Positions 1-64,000 of a stretch of DNA of 64,000 nt are shown piece after piece (position 1 is the stretch's first letter; each line of letters opens with the position of its first letter). The notes beneath the pieces were generated by a model. That model saw only the letters and a program-made list of their open reading frames with translations. It was not told the origin of the DNA and made no database searches. The stretch is from an uncultured Clostridium sp. GTDB taxonomy: Bacteria > Bacillota > Clostridia > TANB77 > CAG-508. Made by a program: the position numbers and the translations under genes. The stretch is taken from NCBI GenBank assembly GCA_902462295.1, contig CABQAZ010000001.1, positions 12,215 to 76,214 on the forward strand, given 5' to 3'.

Positions 1-747
1 TGTAACACTATCAATTTTGCCACGACCTACAGTGTGCCTAATCGTTAATGTTTTAGATTTGAAATCAATAGCATTCCATTTAATACCTATGACTTCTTCA
101 CGCCTTAATCCATATACACCCGCAATTATTACTGGTAATTCAATAGTTGTATTTTTTATAATTTCCATTAAATTTAATAACTCATCTTGTGTATAATAAT
201 CAGCTGTATATTCTTTAGTTTTAATTGTTTCTAGTTTAGTAGCAGGATTACTATCTATTATTTCTGTAATAACAGCACTTTTTAGAGCTTTACTAATATT
301 TGCTCTATAATGTTTTACTGTATTTCCAGATAGACCTTCAGCAAATAGTAAATCAAAAAAGTCTTGAATGTGTTTAGGTTTTAAATCGACTAATTTAATT
401 TTTTTAGCTTTAAAGTATTTATATAATCTACCTTTAATAACTTGCTCATAACCTATATATGTTGTTTGTTCGACTTTTCCTTTTTGCTTTTCTAGCCATT
501 CTAACATATAATCACAAAATAAAATATTTTTATATTTATCATATATGTTTGGATCTCTTAATTTTATTTTAGATTTTTGCTCATATTCAATTTTAAATTG
601 TTCTAGTTTTTCTTCAGCTTTTTTCTTATTTCCTTTTATAGTATAACCAGTTGGAATCCATTTGGGTTTTCTTTTTCCATAGTCATCATATAAATTTAAA
701 ACTGCATAATACAGTCCTTTCTTTTTTTGTAAGCTACCTGTTATCAT
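1..747 (-). CDS. int: Tyrosine site-specific integrase, Tn916-Int-like; N-terminal 249 aa only, C-terminus runs off the window start
   Basis: Not in the ORF track because it is truncated at the window edge. Minus-strand ATG at 747 follows RBS GGAAAGGAGA. Translation reads MITGSLQKKKGLYYAVLNLYDDYGKRKPKW...GVYGLRREEVIGIKWNAIDF. It shows an N-terminal core-binding domain and the first catalytic Arg region of phage-integrase-family recombinases. Confidence 0.75.
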   Translation of the reverse strand, partial: MITGSLQKKKGLYYAVLNLYDDYGKRKPKWIPTGYTIKGNKKKAEEKLEQFKIEYEQKSKIKLRDPNIYDKYKNILFCDYMLEWLEKQKGKVEQTTYIGYEQVIKGRLYKYFKAKKIKLVDLKPKHIQDFFDLLFAEGLSGNTVKHYRANISKALKSAVITEIIDSNPATKLETIKTKEYTADYYTQDELLNLMEIIKNTTIELPVIIAGVYGLRREEVIGIKWNAIDFKSKTLTIRHTVGRGKIDSVT

Positions 748-828
748 TTTTCTCCTTTCCGTTGTAACAGTTTATATTTAACTTATCATTGATATTTTGT
801 TTATTATACCATGATAATCAAAAAAATC

Positions 829-1038
829 CTACTGTTCTGTCATTACATATTTGATAACATTAACTTTAGGAATTTTATATTCTCTGCCAACTTTTTTACT
901 TTTTATTTTCTTTTCTCTTAACATACGATACGCAAGAGAGTTACTAATTCCACCTAGCATTTTTCTCATTTGTGTAAGATTTACAATGTCTGGGTAGTCT
1001 GTAAACATTAAAGTATAAGATTCTTTCATATCAGCCAT
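829..1038 (-). CDS. xis: Excisionase-like small HTH DNA-binding protein (Xis family)
   Basis: 69-aa ORF immediately upstream of int. RBS AAAGGAGGTG lies 6 nt before ATG at 1038. The protein is small, basic and has an HTH, typical of Tn916-type Xis. Confidence 0.5.
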   Translation of the reverse strand: MADMKESYTLMFTDYPDIVNLTQMRKMLGGISNSLAYRMLREKKIKSKKVGREYKIPKVNVIKYVMTEQ

Positions 1039-1096
1039 ATTTAGCACCTCCTTTAAGATTTAAAATAAAAAAAGACCTATTTATCAATAGGACTAA

Positions 1097-1570
1097 TTAA
1101 ATACTATAACAATATCTTTTCTTGTATTTTTGTGTTGGTATTTTAATATTCATATTTATTGATTTAGGAACATCACTACCAACTTTTAATTTTCTATCTA
1201 TAACTAGATTGCCTTTACTATTTCTATGATATGCACTTGAATTCCATTTTCTATAAGCTAAATCACTTATTTCAAAAGAATAAGATAATTCTTTACTTGC
1301 TTCAATATGTTGTTGTTTAACAAATTCATATAATTGTTTATCCGATTCACTTTGTCTTTTGTTTCTAATCCAGTCTCTTTTTGCAATTTTACGATTTTCT
1401 CTACTTATTTGAGCTCTATATTCTTTTTCCTGAATATATCTTGTATCGTTTTTGATTATCTTTGTTATATAAGATGGATTAACATTCAATTCTTTTGCAA
1501 TATTAGTTGGTTTATCATGTTCATTATAATACTTATCTAGTATATAGTTCTTGTTATCTATATTAATCAC
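1097..1570 (-). CDS. Helix-turn-helix DNA-binding protein, putative element regulator
   Basis: 157-aa ORF with the HTH-like segment PTNIAKELNVNPSYITKIIK. It lies in the same operon orientation as xis and int. The GTG start is uncertain. Confidence 0.4.
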   Translation of the reverse strand: MINIDNKNYILDKYYNEHDKPTNIAKELNVNPSYITKIIKNDTRYIQEKEYRAQISRENRKIAKRDWIRNKRQSESDKQLYEFVKQQHIEASKELSYSFEISDLAYRKWNSSAYHRNSKGNLVIDRKLKVGSDVPKSINMNIKIPTQKYKKRYCYSI

Positions 1571-1765
1571 AACCTTTCAAATAATTTGGTAAAATTTGTG
1601 TCTACATATTTTTTATACAAGTATAGAACTTGACATTTTATATTAATTGTTGTAATATATTATTATATTTCAACTATTAATATTTGATATTATTATAAAG
1701 TAATAATTGTAATATGTCAATATATTACAATAAAAATTTTGAAAAATTTTAAGGAGAATAAAGTA

Positions 1766-2677
1766 ATGGAATTTAATTTTAAAAGTAACAGTGCATATTC
1801 ATATATGAGATATGGTGGATATCAAGGAAAATATAAAGGAAAAGAATACTATATGGTTCCCAACCCAGAGGCTAGTATAAATATTAGGGATTTATATGAT
1901 ATGTTCAGTAAAATAGATTCAATATTGGTGGATTTATTAAATATAGGAAGAATATGTATAGATTCAGAAGATGATCAGACTAAGTTTACTTGTGCATATT
2001 TCTTTGTAGAGCAATATGGTTTACTAGGTTTTATGGTTGAAGCACCAATTAATGCAGATTTTCTATTAAATGAAGAGGTAACATTAAAAGAAAATAATTT
2101 TATTAATAAAAATTGTGTAATGAGAACAAAAGAATATTTTGATTTGTTTTTCCCATTCACAAAAGATAATGAAATGAATTATACAGTAACAAAGGGTAAA
2201 GTGAAGCTAGAAACAAATTCTGATTTGCAAAGAATGCTAAATCGTACATCTCTTAACAATCAATTAATTTATTCTAGTTTCTATTGTGAAAAAATAGATT
2301 GGATAATTGAATATGCAAAAAAAATGTATAAAACATTCAAAAAATATGTAGATTTAGCAAATAATAGTATAAATGATTATGATGAATATAGAGCAAGAGA
2401 AACTATAAATGATTATTACTTTTCTGGAATACCATATAAAATAAACATGTATGGAAATACACCAGAAATCTCTTGGCAACCTAATTGTTTAAAACAAGCA
2501 ATAGATATGGCTTTTGGATTTATGCTTTGCAGTGAAAAAAATCCTTTAAAAATTTGCAAACATTGTGGTAAAGTATTTTATGCCAAAAACCCTAAAGCTG
2601 AATATGATAGTAGTCAATGTAGAAACCAAGCAAATGTATATAAAAGTAGAAACAAAAATAAAGATGATAAAAAATAA
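1766..2677 (+). CDS. Hypothetical protein with a C-terminal CxxC...C zinc-ribbon and a basic tail
   Basis: Long ORF. RBS AAGGAGAA precedes ATG at 1766. C-terminal sequence CKHCGKVFYAKNPKAEYDSSQCRNQ. No family recognised. Confidence 0.5.
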   Translation: MEFNFKSNSAYSYMRYGGYQGKYKGKEYYMVPNPEASINIRDLYDMFSKIDSILVDLLNIGRICIDSEDDQTKFTCAYFFVEQYGLLGFMVEAPINADFLLNEEVTLKENNFINKNCVMRTKEYFDLFFPFTKDNEMNYTVTKGKVKLETNSDLQRMLNRTSLNNQLIYSSFYCEKIDWIIEYAKKMYKTFKKYVDLANNSINDYDEYRARETINDYYFSGIPYKINMYGNTPEISWQPNCLKQAIDMAFGFMLCSEKNPLKICKHCGKVFYAKNPKAEYDSSQCRNQANVYKSRNKNKDDKK

Positions 2678-2777
2678 TTGTTGAAATTGTATAAAAAACA
2701 TTGTTTTTGCATTAAAAATAAAGTATAATGAGGCTATCCTTTTCCAAAGGAAATCTTTGAGAAAGGAGGTGAACATC

Positions 2778-2867
2778 TTGAGTTCATTCGATTTAATTTG
2801 GCGATTAATTGTTTTATTATTACTTAGTAATAATAAAGATGATGAAAACCAAAATTCTCAAGATTAG
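2778..2867 (+). CDS. Small Fst/Ldr-like type I toxin candidate (29 aa, TTG start)
   Basis: Strong RBS GAAAGGAGGTGA lies 7 nt before TTG. Upstream there is a TTGTTT-17-TATAAT promoter. The peptide (M)SSFDLIWRLIVLLLLSNNKDDENQNSQD has a hydrophobic helix followed by an acidic tail. Two hairpins follow it (2882..2912 and 2923..2945). Confidence 0.35.
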   Translation: MSSFDLIWRLIVLLLLSNNKDDENQNSQD

Positions 2868-2881
2868 TACAAACTAATCAA

Positions 2882-2912
2882 AGGCAGTCTGGTCAACTGC
2901 CTTTATTTTTTG
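2882..2912 (+). terminator. Rho-independent terminator hairpin plus T-run
   Basis: aaaggcagtctggtcaactgccttt followed by atttttt. Confidence 0.6.
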
Positions 2913-3249
2913 GCAAAAAAATGAGATATGTGGTCAACATATCTCTGTGAACATTCGAGTTCTTCGATTTATTCTCTTGCTTAAGCTAAATATAGTATAC
3001 TATATTTTTTATTATATGTCAAATGTTTTTTGAATATTCATTTTTTTTAATTTACTTTTATAATTTATTAAAATAATTTCTATTCGCAATATATCATAAA
3101 ATAAGTAAAAATACTAGCATTTTACATAAAAATGTGATAAAATAGTAATCAAGTGCTAGTAAATACTAGTTTTAAATTTTTATACTCCTGTTTTACAGGT
3201 TGATATATAGGCAGTTAATACAAAATAAATATTTTAAGGAGGAAGCTTT

Positions 3250-3909
3250 ATGGAAGAAAAATTAAAAAATTCAATGAGATTTTATATGTTAGCCACACAG
3301 CTTAAATATAAGATAAGAAGTGGCTGGGATAAATCACATTGGAATGTGAGTAAAGATCGGGTAGAAAGCATTGCGGAACATGTTTATGGGACTTGCATTT
3401 TAGCTTTAAGTATTGATTCTGAATTTAAAACAAATTTAGACATCAATAAAGTTATAAAAATGCTGGTTCTTCATGAATTGGGAGAAGTTATTATTGGTGA
3501 TATTACACCATTTGACAACATAACTCCTGAAGAAAAAATGAAAAAAGAACATGAAGCAATGAGAGAAGTTATTGGCGACTTGGTTAATCAGGAGGAGTTT
3601 CTTTCATTACTATTTGAATTTGATGAAAAGAAGACCAAAGAAGCAGTTTTTGCTCATCATTGTGATAAATTGGAAGCAGATATACAAGCTAAAGTTTATC
3701 AAGATATGGGATGTCAGCATCAGTTAGATGAGCAAGAAGATAATGTGGTTTTCAAGAGCAATAAAGTTCAACAGATGGTAAAAGATGGGGCTCAAACTGC
3801 ATTTGATATTTGGTATGAATGGGATAAATCATTGTACTATGATGACGAAGATTTTGCCAGACTTCTTGATTATGTGAGAACAATCAATACTCAAGAACTT
3901 TTAAAGTAA
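3250..3909 (+). CDS. HD-domain phosphohydrolase, YfbR-like 5'-deoxynucleotidase family
   Basis: Motifs SIAEHVYGTC and LVLHELGEVIIGDITP (H...HD...D) are characteristic of YfbR/HDDC2-type HD nucleotidases. Confidence 0.7.
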   Translation: MEEKLKNSMRFYMLATQLKYKIRSGWDKSHWNVSKDRVESIAEHVYGTCILALSIDSEFKTNLDINKVIKMLVLHELGEVIIGDITPFDNITPEEKMKKEHEAMREVIGDLVNQEEFLSLLFEFDEKKTKEAVFAHHCDKLEADIQAKVYQDMGCQHQLDEQEDNVVFKSNKVQQMVKDGAQTAFDIWYEWDKSLYYDDEDFARLLDYVRTINTQELLK

Positions 3910-3942
3910 CTCGTAAACTAATTAGTTAAGGAGGTATACACA

Positions 3943-4404
3943 ATGGAAATGAAAACTTTAAATTTGGACTCGGTAAAGGAAATTCGGGATTTAGCCAGAA
4001 GAAAGGACAGAGATTTTTTTAACTTTGTTGATGAACTTGAAAAGATTTTAAAAACTCAAAAGCCTGGAGAATGGTTTAAAAGACCGATAGATGTATGTGA
4101 TGTAACTTTAGATGAAGTATGGGAACAAAAGTTAGGTACTATTAAGTATCGTAAAACAATACATACATTTTCATGTATGTATGTTCCTAACCAGGGAGTT
4201 GCAATAAGAGAACATGGGCATAATCAGCTTGTGCATACAGATCACAATGGAGATATAAAGAAAACAAGAGAATTATATATTTTCTATGTACCGTCTTCAT
4301 TAGTAGAAATGAAATTCTGTAGTAAGGATGAAACTCATCAATTATGCAACAATTATGGTTGTCCAGTATATGTTATATCTGCAAAGGTAACAGGTAGAGG
4401 TTAA
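3943..4404 (+). CDS. Hypothetical protein, co-operonic with the HD nucleotidase
   Basis: 153-aa ORF 33 nt downstream of the HD gene. RBS AAGGAGG. No recognised motif. Confidence 0.5.
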   Translation: MEMKTLNLDSVKEIRDLARRKDRDFFNFVDELEKILKTQKPGEWFKRPIDVCDVTLDEVWEQKLGTIKYRKTIHTFSCMYVPNQGVAIREHGHNQLVHTDHNGDIKKTRELYIFYVPSSLVEMKFCSKDETHQLCNNYGCPVYVISAKVTGRG

Positions 4405-4464
4405 AGTTTTATCATTTGCATTATAAGTAATAAGAGGGTTAGTTTAGGCTAATTCTCTTATTCC

Positions 4465-5712
4465 TTATATTTCTAAATTCCATTCTTTTTCTCTTTCTTC
4501 GTGTTTAAGTTGTTTTTCTGGATTAATAAAAGTGTGAGTTTCATCTTCGAATTTTTTTACTAATTCTTTTGATTCTCCAATACCAAATTTGTGACAAATC
4601 CAAACTATAAATTTATCAACTGTTTCATAAAATTTATCAATAATTTCGTGTAAATGGTTATTTTCTTTTTCCAATGACCTAATTTTATTTTTGTATTTAT
4701 ATTCAATATCAAATTCTTTATTTTTAAATTCATCCTCTAAATCTCTTTTTCTATTATTAAATTCCATATCAAGAGAATTATTCTTTTTCTTATATTCATG
4801 TTCTAAATGTTCTACAGTATTGTGTAATTCTTTATTATCAGCAAGTATTTTATCTCTTTCCTTTTGGTATTTTTCAGCCTCATTAATAACTTTAGACTGT
4901 TTAGATAATTCCTTATGCAATGAAAGATTATCTTTGTATAATTCTTTAATTAACTCATCTTTAGGTTTTATAATTTCTTCTAGTATTTTTTCATCTCTTT
5001 TTAATGAAAATTTACTAATATCGGTTATCTCAGGAACATCTGGTAATTCTAATTTTATTTCATTCAAAACCTTTTTAGTATTTTCATAATTAGTAATTTG
5101 TTTATATTCTTCAACAGTATAATGTTTTCTGTGAGTATCTTCTACAAACATACCTCTTTCTAAATCAAAGCCTTTTGATTTTACATGATTAAAGTAGGCA
5201 TCTTGTAATTTTCTGTAACTATCTCGACCTTTCCAAAAATCTCTTGCACAAATTTTATCAACATTGTTACCTTCTTTATCTTTTGTGTGAACAACAGGAA
5301 CAAGCATTAAGTGCATATGTGGTGCTCCTTCATCTAAATGCACAACTGCTGATATTATATTTTTTTCTCCTAGACTTTTATAATTGCAGATAAATTTATA
5401 ACATTCATCAAAATATCGTTTTGTTTTTTTTTCTCCAATTTTGTCAAAAAATACTTGGTCAGAAGTAAACATCATTTGACACATTATTATACTGTTACTA
5501 CGAAGATGTCCTTGTACATTATTTTCTTTTAAATACTTATCAAATTCTTTTGTATATGTTAGCTCATTTTTCTTAATGTAATAATTCAAATGTGTTTTTG
5601 TTGGATCAATATCTTTATTAGTATGATTTTTTGCTTTTCTATCATTGTGAGTTCCTTTTCCGTTTATTTCTGCTCGTGTTAATTTTTCATTTCTTACGAT
5701 AGCGTAACTCAT
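4465..5712 (-). CDS. mob: MobV-family (Mob_Pre / MobM-like) relaxase
   Basis: MSYAIVRNEKLTRAEINGKGTHNDRK...HLDEGAPHMHLMLVPV matches the N-terminal relaxase motifs of pMV158 MobM-type proteins. The C-terminus is a coiled-coil. The probable start is the internal ATG at 5712 (RBS GAAGGAGGTG) rather than the track start at 5772. Confidence 0.8.
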   Translation of the reverse strand: MSYAIVRNEKLTRAEINGKGTHNDRKAKNHTNKDIDPTKTHLNYYIKKNELTYTKEFDKYLKENNVQGHLRSNSIIMCQMMFTSDQVFFDKIGEKKTKRYFDECYKFICNYKSLGEKNIISAVVHLDEGAPHMHLMLVPVVHTKDKEGNNVDKICARDFWKGRDSYRKLQDAYFNHVKSKGFDLERGMFVEDTHRKHYTVEEYKQITNYENTKKVLNEIKLELPDVPEITDISKFSLKRDEKILEEIIKPKDELIKELYKDNLSLHKELSKQSKVINEAEKYQKERDKILADNKELHNTVEHLEHEYKKKNNSLDMEFNNRKRDLEDEFKNKEFDIEYKYKNKIRSLEKENNHLHEIIDKFYETVDKFIVWICHKFGIGESKELVKKFEDETHTFINPEKQLKHEEREKEWNLEI

Positions 5713-5754
5713 ATCTCCATGCACCTCCTTCTTCGCTTGAGATATTGTTTCAAT

Positions 5755-5792
5755 GTCTAACACACTAGACAAACAAAGTTTGTCTGTGTGGC
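5755..5792 (-). promoter_or_regulatory. Candidate oriT: inverted repeats with a GTGTG/TT nick-like motif
   Basis: Lies immediately upstream of mob. The minus strand reads gacaaacTTTgtttgtc then gtctaGTGTGttagac. TAGTGTGTTA resembles the pMV158 MobM nick region (TAGTGTG/TTA) within a hairpin loop. Confidence 0.5.
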
Positions 5793-6342
5793 AGGGTTAC
5801 TTAACCCCACACCCCAAAACCCAAAATTGCCTACCTGCATTTTTAGGTTTTTTCATAAAAATTTGCTTGTCGCAATTTTTATGAATGTGAGCAAAAAAAT
5901 AAATTTTTTACTCACAACAAAAAAGCACTTATGCTTTTTTGGATTCACTTTAGCAACTACAAAGCAGAAACCAGAGGGAGAGAGCTAAAGTGAATTAGGT
6001 GTAATAATCCCATTCATGAAAAATAGAATTATTACACCTATATAAGTTGAAACCGTCGGTCGTTCGCCTCGTTTCATAGGTAGTCTAGTAAGTAGCTTTT
6101 GCCACTATAATTGCTGATACAGTTAAGTATCTTTGTTCATACTTGCCCAAACTTTTTACAATTACAAATCCATTTCAAGTTTTGCCACCGAATACTCTTT
6201 TATTATTGTGAGTCTGTGTTCCAAAATCTCACTCACGCACTTTGTATAATTAGACTGCTTATACAAATACGAATGAACTTTATAGCATCGGCTCATCACA
6301 CCAAACACTTTTTAAGAGGTGTTGCATTTCTCTTTTGCACGA

Positions 6343-6385
6343 CAAAAAAGCCCGTTTGTAGATTTTTATTCTACAAACGGACTTT
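6343..6385 (-). terminator. Rho-independent terminator after the TIR gene
   Basis: Minus strand reads ccgtttgtagaataaaaatctacaaacgg followed by gcttttttg. Confidence 0.6.
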
Positions 6386-6435
6386 ATCGTAATCTTATAT
6401 TTTTTATTTTTTTACAATTCACTTAAAATTAATTT

Positions 6436-6846
6436 TTATATTGAATAATTACGGATTGCTTCTACAATAGAATCAGTATTCCAATTAACTATTGTATCAG
6501 CAACATTTGATAGTTCTTGTGGCATTCTTTCTGCACATCTAGGTCTAATTGCTATAATAGGCTTGTTATAATATTGTGCAATTTCAATCTCTTTTTGAAT
6601 CCACTTTCTATAATCTACATACATACCAGCCAATACAATAACTACATTTACAGGTTTTATTTGTCTGTATAGAGCTTCTTCTAATTGAGTATTAGTTTTA
6701 GTATTTAAAGCATCATGTTCTGGAACACTATAATTTCTAAAATAGAAATTAGGATATTCTTGTAATTTTTCAACTAGAGAATAATATTCACTATTGTAGT
6801 CCCAAGAATGGCTAATAAATAAATCATAAGTTTTTAAACTTGGCAT
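6436..6846 (-). CDS. ThsB-like TIR-like domain protein (DUF1863 family)
   Basis: Start MPSLK at 6846 follows RBS AGGAGG. YDLFISHSWDY...NVVIVLAGMYVDYRKWIQKEIEIAQYYNKPIIAIRP matches the FxSxxxxD ... vLxG...s.W...EI......KPII pattern of Thoeris ThsB / DUF1863 TIR-like proteins. Confidence 0.55.
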   Translation of the reverse strand: MPSLKTYDLFISHSWDYNSEYYSLVEKLQEYPNFYFRNYSVPEHDALNTKTNTQLEEALYRQIKPVNVVIVLAGMYVDYRKWIQKEIEIAQYYNKPIIAIRPRCAERMPQELSNVADTIVNWNTDSIVEAIRNYSI

Positions 6847-6866
6847 AATTAATCCTCCTTTCATTG

Positions 6867-7352
6867 TCATTTAATAGTTATAATAATTTGAACTTTACTA
6901 ACTAAAAAATATATTATAATTGAAATATAAGAAATTATAAAAATAAATGGTAAAAACATTTCCAATTTACTTACTGGTATATATTTTTTATTAAATTTTG
7001 TTTTAGTCAGAATGTTCCATTCCATTTTGTATAAGTTAATTGGCAAATATTTTTCTACTTCTTGTATGATATGAAATTTACAACTGTTAATTTGTTTATA
7101 ATTTTTTAAGTTTAAGAACCACAAAGTAGAAAAAATAATACCTAAAAGTGCTAAAAGCAATAATAAAGATGTATTAGAAAAAAATATAGTCATTATTGTT
7201 ATTAATGCTGAATTTAATGTTATAAAAAATGTATTTACATTTATTCTTCTATCACTTATTTTATCAGCAGATTCTATATAAGTTTTATATTGTTCTAATA
7301 AATTATTTTTATCTGTATCATTTGTGAGATTGTTTTTGTTAATTAATTTCAT
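6867..7352 (-). CDS. Small multi-pass membrane protein, operon partner of the TIR-like protein
   Basis: 161 aa. N-terminal roughly 45-aa soluble segment, then two TM helices (TFFITLNSALITIMTIFF and LLLLLALLGIIFSTLWFL), a roughly 50-aa loop and a C-terminal TM. Its stop lies 18 nt upstream of the TIR start. RBS GGAGG. Confidence 0.55.
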   Translation of the reverse strand: MKLINKNNLTNDTDKNNLLEQYKTYIESADKISDRRINVNTFFITLNSALITIMTIFFSNTSLLLLLALLGIIFSTLWFLNLKNYKQINSCKFHIIQEVEKYLPINLYKMEWNILTKTKFNKKYIPVSKLEMFLPFIFIISYISIIIYFLVSKVQIIITIK

Positions 7353-7643
7353 ATGTATTTAATCCTCCACACAAAGATTATACCACAAAATGACAGAAAT
7401 TCAAGAAAATTAACAAAATTTGTAAGTTACAAAATGTCAATGATAAGTTATACTGTTATTCTATCAAAAGTTCTAACATAGTTCTAACACTTAATTCAAA
7501 ATTTTAGAAAAGGACTTTTTGGATTGTTATTGCATATTTAACAATACTTGTGCTATAATCTCCTACAGAGAAGCTAAATAGGCCAATTATCAAAAGAGAT
7601 TAATTGATGTTATCTAATGTTAAAAAACAGATGGCGTAAAATT

Positions 7644-7699
7644 CTTAAAATCCTGCGGTTGAATAAACCGTGCCGGTTCGATTCCGGCCATCTGCACCA
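7644..7699 (+). other. 3' fragment of class-II tRNA-Leu(TAA): anticodon loop through CCA only; putative att site repeat
   Basis: cttaaaaTCCTG cggttgaataaaccg t GCCGGttcgattCCGGC catctgc a CCA. This matches tRNA-Leu from the anticodon loop (TAA), through the long variable arm and T-arm, to the acceptor 3' strand. No D-arm, 5' acceptor strand or anticodon 5' stem lies upstream. Confidence 0.6.
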
Positions 7700-8215
7700 T
7701 AGCATATCTGTTCGAACAAATAGAACAGAGAGATACAAAAATTAATCAGAAACTAGAATTTGAGAAATGTCTAAAACAAAGGCTAGAGTTTATATGTGAG
7801 TTTTCAAAAGTTAATCTAACTTTTATCAATGGTAGCATTAGAAAATTAGAAAAAACTAATCTTACATATATAGAGCCACATAGAATAATTATTAAGAATA
7901 TTACTTTTTAGTATTTAATTATTCTAAAGAAATTACTCACTTAATCAAACTACAAAAAAAGCAGGAGTTAAAAATTTTGATAGATTTCATAATAGTGGAT
8001 ATAAGGGACTATATAATGGAGAAACCGCTGATGACGTTGCAAAAAGAAAAGGCTTAAGATATAGAAAAGATATTTTGGATAATATGGGAAGTGATGAACT
8101 TATTGCAAATTTATTTAGAACTTCCCAAATAGATAAAAATTTTTTTGATTTTACTAGATTAATTATACTTAATATGGTAGAATATGATTATAAATAAATA
8201 AAAGGAAAACAGAAT

Positions 8216-9316
8216 ATGATAAAAGATATAATTAAATATGGAGAAGCAGAAATAACTTATAGAAACAAGAAACTATTGTCGGAAAAGCCTAAATTAAAAA
8301 ATTTGTTTTGGGAAACGACACTTAGATGTAATGCTAACTGTAAACATTGTGGAAGTCGAGCTGGTGAAAATTTAAAATTAGAAGATGAATTAACTACTGA
8401 AGAAATTAAGAAAATTCTACAAGATATAGCTAATAAGTATGATTCAAGAGAAATACTGATAAATGTTACAGGAGGGGAGCCATTATTAAGACAAGATTTG
8501 TTTAGAGTAATGGAATTTGCTAATAAATTAGGATATTATTGGGGAATGACTACAAATGGAATTTTAATAAATGATGAAATAATTGAAAAAATGAAACAAA
8601 CTGGAATGAGTACAATTTCAATAAGTTTGGATGGATTAGAAAAATCTCACGATGAATTTAGACAAGTAAAAGGTTCATACAAAAAAATAATTGAAAATGT
8701 AAAGAAGCTAAATAAAGCTAATTTTTTAAATTATTTGCAAATAACAACTGTTGTAAATAAATCAAATATAAATGAATTAGAACAACTTTATAATGAAATA
8801 TTAGCATTACAAATAGATTCATGGAGAATCTTGAATATGGAGCCAATTGGTAGAACAGCTGATAATCAAGATTTGCTACTTAATGGTAACGAATATAAAA
8901 CTTTGCTAAACTTTATAAAAGAAAAACGAAAAAAATCAAATTTTGATATTACATATGGGTGTTCTCATTTTTTAGGTATGAAATATGAAAAGGAAGTTAG
9001 AAATCATATGTTTTTTTGCATTGCTGGATTTATTACAGCTAGTATATTGTATAATGGGGATATTTATGTTTGCCCTAGTGTTGAACGAAGAAAAGAATTA
9101 ATACAAGGAAATATTCGAACAGATGATTTTGTAGATGTTTGGGAAAATAAATTTAAATGGTTTAGAAGTTTGGACAAATTAAAATGTGAAAAATGTGAGA
9201 ATTGTAATGAGTGGAAATATTGTTTAGGAGGCTCTTTGCATAATTGGGACTTCAATAATAGAACACAAAAATTTTGTTTAAATGAAATTTTAAAAGGAGA
9301 TGTATCAAATGAATAA
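8216..9316 (+). CDS. Radical SAM / SPASM-domain protein (peptide-maturase-like)
   Basis: CNANCKHC (CxxxCxxC) and GGEPLL motifs, plus a C-terminal Cys-rich SPASM-like segment CEKCENCNEWKYCLGG. Confidence 0.75.
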   Translation: MIKDIIKYGEAEITYRNKKLLSEKPKLKNLFWETTLRCNANCKHCGSRAGENLKLEDELTTEEIKKILQDIANKYDSREILINVTGGEPLLRQDLFRVMEFANKLGYYWGMTTNGILINDEIIEKMKQTGMSTISISLDGLEKSHDEFRQVKGSYKKIIENVKKLNKANFLNYLQITTVVNKSNINELEQLYNEILALQIDSWRILNMEPIGRTADNQDLLLNGNEYKTLLNFIKEKRKKSNFDITYGCSHFLGMKYEKEVRNHMFFCIAGFITASILYNGDIYVCPSVERRKELIQGNIRTDDFVDVWENKFKWFRSLDKLKCEKCENCNEWKYCLGGSLHNWDFNNRTQKFCLNEILKGDVSNE

Positions 9317-9608
9317 AATGAAAAAGGTAATATCAAGTATTGGAGCTTTTTTTGTTTGTATGATATCTAAAGTATATGCAATTGAAACGGGTGACATAAT
9401 ATCAATGTATGCAGTAGATCCAGGTCCAAGACGAACTATTCAAACTATTGGAAAAATAACAAATCCATTTGTGTTATTTATTATAGGATTAATTGTAATA
9501 CTTAATAAAAGGATTACTAAAAAAGTAAAAGCGATAGTAGTTTCAATTTTAGCTATATTAGCAATACTTGGCATAGTTTTAAGTAATTATTTATCTACAA
9601 TTATTTAA
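9309..9608 (+). CDS. Small membrane protein (signal or TM anchor plus two TM helices)
   Basis: ATG at 9309 is better spaced from AAAGGAG than the track start at 9300. Hydrophobic segments VISSIGAFFVCMI, FVLFIIGLIVIL and IVVSILAILAILGIVL. It overlaps the rSAM gene end. Confidence 0.45.
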   Translation: MNKMKKVISSIGAFFVCMISKVYAIETGDIISMYAVDPGPRRTIQTIGKITNPFVLFIIGLIVILNKRITKKVKAIVVSILAILAILGIVLSNYLSTII

Positions 9609-10162
9609 AGATAAAAAGGTAGGTATTGTTAAATATAAAGAAATACATTAAATTTAAAATATAATTAAGGAGTGAATATAATATGGATATAGTTCAATAA
9701 AAGAGTTAATAGATAGAAATACAGTTGAAACGTAAATTAAATAAATTTAGTGTAGAAGATAAAACAATATTAGAGGATGTAAGAGATTGCTTGTATTATA
9801 AAGATAATTTAAAAGTTGGACAAGTTACAGTTACACACCTAGCAATAGCAAATATGAAATTATGTACCAAATTTGATAGTGCTCAATATTGAAGATTTTA
9901 AAATTAGGAAATATGGAAGAATAAGATTAAGATATTTAAAAGAAAACAAAAAAAAGCATAATATATGGTAATGCTTATGGAAAACAAACTACAAGAGCAT
10001 TTAATAAAGAGAGATAAAACAGCAAATGAAAGGTTTGAACTGCTAATGAAACAATTTGCAGAAAGAGAGTTGATAGTAGAAGAATGTATTAAGAACTAAA
10101 AATAAAGAATTGGGGATAGGGAAAATTACTTTTATTTTAAGAATTTAGAATTAATTAATTAA

Positions 10163-10190
10163 AGGAGCAGATCTTACTGCTCCTTTGATA
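10163..10190. terminator. Bidirectional hairpin terminator
   Basis: aaaggagcag atcttact gctccttt, downstream of the minus-strand operon. Confidence 0.5.
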
Positions 10191-10214
10191 ATATTTCTAA
10201 AAATATTTAATATG

Positions 10215-10661
10215 CTATTTTTGGAAAAAGTTTTTAATTTTATCAAAAATTCTTTTAAACAGAGGTTTCTTATATTCTATTAAAGCAACTGAATATTCTT
10301 GTTTTTCATCAGTTGAAATACTAACAGTTTTATTTTTAAAAATATTATCATAATTATATTTTTTGTTTCTTAAATCTTCTTCCACAATGTCTTTATATTT
10401 GTCATATCGAACAATTCTTTTCCTTTCTTCAGCTGAAATAAAATATGATATATATATTTCTTTTAAAAGTTCTTTAGTTTCTTCAAGTAATTGTTGATTC
10501 TGTAAGCTAATATTTGGATTAATATTTACTACGTAATTATCATTTTTATTTTCTTTCAAAAAATTGATAAACTTTTTAGAAATTTTATTTTGTTCATTAT
10601 ATGGTAGACACTTAATTATAAAAAGTGTTTCGGCGAAAGCATTATTATATGTTAAGTTCAT
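10215..10661 (-). CDS. Hypothetical protein (148 aa)
   Basis: Overlaps the upstream 536-aa gene by 17 nt, suggesting translational coupling. No family recognised. Confidence 0.5.
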   Translation of the reverse strand: MNLTYNNAFAETLFIIKCLPYNEQNKISKKFINFLKENKNDNYVVNINPNISLQNQQLLEETKELLKEIYISYFISAEERKRIVRYDKYKDIVEEDLRNKKYNYDNIFKNKTVSISTDEKQEYSVALIEYKKPLFKRIFDKIKNFFQK

Positions 10662-12246
10662 TTTCCGTACCTCCCAACTCTTTATTTGTAAGAATACCTT
10701 TTATTTTTTGTAACAAATTACCTTTTGATTTAATTTGAGCGAATGCACCTATATCTGTTGAACTATAAGATCCTTCTATAGCTTGATTTTCAGTATTTAA
10801 TTCTGGATTGAACTTTCTTTTTTCTATCTCATAAGCATCATATATTTGTATTGGAAGTCCTGTAGTGTTGCTATATTCTTCAGCTTGCATTAATAATTCT
10901 TCTGACAATTCTGCAGTATCTTTAACAACCATAATATAAGCAGGTTCTATTTGAGTCCAATCTACTAAAGTTTCATTTGTTCCACCATTTTCAATATGTT
11001 CCAATACCTCTGGAATTGCTGCTGAATTTTTTTCAAAAGAAAATCTATCTAGTGCGTTGTTATATCCTATATTTATTGTTTTTATAGCATTTATAGGAAC
11101 GGCTGAAAAAACTATAGCAATTTTTCTAGCTAAATGTGGGTGTAAAGCACCAATTTTACTAATAGAACATGATAAATTAGTATGAGGTGCTGTAATAACA
11201 TAATTAAAAGAACTATTTGTGTATCTATTTTTTAATGGAATTCTTGAACTTAAATCAAATGGATTTTTTCTTGAATTCATATAATCCGACAGCATATCAC
11301 TTGCTTCTTCTGAATCAAGTTCAGGGTCAAACTTTCTATCATATTTAGACTCTATAAAAGCTTTTATACACTCAACTACAACACTATCAAAAAATTCATC
11401 TTGTGTAATATCACTTTTTTCCCCAAAGTCTGGAATAAAATGTAATAATAATAAGCTTTCATCATTAGGATTATCAATTATTTTCTTGTTAGGGGGGTTA
11501 AGTCTAGATAAAAGTATAGATCTATTTATTTTTTCATAATCAGAATAACATTGTTTTAGCAAAGGTAACATACTATTATTTTTTTGTTTCAGCATTGTAT
11601 GTATTGAATTTAATTGTTGAATAAGTCTATCTAATTGTTGAATTTCGTCTGGTATTTTTGTAAAATCTCTTAAAGATAGTATTCTTTCTTTTAGTAAATC
11701 ATAATTTTCAATATAAGGAATTGAATCTTGTCCAAATGTTTCGTCCAAACTTATTCTTTGTTTTATTTTTTCCAATTCTGTCTTAGGAAGATATATATCT
11801 GTTCTAGCACTAAATATTCCTAATCTAATTTCTTTTGATATTTTATCTTGATTTTTATCTAGTTCTTCCGTTCCATAGCAATTAATCAATTTTGCTACTT
11901 CTAATAATATTATGGTTCTAGCTCTTTCTTCAAAATGATTTAAATTCCCAGTTCTTTGAAATATATTTTCAGATACCATTGGTATATTAACACTTTTTTC
12001 AAATTCTTTATCATGTCTTATTGTGCGCTTTTCTTCAATCATTATCTTATCTTTTAATTCATCAGTACTTAAAACCATTTTTAATAAATAATCTTTGTAT
12101 TTTTGATATATTGACTGTATATCTTCTTTAGTGCCTTTAAATTCAATAATAGTATCTAAATAATCATTATATTCATCTAAACATACTTGCTGAAAATTAT
12201 CTATTTGTATAATATTACCAAAATTATCAAATTCTTTTTCATACAT
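10645..12246 (-). CDS. Hypothetical large protein (about 533 aa), no recognisable motif
   Basis: Long ORF. The likely start MYEKEF at 12246 has GGAGAA 8 nt upstream. No Walker, HD or nuclease motifs seen. Confidence 0.55.
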   Translation of the reverse strand: MYEKEFDNFGNIIQIDNFQQVCLDEYNDYLDTIIEFKGTKEDIQSIYQKYKDYLLKMVLSTDELKDKIMIEEKRTIRHDKEFEKSVNIPMVSENIFQRTGNLNHFEERARTIILLEVAKLINCYGTEELDKNQDKISKEIRLGIFSARTDIYLPKTELEKIKQRISLDETFGQDSIPYIENYDLLKERILSLRDFTKIPDEIQQLDRLIQQLNSIHTMLKQKNNSMLPLLKQCYSDYEKINRSILLSRLNPPNKKIIDNPNDESLLLLHFIPDFGEKSDITQDEFFDSVVVECIKAFIESKYDRKFDPELDSEEASDMLSDYMNSRKNPFDLSSRIPLKNRYTNSSFNYVITAPHTNLSCSISKIGALHPHLARKIAIVFSAVPINAIKTINIGYNNALDRFSFEKNSAAIPEVLEHIENGGTNETLVDWTQIEPAYIMVVKDTAELSEELLMQAEEYSNTTGLPIQIYDAYEIEKRKFNPELNTENQAIEGSYSSTDIGAFAQIKSKGNLLQKIKGILTNKELGGTENELNI

Positions 12247-12267
12247 AGTTATCATTCTCCAAATTTT

Positions 12268-12431
12268 TAAATTTCAATACATTCTTCTAAATTGTTATTC
12301 CACCAATATTTTGAATGAACTTTTGAAATTTGAGTTCCTGCTACTAATCTTTTTTCTAATAATGTATTTATTATTTTATTAGCTATTTCTTCCTTATTAC
12401 AAAGTGTTGTTACAATTATATATTTATTCAT
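12268..12431 (-). pseudogene. cutA: CutA1-like (divalent-cation tolerance / PII-like) N-terminal half, truncated
   Basis: Sub-threshold 54-aa ORF MNKYIIVTTLCNKEEIANKIINTLLEKRLVAGTQISKVHSKYWWNNNLEECIEI. It aligns with the first half of CutA ([51 protein letters not shown]) and stops where the conserved C-terminal half should begin. Confidence 0.45.
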
Positions 12432-12432
12432 A

Positions 12433-12861
12433 TTATTTTTCACTCCTTAATTTAGATATTAGGATTTCAGCATTTTTATAAGTTGTAGAATTTTCTCCAT
12501 ATCTATTTTTAATGTCATCAAGTCTTTTGTCATAGCCGACATCATTACCATATTTATCAATTTGCATATCTGCTTTATTTAATATTTCTAAAAATAATGA
12601 TTTATATTCTGTATTTATGTCTCCGTGATAATAAATCTCTTTCCAATATTTATAATTGTTTCTATTTAATATTTCTCCACCTATATGTCCATGATTAGAA
12701 TTATCTCCATATTCATAACCAATATCGTGATTAAACCCTAATAAAAACAAATCTTGTAATTCATTATCATTCAAGTTGTATTCTTTTCCTATTTCAATTA
12801 TTTTTTTTGCAACAGCTAACGAATGTCTTAATCTATCATTATCTATCATTTTAAACTCCAT
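12433..12861 (-). CDS. HD-domain protein (small HD phosphohydrolase)
   Basis: LRHSLAVAKK...GFNHDIGYEY...NHGHIGGEIL carries the H...HD signature. Confidence 0.6.
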   Translation of the reverse strand: MEFKMIDNDRLRHSLAVAKKIIEIGKEYNLNDNELQDLFLLGFNHDIGYEYGDNSNHGHIGGEILNRNNYKYWKEIYYHGDINTEYKSLFLEILNKADMQIDKYGNDVGYDKRLDDIKNRYGENSTTYKNAEILISKLRSEK

Positions 12862-13137
12862 AATTATATTTATTTTAAAAATTTATCTAAAGTAAATTCT
12901 TTGTTATATTCATCAACTATTACATAGTTAGATTCGTTTTTTTTCATTATAATGGATTATTTCACACCTCATAAAAAATTTTATAAAATTTTAGAAAACT
13001 AGTTAACTTTTATAAAAATATATTATGTATGCGATATATAGTTTTTATGACTTATCTATAATAGTTATATAATTTTTTAGAAATATTGTCAATAGATGGT
13101 AACTTTTAAAAATATACAAACGAAAGGAGGATTGATT

Positions 13138-13347
13138 ATGAATACACCTAAATTCAAAGAAAAGTCTATGCCAATAATTTATACAACTAAAGATAAAATG
13201 TTTTATATTAGTAGAGTTAAATGTTTAGAGCTATTTCACAGAGCTGATTTTCTAGCACAGAAGTATGTCAGAGATTTTGGAATTGAAGCAAAGGCTTGTA
13301 TAAAGTCTTTTAAAAGGATTTGTTCACGGAGATATTATAAGTGCTAA
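13138..13347 (+). CDS. Small hypothetical protein
   Basis: RBS AAAGGAGG lies 7 nt before ATG at 13138. Confidence 0.35.
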   Translation: MNTPKFKEKSMPIIYTTKDKMFYISRVKCLELFHRADFLAQKYVRDFGIEAKACIKSFKRICSRRYYKC

Positions 13348-13587
13348 TGTAATGCTAGATAAAAATAATAAAATATATTTTATAAATTAGCCAATGCAAT
13401 GTGCATACTTCAAACAGAATATATAATAAAAACTGATGGAGATTCAAAAGAAAATCAATACTGGCTAAATGAAAGCATAAAAGGATATTATTGTAGTGGT
13501 AATATAAGTAATATTATAAATAAAATAGATTAGGTTATAGGTATAAAGGAATTATAAAAAATGAAATAATAATGAGATTAAAAATAA

Positions 13588-13628
13588 AAAAACTCCTCAT
13601 TGAAATTATAAATTGAGGAGTTTTTCTA
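13588..13628. terminator. Bidirectional terminator
   Basis: aaaaaactcctcattgaaattataaattgaggagttttt. Confidence 0.6.
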
Positions 13629-13641
13629 ACTTTTACGCTTG

Positions 13642-13923
13642 TTATTTCCAACAGAGCTTTGCTGGTGAATTGTATTCACTTGGTTTGTAATCTAAGTGAT
13701 GCACAGTTGCAAAATCTTTTAATTCTTCAGCTGTATACGATTCTCCAGCAGGTAATCCTCCCTCTGTTCCAAACCAAAAGTATGCTTCCAATTTTCCACT
13801 TTCAGCAGCTTTATTACAAATAGCTGTAAAATGTTCTTCAATTATTTGTTGATGGTCTTTCTCAACAAATTTGTTATTTATTGCCTGCATAGTCTTTCTT
13901 TGTAATTTTTCGCGTAATGTCAT
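13642..13923 (-). CDS. Hypothetical protein (93 aa)
   Basis: ORF with RBS AGGAGG. An upstream hairpin lies in the leader. Confidence 0.45.
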   Translation of the reverse strand: MTLREKLQRKTMQAINNKFVEKDHQQIIEEHFTAICNKAAESGKLEAYFWFGTEGGLPAGESYTAEELKDFATVHHLDYKPSEYNSPAKLCWK

Positions 13924-14445
13924 AAATGTTCCTCCTTGTATTACTCGGAGGTGTACCCTCCGAGATTTTTACTAATTCCCTTTGGGTATAATAGATAATT
14001 AACTAAAGTATAACATATTTTACATAAAATTGCAAATTTATTACTTTTCAAATAGTGGAAAATGGTTTCAAGTGAAATGAAAAAGTAAATTCTATTTATA
14101 AAAATATAAAATGTAGAAAGATATCAGAAAATAGATTTAGAAATCAACAAAATCAAAAGAAAAGTAACGGATTATCATTATAAAGCAAGAATGGGATTAT
14201 AACTATAAGTTCCATTCTTTTTTCTCTATTCATATTCAATTAAATTCAATACTAATTCTTAACACAAATCACTTGAATATTAGAAAAAACTATAGTAAAA
14301 TAAAAAAGTCATATTATCAGAAAAAATCTGTTTTTAGGCAAAGTTTAAGAATGAAAAGCTTTTAATTCTAAGAAAAACTAAAGAAACACAATTACAAATA
14401 AACAAGCCATAATATTTGTAAAACTAAAATTAGGAGGTGTAATAT

Positions 14446-15087
14446 ATGGCAGAAAAAGTATCTAAAAAGAGACCTGTAGTAGAACGGATAACAGAATTTA
14501 ACCAAGAAAATCAACAAAAAAATAGCGAAGTAATAATTATCAATGGATTATACATTATGCAAATTACAGAAGAATATCCTATTGTAGAGTACAGATGTAA
14601 TAAAATAAATGAACTCAGTTTTGAAACTACTAATTATTTAAACGCATTTATTGAAAGCATTAAAGTATCAAATGTATTTAATTTTAAAGAATACTATGTA
14701 AAAGATGGAATATTATACAGTGAAATAATTAGAAGTGGTATAGCAATATATTATAAAGAGAACTCTGGAATTAGACAAACAATTCTTAATGGAGTAATAC
14801 GTGCATTTTTGCTTGAGGAACCAAATCTTGTTATATCTCCTGAGGGAATACTGATTTTCTATACAGAAAGACATATTATGGCAACTGTTGACTGCAAAGA
14901 TTATTGTTGGATTAGTTCTAATATAATTGATATAATAGGAAAAAAAGTTAAAAGTATTGAATCTTGTGATACTCATTGTAAAGTTATTTTAGTGGATAAT
15001 GAAAAAAATGAACATTATTTTAACTTAAAGTTTGAGCTTAATATTTTAAAACGACAGATTATTTGTCCAAAGGTTTCGGAAAGTTAA
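14446..15087 (+). CDS. Hypothetical protein (213 aa)
   Basis: RBS AGGAGGTG precedes the ATG. No family recognised. Confidence 0.5.
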   Translation: MAEKVSKKRPVVERITEFNQENQQKNSEVIIINGLYIMQITEEYPIVEYRCNKINELSFETTNYLNAFIESIKVSNVFNFKEYYVKDGILYSEIIRSGIAIYYKENSGIRQTILNGVIRAFLLEEPNLVISPEGILIFYTERHIMATVDCKDYCWISSNIIDIIGKKVKSIESCDTHCKVILVDNEKNEHYFNLKFELNILKRQIICPKVSES

Positions 15088-15337
15088 GATACTAAAAAAA
15101 GGATTGTCATAATATACAGTGATAGTCCTTTTTTATTTTGAAAAATAGGTTACAAGATTGCTTTAAGAGTCTTTTCCACTATCCAGTAACAAAAATAATA
15201 TATAAAAAATAGATTCTATTGATAATAAAACCATATTATGATAATATATTCATAGATTTTAAACTAGAGAAAAAAATAATAAAGAGAATAGATTGTTGCA
15301 TGTAAAAGTAGCAATCTTTTTAAAAGAAGGTGAAAAA

Positions 15338-18300
15338 ATGGCAGAAAAAAAAGCGAATAATATTGAAGAGCAAAAAGAAACAAAAAAGAAAAGAAAAATA
15401 GGAGAAGTATTCAGTGACTATAAAACAAATAGCAATATAGCAGATGCTGAAATTATAAAAATAAACTTAATAAAAAAGTTAAATACAATAGAAATTGAAG
15501 CATATTCAAAAGAATATATTGAAATAAAAGAAATATGGTATTTTGAAAAATTTTTAAGAGAAAGATTTCAATTTGGGCAAGTACATATGATAATACAATA
15601 CAATGAAGGAGTACGAAAAAAATCTATAGAAGAAGAATGGGAAAATTTAATTTGTTATATGGCACATAAATATCCATTAATGAGACCGCTATTATTACTA
15701 AAAAGTAAGATAGATGTTAAAGAAAAAGAAATAAACATATATATGAAGATTAAAGGTGCAGAATTTTTAAAAGCAAGAAAATTAGATAGAGAGTTAGAAA
15801 ATGTAATATATAACTTATTTCAAAAAAAATATATAGTAAATATAGAAGAAAGGATTACAGAACAAGAAGTAAAATCTTTTCAAGAAAAAACTAAGGAGAT
15901 TGAAGAACAAGCTGTACATGAAGCTATGAGAGGAATAGCAATAAGAAAACATCAAGAAGAACAATACAATAAATCAGAAACGTTAAATAATATGCCAGTT
16001 GATATACCACCAATACCAGAAGGACCATACAATGATGCAGACTATGTAGCACCTGTTGATGATAGTGGATATATTCCTGAAATGGATGGATATGCACCAG
16101 AAATTGAGGAACTTCCACAAGCAGAAAATATAATATTTGGAAAAGCATCAAGAGCAAAAGAAAAGAAATTAAAAATAAAAGAAATAGATGCAAACTCAGG
16201 AAGAATTACTTTAGAGGGAAGAATAGTAAACAGTGAATGTAGAGAAACTAAAACTGGAAAAGGAATGCTAATATTTGAGATTTATGATGGAACAGGAATA
16301 ATCACATGTAAATCATTTGCAGAAGATGGAGCAAAGGGAAATGAAATCTTAGAAAAAATGAAGTCTGCTAAAGCGATAAAAACTACAGGAAAAGCTGGAT
16401 TAGATGCATATGCAGGAGACATTACAGTAATGGCCAATATTATAGCAGAAATAAGTGATGATGGATTGCCTCCAATTCCAGAAGAAGATGATAGCTCACC
16501 ATTAATCTTGGGTTCTGCTCCAATAATAAAAGAACCATTAGTTAAAATTACAGACTTAAATCCAGAGTCAGGAAGTGTATGTATAGACGGCGAAATTCAA
16601 GCAATGGAAGACAAAGAAACAAAATCAGGAAAAGTAATTTTAAGTATAGACATATATGATGGAACAAGTACAATGACATGTAAAGCATTTTTGCCGGGAA
16701 ATAATGCAAAGAAAATTATCAAACGTTTAAAATCAGCACCGGCAATCAAACTTGCTGGAAAAGCACAGATGGATACATTTTCTAATGAATTAACAGTAAT
16801 GGCAAACACTATTATTGTATCAGAACCAAAACCAAAAACAGTAAGAATGGATAATGCAGAAGTAAAGAGAGTAGAATTACATATGCATACCAAAATGAGT
16901 GCAATGGATGCAATGACATCTGCAACAGATTTGATAAAAAGAGCTATGAAATGGGGAATGAAATCAATAGCAATTACAGACCATGGAGTTGTACAAGCAT
17001 TTCCAGAAGCATATCATTTACTTGGAAGAGATAACCAAGACATGAAAGTTATTTATGGTGTAGAAGCATATTTAGCACCAGATAAAGAAAATTCAGTAAC
17101 AAATGCAAAAGGACAACCATTAGATACAACATATTGTGTACTAGACCTAGAGACAACAGGATTTTCAGCTGTTACAGAGAAAATAACAGAAGTAGGAATA
17201 ATGAAAGTCAAAAATGGAGAAGTAATAGATGAATTTAGTTGTTTTGTAAATCCAGAAAAACCAATACCCCAAAGGGTTGTGGATGTAACACATATTACAG
17301 ATGATATGGTAAAAGATGCAGAAACAATAGATAAAGTATTTCCTAAAGTATTAGAATTTTTAGGTGATTCAATAATAGTTGCACATAATGCTAAATTTGA
17401 TGTAGGATTTTTAAAACAAAATGCAAAAATTTTAGGCTATGAATTTGATTATACAGTTATTGATACCTTAACACTTGCAAAAGACGTATTTCCGAATATG
17501 AAAAAATACAAATTAGGCAAAATTGCAGACGAATTAGGAATAAAAGTAGAAGTGGCACATAGAGCTTTAGATGATGTGGATACAACAGTAAAAGTATTTA
17601 ATGTAATGTTAGACAAATTAAGAGATAGAGGTGTTACAAAAGTTGAAGAAATTGATACAATAGGAAGAGATGAAAATGCTAAAAAAGAAGAATACAAAAA
17701 ATTAAATACATATCATGCAATAATTTTAGCAAAAAATTATATAGGATTAAGAAATCTTTATAAATTAGTATCATTATCACATTTACATTATTTTTACAAA
17801 AGACCACGTATATTAAAAAGTTTGTACAAAAAATATTCAGAAGGATTAATATTAGGTAGTGCATGTGAAGCGGGAGAATTATATCAAGCAATAGAACTTG
17901 GAAAATCTGATGAAGAAATAGAAAATATAGCAAGAGATTATGATTATTTAGAAATTCAACCAATAGGAAATAATGACTTCTTAGTAAGAAATGGAGTAGT
18001 TCCAGATAGAGAATACCTAAAAGACATAAATAGAAAAATTGTAGCATTAGGAGAAAAACTAAACAAGCTAGTTGTTGCAACATGTGATGTTCACTTTATG
18101 GACCCACAAGATGAAATATATAGACGTATATTAGAAGCAGGCCAAGGATATAAAGATGCAGATGAACAAGCACCATTATATTTAAGAACAACTGAAGAAA
18201 TGCTTAAAGAATTCGAATATTTAGGAGAAGAAAAAGCATATGAAGTAGTTGTAACAAACACAAATAAAGTTGCAGATATGTGTGATAGAATAGACCCAAT

Positions 18301-20206
18301 ATCACCAGAAAAATGTCCACCACATATCCCAGGATGTGAAGAAGACATCAAAAATATAGCATATAAAAAAGCACATGAACTATATGGTGATCCATTGCCA
18401 GAGATTGTTCAAACTAGATTAGACAAAGAACTAAATTCAATAATTAGTAATGGATATTCAGTAATGTATATTATAGCACAAAAATTAGTATGGAAATCAA
18501 ATGAAGATGGATATATTGTAGGCTCAAGAGGTTCTGTAGGTTCATCACTTGTGGCATTTATGACAGGTATAACAGAAGTAAATTCATTAAAACCACACTA
18601 TAGATGTCCTAATTGCAAATATTCAGAATTCGAAGATTATGGAGTTGGAAATGGATTTGATTTACCAGACAAAGATTGTCCTAAATGTGGTACAAAAATG
18701 GCAAAAGATGGAATGGACATACCATTTGAAACATTCTTAGGATTTAATGGAGATAAAGAGCCTGATATAGATTTAAACTTCTCTGGAGAGTATCAAGCAA
18801 AAGCACATAAATACACAGAAGTAATATTTGGAAAAGGGACATGTTTTAAAGCAGGAACTGTAGGTACAGTTGCAGAGAAAACCGCATTTGGGTATGTTAA
18901 AAAATATTTTGAAGAAAGAAACATACCAGTAAATAAGGCGGAAATAGCAAGACTTTCAGTAGGATGTACAGGAATAAAAAGAACTACAGGACAACATCCA
19001 GGAGGAATTATAGTAGTACCAAAAGGAAGAGAAATATATGAATTTACGCCAGTACAACATCCAGCAGATGATCCTAATTCTGATATTATAACAACACATT
19101 TTGATTATCACTCAATAGATGGAAACTTGCTAAAACTAGACATACTAGGACACGACGATCCGACGGTAATTCGTATGTTACAAGATATTACAGGAATAGC
19201 ACCAACAGAAATACCGTTAGATGATAAAGAAACAATGTCAATATTTAACTCAACAAAAGCACTAGGAGTAACACCAGAGCAAATCCATTCAGAAGTAGGA
19301 ACATTTGGAATACCGGAATATGGAACTAAATTTGCAAGAGGGATGCTTTTGGATACACATCCAACAACATTTGATGAGCTAATACGTTTGTCAGGATTGT
19401 CACATGGTACAGATGTATGGCTAGGAAATGCACAAACATTAATAGAGCAAGGAATTGTAACACTACAACAAGCAATCTGTTGTAGAGATGATATAATGAT
19501 ATACTTAATTCAAAAAGGATTACCACCAGACAAGGCATTCAAGATAATGGAATCAGTACGTAAAGGAAAGGTAGCAAAAGGAAAAGAGTCAAAGTGGAAA
19601 GATGAATACATACCACTAATGAAAGAACACAATGTACCAGATTGGTATATAAAATCATGTGAAAAAATTAAGTACATGTTCCCGAAAGCTCATGCTGCAG
19701 CATATGTAACAAATGCTTTCAGAATAGCATGGTTTAAAGTACATATTCCATTAGCATATTATGCTGCATATTATTCAATTAGGGCAAAGGCATTTGACGC
19801 AGAAGTAATGATAAATGGAAAAGAAAAAGTAAAGAACAAAATGAAAGAAATAGATATGATGGGAAATAATGCAACGCCAAAAGATAAAGATATGTATGAT
19901 GATTTAGAAATAGTACTAGAGATGTATGAAAGAGGATTAAGATTTTTACCAATAGATTTATATAAATCACATGCAACTAAATTCCAAGTAGAGGGTGACA
20001 GCTTACGTCCACCACTAAACAGCATAGCAGGACTTGGAAATGTTGCTGCTGAAAGCATTATGAGAGCACGTGCAGATGAAAAATTTATGTCAATAGACGA
20101 TATGAAAATACGTGCTAAAATAGGAGATTCAGTTACAGAATTATTAAAACAATTTGGCTGTCTTGAGGGGATGAGCCAAAGTAATCAGTTAAGTTTATTT
20201 GGATAA
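15338..20206 (+). CDS. polC: DNA polymerase III PolC-type (Gram-positive replicative polymerase)
   Basis: About 1620 aa with OB domains, a PHP domain, the DnaQ-like exonuclease motif VLDLETTGF and the polymerase core. The likely start is MAEKK at 15338 (RBS GAAGGTG). Confidence 0.95.
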   Translation: MAEKKANNIEEQKETKKKRKIGEVFSDYKTNSNIADAEIIKINLIKKLNTIEIEAYSKEYIEIKEIWYFEKFLRERFQFGQVHMIIQYNEGVRKKSIEEEWENLICYMAHKYPLMRPLLLLKSKIDVKEKEINIYMKIKGAEFLKARKLDRELENVIYNLFQKKYIVNIEERITEQEVKSFQEKTKEIEEQAVHEAMRGIAIRKHQEEQYNKSETLNNMPVDIPPIPEGPYNDADYVAPVDDSGYIPEMDGYAPEIEELPQAENIIFGKASRAKEKKLKIKEIDANSGRITLEGRIVNSECRETKTGKGMLIFEIYDGTGIITCKSFAEDGAKGNEILEKMKSAKAIKTTGKAGLDAYAGDITVMANIIAEISDDGLPPIPEEDDSSPLILGSAPIIKEPLVKITDLNPESGSVCIDGEIQAMEDKETKSGKVILSIDIYDGTSTMTCKAFLPGNNAKKIIKRLKSAPAIKLAGKAQMDTFSNELTVMANTIIVSEPKPKTVRMDNAEVKRVELHMHTKMSAMDAMTSATDLIKRAMKWGMKSIAITDHGVVQAFPEAYHLLGRDNQDMKVIYGVEAYLAPDKENSVTNAKGQPLDTTYCVLDLETTGFSAVTEKITEVGIMKVKNGEVIDEFSCFVNPEKPIPQRVVDVTHITDDMVKDAETIDKVFPKVLEFLGDSIIVAHNAKFDVGFLKQNAKILGYEFDYTVIDTLTLAKDVFPNMKKYKLGKIADELGIKVEVAHRALDDVDTTVKVFNVMLDKLRDRGVTKVEEIDTIGRDENAKKEEYKKLNTYHAIILAKNYIGLRNLYKLVSLSHLHYFYKRPRILKSLYKKYSEGLILGSACEAGELYQAIELGKSDEEIENIARDYDYLEIQPIGNNDFLVRNGVVPDREYLKDINRKIVALGEKLNKLVVATCDVHFMDPQDEIYRRILEAGQGYKDADEQAPLYLRTTEEMLKEFEYLGEEKAYEVVVTNTNKVADMCDRIDPISPEKCPPHIPGCEEDIKNIAYKKAHELYGDPLPEIVQTRLDKELNSIISNGYSVMYIIAQKLVWKSNEDGYIVGSRGSVGSSLVAFMTGITEVNSLKPHYRCPNCKYSEFEDYGVGNGFDLPDKDCPKCGTKMAKDGMDIPFETFLGFNGDKEPDIDLNFSGEYQAKAHKYTEVIFGKGTCFKAGTVGTVAEKTAFGYVKKYFEERNIPVNKAEIARLSVGCTGIKRTTGQHPGGIIVVPKGREIYEFTPVQHPADDPNSDIITTHFDYHSIDGNLLKLDILGHDDPTVIRMLQDITGIAPTEIPLDDKETMSIFNSTKALGVTPEQIHSEVGTFGIPEYGTKFARGMLLDTHPTTFDELIRLSGLSHGTDVWLGNAQTLIEQGIVTLQQAICCRDDIMIYLIQKGLPPDKAFKIMESVRKGKVAKGKESKWKDEYIPLMKEHNVPDWYIKSCEKIKYMFPKAHAAAYVTNAFRIAWFKVHIPLAYYAAYYSIRAKAFDAEVMINGKEKVKNKMKEIDMMGNNATPKDKDMYDDLEIVLEMYERGLRFLPIDLYKSHATKFQVEGDSLRPPLNSIAGLGNVAAESIMRARADEKFMSIDDMKIRAKIGDSVTELLKQFGCLEGMSQSNQLSLFG

Positions 20207-20243
20207 AAAATACTTGTGATTTTATTAAAAGAAAGGAAAAAAT

Positions 20244-20546
20244 ATGTTAGAAAATAATATACAAATAGGAAATATATTTTCATTAAGAAATATAATAATT
20301 TACTTAATTATTATAAACTTAATTGGATTCTATATGATGTGGTCAGATAAAAGAAAGGCTAAGTGGGGAAAGTGGAGAATTCCAGAACAAACACTGTTTT
20401 TGGTTACAGCACTCGGAGGAGGTATTGGAACTATTGCAGGCATGTATACATTTAGACATAAAACAAAAAAGTTGAAATTTACAATAGGATTACCTACAAT
20501 TTTAATATTAGAAATTATTTTAGTTTTATGTTTAAAATTTTTTTAA
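20244..20546 (+). CDS. DUF1294 membrane protein
   Basis: WRIPEQTLFLVTALGGGIGTIAGMYTFRHKTKK is the DUF1294 signature. Confidence 0.7.
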   Translation: MLENNIQIGNIFSLRNIIIYLIIINLIGFYMMWSDKRKAKWGKWRIPEQTLFLVTALGGGIGTIAGMYTFRHKTKKLKFTIGLPTILILEIILVLCLKFF

Positions 20547-20611
20547 AACGAGTTACATAAATAAATAAAAAAAATACAAATAAATGTAAAAAAAAATTAT
20601 CAACAGTTGAA

Positions 20612-20678
20612 TGTGAATAATGTGTAAAAAAAATGTGACTATTTAAAGTTATTCACAGACTTATCCACATTATCCACA
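20612..20678. promoter_or_regulatory. DnaA-box cluster: two perfect tandem TTATCCACA boxes plus three near-consensus boxes
   Basis: TTATCCACA at 20661..20669 and 20670..20678. ttattcaca at 20649, and tgtgaataa / tgtgtaaaa at 20612..20629. Confidence 0.55.
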
Positions 20679-20832
20679 ATCTACAAAAAAACTCGAAAAC
20701 GAAAAAAGGTAAACTAAATAGAATACATAATATAATACAAACCGAATGCTTATTCTAAAATAAAAAAAAACTTGCATAAAAGTAAATAAAATTATATAAT
20801 AAGCATGAAAAAGAAGATAGGTGAAGTATATT

Positions 20833-21402
20833 ATGAATAAAACCAAAAGAAAAATATTTGAAACATCAATGAAATTATTTGCTGAAAAGGGATATGATGC
20901 AACAAGTATAGAAGAAATAACTGCAACAGTTGGAGTTGCAAAAGGAACATTATATTATCATTTTTCAAGTAAAGAAGAAATATTTAATTTTTTAATAGAA
21001 GAAGGAATAAAATTATTACAAAACAGTATTGATATAAAAACAGCAAAACACAATAATTATATAGATAAAATAAAAGCTATAATATTAATACAAATAAAAA
21101 TAGTAGCAAAATATGAAGATATAATAACAATAATATTAAGTCAATTTTGGGGAAATGAAACAAGAAATAAGAAATGCCAAGAACATGTATATGATTATAT
21201 TGGACAAATAGAGCAAATAGTTCAAGAGGGAATAGAAAAAGGAGAAATAAAAAGAGGAGATACAAGAGCGATTGCTTCAGAAATATATGGTTTAATTTGT
21301 TCAACTTTAGTATATAAAAAGAGAGAAAAAGAACAGATGGATATTATGAAACTATATCATGAATATGAAAATACTGTAGTTAATGGACTAAGAATAAAGT
21401 AA
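20833..21402 (+). CDS. TetR/AcrR-family transcriptional regulator
   Basis: N-terminal HTH FAEKGYDATSIEEITATVGVAKGTLYYHF. A TTGCAT-17-TATAAT promoter lies upstream. Confidence 0.8.
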   Translation: MNKTKRKIFETSMKLFAEKGYDATSIEEITATVGVAKGTLYYHFSSKEEIFNFLIEEGIKLLQNSIDIKTAKHNNYIDKIKAIILIQIKIVAKYEDIITIILSQFWGNETRNKKCQEHVYDYIGQIEQIVQEGIEKGEIKRGDTRAIASEIYGLICSTLVYKKREKEQMDIMKLYHEYENTVVNGLRIK

Positions 21403-21426
21403 TAAATGAAAGGAACGATACTAAAA

Positions 21427-23145
21427 ATGGAAACAAAATCAAGAAGTTTAAAATTCACAGATTTAAAAGATATGTTAAAACAAACAGGAGAATTATATGG
21501 TGATAGGCCAGCATATGTTTTTAAAACAGGAAAATCAGAAGAATTCAAAACAATAACTCATAAAGAATTTAGAGATGAAATAAATGCACTAGGAACAACA
21601 TTAATAAAAATGGGTTTAAAAGACAAAAGAATAGCAGTAATTTCAGAAAATAGATATGAATGGGAATTAGCATATTTATCAATTTCCGCAGGAGCAGGAG
21701 TTGTAGTTCCTTTAGATAAAGCCTTACCTGAAAATGAAATAGAAAACTTAATATTGCGTTCACAAACAGAAGCAATATTTTATTCAAAGAAATATGATGA
21801 AATAATGAATAAATTAAGAGAAAAGAAAAATACAAATTTAAAATATTTCATATCAATGGATTTAGAAGAAAACGATAATGGAATATATTCTCAAAAACTA
21901 TTAGTAGAAAAAGGAAAAAAACTAATAGAAGATGGTGATAAAAGTTATATAAACGCAGAAATAAATGCAGACGACATGGGAATAATGTTATTTACATCTG
22001 GAACAACAGCAATGTCAAAAGCAGTAATGTTATCACATAAAAATATAGTAACAAATGTTATGGATATAATACAAAGATTTGACTTAACATATGAAGATAG
22101 ATTTTTATCATTTTTGCCATTACACCACGTATTTGAATGTACAGTTGGATTTTTATATCCTATATCAATAGGAGGTTCTATTGCATTTTGCGAGGGAGTA
22201 AAACATATGGCAGATAATATCAAAGAATTTGATATTACTGCAATGATATCAGTACCAGCTGTATTTGATATAATATATAGAAAAGTAATGAAAGCAATAG
22301 AAAAGAAAGGAAAATTACAAAATCTAGAAAAAGGAAAGAAAATCTCACAATTATTATTAAAAGTAAAAATAGATTTAAGAAAACAATTATTTAAAGAAGT
22401 ACATGAAAGTTTAGGACCAAAATTAAAATTAGTTGTAACAGGTGGTGCAGCATTAGATCCAGAAACAGAAAAAGGATTTAATGACTTAGGTTTTGATGTT
22501 GAACAAGGATATGGATTAACAGAAACAGCTCCAGTAATTGCAGCAGAAACACCAAAATGCAGAAGATTAGGTTCAATAGGAAAGAAATTTCCAAGTGTAG
22601 AAGTAAAAATAGATAATCCAGATGAAGAGGGAATAGGAGAATTATTAGCTAAGGGACCATCAATAATGTTAGGATATTATCAAAATGAAGAAGCAACAAA
22701 AGAGGCATTAGACAAAGATGGGTGGTTCCATACAGGAGATTTAGCGAAAATAGACAAAGATGGTTTCATATATATTTCAGGAAGAAAGAAAAGTGTAATT
22801 GTATTAAATAATGGTAAGAATGTTTTTCCAGAAGAAATTGAAACATTATTAAATAAAGTAGAAGGAATAAAAGAATCATTTGTATACGAGAAAAAAGAAG
22901 AAGATGGAGATGTAAAAGTTTGTGTAAAGATTGTTTATGATAAAGGACTAATAAAAGAACTTTACAATATAGAGGGAGAAGAAAATATAAAAGAATTCTT
23001 GTGGGAAAAAGTAAAAGGTGTTAATAAAATAATGCCAAAATATAAATATGTAAGAGAAATGATTATTACTGAAGAAGAATTAATAAAAACAACAACTTTA
23101 AAAATTAAAAGACATGAAGAGATGAAAAAGATACTAGGAAAATAA
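21427..23145 (+). CDS. Long-chain fatty-acid--CoA ligase (AMP-binding enzyme)
   Basis: AMP-binding motif MLFTSGTTAMSKAVMLSH. YGLTET and GWFHTGD motifs. Confidence 0.8.
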   Translation: METKSRSLKFTDLKDMLKQTGELYGDRPAYVFKTGKSEEFKTITHKEFRDEINALGTTLIKMGLKDKRIAVISENRYEWELAYLSISAGAGVVVPLDKALPENEIENLILRSQTEAIFYSKKYDEIMNKLREKKNTNLKYFISMDLEENDNGIYSQKLLVEKGKKLIEDGDKSYINAEINADDMGIMLFTSGTTAMSKAVMLSHKNIVTNVMDIIQRFDLTYEDRFLSFLPLHHVFECTVGFLYPISIGGSIAFCEGVKHMADNIKEFDITAMISVPAVFDIIYRKVMKAIEKKGKLQNLEKGKKISQLLLKVKIDLRKQLFKEVHESLGPKLKLVVTGGAALDPETEKGFNDLGFDVEQGYGLTETAPVIAAETPKCRRLGSIGKKFPSVEVKIDNPDEEGIGELLAKGPSIMLGYYQNEEATKEALDKDGWFHTGDLAKIDKDGFIYISGRKKSVIVLNNGKNVFPEEIETLLNKVEGIKESFVYEKKEEDGDVKVCVKIVYDKGLIKELYNIEGEENIKEFLWEKVKGVNKIMPKYKYVREMIITEEELIKTTTLKIKRHEEMKKILGK

Positions 23146-23147
23146 AA

Positions 23148-23188
23148 AAAACCGACACTAACATTTAATATAAATAGTGTCGGTTTTT
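23148..23188 (+). terminator. Rho-independent terminator
   Basis: aaaaccgacacta...tagtgtcggttttt. Confidence 0.65.
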
Positions 23189-23191
23189 CAA

Positions 23192-23231
23192 ATATTACAT
23201 TTTTGTTACAAATGTAACAAAAATGTAATAT
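23192..23231. repeat. Perfect 19-2-19 palindrome (40 bp), candidate operator or cruciform
   Basis: atattacatttttgttaca aa tgtaacaaaaatgtaatat. The two arms are exact reverse complements. Confidence 0.7.
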
Positions 23232-23326
23232 AAAAACAAGCTTAAAAGTCTTGAGCTTTTAAATAAGCTGGTGTATAATAAAATAGAATTTAATTATTTG
23301 ACTACAGAGGAAAAGGAGGAATTTGC

Positions 23327-24256
23327 ATGTCTAGGAGATCAGGCATAGTAAATGTGAGAATGGTTATCACAGAAGAAAAAATATTATCAAATATAGATAA
23401 AGTTCAGAAATTAATAAATCCGAAAAGTAAGAAACAAATAGTTCAATTAGAAGATGACACATATTTTAAAGACTTAATTGAATCTATAAAAACTTATTTA
23501 GTAGAATATCCTAAAAAGAAAAATTTTCCTGCAAGTGTATATAAAGCAGCATATGGATTAGTAGAATATGCAACAACTGAATTTGAAGAAAATACAAAAA
23601 AAGTCGAAGAATTAATTAGACAAAGAGAAGAAAATATAGCTTTAGCAGGTACATTAAAAGAACTTATAGAAGCTGTTCAAAATAAAGAACCAAATTGGAA
23701 GAATAAACTTCAAGAAAATAGTAGTTTATTTTCAGAAGAAGTAATAGAAACATTAAGATTAGTAGGAAAAGATAGAAGTAGAAAAAGTCAAAATTATCAA
23801 GATGCATTAAAATTATTAAATGCAAGAGTTAATAATTTAGAAACAAATTTACATATAGAAATAGATTTAGAAAGAACAGAAGATAAATCAAAAGCTTTAA
23901 GTTTTATAGGAATTGAGATTGCAGAGGCATTAAAAGAAATATCAAGACCTATGAACTTAATAGTAGAAGAAACAACAGAAGAAGAAGTTCAAACAGTAGA
24001 AGAATTACAATTAGAAGATGTAAATTTGGTACCAGAAAAAACTATTTCACAAGTTGTTAAAATAGAAACAGATGAAGAAATAAAAGAAAAACAAGAATTA
24101 CAAGAATATCAAGAATCTGTTACATTCGAAAAGAAACCATCTTTATGGCAAAAAATTAAAAATAGTAAATTGGGAAGAGCAGTTTCTTATGTTCTTAAAA
24201 TTAGAATTAGAATTGAATTGCCAGATGCTTTACCAGAGGGTAGAGGAGAAGAATAA
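23327..24256 (+). CDS. Hypothetical charged / coiled-coil protein (309 aa)
   Basis: ORF with RBS AGGAGG. E/K-rich. No family recognised. Confidence 0.5.
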   Translation: MSRRSGIVNVRMVITEEKILSNIDKVQKLINPKSKKQIVQLEDDTYFKDLIESIKTYLVEYPKKKNFPASVYKAAYGLVEYATTEFEENTKKVEELIRQREENIALAGTLKELIEAVQNKEPNWKNKLQENSSLFSEEVIETLRLVGKDRSRKSQNYQDALKLLNARVNNLETNLHIEIDLERTEDKSKALSFIGIEIAEALKEISRPMNLIVEETTEEEVQTVEELQLEDVNLVPEKTISQVVKIETDEEIKEKQELQEYQESVTFEKKPSLWQKIKNSKLGRAVSYVLKIRIRIELPDALPEGRGEE

Positions 24257-24341
24257 GTATAAAAGATAGTGTCATAGTTATCCAGATACTATCTTTTTGG
24301 TATAAAAAAGAACAAAGTTTAAGAAATTATTGAAAAAACCT

Positions 24342-24370
24342 TGACAAATTATAAAAATCATATTAAAATA
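24342..24370 (+). promoter_or_regulatory. Sigma-A-type promoter for the tRNA genes
   Basis: TTGACA - 17 nt - TAAAAT, about 30 nt upstream of tRNA-His. Confidence 0.5.
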
Positions 24371-24400
24371 TGTAATGTGCTCACAAATGAGCTACAAGAT

Positions 24401-24478
24401 GGTGGATGTAGCGTAGTTGGTTAACGCGCCAGTTTGTGGCACTGGAGACCGTGGGTTCGAGTCCCATCTTCCACCCCA
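24401..24478 (+). tRNA. tRNA-His (GTG), with G-1
   Basis: Cloverleaf with anticodon loop ttGTGgc. An extra 5' G pairs with discriminator C. Encoded CCA. Confidence 0.85.
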
Positions 24479-24499
24479 TATTTTTAATATTATAAACAT

Positions 24500-24574
24500 T
24501 GGGCTGTAGCCAAGCGGTAAGGCACCAGACTTTGACTCTGGCATGCGCTAGTTCGAATCTAGCCAGCCCAACCA
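24500..24574 (+). tRNA. tRNA-Gln (TTG)
   Basis: TGGGCTGTAGCCAAGCGGTAAGGC... with anticodon loop cuTTGac. Closely resembles Bacillus tRNA-Gln. Confidence 0.85.
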
Positions 24575-24702
24575 AAACTAAAAACTCTGAAATACTGATG
24601 AATCAGTACTTTACAGAGTTTTTTATTTTACTACAAAACAGTCTATTGCAAAAATTTCCAAAATTTGATAATATATAATAACAAGAAAGAGAGGTGGCAT
24701 TA

Positions 24703-25953
24703 ATGCCAAAAGTAATAGTAATAGGTGGAGGACCAGCAGGAATGATGGCTGCAATAACAGCAAAAGAAAAAGGAAATGATGTAACAATAATAGAAAAAAT
24801 GCCATTATTAGGAAAGAAATTATTAATAACAGGAAAAGGAAGATGTAATATAACAAGTTCATTATACATGAGTGAATTTATAAAAAATACACCTGGAAAC
24901 GGAAAATTTTTATATAGTGCATTTCAGAATTATACAAACACAGATATAATAGAATTTTTAAAAAGACAAGGATTAGAAGTAAAAGAAGAAAGAGGAAATA
25001 GAATATTTCCAGTTACTGATAAATCCATAGATGTATTAAACTGTTTTAAAAAAAGAATACATGAATTAAAAATCGAATGTAAATTAAACACGAGAGTTGA
25101 GAAGATTTTGATAAAAAACAATGAAGTACTTGCAATAAGAACAGATAAAGAAATAATCCAAACAGATAAAATAATATTAGCAACAGGAGGAAAAAGTTAT
25201 CCATTAACTGGTTCTACAGGAGATGGATATAAAATTGCAAAAAATATAGGACATACTATAGTACCAATAAAACCATCATTAGTTCCATTAGAAGTATATG
25301 AAAAAGAAGAATGTAAAAAATTACAGGGATTAAGTTTAAGAAATGTTGGAATAAAAATAATAGACATAGATAGAAAAAAAGTAATATATGAAGATTTTGG
25401 AGAAATGATATTTACGCATTTTGGAATATCAGGACCAACGATTCTAAGTGGATCAGCACATTTAGTAAAATATAAAGATATAGACTATCTATTAAGAAAT
25501 AAATATATAAATATAAATATAGATTTAAAGCCAGCACTTAATGAAGAACAACTAGATGATAGAATATTAAGAGATTTTAAAGAATTCAAAAACAAGCAAT
25601 TCAAACATAGTTTAAATAAGCTATTACCACAAAAAATGATACCAATAATAATACAGTTATCAAAAATAGATGAAAATAAAAAGGTAAATGAGGTTACAAA
25701 AGAAGAAAGAAGAAATTTAGTAAAAATATTAAAGAATTTTACAATAACAATAAAAAATTTTAGACCTGTAGAAGAAGCAATAATAACATGCGGAGGAATT
25801 AATACAAAAGAAATTAATCCTAAAACTATGGAATCAAAAATTATAAAGGGATTATATTTTGCAGGAGAAATTATTGATGTAGATAGTTATACTGGTGGAT
25901 TTAATTTACAAATAGCATATTCTACAGGATATACTGCAGGTATAAGTGTGTAG
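24703..25953 (+). CDS. NAD(P)/FAD-dependent oxidoreductase, HI0933/YhiN (BaiN-like) family
   Basis: N-terminal Rossmann motif VIVIGGGPAGMMAA. Family-typical length. Confidence 0.8.
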   Translation: MPKVIVIGGGPAGMMAAITAKEKGNDVTIIEKMPLLGKKLLITGKGRCNITSSLYMSEFIKNTPGNGKFLYSAFQNYTNTDIIEFLKRQGLEVKEERGNRIFPVTDKSIDVLNCFKKRIHELKIECKLNTRVEKILIKNNEVLAIRTDKEIIQTDKIILATGGKSYPLTGSTGDGYKIAKNIGHTIVPIKPSLVPLEVYEKEECKKLQGLSLRNVGIKIIDIDRKKVIYEDFGEMIFTHFGISGPTILSGSAHLVKYKDIDYLLRNKYININIDLKPALNEEQLDDRILRDFKEFKNKQFKHSLNKLLPQKMIPIIIQLSKIDENKKVNEVTKEERRNLVKILKNFTITIKNFRPVEEAIITCGGINTKEINPKTMESKIIKGLYFAGEIIDVDSYTGGFNLQIAYSTGYTAGISV

Positions 25954-26019
25954 AAGTATGGTATAATATTAAGTTAAAACAGAAAATTTTCTGTTTTAAA
26001 ATAGGGAGTGAATTAAAAA

Positions 26020-26664
26020 ATGAGTGAATTTACAACAATATTAAAAGATGAAAATGCAGAAATAGTAGAAAAAAAATCAAAATTTATTGCTAATATTAGT
26101 TATGTTGAAAACATAAGAGAAGCGGAGGAAAAAATAAAAGAGACAAAAAAAAGATATTATGATGCAAAACATAATTGTATAGCATATAGATTAATTGAAA
26201 ATGGAATGATAGTAGAAAAATCAAGTGATGATGGAGAACCATCTGGAACTGCAGGAGGACCAATGTTAAATATTTTGCAAAAAAATGATTTATGTAACAT
26301 AATAGTTATTGTTACAAGATATTTTGGTGGAATATTACTTGGAACAGGAGGATTGGTCAGAGCTTATTCAGAAGCAACTCAAAAGGTCATAGAAAAAAGT
26401 ATAAAAATTTTAAAAGTTGAGGGGATAGAGGGAGAAGTAAAAGTAGATTATACAAATTTGGAAAACTTTAAATATTATTGTAAGAAAAATGAAATAAATA
26501 TAGTTAAAATAGATTATTATGAAAATGTAGTTATTATAATTGAGTTGGAAAAAAAAAGAAAAAAAATATTTTTAGAAGATATAGAAACAAAAAAATTGAA
26601 CATAGAGTATTTTCAACTTATTAGAGAAAAATATATAAATAAAGCTGTAGAAAAAAATAAATAA
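26020..26664 (+). CDS. YigZ / IMPACT-family protein
   Basis: GEPSGTAGGPML and RYFGGILLGTGGLVRAYS motifs. Confidence 0.75.
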   Translation: MSEFTTILKDENAEIVEKKSKFIANISYVENIREAEEKIKETKKRYYDAKHNCIAYRLIENGMIVEKSSDDGEPSGTAGGPMLNILQKNDLCNIIVIVTRYFGGILLGTGGLVRAYSEATQKVIEKSIKILKVEGIEGEVKVDYTNLENFKYYCKKNEINIVKIDYYENVVIIIELEKKRKKIFLEDIETKKLNIEYFQLIREKYINKAVEKNK

Positions 26665-26765
26665 AATGGGAAAAATTTCCAAAAAACTATTGCAAAATAA
26701 AATCTTAAGTATTATAATCAAAAATGTAAATATTTTACAGTAGAAAAATTTGGGGAGGAATAAAC

Positions 26766-27590
26766 ATGAAAGAAAAAATCACAGTTTTAATTGCAGATGA
26801 CAATCAAGAATTTAGCATGACATTAGCTACATATTTAAAAAATCAAGATGATATGATGGTAATAGGAAGGGCTAAAGATGGAAATGAAGCTTTAGACATG
26901 ATACCTAATTTAATGCCAGATGTAGTATTATTAGATGTAATAATGCCACATTTAGATGGAATAGGAGTTTTAGAAAAGTTAAATATGATAAAAATGAATA
27001 AAAAACCAATCTGCATAATGTTATCAGCAGTAGGTCAAGACAAAATTACAAGAAGAGCGGTAGAATTAGGAGCTGAATATTATGTTGTAAAACCATTTGA
27101 TATTGAGCTTTTAATAACAAGAATAAGAGAATTAAAAAATTATAAACCAACACAAAATAATAACTTTATTTCAAGAGAATCTACAATACCAAAACAACAA
27201 TATATTGAAATTTCAAATGGACAAGAGAAAAAAGAAGAAAATTTAGAAGCATTAGTTACTAATGTGATTCATGAGGTCGGAGTTCCTGCACATATCAAAG
27301 GTTATCAATATTTAAGAGAAGCCATAATAATGGTAGTAAATGATATAGATGTAATTAACCAGATTACAAAAAGTTTATATCCAAAAATTGCAGATAAATT
27401 TACCACAACACCATCACGTGTAGAACGTGCAATACGCCACGCGATAGAAGTTGCTTGGGGAAGAGGACAACAAGACGTGGTTGAAAATATATTTGGCTAT
27501 ACAATTTCAGCAGCTAAAGGAAAGCCAACTAACAGTGAATTCATCGCAATGATTGCTGATAAGTTACGTTTAGAATTAAAGAGTGCGTAA
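26766..27590 (+). CDS. spo0A: Sporulation master regulator Spo0A
   Basis: Receiver domain VLIADDN...[18 protein letters not shown] and a C-terminal Spo0A effector domain [18 protein letters not shown]. Confidence 0.9.
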
Positions 27591-27698
27591 AAATTGTGTG
27601 CAATCTTAGAGCACCAATGATTATGAAAATAGTAAAATATTTCCATTATATCAACAAATTCGTGAGTTTATGGCATTGAAACAAGGTGGAAATAGGTA

Positions 27699-27775
27699 AA
27701 AAAACCTACAAACTGTTTTGAAAAAAGGCAACTAACTTTTTTATTTATTGGCTATGGTTAAAGGCAGAAATGACC
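27699..27775. repeat. About 75-bp intergenic repeat, copy 1
   Basis: aaaaacctacaaactgttttgaaaaaaggcaactaacttttttatttattggctatggttaaaggcagaaatga. A near-identical copy lies at 28583..28655. Confidence 0.6.
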
Positions 27776-28070
27776 TTTCGTTTATTGAATTTTTATTAAA
27801 TTAAAAATTTGGTAAATGGGAGGTTTTTTTTACTATAAATGAACTTACAAAAAACTAATTAATGAATATTATATTTTAATGATAATATGTGAAAAACGAA
27901 ATAATTGTAAAATTTTACTATGTTCGCTTGTCTTTTAGCAAAAAATGTTATATAGTGTTATACATAGAAAATGAGAATAAGCGGAGTGTGTTGCCACCTT
28001 TAACTCTTTGATGTTTACATACTACTTCCACGACTTCAGGTTGTGAGATTGATATATGGGGGTGGTTAAT

Positions 28071-28187
28071 ATGGTAGAATCAGCATTATTAAGTATTACA
28101 TACCTACTTTTCTTTGGATTAGTAGGAATGGCTATCATAAATGTTGCCTTGTTAATCATCATTTGTATTTTACTACATAGGCAATAA
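28071..28187 (+). CDS. Small hydrophobic peptide (38 aa), type I toxin-like
   Basis: RBS GGGGGTGG lies 7 nt before the ATG. MVESALLSITYLLFFGLVGMAIINVALLIIICILLHRQ is a single TM helix with a basic C-terminus, followed by a hairpin terminator. Confidence 0.3.
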   Translation: MVESALLSITYLLFFGLVGMAIINVALLIIICILLHRQ

Positions 28188-28582
28188 AAAATAAACCATT
28201 CTGCTTTTGACCGAGTGAATGGTTTATATCTTTTACTTGGCAACCACTTTCGTGGCTCTCATTTTCTATTTTTATTATACACAGATTTTCTATTTTTGTC
28301 AAATAAAAAAGTGATAAAATAGTGTAGAATTGTAACATAAAACAAAATAATTGTAAAATTTTAGTCTGTTCGGTTGAATAATACATAGTGTAAGAGCAAA
28401 CAGGGTGGTTTTTACGGGGCTACTCAAAACAAATAACAGCTTCCGAATCTAAGAACAATTTGTTTATTGTAACTATATAATAGCTTTTTTTTAGAATTGT
28501 CAAATGAAAATTTTAAAAAATATAGTTCATAAAATTGACAATGGAAAAATCATATATTAAAATACCAATAAATAATTTAATA

Positions 28583-28655
28583 AAAAACCTACAAACTGTT
28601 TTGGAAAAAGGACAACTAACTTTTTATTTATTGGGTATGATTAAAGGTAAAAATG
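28583..28655. repeat. About 75-bp intergenic repeat, copy 2
   Basis: See copy 1. Additional shorter shared modules occur at 27898/28346 and 28290/28460/28965/29000. Confidence 0.6.
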
Positions 28656-28721
28656 AATAGCAACCTTTTCAAAGTCAGAAAGGTAAGTCTTTTACTAAAG
28701 GGTGGAAAGGGGGCAAACAAT

Positions 28722-28832
28722 ATGACACAAGCCGAACTTATTCGAGAATTGGTTGAAAAGCTATTAGCAGAAAGAGATAAAAACAACGAACTTCAATCAA
28801 AACTTGAAGAATACAAAAAAAGTAAAGACTAA
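28722..28832 (+). CDS. Small amphipathic-helix protein (36 aa)
   Basis: RBS GGAAAGGGGG lies 8 nt before the ATG. MTQAELIRELVEKLLAERDKNNELQSKLEEYKKSKD. Confidence 0.3.
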   Translation: MTQAELIRELVEKLLAERDKNNELQSKLEEYKKSKD

Positions 28833-29052
28833 TTGTTGTTATACATAGTCGAGTGAGAAAATTTGTTACAGGGTTTCCTCGCTTTTTTTGAGCATAAAAA
28901 AAGTAGATGTAGTTACAGATACATCTACAGCAAACAATATACACAAGCCGAACCAGAGTACATTGTTTATTGTAACCATATAATAACACTTTCTTTATAA
29001 TTTGTCAAATAAAAAAGTGCTAAAAAATCTTATACAATTAATACATAAAAAA

Positions 29053-29083
29053 ATCCCTTGCAATGCCAACAAGGGATTTTTAA
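29053..29083. terminator. Bidirectional terminator
   Basis: aaaaaatcccttgcaatgccaacaagggattttt. Confidence 0.6.
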
Positions 29084-29353
29084 TCATTTTAACCAAAAAG
29101 AAATAGTATCAGACCACATTTCAATGCAAATGTTAGTCCCATCAAGCACTTTTTCAGTATAAGCAAATCCATTCAGCTGAAGTAACGACTTCAGCTTTGG
29201 TGATATTTTAGAACAAGGAATCTCAAATTTATCGGTATTGTGATTATATGTTATATTTTTCCGAAAAGTAGAATTATTCAGCATATTATATAACATATTA
29301 TTTAAGCCAGTATTAGGAGCTTTTCCTAATATATCCATAATGTAATTTAACAT
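29084..29353 (-). CDS. Hypothetical protein (89 aa)
   Basis: The start MLNYIM at 29353 has RBS AAAGGAGGAAG, which fits better than the track start. Confidence 0.45.
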   Translation of the reverse strand: MLNYIMDILGKAPNTGLNNMLYNMLNNSTFRKNITYNHNTDKFEIPCSKISPKLKSLLQLNGFAYTEKVLDGTNICIEMWSDTISFWLK

Positions 29354-29520
29354 GATACTTCCTCCTTTTAAATTGTTGGCATTGAAATAAAATACAATAT
29401 TTACTAATATAGAATACCACAAGTTATGTTAAATTGCAAATTAAAATCTTTTTAACAAAGAAGTAATCACAAGTTGAACAAACCTAAGTAGTATGTTATA
29501 ATTTCAATGAGGTGATTTTT

Positions 29521-29856
29521 ATGCATATGTCAAATTTTATTATATTAGGAATAGTATTAGTAATAGTACTTTTAATAGTGATGATTGTGTCAATTTTTAC
29601 ATCATCATCAGAAAAAGAACTTACTAAAATGGGAAATGCTGTAGCAAAAGCAAAATATAATGTTACTACTAATAATAAAGAAATACTAAAAAAGACTGCT
29701 GATGAAACAGCATATATACACAAAGATGCTGTAGAAACTATAATGCATTCAGTAAAAAATGGATTATCTGATAATGATAAAGTTTTTTGTAAATACTGTG
29801 GAGAACAGATTGATGCAGATTCAACTTTTTGCAAGAAATGTGGAAGAAAAATTTAA
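29521..29856 (+). CDS. Membrane-anchored zinc-ribbon protein
   Basis: N-terminal TM IILGIVLVIVLLIVMIVSIF. C-terminal CKYCGEQIDADSTFCKKCG. A hairpin terminator follows at 29879..29912. Confidence 0.5.
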   Translation: MHMSNFIILGIVLVIVLLIVMIVSIFTSSSEKELTKMGNAVAKAKYNVTTNNKEILKKTADETAYIHKDAVETIMHSVKNGLSDNDKVFCKYCGEQIDADSTFCKKCGRKI

Positions 29857-29989
29857 TATTATATTTACAATAATGTATAAAATATTCTATATTTCATTAT
29901 ATAGAATATTTTTTTGATATAGGATTCTGTCAAAAAAGTAACCAGATTATTAAACAAGCATATAATGTTAATAGGGAGATGAAGGGAAA

Positions 29990-30373
29990 ATGGCAGATGT
30001 GAAACTAAGTAATATAGCCAATGTAACAGGAACTTATGACTCTATACCAACAACACTTACTTCAGAAGCAGTTATAACTGAAATGATATCAGGATTAACA
30101 ATATTAAAAACAGCAGATAAGAAGAATTGGGCTAGTGGAAACTTAATGTATACAATAACAATAACAAATGGAGCCGAAAATCCATTTGAAACACCAACAA
30201 TTAAAGATACTTTAGACCCAGCATTAATCAAATTAGTAGAAGACTCTGTAGAAGTAAATGGAGAAAAAGCAGAATACAATTACGATCCAGAAACTGGAGA
30301 ATTAAGTGTAGTTCTTGAAACAATAGCTGTTGGAGCAAATTCTGTAATTACCTTTCAAGTGCAAAAAGCTTAA
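29990..30373 (+). CDS. DUF11 (conserved repeat domain) protein, possible spore or cell-surface appendage subunit
   Basis: T/N-rich beta-strand pattern YTITITNGAENP...ANSVITFQVQ is typical of DUF11. Confidence 0.5.
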   Translation: MADVKLSNIANVTGTYDSIPTTLTSEAVITEMISGLTILKTADKKNWASGNLMYTITITNGAENPFETPTIKDTLDPALIKLVEDSVEVNGEKAEYNYDPETGELSVVLETIAVGANSVITFQVQKA

Positions 30374-30693
30374 GGAAAATTGGAAAAAGTTAAAAAATAT
30401 AGCTATTATTGAAAGTAATGGCAAATTGTACAAAAGTAATATAGTAGAAGTTTATAATAAAAATTATAAAAAGAAATGTAAAAGTAAAATGATATATTAC
30501 AAAGAAGATTGTAATAATAAATATAAAATAAAGATTATAAAAATTTGTAAAAATGGAGAAATAATATATAAAATTTCTATAATAATTTATTGTAAGAAAA
30601 ATAACAGAAAATATAAAATGAAATTTGTAATATAAAAAAATAGTACTGTATAATTTTTAATATTAAAATTATATGGTGCTATTTTTATGTGAA

Positions 30694-32349
30694 TTATAGA
30701 AGCTCAGTTGTTAAAATCCAATTTATAAAAGTAGAATAAGTTTCTCCATTATATAATGGTTCTATTATTTTAAATAAAATACCTGTATTTTGATTCCAAG
30801 AAATAGATGTTGTTTTTGTAGAACCATCATTAGGGGGTCCAGAAAATATTAATATTGGATTATTGTTTAAAGTTTTAATATCATTATTATTATCAACAAA
30901 AATTAGTGAATCAGGCAAAGAATGTTTATTATTACTAGAAAGAGGAGTATCTATATATGCATACAAATACCAATTAGAACTAATAGCTCTTGAATCAACT
31001 ACAGACATATTAATAGAATTATCTTTTCTACCAAGTATCATTGGATTGGTACTAATAATAGGTCTTTGAAATTCGATTATAGAAGGAGCTCCAAGTAATT
31101 CTAAATTACCAAAATCTATAAATCTTAATGTTTTGGCTGTTTGAAAAGTTAATAAATTTAAATTTGGTAGAGATTGAATTTCTGTTTCAGATAAGTTATT
31201 ACTTGTTATAGTTGTTTTTGAAGAGGAAATAGTTCCTACAATAGATATATTTTCATCATTTGATTTATACCAAGAATATAAAGGATTATTTTCTAATATA
31301 CCTGTACTGAGTAATTTTGGTGAAGTTAGCCAATAATCTATTTTACCACAATTAATGTTAAAATTTGTTGTACTACCAAAAGATATACAATTATAGCTAC
31401 TATTATAAAGAATAATACTTTTGGGATTTGTTACATTAAAACTAGAAGAAGTAGTATTAAATAAAATAAGAGGTGAAGTATTTTGATAATTAGCTTCAAT
31501 ATATAAAGAGGCATTTTCATTTATTGTAAAAGTACCTCTACAAGAAATTGTAGCATAGCTACCATTAGTTTGAGACTGAACGATAGAAAGATTACTATTT
31601 TTGTCAATTAATATATTTGAAGCTTGATGACCATTATCTCTAAAAAATCCATATTTAGTTTTTATAGTAAAATTTGAGTTTGGGTTAATAGATAATTTTA
31701 TATAAGAACCAGAATAGACTATGTCCCTTGTAGTTGAAATATAAATATCAGAATTTTCTAAAATTTCTAAATATGGATTATTAGAATATCCCCTAAACCA
31801 AAATGCCGAATCACCAGTAGAATTATGAATAATAGTAGTTTTTCCACCAATTTGTAGTTGACCAGCTTCTGCGACCTCATTTGCTACACATGCTGTAGAA
31901 TCAATAATATTTATTGTTAAGTTTTCATATATTGATAAGCCACTAGGATGATATGTAATTTGTGGACCATTATAAGTTATGTTTTTATATGTAACAACAA
32001 CATTTTGATGATATGAATTTTCAGAAACATAAATTAAACCATAATAATTTTTACCCACAACATTAAGATTTTGAACAGTTACATGAATACTACTTGATGT
32101 TCGAACTCCAATGGTATCACTATTACTTGCACTATTCATATCAGTATAAGTATGAATAATTCCATTATTATCTAATGGATAAAGACCATCTATAGTTATG
32201 GTGCTTTTTGAAGCTAAGATTGTTATTCCCTCGGAAAGAGTAATATTTTTTGCTAAATAAATAAGAGTTATTTTATTATCTCCCTCTAAAATAGTTTTTA
32301 GTTCAGATGAAGTTTCAACTGCGACTGTGGAATCATTTATATTTATCAT
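30694..32349 (-). CDS. Right-handed beta-helix / pectate-lyase-like repeat protein
   Basis: 551 aa, highly N/S/T/I-rich, with recurring ...N.S.I..S...N.... beta-helix-like periodicity. No signal peptide. Confidence 0.45.
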   Translation of the reverse strand: MININDSTVAVETSSELKTILEGDNKITLIYLAKNITLSEGITILASKSTITIDGLYPLDNNGIIHTYTDMNSASNSDTIGVRTSSSIHVTVQNLNVVGKNYYGLIYVSENSYHQNVVVTYKNITYNGPQITYHPSGLSIYENLTINIIDSTACVANEVAEAGQLQIGGKTTIIHNSTGDSAFWFRGYSNNPYLEILENSDIYISTTRDIVYSGSYIKLSINPNSNFTIKTKYGFFRDNGHQASNILIDKNSNLSIVQSQTNGSYATISCRGTFTINENASLYIEANYQNTSPLILFNTTSSSFNVTNPKSIILYNSSYNCISFGSTTNFNINCGKIDYWLTSPKLLSTGILENNPLYSWYKSNDENISIVGTISSSKTTITSNNLSETEIQSLPNLNLLTFQTAKTLRFIDFGNLELLGAPSIIEFQRPIISTNPMILGRKDNSINMSVVDSRAISSNWYLYAYIDTPLSSNNKHSLPDSLIFVDNNNDIKTLNNNPILIFSGPPNDGSTKTTSISWNQNTGILFKIIEPLYNGETYSTFINWILTTELL

Positions 32350-32490
32350 AGAATACTCTCCTTTTGGTTATTTGTAATACATATATATTAATAAGATACA
32401 ATAAATATTCCATCAAAAATATAAAAAAATTATAAAATAAAGTATTATAACAATATATTATTCATATACATAGAACATAAGGTGGTTTTT

Positions 32491-33282
32491 ATGAAAATAT
32501 ATGTTATGACTAAAAAGAAAATTTCAATATATATAATTATAGTATTTATAATAATTTTATTAATATCAATGTTTTTTGTAGAGAGAAATTCAAAATCTCT
32601 AGCAATAGAACTATCTAAAAACAGTTTTATATCAACAGAAACAATGGAGGAGATTGCAAGTATAACAAAAAAAGAGGAAAAGATTGCATATTTAACATTT
32701 GATGATGGACCAAATACTCAAGTTACCCCTAAAATTTTAGATATTTTAAAAGAAGAAGATGTAAAAGCTACTTTTTTTGTTATTGGAAAATATGTAGAAA
32801 TGCATCCAGAAATAGTAAAAAGAGAGTATGAAGAGGGACATTACATAGCAAATCATGGATATGATCATAATAATTCAATATTATACAAAGATAAAGAAAG
32901 TTTTATGAATGAAGTAGAAAAGACAGATATGGCAATAGGTAGTGCAATAGGAGTAGAGGATTACTGTTCTCATATTTTTAGATTCCCAAATGGTTTCATG
33001 TCACCGTCTAATAAAGCTAAAAAGAAAGAAGCTTTAAACATATTAAGTGAGATGAATTATACATATATTGATTGGAATTGTTTAAATAATGATTCTGTAA
33101 AAAAATATTCAAAACAAGAATTAATGAATAATTTAAAAAAGACTTCTAAAAATAAAGGTGCATTGGTTGTACTAATGCATGATACAAAATATGTAAGTGA
33201 TTCTTCTACTATTTTAAAAGAGTCTATACAATATTTAAAATCTGAGGGATATGAATTCCAGAATTTTTATGATTTATTATAA
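32491..33282 (+). CDS. Polysaccharide deacetylase (NodB homology domain)
   Basis: YLTFDDGPN, HGYDH and FRFPNG motifs. N-terminal TM anchor. Confidence 0.8.
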   Translation: MKIYVMTKKKISIYIIIVFIIILLISMFFVERNSKSLAIELSKNSFISTETMEEIASITKKEEKIAYLTFDDGPNTQVTPKILDILKEEDVKATFFVIGKYVEMHPEIVKREYEEGHYIANHGYDHNNSILYKDKESFMNEVEKTDMAIGSAIGVEDYCSHIFRFPNGFMSPSNKAKKKEALNILSEMNYTYIDWNCLNNDSVKKYSKQELMNNLKKTSKNKGALVVLMHDTKYVSDSSTILKESIQYLKSEGYEFQNFYDLL

Positions 33283-33339
33283 AACAAATTATAATAACAA
33301 GGCGATTTAGCAATATCGCCTTGTTGTGATTAACAATGA

Positions 33340-34198
33340 TTATATGAGAGTAAATGTTTTTCCATTTAAATAGTTTAATAATCCACTATCAGAATTAAAA
33401 TTAAATGATAATTTATAAGCCTTTAATTGTTGAAATTTAAATCCAAAAATCTTATTAATAGAATTGATACCGTATTTTCCGTCTCCGATAATTGGATATC
33501 CAATGTGAGATAGATGTGCTCTAATTTGATGAGTTTTTCCAGTTTCTATTTCAACTTCTAATAAACAAGAGTTATTTTTATATTCTTTAATAACTGAATA
33601 TGATGTAATAATTTTATTATATCCTGTTTTAAATTCATCAGAAATATAAACAACTGATTTTTTGTTATCTTTAAATAAATAAGCTTCTAATTTTGCTTTT
33701 TTTATTTTAGGTATACCATAAACTAAAGCCAAATACTTTTTTTTAATTTCATGGTTTTTAAATTTTTCTAATAAGATATTTAAAGATTCTTCATTTTTTG
33801 CAAATAAAATTAATCCAGTAGTATTTCTATCAAGTCTGTGACATGGCATGGGAAGAAAACTACAATTTGAGTATTTTTGATGAACAATGTTAGTTAAACT
33901 TTCATTATTTCCAGTAACTTCTAAATTAGCAGGTTTGTTAATAATTAAAATATTTTCATCTTCAAATATAATATCTAAATTAATATTTGGAGAAAGTAGG
34001 TTGTCAGAAATGTAAACAAGAACTTCGTCTTTTTCATATATTAAATTGTCTTTGTTTGTTCTAATTCCATTGATTTTTATATCTTTTTGTCGTAATGCTT
34101 TATATAACATATTTGGAGATAAGTACGGAAAAGTATCTAGAATAAATTTTGAAAGTTTCTTTTTATCATATTTTTTTGGTACAATTAATTTTTTCATA
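33340..34198 (-). CDS. RluA-family pseudouridine synthase
   Basis: Catalytic motif HRLDRNTTGLILFAKN. Confidence 0.8.
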
Positions 34199-34456
34199 AA
34201 CAAATCCTTTTTTATAATTTTATTTAAGAATAACACATTTTTGTATTTTATACAAATGTATTTTTTTAATAGATTAAATAGAAAAAAAGAGTAAAAATGA
34301 ATAAAAAAAAGAAAAAATGAGAAAAATATACATAAATAACATGTTAAAAAAGGTAAAAAAACCTAAAAAGCTCTCAAAAAGGCTAAACAGGGATACAAGA
34401 TTTGCAAAATAAGTATAAATATGTTATAATAGAACACGGTCGCGTTAAAAAGGAGA

Positions 34457-35443
34457 GTGTATATTATTTTAAAAGCAAGAATAAAATATTATACTAAAGA
34501 AAGTTGCAAACTTTTTAGCATAATGGCAGTAGCATTTGGGGTAATAATAGCGATTATTTTATTAAAATATAAACCAATCTACAAGGTAACCTTAGCCGGA
34601 CAAGAAATAGGTTATGTAGAAAATGAAACAGAATTAGAAAATAGAATACAACAAGAAATCATAGAAATGAAAGGTAAAAATATAGATTTTGTTTCATTAG
34701 ATGAAATGCCAAATTATGAATTAAAATTAGTAAACAGAGAACAAAAAACTAATGAAGAAGAAATAATGTTAGCATTAAAAGAAAATACAAGAATAATATA
34801 TAAATATTATGCAGTAAATTTAAATAATGAGATTGTAGGGTTAGTAGACAATATAGAAGAAGCGGAAAAATCAATAAATCAAATAAAAGAAGAACATAAA
34901 AATGATACTGTAGAATTAGAATTAAGTGTAACAGAAAATTATACAGAAAACATTGAAGAAATAGAAATGGAAACAGTTGAAATTGCTCAAGCACAAGTAG
35001 AAGAAAAAGTAGCAGAACTTATAGAAGAAGATGAAAAAAGTAAATTGCCAAACATAAATGGTATCTTTTTAGCAGTAACACCAGTAAGTGGAATGATAAC
35101 TTCGAGGTATGGAGCAGTAAGTAGTATAAGATCAGGAGCACATACCGGAACTGATATAGCAACTAAAAGTGGAACTCCAATAAAAGCTGTAGCATCTGGA
35201 ACAGTAACATTTGCAGAAAAAAGTGGACCATATGGAAATTTAATAAAAATATCTCATGGTAATGGTGTAGAAACATGGTATGGACATTGTAGTAAATTAT
35301 ATGCAGTAGTCGGACAAGAAGTAGAAGCTGGTGATGTAATTGCAGCAGTTGGTTCTACTGGTAATTCAACAGGGCCACATCTACACTTAGAAATTAGAGT
35401 AGATGGAACTGCTATAAATCCGCAACAATATTTATATAAATAA
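34457..35443 (+). CDS. M23-family (LytM-like) membrane-anchored peptidase
   Basis: C-terminal HTGTDIA...GSTGNSTGPHLHLEI zinc-metallopeptidase motifs. N-terminal TM. The start codon is uncertain (GTG at 34457 or ATG at 34523). Confidence 0.7.
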   Translation: MYIILKARIKYYTKESCKLFSIMAVAFGVIIAIILLKYKPIYKVTLAGQEIGYVENETELENRIQQEIIEMKGKNIDFVSLDEMPNYELKLVNREQKTNEEEIMLALKENTRIIYKYYAVNLNNEIVGLVDNIEEAEKSINQIKEEHKNDTVELELSVTENYTENIEEIEMETVEIAQAQVEEKVAELIEEDEKSKLPNINGIFLAVTPVSGMITSRYGAVSSIRSGAHTGTDIATKSGTPIKAVASGTVTFAEKSGPYGNLIKISHGNGVETWYGHCSKLYAVVGQEVEAGDVIAAVGSTGNSTGPHLHLEIRVDGTAINPQQYLYK

Positions 35444-35526
35444 AAAAATCAAAAACTTACTATATTAGTAAGGGTTTGATTTTTTTGCTTAAATATAGTA
35501 AAATAAAAGTGTTAGGGGATGATTAT

Positions 35527-36168
35527 ATGGGATTTTTTAATAGAAAAAAGAACAAAGAACAAGAAATTTCTAGATATAAAGAAGAATATAATAAACCATT
35601 TGATATAAAATATACTATAACAAAAGATGGTAGATTACAGATAGATTTTCAAGAAAATCATGCAAAATTTGGAAAAATGTATGATACAACAAGATTAATT
35701 TTTACAAACAATATGGAAATGTTAAATAATAGATATGTTCCAGAATGTTTAGTTTCATGGTATGGTAGATCTGATGTAACATTATTGAAAGGTCCAGAAA
35801 GTGGTAGAAGAACTGAATGTAGTTATATTTTGGCTGATATAGATATAACACAAATGCAAACAAATCCGCAATATTGTGAAATGGTAATGAAAGAATTATT
35901 AGAGCAAAATAGAGTTAATAGATATTTGGAAAGTGGATTAGAAGATTATCCACAACGTCCATGTGGAGAATATATAGGTGGTGTTAGACAAATACAAAAT
36001 GGATATGAGAAATTTTTTGATTTACAAGCAGGAATGGATGCACATTATAAACCATATATGATGAGAAAGAGAGAAATACATAAAGCAGAAATACAAGAAA
36101 ATATTGCAAAAAATGCAGAGATAAAAAGATTACAAAAAAGACTTGATGAATTATACAATAATAGATAA
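35527..36168 (+). CDS. Hypothetical protein
   Basis: ORF whose likely start is MGFFNRKK at 35527. No family recognised. Confidence 0.45.
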   Translation: MGFFNRKKNKEQEISRYKEEYNKPFDIKYTITKDGRLQIDFQENHAKFGKMYDTTRLIFTNNMEMLNNRYVPECLVSWYGRSDVTLLKGPESGRRTECSYILADIDITQMQTNPQYCEMVMKELLEQNRVNRYLESGLEDYPQRPCGEYIGGVRQIQNGYEKFFDLQAGMDAHYKPYMMRKREIHKAEIQENIAKNAEIKRLQKRLDELYNNR

Positions 36169-36195
36169 AAAGGTGCTAAATTAGCACCTTTCATT

Positions 36196-38037
36196 TTATT
36201 CAACAGTTACAGATTTTGCAAGATTTCTAGGTTTATCAACATCTAATCCCTTTTCTTTTGATATATAGTAAGAAAGTAATTGTAAAGGAATAATTGCTAA
36301 AATAGGTGATAATAGCACATTAGTATCTGGAACAGTGATTATGGTATCAAAATTATTTGTTGGTAAAGCTTGATTAGTTACTATTAAGGTTTTTGCACCA
36401 CGAGTAATAACTTCCTGAATATTACTAACTGTTTTTTCAATTAATTTTTTATCAGTAATAATACTAATAACAGTAATATCATTTTCAATTAATGCAATAG
36501 GACCATGTTTTAATTCTCCTGCTGCATAAGCTTCTGAATGTATATAAGATATTTCTTTTAATTTTAATGAACCCTCTAATGCTGTATTATAATCAATACC
36601 TCTACCTAAAAAGAAAACATCTTTTTCTTGATATATGCGTTTGGCAAAAGTTTCAATTCTACCAGAAGATTTTAATGCTTCATCAATTTTGGTAGGAAGT
36701 GAATGAATTTCTTTTTTTAAATCATTTAATTCTAAGGTTGATGTGCTTTCTAATATTTCTGCAAAGTAGATAGCTAATATATTTAGTAAAATTACTTGAG
36801 AAGTATACGCTTTGGTAGAAGCAACTGCAATTTCTGGACCAGCATGAGTATAAATACAATAATCAGCTTCTCTTGTAATTGAACTACCAATAACATTTGA
36901 AATTGCTAAAGTTGTTGCACCTTTAGATTTTGCAAGTTTTAAAGCTGCAATAGTGTCAGCTGTTTCACCAGATTGAGAGATATAAATACATAAGGTATTT
37001 TTATCAATAATAGGGTTTCTATATCTAAATTCGGATGCAATATCAACAGTAACAGGTATATTACAAAGTTTTTCAATAGAAGATTTACCTGAAAGTCCAG
37101 CATGCATTGCTGTACCACATGCAACAATATACATTTTATTTATACTTGATAAAAATTCCTTAGTAAAATTCAAATCATCAAAATTGCATGGTTCATTTTC
37201 TGGTAAACGAGAACCTATTGTTTCTCTGATAGAATTAGGTTGTTCATAGATTTCTTTTAACATATAATCTTCATAACCATTTTTATCAGCACTGTTTGCA
37301 TTCCAATCAATAGTTTTTATTGGTTTAACAATTTTATTTAAATTAATATCATAAAAATCAACTGTATCTCTAGAAAGAACAGCGAATTCATAATCATTTA
37401 AAAGGTAAAAGTCTCTAGTAAATGATAAAATTGCAGGAATATCAGAAGAGATATAATTTTCTCCATCACCTTTACCAATAACAAGTGGGCTATCTTTTCT
37501 AATAACAATTAGATTATCAGGCATAAAACTTGAAATTACTTGGATAGCAAAACTACCTTTTAAATCTTTACATGTTTTTTGAACTGCACGTAAAACTTTT
37601 AAATCGTCATTTTGTGTATCTTTTGAATAATAATAATGTATAAGATTTGGGATAATTTCTGTATCTGTTTGAGAATGAAAAGTATATCCATTATCAATTA
37701 AAAAATTTCTTAAATCATTATAATTTTCAATAATTCCATTATGAACAACAGAAAAATTATTGCTATTATCTAAATGAGGGTGAGCGTTTTCTTTTGATGG
37801 TTTTCCATGTGTTGCCCATCTTGTATGAGCAATACCAATAGTTCCTGTTAAATCATTAATCCCATCTAAATTATATAGATTTTTAACTCTTCCTTTATCT
37901 TTCATAATAGATAAACCGTTTTTTTCAACAGTAGATATTCCTGCTGAATCATAACCTCTGTATTCTAGTCTTAAAAGACCATTAATTAATATAGGACTTG
38001 CTTTTTTATTTCCTATATATCCAATAATTCCACACAT
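36196..38037 (-). CDS. glmS: Glutamine--fructose-6-phosphate aminotransferase
   Basis: MCGIIGYIG N-terminal nucleophile plus two SIS domains. 613 aa. Confidence 0.95.
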   Translation of the reverse strand: MCGIIGYIGNKKASPILINGLLRLEYRGYDSAGISTVEKNGLSIMKDKGRVKNLYNLDGINDLTGTIGIAHTRWATHGKPSKENAHPHLDNSNNFSVVHNGIIENYNDLRNFLIDNGYTFHSQTDTEIIPNLIHYYYSKDTQNDDLKVLRAVQKTCKDLKGSFAIQVISSFMPDNLIVIRKDSPLVIGKGDGENYISSDIPAILSFTRDFYLLNDYEFAVLSRDTVDFYDINLNKIVKPIKTIDWNANSADKNGYEDYMLKEIYEQPNSIRETIGSRLPENEPCNFDDLNFTKEFLSSINKMYIVACGTAMHAGLSGKSSIEKLCNIPVTVDIASEFRYRNPIIDKNTLCIYISQSGETADTIAALKLAKSKGATTLAISNVIGSSITREADYCIYTHAGPEIAVASTKAYTSQVILLNILAIYFAEILESTSTLELNDLKKEIHSLPTKIDEALKSSGRIETFAKRIYQEKDVFFLGRGIDYNTALEGSLKLKEISYIHSEAYAAGELKHGPIALIENDITVISIITDKKLIEKTVSNIQEVITRGAKTLIVTNQALPTNNFDTIITVPDTNVLLSPILAIIPLQLLSYYISKEKGLDVDKPRNLAKSVTVE

Positions 38038-38049
38038 AAGTAGAACCTC

Positions 38050-38230
38050 CTTATAAATTAATCTTGTGGAATTGAAATATACAGCTTATGTATTAATGTC
38101 TGTTATAGCATTACTGCTAATTTTTGTTTAATACTATGGATTAAGCAATCCACTAGAGCATCCGCCGAAATTTCGATAACTCTAGACCTCGTCAACACAA
38201 AATCTAATGTGTTCTGGCGCTTGAATATTT
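38050..38230 (-). ncRNA. glmS ribozyme (GlcN6P-responsive self-cleaving riboswitch) in the glmS leader
   Basis: Minus strand reads AAGCGCCAGAAC...UGACGAGG...UUAUCGAAAUUUCGGCGGAUGCUCUAG. These conserved core elements match the glmS ribozyme consensus. Confidence 0.85.
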
Positions 38231-38465
38231 TTTTATAATACTCCTTTCTATGAATTTGGTATATTTCAATTTACTTTAATATATTATAGCAAAATGTAAA
38301 AAGTTACAAGGGCTTTTGAAATTTTTTTATATAGTTGCTTAATAAATTAGTAAAAAGAAGCCAATGAAATATAAACTTTTAATTATAGCTCTTGCTCCAT
38401 TTTATTTAAAGTTTATATTTCATAGACTTCTAGTAAAAATAATATTATATATAATTTATAGAATA

Positions 38466-39287
38466 TTAGTAATTTACAAAATTATATTTGCTCATTGTTT
38501 CATTAGATATTCTTGAAAAACCGGGTAAATCTGTTGACCATTTTCCGTCTTTATATTCAATTATAGTACCTGCGTTTTCTGTATAACCATCTAAATTATA
38601 ATCTTCATAAGATACCCAATATGTATTATTATCTCCATGTGCTACTAATTTTACATCAGTAATATACCATTTTGCATCGTCTGGTAAGTTTTCTGCTTTA
38701 TATTTAGTTAAAATTCCCCATGCAAGTTCTATATTCATTGTTTTATTTAACTCGTCTAAATTTTCATTAGTATAATTTACAAAATTGTATTTGTTCGCAG
38801 TCTCATCAGATATTCCTGAAAAACCTGGTAAATTTGTTAACCATTTACCATCTTTATATTCGATTATTGCACCTACGGTTTCTTTATAACCATCTAAATT
38901 GCATTCTTCATAAGATACCCAATATGTATTATTATCTCCGTGTGCTATTAATTTTATTTTTCCTATGTACCAATTAGCATTTGGTAAATTTTCGCTTTTA
39001 TATTTATTTAATATTCCGTAAGCTAATTCTGTACTCATATTAATTATTGATTCAGAAGTTGATTGGTTTGATACCGATACACTGGAATTTGACTCGCTGT
39101 TATTTTGGTTTTGTAATTCATTTATTGTAGTTTGCATATTAACAATACTTGTTTCTAAACTTTTTATTTCATTATCTGATTTTGCTTTGTTAATGTAAAT
39201 ATAAACAACCATAACTATAATTACAATTATTAATATAAATAAGAATAAAGTAAATAAACTAGTTTTTTGCATTTCTTTCTCTCTCAT
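38466..39287 (-). CDS. Membrane-anchored protein with two tandem repeats of about 85 aa
   Basis: N-terminal TM. The unit ELA(Y/W)GIL(N/T)KYK(S/A)ENLP...WYI...KL(I/V)AHGDNNTYWVSYE(E/D)(C/Y)NLDGY(K/T)E..G(A/T)IIEYKDGKW.T(N/D)LPGFS.IS.ET..KYNFVNY occurs twice. Confidence 0.55.
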   Translation of the reverse strand: MREKEMQKTSLFTLFLFILIIVIIVMVVYIYINKAKSDNEIKSLETSIVNMQTTINELQNQNNSESNSSVSVSNQSTSESIINMSTELAYGILNKYKSENLPNANWYIGKIKLIAHGDNNTYWVSYEECNLDGYKETVGAIIEYKDGKWLTNLPGFSGISDETANKYNFVNYTNENLDELNKTMNIELAWGILTKYKAENLPDDAKWYITDVKLVAHGDNNTYWVSYEDYNLDGYTENAGTIIEYKDGKWSTDLPGFSRISNETMSKYNFVNY

Positions 39288-39469
39288 AATTCACCTCCTT
39301 TAAATAATAATACATGAAATAAAAAAAAAATGCAACATGTTAATGTTAAGTTTGTAAATAAACTGAGAAACGTAATAAAAAGCTTATATTTTAAGGATTT
39401 TTTATAAACTGTATAAAATAAAAATTGCTCCGTCCCGTAAGCAATTTTAATAATTATTTGATATGAAGA

Positions 39470-39638
39470 CTATAAGTTAAATAGAATAGCAATAAAAAAA
39501 ATTATTGCTAGAGTATAAAATAAACAACTAAGAAAACTGCAATCTTCTTTTTCACTTTTTGTATCACCAGTAATGCATATAATGGTGTAAGATAATCCCA
39601 AAAATAAGAAAAATATAAAAAAACTTATTAGCATAGTC
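39470..39638 (-). CDS. Small membrane protein (56 aa)
   Basis: RBS TAGGAGA lies 7 nt before ATG at 39638. Two hydrophobic helices. Confidence 0.3.
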
Positions 39639-39856
39639 ATATGAAAATCTCCTAGTATAATTAAATGCATGGGATGTCAACAGGTTTGCATAATTATTAT
39701 ATCACATTTATAGAAAATAGTATATATATATATTTATTGTAAATTTATGACAACTTTGTAAAAATCTACAACAATATATAGAACTATTGCAAAAAGAGCA
39801 AGAATAGTATATCATAATAGAGTAAGAAAGAGAAAATGTGAAAGGAGGTATGACAA

Positions 39857-41647
39857 ATGTTTAATATAGAAGAACAATTAAAAATGTTACCAAATAAACC
39901 TGGAGTATATATTATGCACGACATTGAAGACAATATAATATATGTAGGAAAAGCAGTTAATTTAAAAAACAGAGTAAGATCATATTTTAGAAGAACAGAC
40001 AAAACAGAAAGAATAAAAAAGATGGTATCATTAATAGATCACTTTGAATATATAGTAGTTGATAATGAAGCAGAAGCTCTTATATTGGAATGTAATTTAA
40101 TAAAGAAAAACAGGCCTAAATTTAATGTATTATTAAAAGACGATAAAACATATCCATATATAAAAATTGATGTAAAATCAGACTATCCGAATGTTGTAAT
40201 AACAAGAAGAATTGTAAATGATGGTTCTAAGTATTTTGGTCCATATGCAAATCCTGGTTCAGCAAAAGAAATGTTAGACTTTATAAAACAAAAATATAAA
40301 ATACGTCAATGTAAAAATTTTAGATCAGAAACAAGAGCTTGTTTAAATTATCATATAAATAGATGTTTAGGACCATGTATGGGATATATATCTAAAGAAG
40401 ATTATAGGAAACAAATAGATGAAATAATAGATATTTTAGATGGAAAAGTAAGTAAAGTATTAAAAGATTTACAAAATCAAATGTTAGAAGAAGCAAATAA
40501 CATGAATTATGAAAAAGCAGCATATATAAGAGACAGAATGTTAGCAATAGAAAGAGTAAATGAAAAACAAAAAGTATCTAATATTTCGGAAAATAACATT
40601 GATGTAATAGGGATTGCAAAATCAGAAATAGAAGTATGTGTTGAAATATTTTTTGTTCGTGGAAGTAAAATGGTAGGAAGAGAACATTATTTTTTCCCAG
40701 ATTTAAAAGAAATGGAAGATAAAGAAATAATATCAGGATTTATAAAACAATATTATATAGATTCACAAAATCTTCCCAATAAAATAATGGTAAGAGAAGA
40801 ATTAGAAGATAAAAATGCAATAGAAAAATGGTTAAGTAAAGAAGCAGGAAGAAAAGTAGAAGTAAAATCTCCTAAAAAAGGTGAAAAATTACGTTTTGTT
40901 GAAATGGCAGATAATAATGCAAAAATCACATTAGAAAATAAAGAAAGAGATAAAAGTGAGATTTTAGTCGAATTAAAAGAAGTACTTGGACTAAATAAAT
41001 TACCAAGAAAAATTGAAACATATGATATTTCAAATATATCAGGAGAATATATAGTAGCAGGAATGTGTGTGATGGCTGACGGTGTTATAAAAAGAAATAT
41101 GTCAAGACGCTTTAAAATAAAAACTATATATGGACAAGATGACCCTAAATGTATGGAAGAAGTTATAACTCGTAGATTAAAACATTCTTTAGATAGTAAT
41201 TCAAGTGGTTTTGGAAGATTACCAGATGTTATATTTGCTGATGGTGGAATTACTCAAATAAGAGCTACAAAAACAGCAATAGCTAAATATGAATTAGATA
41301 TACCTGTTTTTGGAATGGTAAAAAATGATAAGCATCAAACAAGAGCTTTGATGGATGAAAATAGAAAAGAACTAGAAATATCAGAAACTTTAAAAAATTT
41401 AATAACAAAATTTCAGGATGAAGTGCATGATACAGCAATTTCTTATCATAGAAAATTAAGAGATAGTGACATTACTAAATCGGAATTGGATAAGATTGAG
41501 GGAATTGGTGAAGTTAAGAAAAAATTGTTATTAAAAAATTTTGGAAGTGTAGACAAAATAAAAAAGTCTAAATTAGATGAGTTAACTAAAATAAAAGGAA
41601 TTAATGAAAGTTTAGCAGAAAAAATATTAGATGAATTAAATAAATAG
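39857..41647 (+). CDS. uvrC: Excinuclease ABC subunit C
   Basis: GIY-YIG N-terminus (PGVYIMHD...IIYVGKA), a UvrBC-interaction region and an HhH C-terminus. Confidence 0.95.
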   Translation: MFNIEEQLKMLPNKPGVYIMHDIEDNIIYVGKAVNLKNRVRSYFRRTDKTERIKKMVSLIDHFEYIVVDNEAEALILECNLIKKNRPKFNVLLKDDKTYPYIKIDVKSDYPNVVITRRIVNDGSKYFGPYANPGSAKEMLDFIKQKYKIRQCKNFRSETRACLNYHINRCLGPCMGYISKEDYRKQIDEIIDILDGKVSKVLKDLQNQMLEEANNMNYEKAAYIRDRMLAIERVNEKQKVSNISENNIDVIGIAKSEIEVCVEIFFVRGSKMVGREHYFFPDLKEMEDKEIISGFIKQYYIDSQNLPNKIMVREELEDKNAIEKWLSKEAGRKVEVKSPKKGEKLRFVEMADNNAKITLENKERDKSEILVELKEVLGLNKLPRKIETYDISNISGEYIVAGMCVMADGVIKRNMSRRFKIKTIYGQDDPKCMEEVITRRLKHSLDSNSSGFGRLPDVIFADGGITQIRATKTAIAKYELDIPVFGMVKNDKHQTRALMDENRKELEISETLKNLITKFQDEVHDTAISYHRKLRDSDITKSELDKIEGIGEVKKKLLLKNFGSVDKIKKSKLDELTKIKGINESLAEKILDELNK

Positions 41648-41750
41648 AAAAGATTGTAAATTTCTGCGATGAAAAAATTTTTTTTTAAAGAATAAATCTT
41701 AAAATTTCACATATACATATTATTACGGACAAGTATTAAGGGGGTATTAT

Positions 41751-41876
41751 ATGAAATTTTTTAGAAAACACAAGATATTTTCATTTGCAATAATTTCTTT
41801 TTTGGTTCTTACAGGAGCTAATTTTTTTATGATTTATGAGATTATAAAAATTAGCATACAGTTTGTTAAAATATAA
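41751..41876 (+). CDS. Small hydrophobic peptide (41 aa)
   Basis: RBS AAGGGGG lies 8 nt before the ATG. MKFFRKHKIFSFAIISFLVLTGANFFMIYEIIKISIQFVKI. A hairpin follows at 41884..41915. Confidence 0.3.
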   Translation: MKFFRKHKIFSFAIISFLVLTGANFFMIYEIIKISIQFVKI

Positions 41877-41972
41877 ATCTATAAAAACCACATTTTTTAT
41901 ACAAAGGTGGTTTAAAAATATATGCACATATGAACTAATTTCTCATAAATTATAATAAAAGGAGGAGAATTT

Positions 41973-42836
41973 ATGAGAGGATTAGCATTATCAGGAGGAG
42001 GGATAAAAGCAGCAGCACATATAGGTGCTTTAAAAGCGTTTGAAGAAAAAAATATAAAATTTGATTGTGTATCTGGTGCATCATCAGGTAGTATAATAGC
42101 AACAATGTATGCTTTAGGTTATAGCAGTGATGAAATGTGGAAAATGTTTAATAAATATTGTAAAAAAATAACATATGTGGAATGGAAACAAATTTTAAAA
42201 ATGATTGTAGGACTGATATTTACAAGAAGAATAGTAATAGATGGATTAAATACAGGAAAGATTATAGAGAAAATTATAAAAGAAATATGTAAAAATGATA
42301 AAGTTGAAAATATTAATCAAATAAAAATGCCATTAATGATTTCAATGGTAGATTTGCAAAAAGGAACAGTATATATTGCTTCTTCTAAAGAAGTAAGAGC
42401 AAATCTCTTAGACAATACTAGATATATTACAAATATTCCAATATCAACAGCTGTAAGAGCGAGTTGTAGTTTTCCTGTTGTATTTTCACCATGTAGATAT
42501 AATGGAATACAATTAATAGATGGAGGAACCAGAGAAAATTTTCCATGGAAAGGATTGAAAGAGATAGGGGCAGATGAAGTTTTTGGAATTTCATTTGATA
42601 CTATTTTAGAAGAAAATCAATGTTGTAAAAATATTGTAGAAGTTGCTGCAAGAGCAATGGAATTACAAGGAAGAGAATTATCTATATATGAAAAAGAGGG
42701 AATTGATCATTTAATAAATATAAATTTGAAAAAAGTCGCATTATTAGATTCAACTCAAACTAATTTATTGTATGAAATGGGATATTGTGAAACTAAGAAA
42801 CAATTAAAAAAACTTGAAAGTAGTGGAAAAATTTAG
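41973..42836 (+). CDS. Patatin-like phospholipase
   Basis: GGGIKAAAHIG oxyanion motif, GASSG nucleophile and a downstream DGG. Confidence 0.8.
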   Translation: MRGLALSGGGIKAAAHIGALKAFEEKNIKFDCVSGASSGSIIATMYALGYSSDEMWKMFNKYCKKITYVEWKQILKMIVGLIFTRRIVIDGLNTGKIIEKIIKEICKNDKVENINQIKMPLMISMVDLQKGTVYIASSKEVRANLLDNTRYITNIPISTAVRASCSFPVVFSPCRYNGIQLIDGGTRENFPWKGLKEIGADEVFGISFDTILEENQCCKNIVEVAARAMELQGRELSIYEKEGIDHLININLKKVALLDSTQTNLLYEMGYCETKKQLKKLESSGKI

Positions 42837-42888
42837 TATAATAATACACAGATAATAAAAGAAAAAAGAGGAAGGAATTAGATGGAAA

Positions 42889-43752
42889 ATGAACATTGCA
42901 AATGAATGGAAAGATTATAAGATATTAGATATGGCAAATGGACAAAAACTTGAAAAATGGGGTGACGTGGTTCTAGCAAGACCTGACCCACAAATTATTT
43001 GGAAAGAAAAAACATATCCAGAAAAATGGAAAAATATAAATGCAACATATCATAGAAGTAAAACAGGTGGTGGTTCATGGGAATTTAATAAAAAAGTTCC
43101 AAGTAGATGGCAAATTCATTATAAAAATTTAACATTTAATATAAAACCAATGGGATTTAAACATACAGGTTTATTTCCAGAACAAGCAGTTAATTGGGAC
43201 TGGATGATGAATAAAATCAAAAAATCAAATAGAAATATCAAAGTATTAAATTTATTTGCATATACAGGAGGAGCGACAGTTGCATGTGCTTCAGCTGGAG
43301 CGTCAGTTTGTCATGTTGATAGTTCAAAAGGAATGGTAACATGGGCAAAAGAAAATATTACATCATCAGGATTAGCTGAAAAACCTGTAAGGTATATAGT
43401 TGATGATGTTGTAAAATTTGTTAATAGAGAAATACGTAGAGGTAATAAATATGACGCAATAATAATGGATCCACCATCTTATGGAAGAGGAGCAAATGGA
43501 GAAGTTTGGCAATTTGAAGAAAACATATATGATTTGGTAGATTTATGTACAAAAGTACTTTCAGATGAACCATTATTTTTCCTAATAAATTCATATACTA
43601 CAGGAATATCAAGTAATGTTTTAGAAAATATTTTAAATTTAACTATTTCTCCAAACTATAAAGGAAAAGTATCATCTGGAGAAGTAGGATTACCAATGGA
43701 AGATTCAAAATTAATATTACCTTGTGGAATTTTTGGAAGATGGGAGAATTAA
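42889..43752 (+). CDS. Class I SAM-dependent (rRNA) methyltransferase, RlmI/YwbD-like
   Basis: LNLFAYTGGATVACA SAM-binding motif and DAIIMDPPSY motif. Confidence 0.75.
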   Translation: MNIANEWKDYKILDMANGQKLEKWGDVVLARPDPQIIWKEKTYPEKWKNINATYHRSKTGGGSWEFNKKVPSRWQIHYKNLTFNIKPMGFKHTGLFPEQAVNWDWMMNKIKKSNRNIKVLNLFAYTGGATVACASAGASVCHVDSSKGMVTWAKENITSSGLAEKPVRYIVDDVVKFVNREIRRGNKYDAIIMDPPSYGRGANGEVWQFEENIYDLVDLCTKVLSDEPLFFLINSYTTGISSNVLENILNLTISPNYKGKVSSGEVGLPMEDSKLILPCGIFGRWEN

Positions 43753-43753
43753 A

Positions 43754-44440
43754 ATGCAAAATTTAAAAGTATTATATGAAGATAATCATATTATTGCAGT
43801 AGAAAAAGAACCTAATATTCCATCACAAGCAGATAAAACTGAAGATTTAGACATGCTTACAATAATAAAAAAATACTTAAAAGAAAAGTATAATAAACCT
43901 GGAAATGTATATCTTGGGTTAGTACATAGATTAGATAGACCGGTTGGAGGAGTAATGATATTTGCAAAAACATCAAAGTCAGCTTCAAGATTAAGTAACC
44001 AAGTAAGAGAAAAAATATTCAAGAAAAAATATTTAGCAGTTGTAGATGGTAAATTTGAACACAAAGAAGGAACATTAGAAGATTATTTATATAAAGACGA
44101 GAGAAACAATATGAGTAAAGTTGTTAAACCTGAGAAAAAAAATGCGAAATTTGCAAAACTAGATTATGAAGTTTTAGCATACAATGAGGCAAAAAAATTA
44201 TCATTAGTCAAAGTAAATCTTCATACAGGAAGACATCATCAAATTAGAGTACAATTAGCTAATGCAGGACACAGTATATTTGGTGACCAAAAATATGGAA
44301 CAAGAGGAAAGGGAAAGCAAATTGCATTATGGGCATATGAGCTAACAATTCAACATCCTATCTCTAAAAAAGAGATAACATTTAAATGTTTACCTGAAAG
44401 TAATGGAACATGGTGTATTTTAAGAGATTTAAATATTTAA
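43754..44440 (+). CDS. RluA-family pseudouridine synthase
   Basis: HRLDRPVGGVMIFAKT. The start at 43754 (RBS GGAGAA) overlaps the methyltransferase stop. Confidence 0.8.
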   Translation: MQNLKVLYEDNHIIAVEKEPNIPSQADKTEDLDMLTIIKKYLKEKYNKPGNVYLGLVHRLDRPVGGVMIFAKTSKSASRLSNQVREKIFKKKYLAVVDGKFEHKEGTLEDYLYKDERNNMSKVVKPEKKNAKFAKLDYEVLAYNEAKKLSLVKVNLHTGRHHQIRVQLANAGHSIFGDQKYGTRGKGKQIALWAYELTIQHPISKKEITFKCLPESNGTWCILRDLNI

Positions 44441-44638
44441 TAATTAAGAATAGATAAATTAAAATTGTCTATTCTTTTTATTTTTATAACGTTTTTTACA
44501 AAACAGCCTAAAATATATATGAAAATAGAAAAATTAGATTTTACTAAAAGAGAAAGTGCTTTTATAAAATAAAACGAAAAAATTTTGAAATACGTGATAA
44601 ATTAAATATGTACTTAAGATAAGAGTGAGGTGTTAAAG

Positions 44639-45250
44639 ATGATTGACAAGATTTGCACATATTTAACAAATGTAATCAGAAAGAAAATGCCAGAAGTAGA
44701 TGATGAACGAGCAGAAATAATAATGTATGGTTTACAAAATATAATAGGAGAACTCCCTAAAGGCATAATCATTTTAATAATTGCTTATTTCCTAGGAATA
44801 TTTAAACTAACATTAATGTCAGTATTAATAATTGCACCATATAGATGTTTTTCAGGTGGAGTACATATGAAAACACATACGGGCTGTATAATTTATACTT
44901 TAATATTATATAGTGGTTCAGCATTACTTGGAAAATATATTATATTAGCAGGAATTTCTAAATACATAGTAGCATTTATATTTTGGACATTTTGTATGAT
45001 TATGATAAAACTATATGCACCTGCAGACACCGAGAATGTGCCAATATTAAGAAAAAAGGAAAGAAAACAAAAACAGATATTTTCATATATTATTTTAACA
45101 GTAGAATTTATTATAGCAGTTTCAATTAATAATACGACAATAGCTGGAATAATAATATTTGGAGATTTTATACAAACATTAACAATAACAAGATTTGCAT
45201 ATAAAATTACAAATAATAAATATGGACATGAAGTATATGCAAACACATAA
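44639..45250 (+). CDS. agrB: Accessory gene regulator B (AIP-processing membrane peptidase)
   Basis: MIDKICTYLTN...IMYGLQNIIGE and a multi-TM profile typical of AgrB. Confidence 0.8.
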   Translation: MIDKICTYLTNVIRKKMPEVDDERAEIIMYGLQNIIGELPKGIIILIIAYFLGIFKLTLMSVLIIAPYRCFSGGVHMKTHTGCIIYTLILYSGSALLGKYIILAGISKYIVAFIFWTFCMIMIKLYAPADTENVPILRKKERKQKQIFSYIILTVEFIIAVSINNTTIAGIIIFGDFIQTLTITRFAYKITNNKYGHEVYANT

Positions 45251-45324
45251 TATTGGTTAATATAAGAGCCATTGCAACTGCTCTTATGTTAAATAAATTT
45301 TTACTAAAGAAGGGAGAATTAATT

Positions 45325-45444
45325 ATGATTAAATTATTAGCAAAAATGGCAGAAAAGTATGCAAAAGCAACAAACACAGCTTGTATAACATACTGGGTAG
45401 GACATCAACCCAAAATGCCAGCATCATTAATAAAAAAGGATTAA
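45325..45444 (+). CDS. agrD: AgrD autoinducing-peptide precursor
   Basis: 39 aa: MIKLLAKMAEKYAKATNTACITYWVGHQPKMPASLIKKD. It has an amphipathic leader, a Cys-containing core and the conserved HQP motif seen after the AIP in clostridial AgrD (compare ...SACLWFTHQPEEP). Confidence 0.65.
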   Translation: MIKLLAKMAEKYAKATNTACITYWVGHQPKMPASLIKKD

Positions 45445-45488
45445 TTTCCTAAGAGAGAATGTTCTTAAACATTGAAAATCAATTCGAA

Positions 45489-45524
45489 AAAAGAAGACTT
45501 AATAAAAAGTCTTCTTTGCTTTTA
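45489..45524. terminator. Bidirectional terminator between the convergent agr transcripts
   Basis: aaagaagacttaataaaaagtcttcttt followed by gctttt. Confidence 0.6.
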
Positions 45525-45552
45525 TAATAGAAATGGTATTATGCCATTTCTG

Positions 45553-46914
45553 TTATAAATCATATATAAATAGTTCTTGTTTAAAATATTTATCAGTTTT
45601 GCTTGGATGTAAATCTAAGTTTTGACTTTTATTAATATATTTTTTAACTTCCCATAATCCAACACCTAAATGATTTGCTTTACTAGATAAACCTTTATCA
45701 AAGATCTTTTCTATGTCTACATCTTTATTTGAATAAGTATTTGTTATAGTAACAATAGCTCTGCTATTTATATTTTCTCTTATAAAAGAGATTTTTATAA
45801 TTTTCTCATCACATTTTTCAGTCGCTTCTATTGCGTTATCGATTAATATACCTAGAATTCTTGAAAACTGATACATATTTACTTTTAAAGAATCTAAATT
45901 TAAGAAAAATTCAATATCAAATGTAATTCCAGAATTGGTAGCTTCAAAATATTTATTATTAAGTAAACTATATATTCCAGGATTATTTATAATTCTTGGA
46001 TTTAGTAGTGATAAGTTATTCGTAATTTTGCAATCTTTTTTCATTTCATTAAAATATTCTTTTAAACCATTCATATCATCATTTTCTATATAGCCATCTA
46101 AATAATAAACAATATTATTAAAATCATGTTTAAAACCTTTTACTTCATCATATAAAATTTCTAAAGATTTATTATATTCTTCTGCACATTCAAGGTCTTT
46201 TCTTGTAATTGTCAAGTTTATAATACGATTAAAACCATGAAAGCATAGACTTAAAAATGATAACAGTAAAATAAAGTTTAAAAGTGTAATAGTCAAAGGT
46301 ACAATATCTATATAATATGTTGTTATAATTAATTGAATACATAAAGTTAAAAAACCTGCAATTAAATTTAAAATAATAAGAGTTACCGTTTTTCTATCTA
46401 ATGAATCTAATAAATCAAGACGAAACTTTATTTTTCTAGATTTATTTAAAAATATAATTAAAATTAACAGAGACGTATATAAAATTATTAAATAAGGAAT
46501 TCTGTATTTTGGTGTATTCATAAAAGTCTCAAATGGTATATCAAGAATTGTTAAGTATGGATTTTGAAGAAGAGTATTTAAAGTTCCAAAGGCAAAACTA
46601 GTTAATATTAAAGAAGTTAAACTTTTTAATATTCCTATTTTAAAAATAAATATAAGCATTAATATTGTACAACTATAATTAATTATTACATTAAATGGTG
46701 ATGGTACAAATTCAGATGTTATTTTACTTATACAGATTGTTAATATTACATATAAAATTTTTTGCTTTTTGGATGCTTTAACATTAAAAATTAATAAAAG
46801 CAAGGTAAGAAACAGGTAATTCTCTATACTACCAGCAATTAGAAAGTAAATTATATCAGTCACATCGAAATTAAAAAATGTTAAAATATTATTTAAAAAT
46901 TGTATCATAATCAA
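45553..46914 (-). CDS. agrC: AgrC-like membrane histidine kinase (HPK10 / GHKL)
   Basis: Six to seven N-terminal TM helices. The C-terminal ATPase carries the ...HLGVGLWEVKKY... G-box. Confidence 0.75.
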   Translation of the reverse strand: MIMIQFLNNILTFFNFDVTDIIYFLIAGSIENYLFLTLLLLIFNVKASKKQKILYVILTICISKITSEFVPSPFNVIINYSCTILMLIFIFKIGILKSLTSLILTSFAFGTLNTLLQNPYLTILDIPFETFMNTPKYRIPYLIILYTSLLILIIFLNKSRKIKFRLDLLDSLDRKTVTLIILNLIAGFLTLCIQLIITTYYIDIVPLTITLLNFILLLSFLSLCFHGFNRIINLTITRKDLECAEEYNKSLEILYDEVKGFKHDFNNIVYYLDGYIENDDMNGLKEYFNEMKKDCKITNNLSLLNPRIINNPGIYSLLNNKYFEATNSGITFDIEFFLNLDSLKVNMYQFSRILGILIDNAIEATEKCDEKIIKISFIRENINSRAIVTITNTYSNKDVDIEKIFDKGLSSKANHLGVGLWEVKKYINKSQNLDLHPSKTDKYFKQELFIYDL

Positions 46915-47611
46915 TCATCTCCATAAAACTATTTTTGTATTTTGGTCCAATATAACAAATATCACCATTTTTAAATGTAATACAATTATCCGACAGAGAA
47001 ATATTTACGATGTTGTTAATATTGGCAATAAATGATTTGTGGCAACGCACAAAATTTTGGGGAAGATTTTCTTCTATTTTAGCAAAAGAACTATAGGCCT
47101 CAAAGTTTCCGTTGTGAAGTGTGTGATATATAAGTTTCATACCACTTCTTTCTATAAATTGAATATCAGTTAAATCAATAAAAGTTCCTTTGTTATCAAT
47201 TTTTATAAACTTTCTTGTGTTTCCAGATATATCATCAAACAATCTATTTAATGTTTCTGAAAGAGTTTCAACACTTAAAGCACTTTTGAAAAGATAAGCA
47301 AAAGTTTTATAATCATAGGCTTTCATTAAATATTCAAAATGGCTAGTAATAAAAATAATATAACAATCTTTGTTAATTTTTCTAATTTCATTAGCAATAT
47401 CAAGTCCATTAATTTTAGAATTTTTAAATTCAATATCAAGAACAACTACATTAACCATGTTAGAAGTTAAGTAAGAAAGTAATTCTTTATAATTGGAAGT
47501 TGTAAATACAATTTGTGCTTCAAAATCATTTTTAATAAATGCTTTTTCAAATAATAAAGAAAGTTTGTTAAGCATATTTATTTCATCATCACAAAGAACA
47601 AAATTTAACAT
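46889..47611 (-). CDS. agrA: LytTR-family response regulator (AgrA-like)
   Basis: Receiver domain FVLCDDE...VVVLDIEF and a C-terminal LytTR DNA-binding domain. It overlaps the kinase start. Confidence 0.8.
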   Translation of the reverse strand: MLNFVLCDDEINMLNKLSLLFEKAFIKNDFEAQIVFTTSNYKELLSYLTSNMVNVVVLDIEFKNSKINGLDIANEIRKINKDCYIIFITSHFEYLMKAYDYKTFAYLFKSALSVETLSETLNRLFDDISGNTRKFIKIDNKGTFIDLTDIQFIERSGMKLIYHTLHNGNFEAYSSFAKIEENLPQNFVRCHKSFIANINNIVNISLSDNCITFKNGDICYIGPKYKNSFMEMIDYDTIFK

Positions 47612-47869
47612 ATAATCCTCCTTAATATAAGTTTATTTTACATTTTTCTAAAAAATATAAATAAATATAAAACAAAATACAAAAATTGTCAATAGGCAAT
47701 CTGATAAATAAAATCTTTCAAACACTATTATATAAAAGATTTTTGAAAGATATAAACACAAATTAAAAACCAAAATTTGTAAATATGAATAAAATTAATA
47801 CCATATTTAACCAAATGTAATAATATAAATTTTATAAACATAGAATTAAAAAGAAAAGAGAGGTTTTAT

Positions 47870-48322
47870 ATGGAAAAAAAACAAAAAATAATATTAATTT
47901 CTATTTTTATAGTTATCATATTTATGATAGGTTTATTAGCTAATGATAGAGAAAAAGCAAGTTTGTCTACTTCAAGTACTACATATTCTAAAACAATAGG
48001 CTGGGGAATAAAAAGAGCAAATAATAATAAGCAACCTGATGTAGGTGAATCAAATAAAAAAATGTTAGAAGAAAACAATGGAATTTGTTTAGGTAAGGAA
48101 ACAGAAAAAGTAATATATTTGACATTTGACGAGGGATATGAAGCTGGATATACAGAAAAAATATTGAATACATTAAAAGATAATAATGTAAAAGCAACAT
48201 TTTTTATAACATCACATTATTTGAATACTGCTTCAGATTTAGTTGAAAGAATGATTAATGAGGGACATTTAGTAGGAAATCATACACCTAAATTCTTAAT
48301 GCTACAGGTTAATGCTTTATAA
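47870..48322 (+). CDS. pdaA: PdaA-like spore-cortex polysaccharide deacetylase, 5' segment (interrupted after GNHT)
   Basis: TM anchor, then YLTFDEGYEAGYT...ATFFITSHYL...EGHLVGNHT (first half of the NodB domain). After GNHT the ORF continues 11 codons into foreign sequence and stops. Confidence 0.7.
   Translation: MEKKQKIILISIFIVIIFMIGLLANDREKASLSTSSTTYSKTIGWGIKRANNNKQPDVGESNKKMLEENNGICLGKETEKVIYLTFDEGYEAGYTEKILNTLKDNNVKATFFITSHYLNTASDLVERMINEGHLVGNHTPKFLMLQVNAL
48274..48286 (+). repeat. Left direct repeat (attL core) of the intervening element
   Basis: tAGGAAATCATACA. An identical 14-mer lies at 51478..51491. Confidence 0.7.
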
Positions 48323-48439
48323 TAAATTTAAATAAACTATTAATCTTTAACTTATTAATGTCGAAATTTAATAAAATTATTGTTTAAAAAATTATAATGT
48401 GGTATTCTATATTATAGAAGGATTTTAGGAGGAAATAGA

Positions 48440-49537
48440 ATGAGAAAACATCAGAGAAATAAGAGAGAGAATAGAAGTAAAAAAAGAGAATCAATTAAAG
48501 ATTTACTAAAGAAACAAGATGAGCTTTCGCCTGAACAAAAGAATGAATTAGAAAAATTATTACCTATAATAAATAGAATGAGGTTAGATATAGAAAATAA
48601 ACAGAAAGAATTTGTATCAATGGAACAAGAATATAGTCAAAAATCAGAAAAGAAAAGCAGAAATTCAATGGATTATATAAAAGTCAATCCACAATATAAA
48701 AAAGAAACAATAGTTATAAGTGATTTGCATGGAAAAGCTGATAAATGGGAATGGGTCAGACAAAAATTGATATCTAACCCTAATTTGAATGTTATAATTT
48801 TAGGTGATGCAATGGATAGACAAGAATACGGATTAGAAATATTATTAGAAATACAGCAATTAAGCGAATATGGAAGAGTACAATATTTGCCAGGAAATCA
48901 TGATGTATTTGCTTACAATTATGTGAAAGCCAAAAATAGAAATCAAAGAATTTATGAAGTAGCAAAAAAGAATTTAGAGCGTAATGGTGGAAATGTAACA
49001 ATGCAAAAACTAGAAGACTTTGATAAAGTTGTTTGGGATGAAATGAAAAGTGGTAGAATACAAAGACCAGTTAATTTAGAAGAATTTATAAATTGGCTAG
49101 GTAGACAACCTATTCAAAAAATAACAAGAGAAAACAATACTAATTATGCACTTGCACATGCAATATTTGATACTGAATTATATAATTTTAATAGAAATTT
49201 CTGTTTAGAAGATGCTCTAAATATTCAGCTTCAAAATGACAGTAATGATATTTTAAAAAGATTTAATAATGTTATGTGGTATAGAGAAAAAGATGCAAGA
49301 ACTCACTATGCCCCAATATCGTGGCCAAAAGATTATGTGGTTGTAGTAGGTCATACACCACAAACAAGTGTAAATGTTCAGAATATAGAACAAAATCCAG
49401 AAAGACCTATAGTATATGTTGATTGTGGTAAAGGAGATTTACAAGGATTTAATTTAACTACAGGAAAACATGAAAACATAGAACCAAGAACAATTAAAAA
49501 CAATTTACGAACTCAAGATAATAAAACATGGAGATAA
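48440..49537 (+). CDS. PPP-family metallophosphoesterase (PrpE/ApaH-like Ser/Thr phosphatase or Ap4A hydrolase)
   Basis: Motifs ISDLHG, GDAMDRQEYG (GDxxDRG) and GNHD (GNHE/D). Confidence 0.7.
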   Translation: MRKHQRNKRENRSKKRESIKDLLKKQDELSPEQKNELEKLLPIINRMRLDIENKQKEFVSMEQEYSQKSEKKSRNSMDYIKVNPQYKKETIVISDLHGKADKWEWVRQKLISNPNLNVIILGDAMDRQEYGLEILLEIQQLSEYGRVQYLPGNHDVFAYNYVKAKNRNQRIYEVAKKNLERNGGNVTMQKLEDFDKVVWDEMKSGRIQRPVNLEEFINWLGRQPIQKITRENNTNYALAHAIFDTELYNFNRNFCLEDALNIQLQNDSNDILKRFNNVMWYREKDARTHYAPISWPKDYVVVVGHTPQTSVNVQNIEQNPERPIVYVDCGKGDLQGFNLTTGKHENIEPRTIKNNLRTQDNKTWR

Positions 49538-49538
49538 A

Positions 49539-49597
49539 AATAAGAGATATTAATATTATGAAATAAAATTTATTTCAAAAATTAATATCTCTTATTT
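49539..49597 (+). terminator. Terminator hairpin
   Basis: aataagagatattaat...attaatatctcttatt followed by ttta. Confidence 0.55.
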
Positions 49598-49685
49598 TTA
49601 TGTAATTTAATTGTTGTTATTATATTGTAATAATTTAAAATCACAGTAATAAAATTAAATAAAACTTAAAAGGAGTAAAAGTAAG

Positions 49686-49799
49686 ATGAATGAAAAACAA
49701 AATATTCAAATTGAATATGGAAATGAAGATTTGAGAGAGATATTAATAGAATTATTAAAGGAACAATACATAAAATATATAATTGGCAATGATAGATAA
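49686..49799 (+). CDS. Small ORF (37 aa) immediately upstream of the recombinase; possible directionality factor
   Basis: RBS AAAGGAG lies 9 nt before the ATG. MNEKQNIQIEYGNEDLREILIELLKEQYIKYIIGNDR. Confidence 0.25.
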   Translation: MNEKQNIQIEYGNEDLREILIELLKEQYIKYIIGNDR

Positions 49800-49837
49800 A
49801 ATCTTTTTTACTTCTAAAGAGGAGTGATTTTGATAAG

Positions 49838-64000: not shown

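What the first reader, a model, noticed from the sequence alone, without database searches (positions are those of the whole stretch)
1..7699. Integrative mobilizable element bounded by a 3' tRNA-Leu(TAA) fragment
The block reads, in order: a Tn916-type integrase (truncated by the window edge), an Xis-like gene, an HTH regulator, an Fst-like toxin candidate, an HD nucleotidase pair, a MobV relaxase with an adjacent oriT-like hairpin, and the TM plus TIR operon.

It ends at 7644..7699 with a sequence that matches a class-II tRNA-Leu only from the anticodon loop (TAA) through the variable arm, T-arm and CCA. No 5' half lies upstream. This is the classic duplicated att core left by integration into a tRNA 3' end. 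The integrase points away from the window, so the intact tRNA-Leu and attL should lie roughly 0.5 kb left of position 1.

The element has no replication or conjugation genes, so it would rely on a helper conjugative element for transfer.
Basis: partly seen in the sequence, partly recalled or inferred. Interest (0 to 1): 0.6.

Follow-up and report, generated by a model that had tools for sequence, protein, structure and literature searches.

The report
Mobilizable island in tRNA-Leu gene
This is an ordinary 8.3-kb mobile island that inserts into a leucine tRNA gene, replaces the gene's 3' half with its own copy, and carries a relaxase so that another element's conjugation machinery can move it; it belongs to a family found in dozens of uncultured gut Clostridia.

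Summary
The observation and the main interpretation hold. Window 7644..7700 is a 57-nt stretch identical to positions 33-88 (+1 nt) of a tRNA-Leu(TAA) gene and is not a complete tRNA. A human-gut metagenome contig that is 100% identical to window 1..16846 extends 3.5 kb further left. It carries the intact tRNA-Leu at window-equivalent -702..-615, about 140 nt beyond the integrase stop, with the same 57 nt. The repeat period is 8314 bp.

Among 45 related integrase copies with readable flanks, 37 have this tRNA or its 3' fragment in the same place. In eight loci the distal fragment keeps a different, host-type variable arm, and in the six of these that also hold the integrase-proximal tRNA, that tRNA has the element-type arm. 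The proximal tRNA is therefore a host/element chimera, and the crossover lies in the anticodon loop and stem (CTTAAAATCCTGCG).

The element also has conserved arm repeats and a MobV relaxase with a pMV158-like oriT, and no recognisable replication or conjugation gene. Thirty-eight contigs join the intact tRNA directly to the flank sequence that follows the distal repeat.

Corrections: "Tn916-type" is too specific, only one of the "HD pair" is an HD protein, and a 303-aa backbone gene was missed. It is a new member of a known kind.

The parts
1..747 (-). Tyrosine integrase, N-terminal 249 of 406 aa (the rest lies left of the window)
   Evidence: Pfam Phage_int_SAM_5/SAM_3 and Phage_integrase hits. 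The full 406-aa protein in L014 1312..2532 scores Phage_integrase E 2e-23 and has R215, H335-x-x-R338, H361 and Y370.
829..1038 (-). Xis-like excisionase candidate, 69 aa
   Evidence: HTH_17 at 25.1 bits and TIGR01764 excisionase at 26.3 bits, both just under cut-off. It sits immediately upstream of int. The exact protein is listed in 4727 blocks of the assembly collection.
1097..1570 (-). 157-aa backbone protein, possible HTH regulator, first gene of the p157-xis-int operon
   Evidence: Only weak MarR/MntR-type HTH hits. Present in 50 related loci.
1692..1720 (-). Consensus sigma-70-like promoter facing the p157-xis-int operon
   Evidence: TTGACA-17-TATAAT, 12 of 12. This is a consensus match only.
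1766..2677 (+). 303-aa conserved backbone protein with a C-terminal Cys-cluster; function unknown, probably a nucleic-acid-binding regulator
2778..2867 (+). 29-aa hydrophobic/acidic peptide ORF (MSSFDLIWRLIVLLLLSNNKDDENQNSQD), type I toxin candidate
   Evidence: Strong RBS. Terminator at 2880..2904. Peptide conserved in 28 related loci. No Pfam hit.
2915..3022 (-). Candidate antitoxin RNA unit: promoter 3022..2994, transcript about 2987..2915, terminator 2945..2923
   Evidence: Promoter TTGACA-17-TATACT (11 of 12) and a terminator on the - strand. The transcript crosses a direct repeat (2950..2972) of the toxin start region (2771..2795). Predicted duplex is -35.2 kcal/mol against -23.1 +/- 3.7 in shuffles; 2 of 500 shuffles reach it. 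No Rfam hit.
3250..3909 (+). HD_3 / YfbR-like phosphohydrolase, cargo slot 1
   Evidence: Pfam HD_3 E 1.6e-32. Present in only 7 related loci.
3943..4404 (+). 153-aa protein of unknown function, cargo slot 1
   Evidence: No family hit. Present in 2 related loci.
4465..5712 (-). MobV (MOBV1-type) relaxase, 415 aa
   Evidence: Mob_Pre E 5e-43. NCBIfam MobV 143 bits, cut-off 100. His22 and HLDEGAPHMH at 125..134.
5761..5790 (-). oriT candidate: CACACAGACAAAC-TTT-GTTTGTCTAGTGTG; predicted nick between 5761 and 5760 (G/T)
   Evidence: Inverted repeat found, sequence. Same layout and AGTGTG/TT nick context as the pMV158 oriT (PMC5863519). The 36-mer is identical in 13 of 15 related loci, although the surrounding DNA is only 85-90% identical.
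6436..6846 (-). ThsB-type TIR protein, 136 aa, cargo slot 2
   Evidence: Pfam ThsB_TIR E 3.5e-17. PADLOC ThsB E 1.5e-13. PDB relative 1eiw.
6867..7352 (-). 8xMP-family membrane protein, 161 aa; candidate effector partner of the TIR protein
   Evidence: Pfam PF24838 E 1.1e-38. The 8xMP-TIR gene pair recurs in other elements of this family and, at 50% identity, beside a restriction-modification system in an unrelated chromosome.
7469..7489 (+). Two tandem AGTTCTAACA repeats, candidate arm-type integrase sites of the right arm
   Evidence: Within the 8.8 kb inspected, the 10-mer (up to 1 mismatch) occurs only four times: two here and two in the left arm at window-equivalent -554 and -542. The positions (175/164 nt before the repeat; 60/72 nt after CCA) are conserved across the related loci.
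7627..7636 (+). Relic of a tRNA 5' end (ACAGATGGCG) at the element's right tip
   Evidence: Resembles GCAGATGTGGCG of the tRNA and pairs with the 3' acceptor strand. Conserved in most right ends but replaced in some variants.
7644..7700 (+). attR: displaced 3' part of tRNA-Leu(TAA) (positions 33-88 plus 1 nt), the distal copy of the 57-nt direct repeat
   Evidence: 100% identical to the intact tRNA at L014 1115..1171, period 8314 bp. Not a complete tRNA.

Best explanation
Window 1..7700, together with about 615 nt to its left, is an 8.3-kb integrative mobilizable element (IME) inserted in a tRNA-Leu(TAA) gene.

Integration. The element carries its own copy of tRNA positions 33-88. Its 406-aa tyrosine integrase recombines this copy with the chromosomal gene, with strand exchange inside CTTAAAATCCTGCG (anticodon loop plus the 3' strand of the anticodon stem). 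The working tRNA next to the integrase (attL) is then host 5' part plus element 3' part, followed by an element-supplied hairpin and T-run. The displaced host 3' part remains as attR at 7644..7700. Paired AGTTCTAACA repeats in both arms are the likely arm-type integrase sites.

Excision. The small Xis-like protein, encoded in one operon with the 157-aa protein and int, would direct excision.

Transfer. The excised circle would be nicked by the MobV relaxase at the pMV158-like oriT (G/T at 5761|5760). It would then be exported through the mating pore of a helper conjugative element, because the element encodes no coupling protein or type IV secretion genes.

Maintenance and cargo. A small toxin ORF with a convergent RNA probably stabilises the element. 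Two variable slots carry cargo: HD_3 plus an unknown protein, and an 8xMP plus TIR pair that is a candidate anti-phage system.

Shown here: the repeats, the intact tRNA, the chimeric nature of attL in relatives, the conservation of the arm repeats and oriT, the gene families, and IME-free junctions in other genomes. Inferred: actual excision, the nick position, mobilisation by a helper, toxin-antitoxin function and defence function.
For: - An intact tRNA-Leu with the same 57 nt lies left of the window in a contig 100% identical to it.
- Nine of ten loci carrying the exact Xis protein have the tRNA about 140 nt after int.
- Of 45 related integrase copies with readable downstream DNA, 33 have the full tRNA and 4 have the fragment (tandem arrays) 131-158 nt past int. 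They come from MAGs of uncultured gut Clostridia; about 45 genome loci carry integrases 84-99% identical to this one.
- Nineteen further loci hold both ends; their 20 repeat periods span 5.5-11.3 kb, and 19 of them are 6.8-11.3 kb.
- In L007, L023, L024, L029, L030, L033, L040 and L046 the attR copy has a different variable arm with compensatory changes. In the six of these loci that also contain attL, the attL tRNA has the element-type arm, and its D-loop varies with the host.
- Arm repeats sit at fixed positions in both arms across the family, and are absent where the integrase is only 55-60% identical.
- MobV passes the NCBIfam cut-off and has His22 and the HxDE..PHxH motif.
- The oriT 36-mer is invariant in 13 of 15 loci and mirrors the pMV158 IR3/nick site.
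- Thirty-eight metagenome contigs join an intact tRNA-Leu directly to the flank sequence found after attR.
- No family hit to Rep, primase, coupling protein or T4SS appears among the ten element genes. The 303-aa unknown has no Rep-like fold.
Against: - No empty site was found in the same species as the window. The 38 IME-free junctions come from related genomes (flank identity 75-90%).
- No circular form or attP junction was observed. The 8313-nt Logan contig that runs from repeat to repeat is what an assembly-graph break at a repeat would give anyway.
- The Xis assignment rests on sub-threshold hits.
- Two backbone proteins (157 aa and 303 aa) have unknown function, so a non-canonical replication or transfer role cannot be excluded.
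- No helper conjugative element was seen among ten of the twelve longest ORFs (380 aa or more) of window 20000..64000.
- Eight related integrase copies have no tRNA-Leu downstream, so other sites or rearrangements exist.
Confidence: 0.9

Rival explanations
1. The block is a fixed, no-longer-mobile remnant of an integrative element: a genomic island with fossil repeats.
For: No circular form and no same-species empty site was found. The DNA immediately to the right is clearly decayed mobile DNA.
Against: The integrase is full length with all catalytic residues. The 57-nt repeats are perfect. Xis, MobV, oriT and the arm repeats are all intact and match the family consensus. Near-identical backbones (92-97%) sit in many different species and flanks, which implies recent transfer.
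Confidence: 0.08
2. The mobile unit is larger than 1..7700. It would be a composite island running from tRNA-Leu to the polC gene at about 15.3 kb, of which the IME is only the left module.
For: Window 7741..7908 is a truncated copy of an 89-93-aa gene that elsewhere precedes a large serine recombinase with MobV, or RepA_N with a relaxase. Genes at 8216..15087 are poorly conserved, of unknown function or defence-like. A related strain (L079) differs there. Tandem arrays at this tRNA are common.
Against: No further copy of the tRNA 3' end occurs anywhere in the window. No recombinase gene lies in 7701..15290. The related IMEs end at the same right-end sequence whatever follows.
Confidence: 0.07
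3. The block is a prophage remnant or a phage satellite that uses the tRNA site, not a conjugatively mobilised element.
For: tRNA-targeting tyrosine integrases with Xis are typical of temperate phages. The integrase's best PHROG hit is the phage integrase family, and the TIR protein matches a PHROG.
Against: There are no capsid, terminase, portal, primase or repressor-type hits. A bona fide MobV relaxase with a conserved oriT is present. The 6.8-11.3 kb sizes and gene sets across the family never include virion genes.
Confidence: 0.02

Closest known systems
NBU1 of Bacteroides (and MTnPi4 of Prevotella): mobilizable elements with a tyrosine integrase that insert in the 3' end of a tRNA-Leu gene (listed in the IME review PMC5704250)
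   Same: Small integrated element. A tyrosine integrase gives site-specific insertion into a tRNA-Leu gene, leaving a direct repeat of the tRNA 3' part. The element has its own relaxase and oriT but no mating pore, so a helper transfers it.
   Different: The host phylum differs (Bacteroidota against uncultured Clostridia). The backbones were not compared here, and nothing suggests common descent. Here the repeat is long (57 nt, from the anticodon loop to the 3' end) and the relaxase is MOBV1-type.
IMESag-rpsI of Streptococcus agalactiae and the MOBV1 IMEs of Faecalibacterium (PMC5704250, PMC5090054, PMC12084326)
   Same: Firmicute IMEs that combine a tyrosine integrase with a MobV relaxase. 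They are about 9 kb, often carry a toxin-antitoxin module and adaptive or defence cargo, and are often found in tandem arrays.
   Different: The integration target differs (3' end of rpsI and other genes, against the tRNA-Leu anticodon loop). No Rep_Trans gene is present here. The backbone genes p157 and p303 have no described counterparts.
pMV158 MobM relaxase and its oriT (PMC5863519)
   Same: MobV family membership holds at the curated cut-off. The N-terminal His22 and the HxDE..PHxH motif are present. The oriT is a hairpin whose 3' arm ends in AGTGTG, followed by TT, immediately upstream of the mob gene.
   Different: The stem sequences differ (AGACAAAC/GTTTGTCT against ACTTTAT/ATAAAGT). 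Here the relaxase sits on an integrated element rather than a rolling-circle plasmid. Nicking was not tested.
Tn916 / Tn1549 Int-Xis modules
   Same: The xis-int pair lies at one end of the element and is transcribed outward. The integrase has an extra N-terminal region and paired arm repeats. Tn1549 Int is among the nearest solved structures.
   Different: There is no hit to the Tn916 integrase N-terminal DNA-binding family or to Tn916-Xis. Integration is strictly site-specific into a tRNA gene with a long identity segment, not into AT-rich sites with heterologous coupling sequences. No conjugation module is present.
par (Fst / RNA II) type I toxin-antitoxin of pAD1
   Same: A short peptide with a hydrophobic N-terminus and an acidic tail. 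A convergent small RNA has its own promoter and terminator. A direct repeat makes that RNA complementary to the toxin's ribosome-binding and start region.
   Different: No Pfam or Rfam match to Fst or its RNAs. The two transcripts have separate terminators rather than one shared terminator. Function is untested.
Thoeris anti-phage systems (TIR ThsB plus an effector; new types in bioRxiv 10.64898/2025.12.03.692087)
   Same: A two-gene operon pairing a ThsB-type TIR protein with a small multi-pass membrane protein. It sits on mobile DNA or beside restriction-modification genes.
   Different: The partner is an 8xMP-family protein (PF24838). It is not SIR2/SLOG, Macro-TM, DUF2270 or SLATT. The family is not named in that paper's text or supplements, and no defence phenotype is known.

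Membership tests
Integrative mobilizable element (IME) | Own site-specific recombinase and delimiting att repeats | tested here: met
   406-aa tyrosine integrase with catalytic R, H-x-x-R, H and Y. Perfect 57-nt direct repeats 8314 bp apart.
Integrative mobilizable element (IME) | Own relaxase and/or oriT | tested here: met
   MobV at 143 bits, cut-off 100. Conserved pMV158-like oriT upstream of mob.
Integrative mobilizable element (IME) | No complete mating-pore (T4SS / VirB4 / coupling protein) module | tested here: met
   None of the ten genes hits such families in Pfam, NCBIfam, PHROGs or PADLOC. Two proteins remain of unknown function.
Integrative mobilizable element (IME) | Excision and helper-dependent transfer demonstrated | not testable with these tools
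   Only indirect evidence is available. Near-identical backbones occur at the same tRNA in many species, and IME-free junctions occur in related genomes.
tRNA-gene-targeting tyrosine-integrase elements, anticodon-loop sublocation (classification recalled from Williams 2002, own knowledge) | The repeat equals the tRNA from the anticodon loop to the 3' end, and an intact tRNA is regenerated at one junction | tested here: met
   The repeat is tRNA positions 33-88. ARAGORN calls the attL copy as tRNA-Leu(taa) and does not call the attR copy.
tRNA-gene-targeting tyrosine-integrase elements, anticodon-loop sublocation | Crossover within the anticodon stem-loop | tested here: met
   Host-type variable arms survive only in attR and element-type arms only in attL, in six locus pairs. 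Sequence 5' of position 33 differs between attL and attR. This confines the exchange to CTTAAAATCCTGCG. It is a comparative inference, not a biochemical mapping.
Tn916-type integrase / excisionase | Tn916 Int N-terminal DNA-binding domain and Tn916-type Xis family | tested here: not met
   A Pfam scan of the full integrase up to E = 10 lists only Phage_integrase and the SAM-like/central domains. Xis hits HTH_17 only.
Tn916-type integrase / excisionase | Low target specificity with heterologous coupling sequences | tested here: not met
   37 of 45 related copies sit at the same tRNA-Leu position with a long identical repeat.
MOBV relaxases | Family profile above the curated cut-off, plus the catalytic His and HxDE..PHxH motif | tested here: met
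   The role of His22 is taken from the pMV158 MobM literature (PMC5863519 and own knowledge).
Fst/par type I toxin-antitoxin | Sequence membership in the Fst toxin family or the par RNA families | tested here: not met
   No Pfam hit for the 29-aa peptide. No Rfam hit in 2650..3250.
Fst/par type I toxin-antitoxin | Architecture: a small hydrophobic peptide plus a convergent RNA complementary to the toxin start region through direct repeats | tested here: met
   ORF, promoters and terminators. Duplex at -35.2 kcal/mol against -23.1 +/- 3.7. Peptide conserved in 28 loci. Expression and toxicity are untested.
Thoeris | ThsB-type TIR protein | tested here: met
   Pfam ThsB_TIR at 63 bits, cut-off 21. 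PADLOC ThsB E 1.5e-13.
Thoeris | A described effector (ThsA SIR2/SLOG, Macro-TM, caspase-like, DUF2270, SLATT and others) | tested here: not met
   The partner hits only PF24838 (8xMP), plus a weak CBASS 4TM effector model at E 5e-4.

The most novel reading that the evidence does not exclude
The 8xMP plus ThsB-TIR pair in cargo slot 2 may be an uncharacterised Thoeris-type signalling defence system with a new membrane effector. If so, this tRNA-Leu IME family would be a main vehicle that shuttles such cassettes, and other abortive-infection-like cargo, among dozens of uncultured low-GC gut Clostridia. As a side effect the element overwrites the 3' half of the hosts' tRNA-Leu(TAA).
Probability: 0.35. 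Interest if true: 0.5.

Novelty: new member of a known kind. Interest (0 to 1): 0.33.

Why it matters
The element class itself is textbook, so the main value is a clean, fully delimited example.

The family is very common in human and animal gut metagenomes. The exact Xis protein is listed in 4727 blocks of the assembly collection, and close integrase relatives occur in dozens of species-level genomes of uncultured Clostridia.

The natural variants map the crossover to 14 nt without any experiment. They also show directly that the element rewrites the 3' half of a host tRNA.

The family has a fixed backbone and two cargo slots filled with different candidate defence genes. That makes it a useful marker for horizontal transfer, and a source of candidate defence systems, in bacteria that cannot yet be cultured.

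Tried and rejected
- Exact-protein look-up of the TIR protein with the long start (144 aa) found nothing. The 136-aa start worked.
- Look-up of the radical SAM protein just right of the element returned only the same contig, so it gave no empty site.
- Look-up of the 213-aa protein next to polC found a related strain (L079). Its contig breaks at an IS21 copy before reaching the tRNA.
- The first metagenome scan for a same-species empty site returned nothing. I later counted the fixed run of N as about 37 where 33 were needed, so that scan was uninformative.
- The second scan, with variable gaps, found 38 IME-free junctions, but none from the window's own species.
- The window's left flank matches none of the 63 genome loci, so the host species' reference genome was not recovered.
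- I considered whether the D-arm-less tRNA-like fold at 7626..7696 is a functional mini-tRNA. It is sub-threshold, and its 5' strand is not conserved in all right-end variants. I treat it as a relic.
- Literature and PDB searches for 8xMP / PF24838 found nothing usable. A viral-contig scan for close 8xMP relatives was empty.
- The Logan contig that spans exactly repeat to repeat (L012) is not counted as evidence for a circle.

Full report
**1. What is in the sequence**

The window has 26% G+C. ORF listing and family searches give the gene order below for 1..7700.

| Feature | Window coordinates (strand) | Basis |
|---|---|---|
| Tyrosine integrase, cut by the window edge (first 249 codons) | 747..1 (-) | SAM-like and catalytic domain hits |
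| Xis-like protein, 69 aa | 1038..829 (-) | HTH_17 25.1 bits; excisionase TIGR01764 26.3 bits; both just under cut-off |
| 157-aa protein | 1570..1097 (-) | only weak HTH hints |
| 29-aa ORF | 2778..2867 (+) | strong RBS, hydrophobic/acidic peptide |
| HD_3 phosphohydrolase | 3250..3909 (+) | E 1.6e-32 |
| 153-aa unknown | 3943..4404 (+) | no family hit |
| MobV relaxase | 5712..4465 (-) | NCBIfam MobV 143 bits, cut-off 100 |
| ThsB-type TIR protein | 6846..6436 (-) | Pfam ThsB_TIR, PADLOC ThsB |
| 8xMP-family membrane protein | 7352..6867 (-) | PF24838, E 1e-38 |

At 7644..7700 lies a 57-nt stretch that reads as tRNA-Leu(TAA) from the anticodon loop to CCA. ARAGORN does not call a tRNA there, and Rfam reports nothing at gathering score. 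A permissive scan gives a 22.9-bit tRNA-like alignment with the whole D arm missing.

**2. The prediction about what lies left of the window**

An exact-protein look-up of the TIR protein returned a 362-kb human-gut metagenome contig, ENA ERZ918890 (loci L011 and L014).

- It is 100% identical to window 1..16846 and continues 3565 nt further left.
- ARAGORN finds an intact tRNA-Leu(taa) there, at window-equivalent -702..-615, on the same strand as the fragment (sequence).
- The integrase is complete in that contig. It has 406 aa with R215, H335-x-x-R338, H361 and Y370, and ends about 140 nt from the tRNA.
- The longest identical stretch between the two ends is exactly the 57 nt of 7644..7700, and the period is 8314 bp.

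**3. Family evidence**

- The exact Xis protein is listed in 4727 blocks of the assembly collection. Nine of the ten places shown carry tRNA-Leu(taa) about 140 nt past int.
- A scan of one genome per species found 63 loci. All but one (a sediment MAG labelled Deltaproteobacteria, 50% identity) come from uncultured Clostridia and relatives, mostly gut MAGs. About 45 of them carry integrases 84-99% identical to this one.
- Of 50 integrase copies with at least 80% identity over the C-terminus, 45 have readable downstream DNA.
  - 33 of these have the full tRNA and 4 have the 3' fragment (tandem arrays), at 131-158 nt past int.
  - 8 have neither.
- Nineteen further loci hold both ends. Their 20 repeat periods span 5.5-11.3 kb, and 19 of them are 6.8-11.3 kb.
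- The backbone int-xis-p157-p303-toxin ORF (window 1..3046-3071; to 3945 in L003) is 92-97% identical between loci, and the MobV-oriT block is 85-90% identical. Two regions vary: between about 3070 and MobV, and between the region upstream of MobV and oriT and the right end.

**4. Where the crossover is, and what happens to the tRNA**

- In L007, L023, L024, L029, L030, L033, L040 and L046 the distal (attR) copy has a variable arm different from the usual one. Examples are GCGGTGGTTAAACACCGTG and GCGAGGGTTAAACCTCGTG, against GCGGTTGAATAAACCGTG. The changes are compensatory.
- In the six of these loci that also contain attL, the intact integrase-proximal tRNA has the usual arm. The D-loop of the proximal tRNA varies with the host: AACTGGC, AACTGGT or AATTGGT.
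- The same alternative arms occur in intact tRNAs of IME-free sites.
- The proximal tRNA is therefore a chimera of the host 5' part and the element's 3' part, and attR is the displaced host 3' part.
- Sequence 5' of position 33 also differs between attL and attR. Strand exchange is thus confined to CTTAAAATCCTGCG, the anticodon loop plus the 3' strand of its stem. This is a comparative inference, not a biochemical mapping.
- Directly after CCA the element supplies a hairpin followed by a T-run, AACCTCAAG...CTTGAGGTTTT.

**5. Arm sites**

- The 10-mer AGTTCTAACA (up to 1 mismatch) occurs four times in the 8.8 kb inspected. Two copies are at window 7469 and 7480. Two are in the left arm at -554 and -542. 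All have the same orientation.
- The positions are conserved across the family: 60 and 72 nt after CCA, and 175 and 164 nt before the repeat. The repeats are absent in loci whose integrase is only 55-60% identical.
- I read them as arm-type integrase sites. This is an inference.

**6. Transfer functions**

- MobV has His22 and HLDEGAPHMH.
- Immediately upstream, on the mob strand, lies CACACAGACAAAC-TTT-GTTTGTCTAGTGTG/TTAGAC.
- The pMV158 oriT is CACACACTTTAT-GAAT-ATAAAGTATAGTGTG/TTATAC, with the nick at G/T at the 3' end of the long inverted repeat (PMC5863519).
- The 36-mer is identical in 13 of 15 related loci and differs by one base in the other two.
- The predicted nick lies between window 5761 and 5760 on the - strand. 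It has not been tested.
- No element gene hits Rep, primase, coupling-protein or T4SS families.
- Ten of the twelve longest ORFs (380 aa or more) listed for window 20000..64000 include no conjugation gene.
- 'No replication or conjugation genes' stands, with the caveat that two proteins are of unknown function.

**7. Sites without the element**

A metagenome scan asked for an intact tRNA-Leu (5' part required) followed within 5-6 nt by TATCTGTTCGAAC. That motif follows attR in the window and in L001, L008, L033, L040 and L043; L039 has TTTCTGTTCGAAC at the same place. The scan found 38 contigs.

- In these contigs the tRNA and the flank are contiguous. The IME is therefore an insertion between them.
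- None is from the window's own species: flank identity is 75-90%.
- The flank is itself mobile DNA. It encodes an 89-93-aa protein followed by a large serine recombinase with MobV (L109), or by RepA_N with a relaxase (L107).
- Window 7741..7908 is a truncated copy of that small gene: 56 codons, 80-88% identity.
- Other attR copies are followed by left ends of related or different elements (TTAGAAC..., TAAGAGC..., TGGGAGAG...). L043 and L034 hold clear tandem arrays.
- This tRNA is thus an integration hot spot, as described for Firmicute IMEs in general (PMC12084326).

**8. Other modules**

*Toxin-antitoxin candidate.*
- The 29-aa ORF (MSSFDLIWRLIVLLLLSNNKDDENQNSQD) has a strong RBS and its own terminator.
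- On the opposite strand there is a near-consensus promoter (3022..2994) and a terminator (2945..2923).
- That transcript crosses a direct repeat of the toxin's start region, so it is complementary to it.
- The predicted duplex is -35.2 kcal/mol, against -23.1 +/- 3.7 for shuffles; 2 of 500 shuffles reach it.
- The peptide is conserved in 28 loci.
- The layout is that of the par/Fst system as I recall it, but there is no Pfam or Rfam membership.

*TIR plus 8xMP pair.*
- The pair is absent from all the IME loci gathered.
- It recurs in the same slot of other members of the family. One 8xMP variant, 89% identical, is listed in 174 blocks.
- At 50% identity the pair lies beside a DNA methylase and a restriction-enzyme-like gene in an unrelated chromosome.
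- It is a candidate Thoeris-like system with an undescribed effector.

**9. Comparison with known elements, and verdict**

- The element works like, and qualifies as, an integrative mobilizable element. Close functional analogues are NBU1 and MTnPi4, which combine a tyrosine integrase with the 3' end of tRNA-Leu. Others are the MobV IMEs of streptococci, Faecalibacterium and clostridia (PMC5704250, PMC12084326).
- It is not a Tn916-type element. The defining N-terminal domain and Xis family are not hit, target choice is strictly site-specific, and Tn1549 Int is only a distant solved relative.
- I found no description of this particular family in the searched literature.
- The finding is confirmed and ordinary in kind. 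It is a well-delimited new member of a known class, with some added value from the naturally mapped crossover and the defence-like cargo.

Noticed in passing
window 7741..7908 (+): Truncated remnant (56 codons, 80-88% identity) of an 89-93-aa gene. In other genomes this gene lies directly after tRNA-Leu and is followed by a large serine recombinase with MobV, or by RepA_N with a relaxase. A second, decayed mobile element therefore abuts the IME.
   Followed up: partly
L034, L043, L003, L021, L024, L046, L048 (related loci): Tandem arrays at the same tRNA-Leu. Up to three repeat copies occur, and at least three different kinds of left end follow the repeat (TTAGAAC..., TAAGAGC..., TGGGAGAG...). 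Several element families appear to share this att site.
   Followed up: partly
window 7627..7636 (+): The element's right tip, (A/G)CAGATGGCG, resembles the tRNA 5' end GCAGATGTGGCG and can pair with the 3' acceptor strand, giving a D-arm-less tRNA-like fold (22.9 bits). It is probably a relic of a once-complete captured tRNA gene. Some right-end variants lack it.
   Followed up: partly
window 8216..9608 (+): A radical SAM/SPASM protein (366 aa) with PADLOC viperin-like hits (E 4e-27), overlapping a 102-aa membrane protein. Exactly this protein is carried by only four contigs.
   Followed up: no
window 10215..12861 (-): An operon of 148-aa, 536-aa and 142-aa proteins with no family assignment, apart from a weak TIR-TM hint for the 148-aa protein. 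It is shared with a related strain (L079), where IS21 genes replace the radical SAM region.
   Followed up: no
window 49838..51448 (+): A large serine recombinase (Resolvase + Recombinase + Zn_ribbon_recom), which suggests another mobile element further along the window.
   Followed up: no
window 38080..38232 (-) and 36196..38037 (-): A glmS ribozyme (90 bits) directly upstream of the GlmS gene. This is an ordinary arrangement.
   Followed up: no
L120 5001..5925; L122-L126 6001..6918: The 8xMP-then-TIR gene pair is a conserved cassette. It occupies the same slot in other members of this IME family, and at 50% identity sits next to a DNA methylase and a restriction-enzyme-like gene in an unrelated chromosome.
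   Followed up: partly
L012 (Logan contig, 8313 nt, same sample as the identical contig): The contig begins and ends inside the 57-nt repeat and spans exactly one element. This is what an assembly-graph break at a repeat would give, so it is not evidence for a circular form.
   Followed up: yes
L005, L030, L044, L047, L049, L056, L076, L077: Eight close integrase copies have no tRNA-Leu within 420 nt downstream. In L005 only xis-int is shared, and it sits beside a different relaxase module. These may be secondary sites, nested elements or rearrangements.
   Followed up: no

Follow-up and report, generated by a model that had tools for sequence, protein, structure and literature searches.

The two adjacent genes described here, located in a 64,000-nucleotide stretch of DNA from an uncultured Clostridium sp. 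(the window), probably form a Thoeris-type abortive-infection cassette, in which a TIR protein would sense phage and make a signal that activates a small membrane protein of the 8xMP family. According to this model, the 136-aa TIR-only protein would be phage sensor and enzyme in one, and upon infection may use NAD+ to make a second messenger derived from ADP-ribose; this messenger would probably be a cyclic isomer of ADPR such as N7-cADPR or canonical cADPR. We infer that the messenger would bind to a conserved basic/aromatic cytoplasmic face of 8xMP, composed of the N-terminal helix and the loop connecting TM2 and TM3, and that 8xMP, as a homo-oligomeric (nominally octameric) inner-membrane protein with three TM helices, would be opened or rearranged by it. 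The opened protein would then depolarise or permeabilise the membrane, and the cell would die or arrest ahead of phage progeny. The combination of a TIR protein with a three-TM protein is already in the field as a prediction, of which the window locus is one more case.

Both ORFs of the two-gene operon that a sequence-only reading had proposed are present on the (-) strand and encode the expected products of 161 and 136 aa (Table 1). Read from its first ATG, the TIR ORF covers positions 6436-6870 (144 aa), this ATG (6868-6870) overlapping the 8xMP stop codon (ATGA). Translation more likely begins at the ATG at 6846 (136 aa), since AGGAGG precedes it at a 7-nt spacing and 136 aa is the length of most homologues. 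To this ATG the distance from the TGA stop of 8xMP (6867-6869) amounts to 20 nt, which corrects the 18 nt given earlier. A promoter-like site and a strong intrinsic terminator common to both genes, together with the 20-nt gap, argue for an operon. Terminator-like sites numbered 3 against 0.1 expected from shuffled sequence; promoter-like matches in this AT-rich stretch numbered 13 against 12.3 expected, so that the promoter-like site is a weak candidate.

Table 1. Features of the TIR/8xMP operon and its surroundings (positions refer to the window)
Feature	Position	Strand	Remarks
MobV-type relaxase (Mob_Pre)	4465..5772	(-)	PF01076, E 5e-43; immediately downstream of operon
Intrinsic terminator	6347..6385	(-)	16-bp stem then T-run; 50 nt downstream of TIR stop codon
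ThsB-like TIR-only gene	6436..6846	(-)	ORF, 136 aa; downstream gene
Shine-Dalgarno AGGAGG	6854..6859	(-)	7 nt ahead of TIR start codon; read from sequence
8xMP/RipA-family membrane protein gene	6867..7352	(-)	ORF, 161 aa; upstream gene
Promoter-like site	7377..7404	(-)	TTGAAT, 16-nt spacer, TG-TATAAT; ~25 nt upstream of 8xMP start codon
tRNA gene 3' fragment	7638..7700	(+)	ends ...GGTTCGATTCCGGCCATCTGCACCA; marks element end (att)

The assignment of the downstream protein to the ThsB/DUF1863 TIR domains, made before from a sequence pattern, holds and lies far above chance: the protein matches Pfam ThsB_TIR (PF08937; E 2.9e-17, 63 bits, cutoff 21.2 bits) and the ThsB profile of PADLOC (E 1.5e-13), and its AlphaFold2 model adopts a TIR fold, for which Foldseek returned MTH538, EcThsB and the B. 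cereus TIR (BcTIR) with TM-scores of up to 0.71. The catalytic glutamate, which along with the fold had been named as the feature to look for in this protein, is intact. W82 and E86 in the motif W82-I-Q-K-E86 are invariant among 44 TIR homologues and agree with the W-x-x-x-E-I catalytic motif of ThsB; Glu86 is the putative catalytic residue, and in PsTIR the E79Q mutation abolishes type IV Thoeris defence. The window TIR also matches phrog_6988, and NCBIfam holds no model specific to either protein of the pair. Among characterised TIRs, the nearest by sequence identity are without exception Thoeris sensors that produce a signal, namely the type IV TIR of E. coli 328 (49%; N7-cADPR signal), the type VIII TIR of Yersinia (40%; cADPR) and the type VII TIR of Pseudohongiella (37%; cADPR).

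The upstream protein is a member of Pfam PF24838 (“8xMP”; E 1.1e-38, 132.6 bits, cutoff 30 bits), matching profile positions 1-135 of 136, and all of its homologues carry this domain as well. In NCBI, members of the family go by the name “RipA family octameric membrane protein”, which is the source of the octameric state given here. PF24838 comprises 4,145 clusters (50% identity). Among GTDB species representatives, archaea and bacteria of the candidate phyla radiation (CPR) included, 418 8xMP genome loci were found. The AlphaFold2 model (a monomer prediction with a pLDDT of 85) is all-helical and, in conjunction with hydropathy, places TM helices at about 41-59, 63-82 and 133-154, behind a cytoplasmic N-terminus of ~40 aa; this is the topology that had been read from the sequence. 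Conserved residues cluster in the two cytoplasmic segments of the protein, Lys, Arg, Tyr and Trp being frequent among them; the set includes Q21, Y22, K23, K31, S33, D34, R35, R36, N40, Y85 and K86 as well as K92, E100, Y108, E111, W112 and Y124.

PF24838 was the sole Pfam match of 8xMP in hmmscan at E<=1, with no Macro, SLATT, SIR2 or SLOG domain, and no known ligand-binding domain was detected, the 161 aa being too short for a separate one. The partner is indeed too small to accommodate a Macro or SLOG domain, as had been argued, and is a small three-TM protein beside a TIR; the idea of a “minimal” partner needs amending insofar as the protein is classifiable, belonging to the PF24838/RipA family. 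PDB sequence and profile searches with 8xMP gave only chance-level matches to TFIIE and no solved relative. PADLOC reports a weak partial match (E 4.9e-4, residues 35-90) to the CBASS 4TM effector PDLC00724. A holin or lysis-cassette function was considered and rejected on the grounds of the strongly conserved cytoplasmic motifs, the occurrence in archaea and the absence from phage genomes. Among ten longer family members there are no TIR-8xMP fusions, their N-terminal extensions carrying no Pfam domain, and this speaks against the signal-gated effector model.

The namesake of the family, RipA of Francisella tularensis, is a cytoplasmic-membrane protein of ~178 aa (from a 537-nt coding sequence) that forms homo-oligomers and in which two cytoplasmic domains are essential (PMC2767360, PMC4322802). 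It shares the predicted topology of the window 8xMP, the link between the two being the NCBI family name. Literature searches for 8xMP, PF24838 or octameric membrane protein, and for RipA together with octamer, phage or Thoeris, returned nothing relevant. RipA is monocistronic, whereas the window 8xMP is paired with a TIR, and work on it has concerned intracellular growth and a link to LpxA rather than defence (PMC2767360, PMC4322802); a stand-alone namesake outside phage defence is a further point against the model.

The association of the two genes extends far beyond the window. In a survey of 83 8xMP loci from bacteria, archaea and CPR bacteria, a small TIR gene on the same strand directly adjoins 8xMP in 54, belonging to the window's TIR family in 21 loci and in 33 to a second family that resembles the Pseudomonas type IV TIR (44-50% identical to the TIR of Pseudomonas sp. 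1-7). In another locus the gene upstream encodes a TIR_2 fusion protein, and at three loci the contig breaks off. Gene order varies, with the TIR gene upstream of 8xMP in 48 pairs and downstream in 6, and about 30% of the surveyed 8xMP genes have no adjacent TIR. Chance adjacency was rejected because of these linkage counts. The pair was found in CPR bacteria (genetic code 25), archaea, cyanobacteria, proteobacteria and Bacillota, C. botulinum and Bacillus among them, on annotated plasmids and at plain chromosomal sites; it adjoins restriction-modification genes at several loci and toxin-antitoxin genes on a Haematospirillum plasmid. Homologous pairs are hence co-localised and often lie near defence-type genes, the pattern against which the sequence-only reading had wished its proposal to be measured. 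A nucleotide search of phage genomes for the cassette gave nothing, and the one record returned by a protein search is a plasmid as well, so that phages are not typical carriers of the cassette. The 8xMP clades do not split cleanly by partner TIR family (45-46% identity within groups, 42% between), so no argument from co-evolution can be built on them.

That 8xMP occupies the effector position is suggested by the company its TIR partner keeps. According to the part of Table S1 of Yirmiya et al. (bioRxiv December 2025, 10.64898/2025.12.03.692087) covered here, the cluster to which the window TIR belongs (2734565194) includes experimentally validated Thoeris sensors, and the neighbouring gene within this cluster is a caspase, a SLATT protein, a CMP hydrolase or a “3TM” protein. 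Because the same TIR cluster swaps partners in this way, 8xMP would fill the effector slot of a Thoeris operon, and in the window it stands in one operon with the TIR, in keeping with the conserved linkage.

The same observations bear on an arrangement with the roles reversed, in which 8xMP would be a membrane sensor or anchor responding to phage DNA injection, envelope stress or holin action, and the TIR an effector that depletes NAD+. Yirmiya et al. note that a large number of bacterial TIRs act as NADase effectors (10.64898/2025.12.03.692087), and 8xMP is devoid of a known ligand-binding domain. Moreover, four loci (L012, L014, L025, L035) pair 8xMP with a caspase-like protease alone, without a TIR, which would fit 8xMP as a shared upstream module with the protease replacing the TIR as effector; for the signal-gated model, such pairs are awkward, as they would represent two effectors without a sensor. 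Caspase and 8xMP also share an operon on C. perfringens plasmids (caspase-TIR-8xMP-TIR) and at two further loci (L045, L046). Still, we regard role reversal as unlikely: the nearest characterised TIRs are TIR-only proteins that sense phage themselves and signal to separate effectors, the partner exchange in the listed TIR clusters marks the effector position, and operons in which a single 8xMP accompanies two TIRs (L036, L056, L057, L077) resemble Thoeris systems in which several sensors serve a single effector.

It is less probable still that the pair has no immune function at all, with 8xMP acting in envelope or lipid A homeostasis, a role suggested for Francisella RipA, and the TIR-like protein being one of the nucleotide N-glycosidases or nucleoside-processing enzymes that share its fold (MilB-, DNPH1- or YtoQ-like), at work in a metabolic or stress pathway. 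Foldseek also returned the CMP N-glycosidase MilB, DNPH1 and deoxyribosyltransferases for the TIR model, weak YtoQ matches appeared in Pfam and NCBIfam, and the “RipA family” name leads to a literature that ties RipA to LpxA and GlmU (PMC4322802). The ThsB_TIR score of 63 bits, however, far exceeds the 15 bits for deoxyribosyltransferase families, and the validated Thoeris sensors among the listed members of the TIR cluster point away from metabolism. So does the distribution of the pair, which is patchy, includes plasmids and mobilizable elements with restriction-modification and toxin-antitoxin neighbours, and shows flips in gene order, a pattern of defence cargo rather than of housekeeping genes.

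The window pair itself travels with such an element. In agreement with the tRNA-integrated mobilizable element that had been proposed, a Mob_Pre relaxase gene follows the operon and a tRNA 3' fragment, not called as a full tRNA, lies on its other side; the related elements L086 and L087 cease to be homologous at positions 7700-7707, i.e. at the end of this fragment. The order 8xMP-TIR-Mob is the same in L086-L089, and related mobilizable elements with the pair are inserted at different chromosomal sites, all of which supports the view that an integrative mobilizable element carries the operon as its outermost cargo. This position next to the relaxase, the layout of two small, tightly coupled genes and the toxin-antitoxin neighbours on the Haematospirillum plasmid might suggest an addiction or stabilisation module in which 8xMP is a toxin restrained by the TIR-like protein without a second messenger, a notion that we consider the least probable of all, given that an invariant catalytic Glu within a TIR active-site motif is unexpected in a stoichiometric antitoxin, that the pair also resides at plain chromosomal sites, and that 8xMP stands alone or with other partners in ~30% of loci and is therefore implied not to be toxic by itself.

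Returning to the signal-gated model, a wider reading, which we put forward tentatively and as possible rather than probable, would make 8xMP/RipA an uncharacterised class of ligand-gated, ring-forming effectors that open on a cyclic ADPR isomer made by the TIR, plausibly N7-cADPR, given that both TIR families seen beside 8xMP are those of type IV Thoeris. The pair would then constitute a widespread new Thoeris type, with the virulence determinant RipA as a domesticated or orphaned member and the caspase-8xMP pairs as a related, TIR-independent system. If validated, TIR + 8xMP would be a compact and very widespread Thoeris type that includes archaea and CPR bacteria; since 8xMP has no recognisable ligand-binding domain or structural relative, it would represent a new solution to nucleotide-gated membrane killing, and it would offer a first way into the mechanism of the RipA family, which was founded on a Francisella intracellular-growth factor. 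For the window itself the meaning is modest: a Clostridium-like integrative mobilizable element has one more defence-type gene pair as cargo at its edge.

Among known systems, the closest counterpart is the “TIR + 3TM” configuration, one of 29 putative Thoeris types listed by Yirmiya et al., which was predicted from genomic context only, bears no type number and is absent from their 30 tested operons (10.64898/2025.12.03.692087). The proposal of a Thoeris-like variant with a TIR sensor and a membrane effector remains the best supported reading, yet its novelty does not, the configuration having been predicted in that study. Table S1 holds at least 100 “TIR + 3TM” cases in the part covered here. 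In both arrangements a small three-TM protein adjoins a small TIR-only protein, and the TIRs fall in one sequence cluster. Against each of the 13 listed “3TM” TIRs compared (cluster 2734565194), the window TIR shows 40-60% identity; its own exact sequence was not found among the listed rows. One of the listed TIRs (IMG 2678864786), 60% identical to that of the window, is 96.9% identical to the L016 TIR, which abuts an 8xMP (PF24838) gene. On TIR likeness, “3TM” and PF24838 may be one family; PF24838 has 0 occurrences in Yirmiya et al., where the 3TM protein is not linked to PF24838 or RipA.

The numbered types differ from the window pair mainly in the effector. Type IV (Rousset et al., 10.1101/2024.10.24.620036) employs a homologous TIR (49% identity), but its effector is a caspase-like protease, whereas that of the window is a membrane protein, and no caspase-like (Peptidase_C14) gene occurs in the window operon or its neighbourhood. 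SIR2 or SLOG domains as in type I were found neither in the partner nor in the ten neighbouring ORFs scanned; the partner gave no match to Macro (type II), for which its length leaves no room, or to the SLATT family (type VII), and no CD-NTase cyclase as in CBASS was seen among the neighbouring ORFs scanned. Types II and VII likewise use membrane effectors (10.64898/2025.12.03.692087), and the Macro-TM (ThsA/ThsC) and SLATT (ThsH) proteins as well as CBASS 4TM are, like the proposed 8xMP effector, membrane-spanning cell-killing proteins gated by a nucleotide-derived signal. Type V (ThsB + ThsF) differs in that ThsF belongs to DUF2270 (PF10028), whereas the window 8xMP matches PF24838 and not PF10028 at E<=1, the two being set apart here by hmmscan profile; its TIRs belong to other clusters in the listed part of Table S1, and its signal is 3'cADPR. 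Nevertheless, type V is also a two-gene operon with a small effector of three membrane-spanning helices, ThsF being modelled as a ring-shaped homo-oligomer with basic inter-protomer pockets that is activated by 3'cADPR (10.64898/2025.12.03.692087), and the logic proposed for the window pair is the same.

The downstream product of the two-gene operon is a ThsB-type TIR protein, with E 2.9e-17 and 63.3 bits against Pfam ThsB_TIR (cutoff 21.2 bits), E 1.5e-13 at best against the PADLOC ThsB models, E 6.6e-39 against phrog_6988, and the TIR-like MTH538 as top PDB sequence match (1e-8). Its AlphaFold2 model (44 homologues, pLDDT 81.6), in which strands and helices alternate, was matched by Foldseek to MTH538, EcThsB (8wcf), the B. 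cereus TIR 8fz9 (TM-score 0.71) and SARM1, and also to the related N-glycosidase and deoxyribosyltransferase folds. W82 and E86, invariant among the 44 homologues, belong to the W-x-x-x-E-I motif that bears the catalytic glutamate of ThsB-type TIRs; E79Q, equivalent to a change of window E86, kills type IV Thoeris defence. Since this motif is invariant and Pfam, PADLOC and AlphaFold2/Foldseek agree on the fold, the TIR/DUF1863 call of the sequence-only reading held, and the catalytic Glu that it proposed to look for is in place.

Its partner is no unclassifiable minimal protein: an end-to-end match to Pfam PF24838, the 'Octameric membrane protein family (8xMP)', scores E 1.1e-38 and 132.6 bits (cutoff 30). 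There is no Pfam match to a Macro or SLOG domain, for which the note had judged the protein too short, and hydropathy predicts three TM helices (about 41-59, 63-82 and 133-154), leaving predicted cytoplasmic segments 1-40 (originally estimated at about 45 aa) and 83-132, the latter with 10 Lys/Arg versus 4 Asp/Glu. The AlphaFold2 model (pLDDT 85) is all-helical (helices 12-56, 61-100, 107-117, 127-131 and 133-160). The invariant or near-invariant residues lie almost all in the two cytoplasmic segments (among them Q21, Y22, K23, K31, S33, D34, R35, R36 and N40; Y85, K86, N89, K92, E100, Y108, E111, W112, Y124 and E131) or at their membrane borders; no recognisable ligand-binding domain was found in 8xMP, and the octamer is nominal, being taken from the family name. 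When 1.84 billion cluster representatives were searched with the PF24838 profile, 4,145 proteins reached E<=1e-3, of which 2,728 reached E<=1e-10, and 418 8xMP loci were found in GTDB species genomes of bacteria, archaea and CPR lineages. Some members bear the NCBI name 'RipA family octameric membrane protein', and it is this product name that ties PF24838 to the virulence-associated Francisella RipA, a protein of the same size and topology. RipA stands alone, without a partner gene, and forms homo-oligomers in the inner membrane; two of its domains, both cytoplasmic, are essential, and the links described for it are to intracellular growth and LpxA, not to phage defence (PMC2767360, PMC4322802).

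Both minus-strand ORFs, of 161 and 136 aa, are present at 6436-7352 as originally read, and the gap between them, first given as 18 nt, measures 20 nt. The likeliest start codon of the TIR gene is the ATG at 6844-6846 (protein start MPSLKTYDLF), given the AGGAGG with its 7-nt spacer and the 136-aa length of most homologues; a second candidate ATG (6868-6870) overlaps the upstream stop (ATGA) and would yield 144 aa, and both lengths are found in public annotations of the cluster. A promoter-like site and a terminator would bound a self-contained bicistronic unit.

Features of the window operon and its mobile element, and caspase-8xMP pairs in comparison loci (L numbers)
Feature	Position	Strand	Remarks
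8xMP gene	6867-7352	minus	ORF, 161 aa
TIR gene	6436-6846 (ORF from first ATG 6436-6870, 144 aa)	minus	136 aa
AGGAGG Shine-Dalgarno	6854-6859	minus	7-nt spacer to TIR ATG at 6846
8xMP stop TGA	6867-6869	minus	20 nt from TIR ATG
Promoter-like site TTGAAT-16-TGTATAAT	~25 nt upstream of 8xMP gene	minus	Weak evidence, DNA AT-rich
Intrinsic terminator, 16-bp stem	50 nt past TIR gene	minus	Terminator-like sites in region: 3 vs 0.1 in shuffles
Mob_Pre relaxase	4465-5772	minus	Follows operon
tRNA 3' fragment, ends ...GGTTCGATTCCGGCCATCTGCACCA	7638-7700	plus	Element end (att)
Caspase-like protease (Peptidase_C14, ~320 aa) directly upstream of 8xMP	L012 420-1917		Unclassified bacterial MAG
Caspase-like protease (Peptidase_C14, ~320 aa) directly upstream of 8xMP	L014 4958-6459		Bacteroidota MAG
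Caspase-like protease (Peptidase_C14, ~320 aa) directly upstream of 8xMP	L025 5057-6474		Bacteroidota MAG
Caspase-like protease (Peptidase_C14, ~320 aa) directly upstream of 8xMP	L035 1868-3336		Bacteroidota MAG

Homology to related mobilizable elements stops at window 7700-7707, exactly at the tRNA 3' fragment, which thus marks the element end; neither ARAGORN nor Rfam called this fragment as a tRNA. The related elements, whose 8xMP protein is 89% identical and whose 8xMP-TIR-Mob region shows about 76% nucleotide identity, are inserted at two distinct places in the chromosome, with a tyrosine integrase at their opposite end. From the homology end and this layout, the operon lies outermost among the cargo of an integrative mobilizable element, the integrase end of which is therefore beyond the window start, and the tRNA-integrated element proposed initially is borne out, relaxase included. 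In one related element (L087) the 63-nt tRNA fragment recurs, at 86% identity, about 350 nt outside the element. The cargo at window 3069-4452 consists of a gene for an HD_3 domain phosphohydrolase (3250-3909) and an ORF of 153 aa that matches no family; L086-L089, which are related elements, have PASTA/Ltp, Band_7/SHOCT and TM2 genes at this position instead, so that the accessory content here seems to vary. Just beyond the element end (8216-9608, plus strand), a radical SAM/SPASM enzyme (366 aa) and an overlapping 102-aa membrane protein may form a peptide-maturation (RiPP-like) pair.

Pairing was surveyed in 80 genome loci fetched with the 8xMP profile and 3 metagenomic loci, all ORFs being scored with local HMMs. 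A small TIR gene directly adjoins 8xMP on the same strand in 54 of the 83 loci, lying upstream in 48 and downstream in 6, the latter including the window-related clostridial loci L002, L006 and L016. Twenty-one of these TIRs belong to the window TIR's family and 33 to a second one, which shares 44-50% identity with the type IV Thoeris TIR of Pseudomonas sp. 1-7. In one more locus a 373-aa TIR_2 protein is encoded upstream, 3/83 are truncated by contig ends and 4/83 have a caspase-like protease instead; 8xMP genes with no adjoining TIR make up about 30%. The pair also occurs in C. botulinum, in one Bacillus genome, and on a JGI contig (proteins 50% and 71% identical), where genes for a DNA methylase and a MwoI-like endonuclease are neighbours. 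On plasmids of Haematospirillum, Polaromonas and Synechococcus, a 'TIR domain-containing protein' abuts an 8xMP 'hypothetical protein', with HicAB, RelE and BrnA toxin-antitoxin genes near one such locus and a type I restriction enzyme and a PIN protein near another. One of three sampled TIR homologues, from Desulforudis, is solitary between transposases. Surveyed and independently looked-up loci agree that the genes are co-localised and found in defence contexts, which clearly contradicts the case that would have refuted the sequence-only reading, namely homologues that are never side by side and never in defence islands.

Several loci depart from the simple pair. On C. perfringens toxin plasmids the operon reads caspase-TIR-8xMP-TIR, its final TIR gene being 75% identical in nucleotides to that of the window; in L001 (NZ_CP065633, cpb2 toxin plasmids, 5920-8233), with TIRs of 155 and 130 aa and an 8xMP of 145 aa annotated 'hypothetical protein', type IV Thoeris parts are merged with the 8xMP pair. 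Two TIRs with one 8xMP also occur in L036, L056, L057 and L077. In L003 (7613-8483), TIR then 8xMP stand beside two methyltransferases and AIPR, between serine recombinases; genetic code 25 (TGA = Gly) is required to translate both genes, so the module reaches Gracilibacteria-type CPR bacteria. HMMs detected no TIR gene within 4 kb of the four caspase-8xMP pairs; such pairs could work independently of TIR, or both members could be effectors that depend on a TIR gene located elsewhere. A protein of about 700 aa and a LuxR-type response regulator precede the pair in L014 and L025, and L025 has a TIR-like ORF 4.5 kb off on the opposite strand. Upstream of 8xMP in L004 (2-913), L005 (1-657) and the cyanobacterial L024 (5586-5888) there is no recognisable TIR; the protein there has an alpha/beta-looking domain (VVLILGRF...FIIADITSP...), fused to pentapeptide repeats in L004 and L005, to which Pfam gives no assignment and which might represent a sensor that has diverged from TIR-like or SLOG-like domains. 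The ORF upstream in L030 (5642-5962) has no obvious similarity.

The best-supported model, which we consider probably correct, follows Thoeris logic: the TIR-only protein would sense infection and make an ADPR-derived messenger, which would bind an oligomeric ring of 8xMP at its conserved basic/aromatic cytoplasmic face, whereupon the membrane would be breached or depolarised and infection aborted. In line with this, the TIR is, by sequence, homologous to validated signal-producing sensors, 8xMP occupies the slot of known effectors in the same TIR clusters, and two-TIR, one-8xMP operons and the type V precedent add to the case. Cluster relatives of the window TIR produce N7-cADPR or canonical cADPR; that both 8xMP-linked TIR families are type IV and that 8xMP shares operons with caspase is only a hint at N7-cADPR as the signal. 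Weighing against Thoeris logic are the missing ligand-binding domain and nominal octamer of 8xMP, its genes with no adjoining TIR, the TIR-less caspase pairs, and the stand-alone namesake RipA. A non-immune envelope or nucleotide-metabolism role, beside which RipA's tie to LpxA may be set, nonetheless seems improbable, and we give hardly more credence to reversed roles, with 8xMP as sensor and the TIR as NADase. An addiction module is likewise quite unlikely. The initial Thoeris-like reading of a TIR plus membrane effector is supported and sharpened. Such a combination as such will not surprise the specialist; of interest is the effector family, which is large, lacks a structural assignment, spans the prokaryotes and owes its name to a Francisella virulence factor, in a small, easily tested cassette.

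With respect to known systems, the window operon has none of the effectors that define the named types compared, namely SIR2-SLOG (type I), Macro (II), caspase (IV), DUF2270 (V) and SLATT (VII). In the literature searched, no paper links PF24838, 8xMP or RipA to Thoeris, or RipA to TIR signalling. A precedent is the unrelated three-TM DUF2270 effector of type V, whose model is a ring with basic pockets between protomers and whose trigger is 3'cADPR (10.64898/2025.12.03.692087). Yirmiya et al. (bioRxiv 10.64898/2025.12.03.692087, December 2025) searched some 600 million proteins for defence operons that include a TIR, and described 29 putative Thoeris types, of which V-XI were validated. The part of their Table S1 consulted holds at least 100 rows of a putative effector class '3TM', absent from the 30 operons tested; 13 such rows fall into TIR clusters 2734565194 (11) and 2556961318 (2), the former also including, in the same part, TIRs of types IV (caspase), VII (SLATT) and VIII (CMP hydrolase). 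The window TIR is 60% identical to '3TM' entry IMG 2678864786, which in turn is 96.9% identical to the TIR abutting 8xMP in L016, so that at least part of the '3TM' class is PF24838. The locus is not a categorically new system; it belongs to a Thoeris configuration so far predicted computationally.
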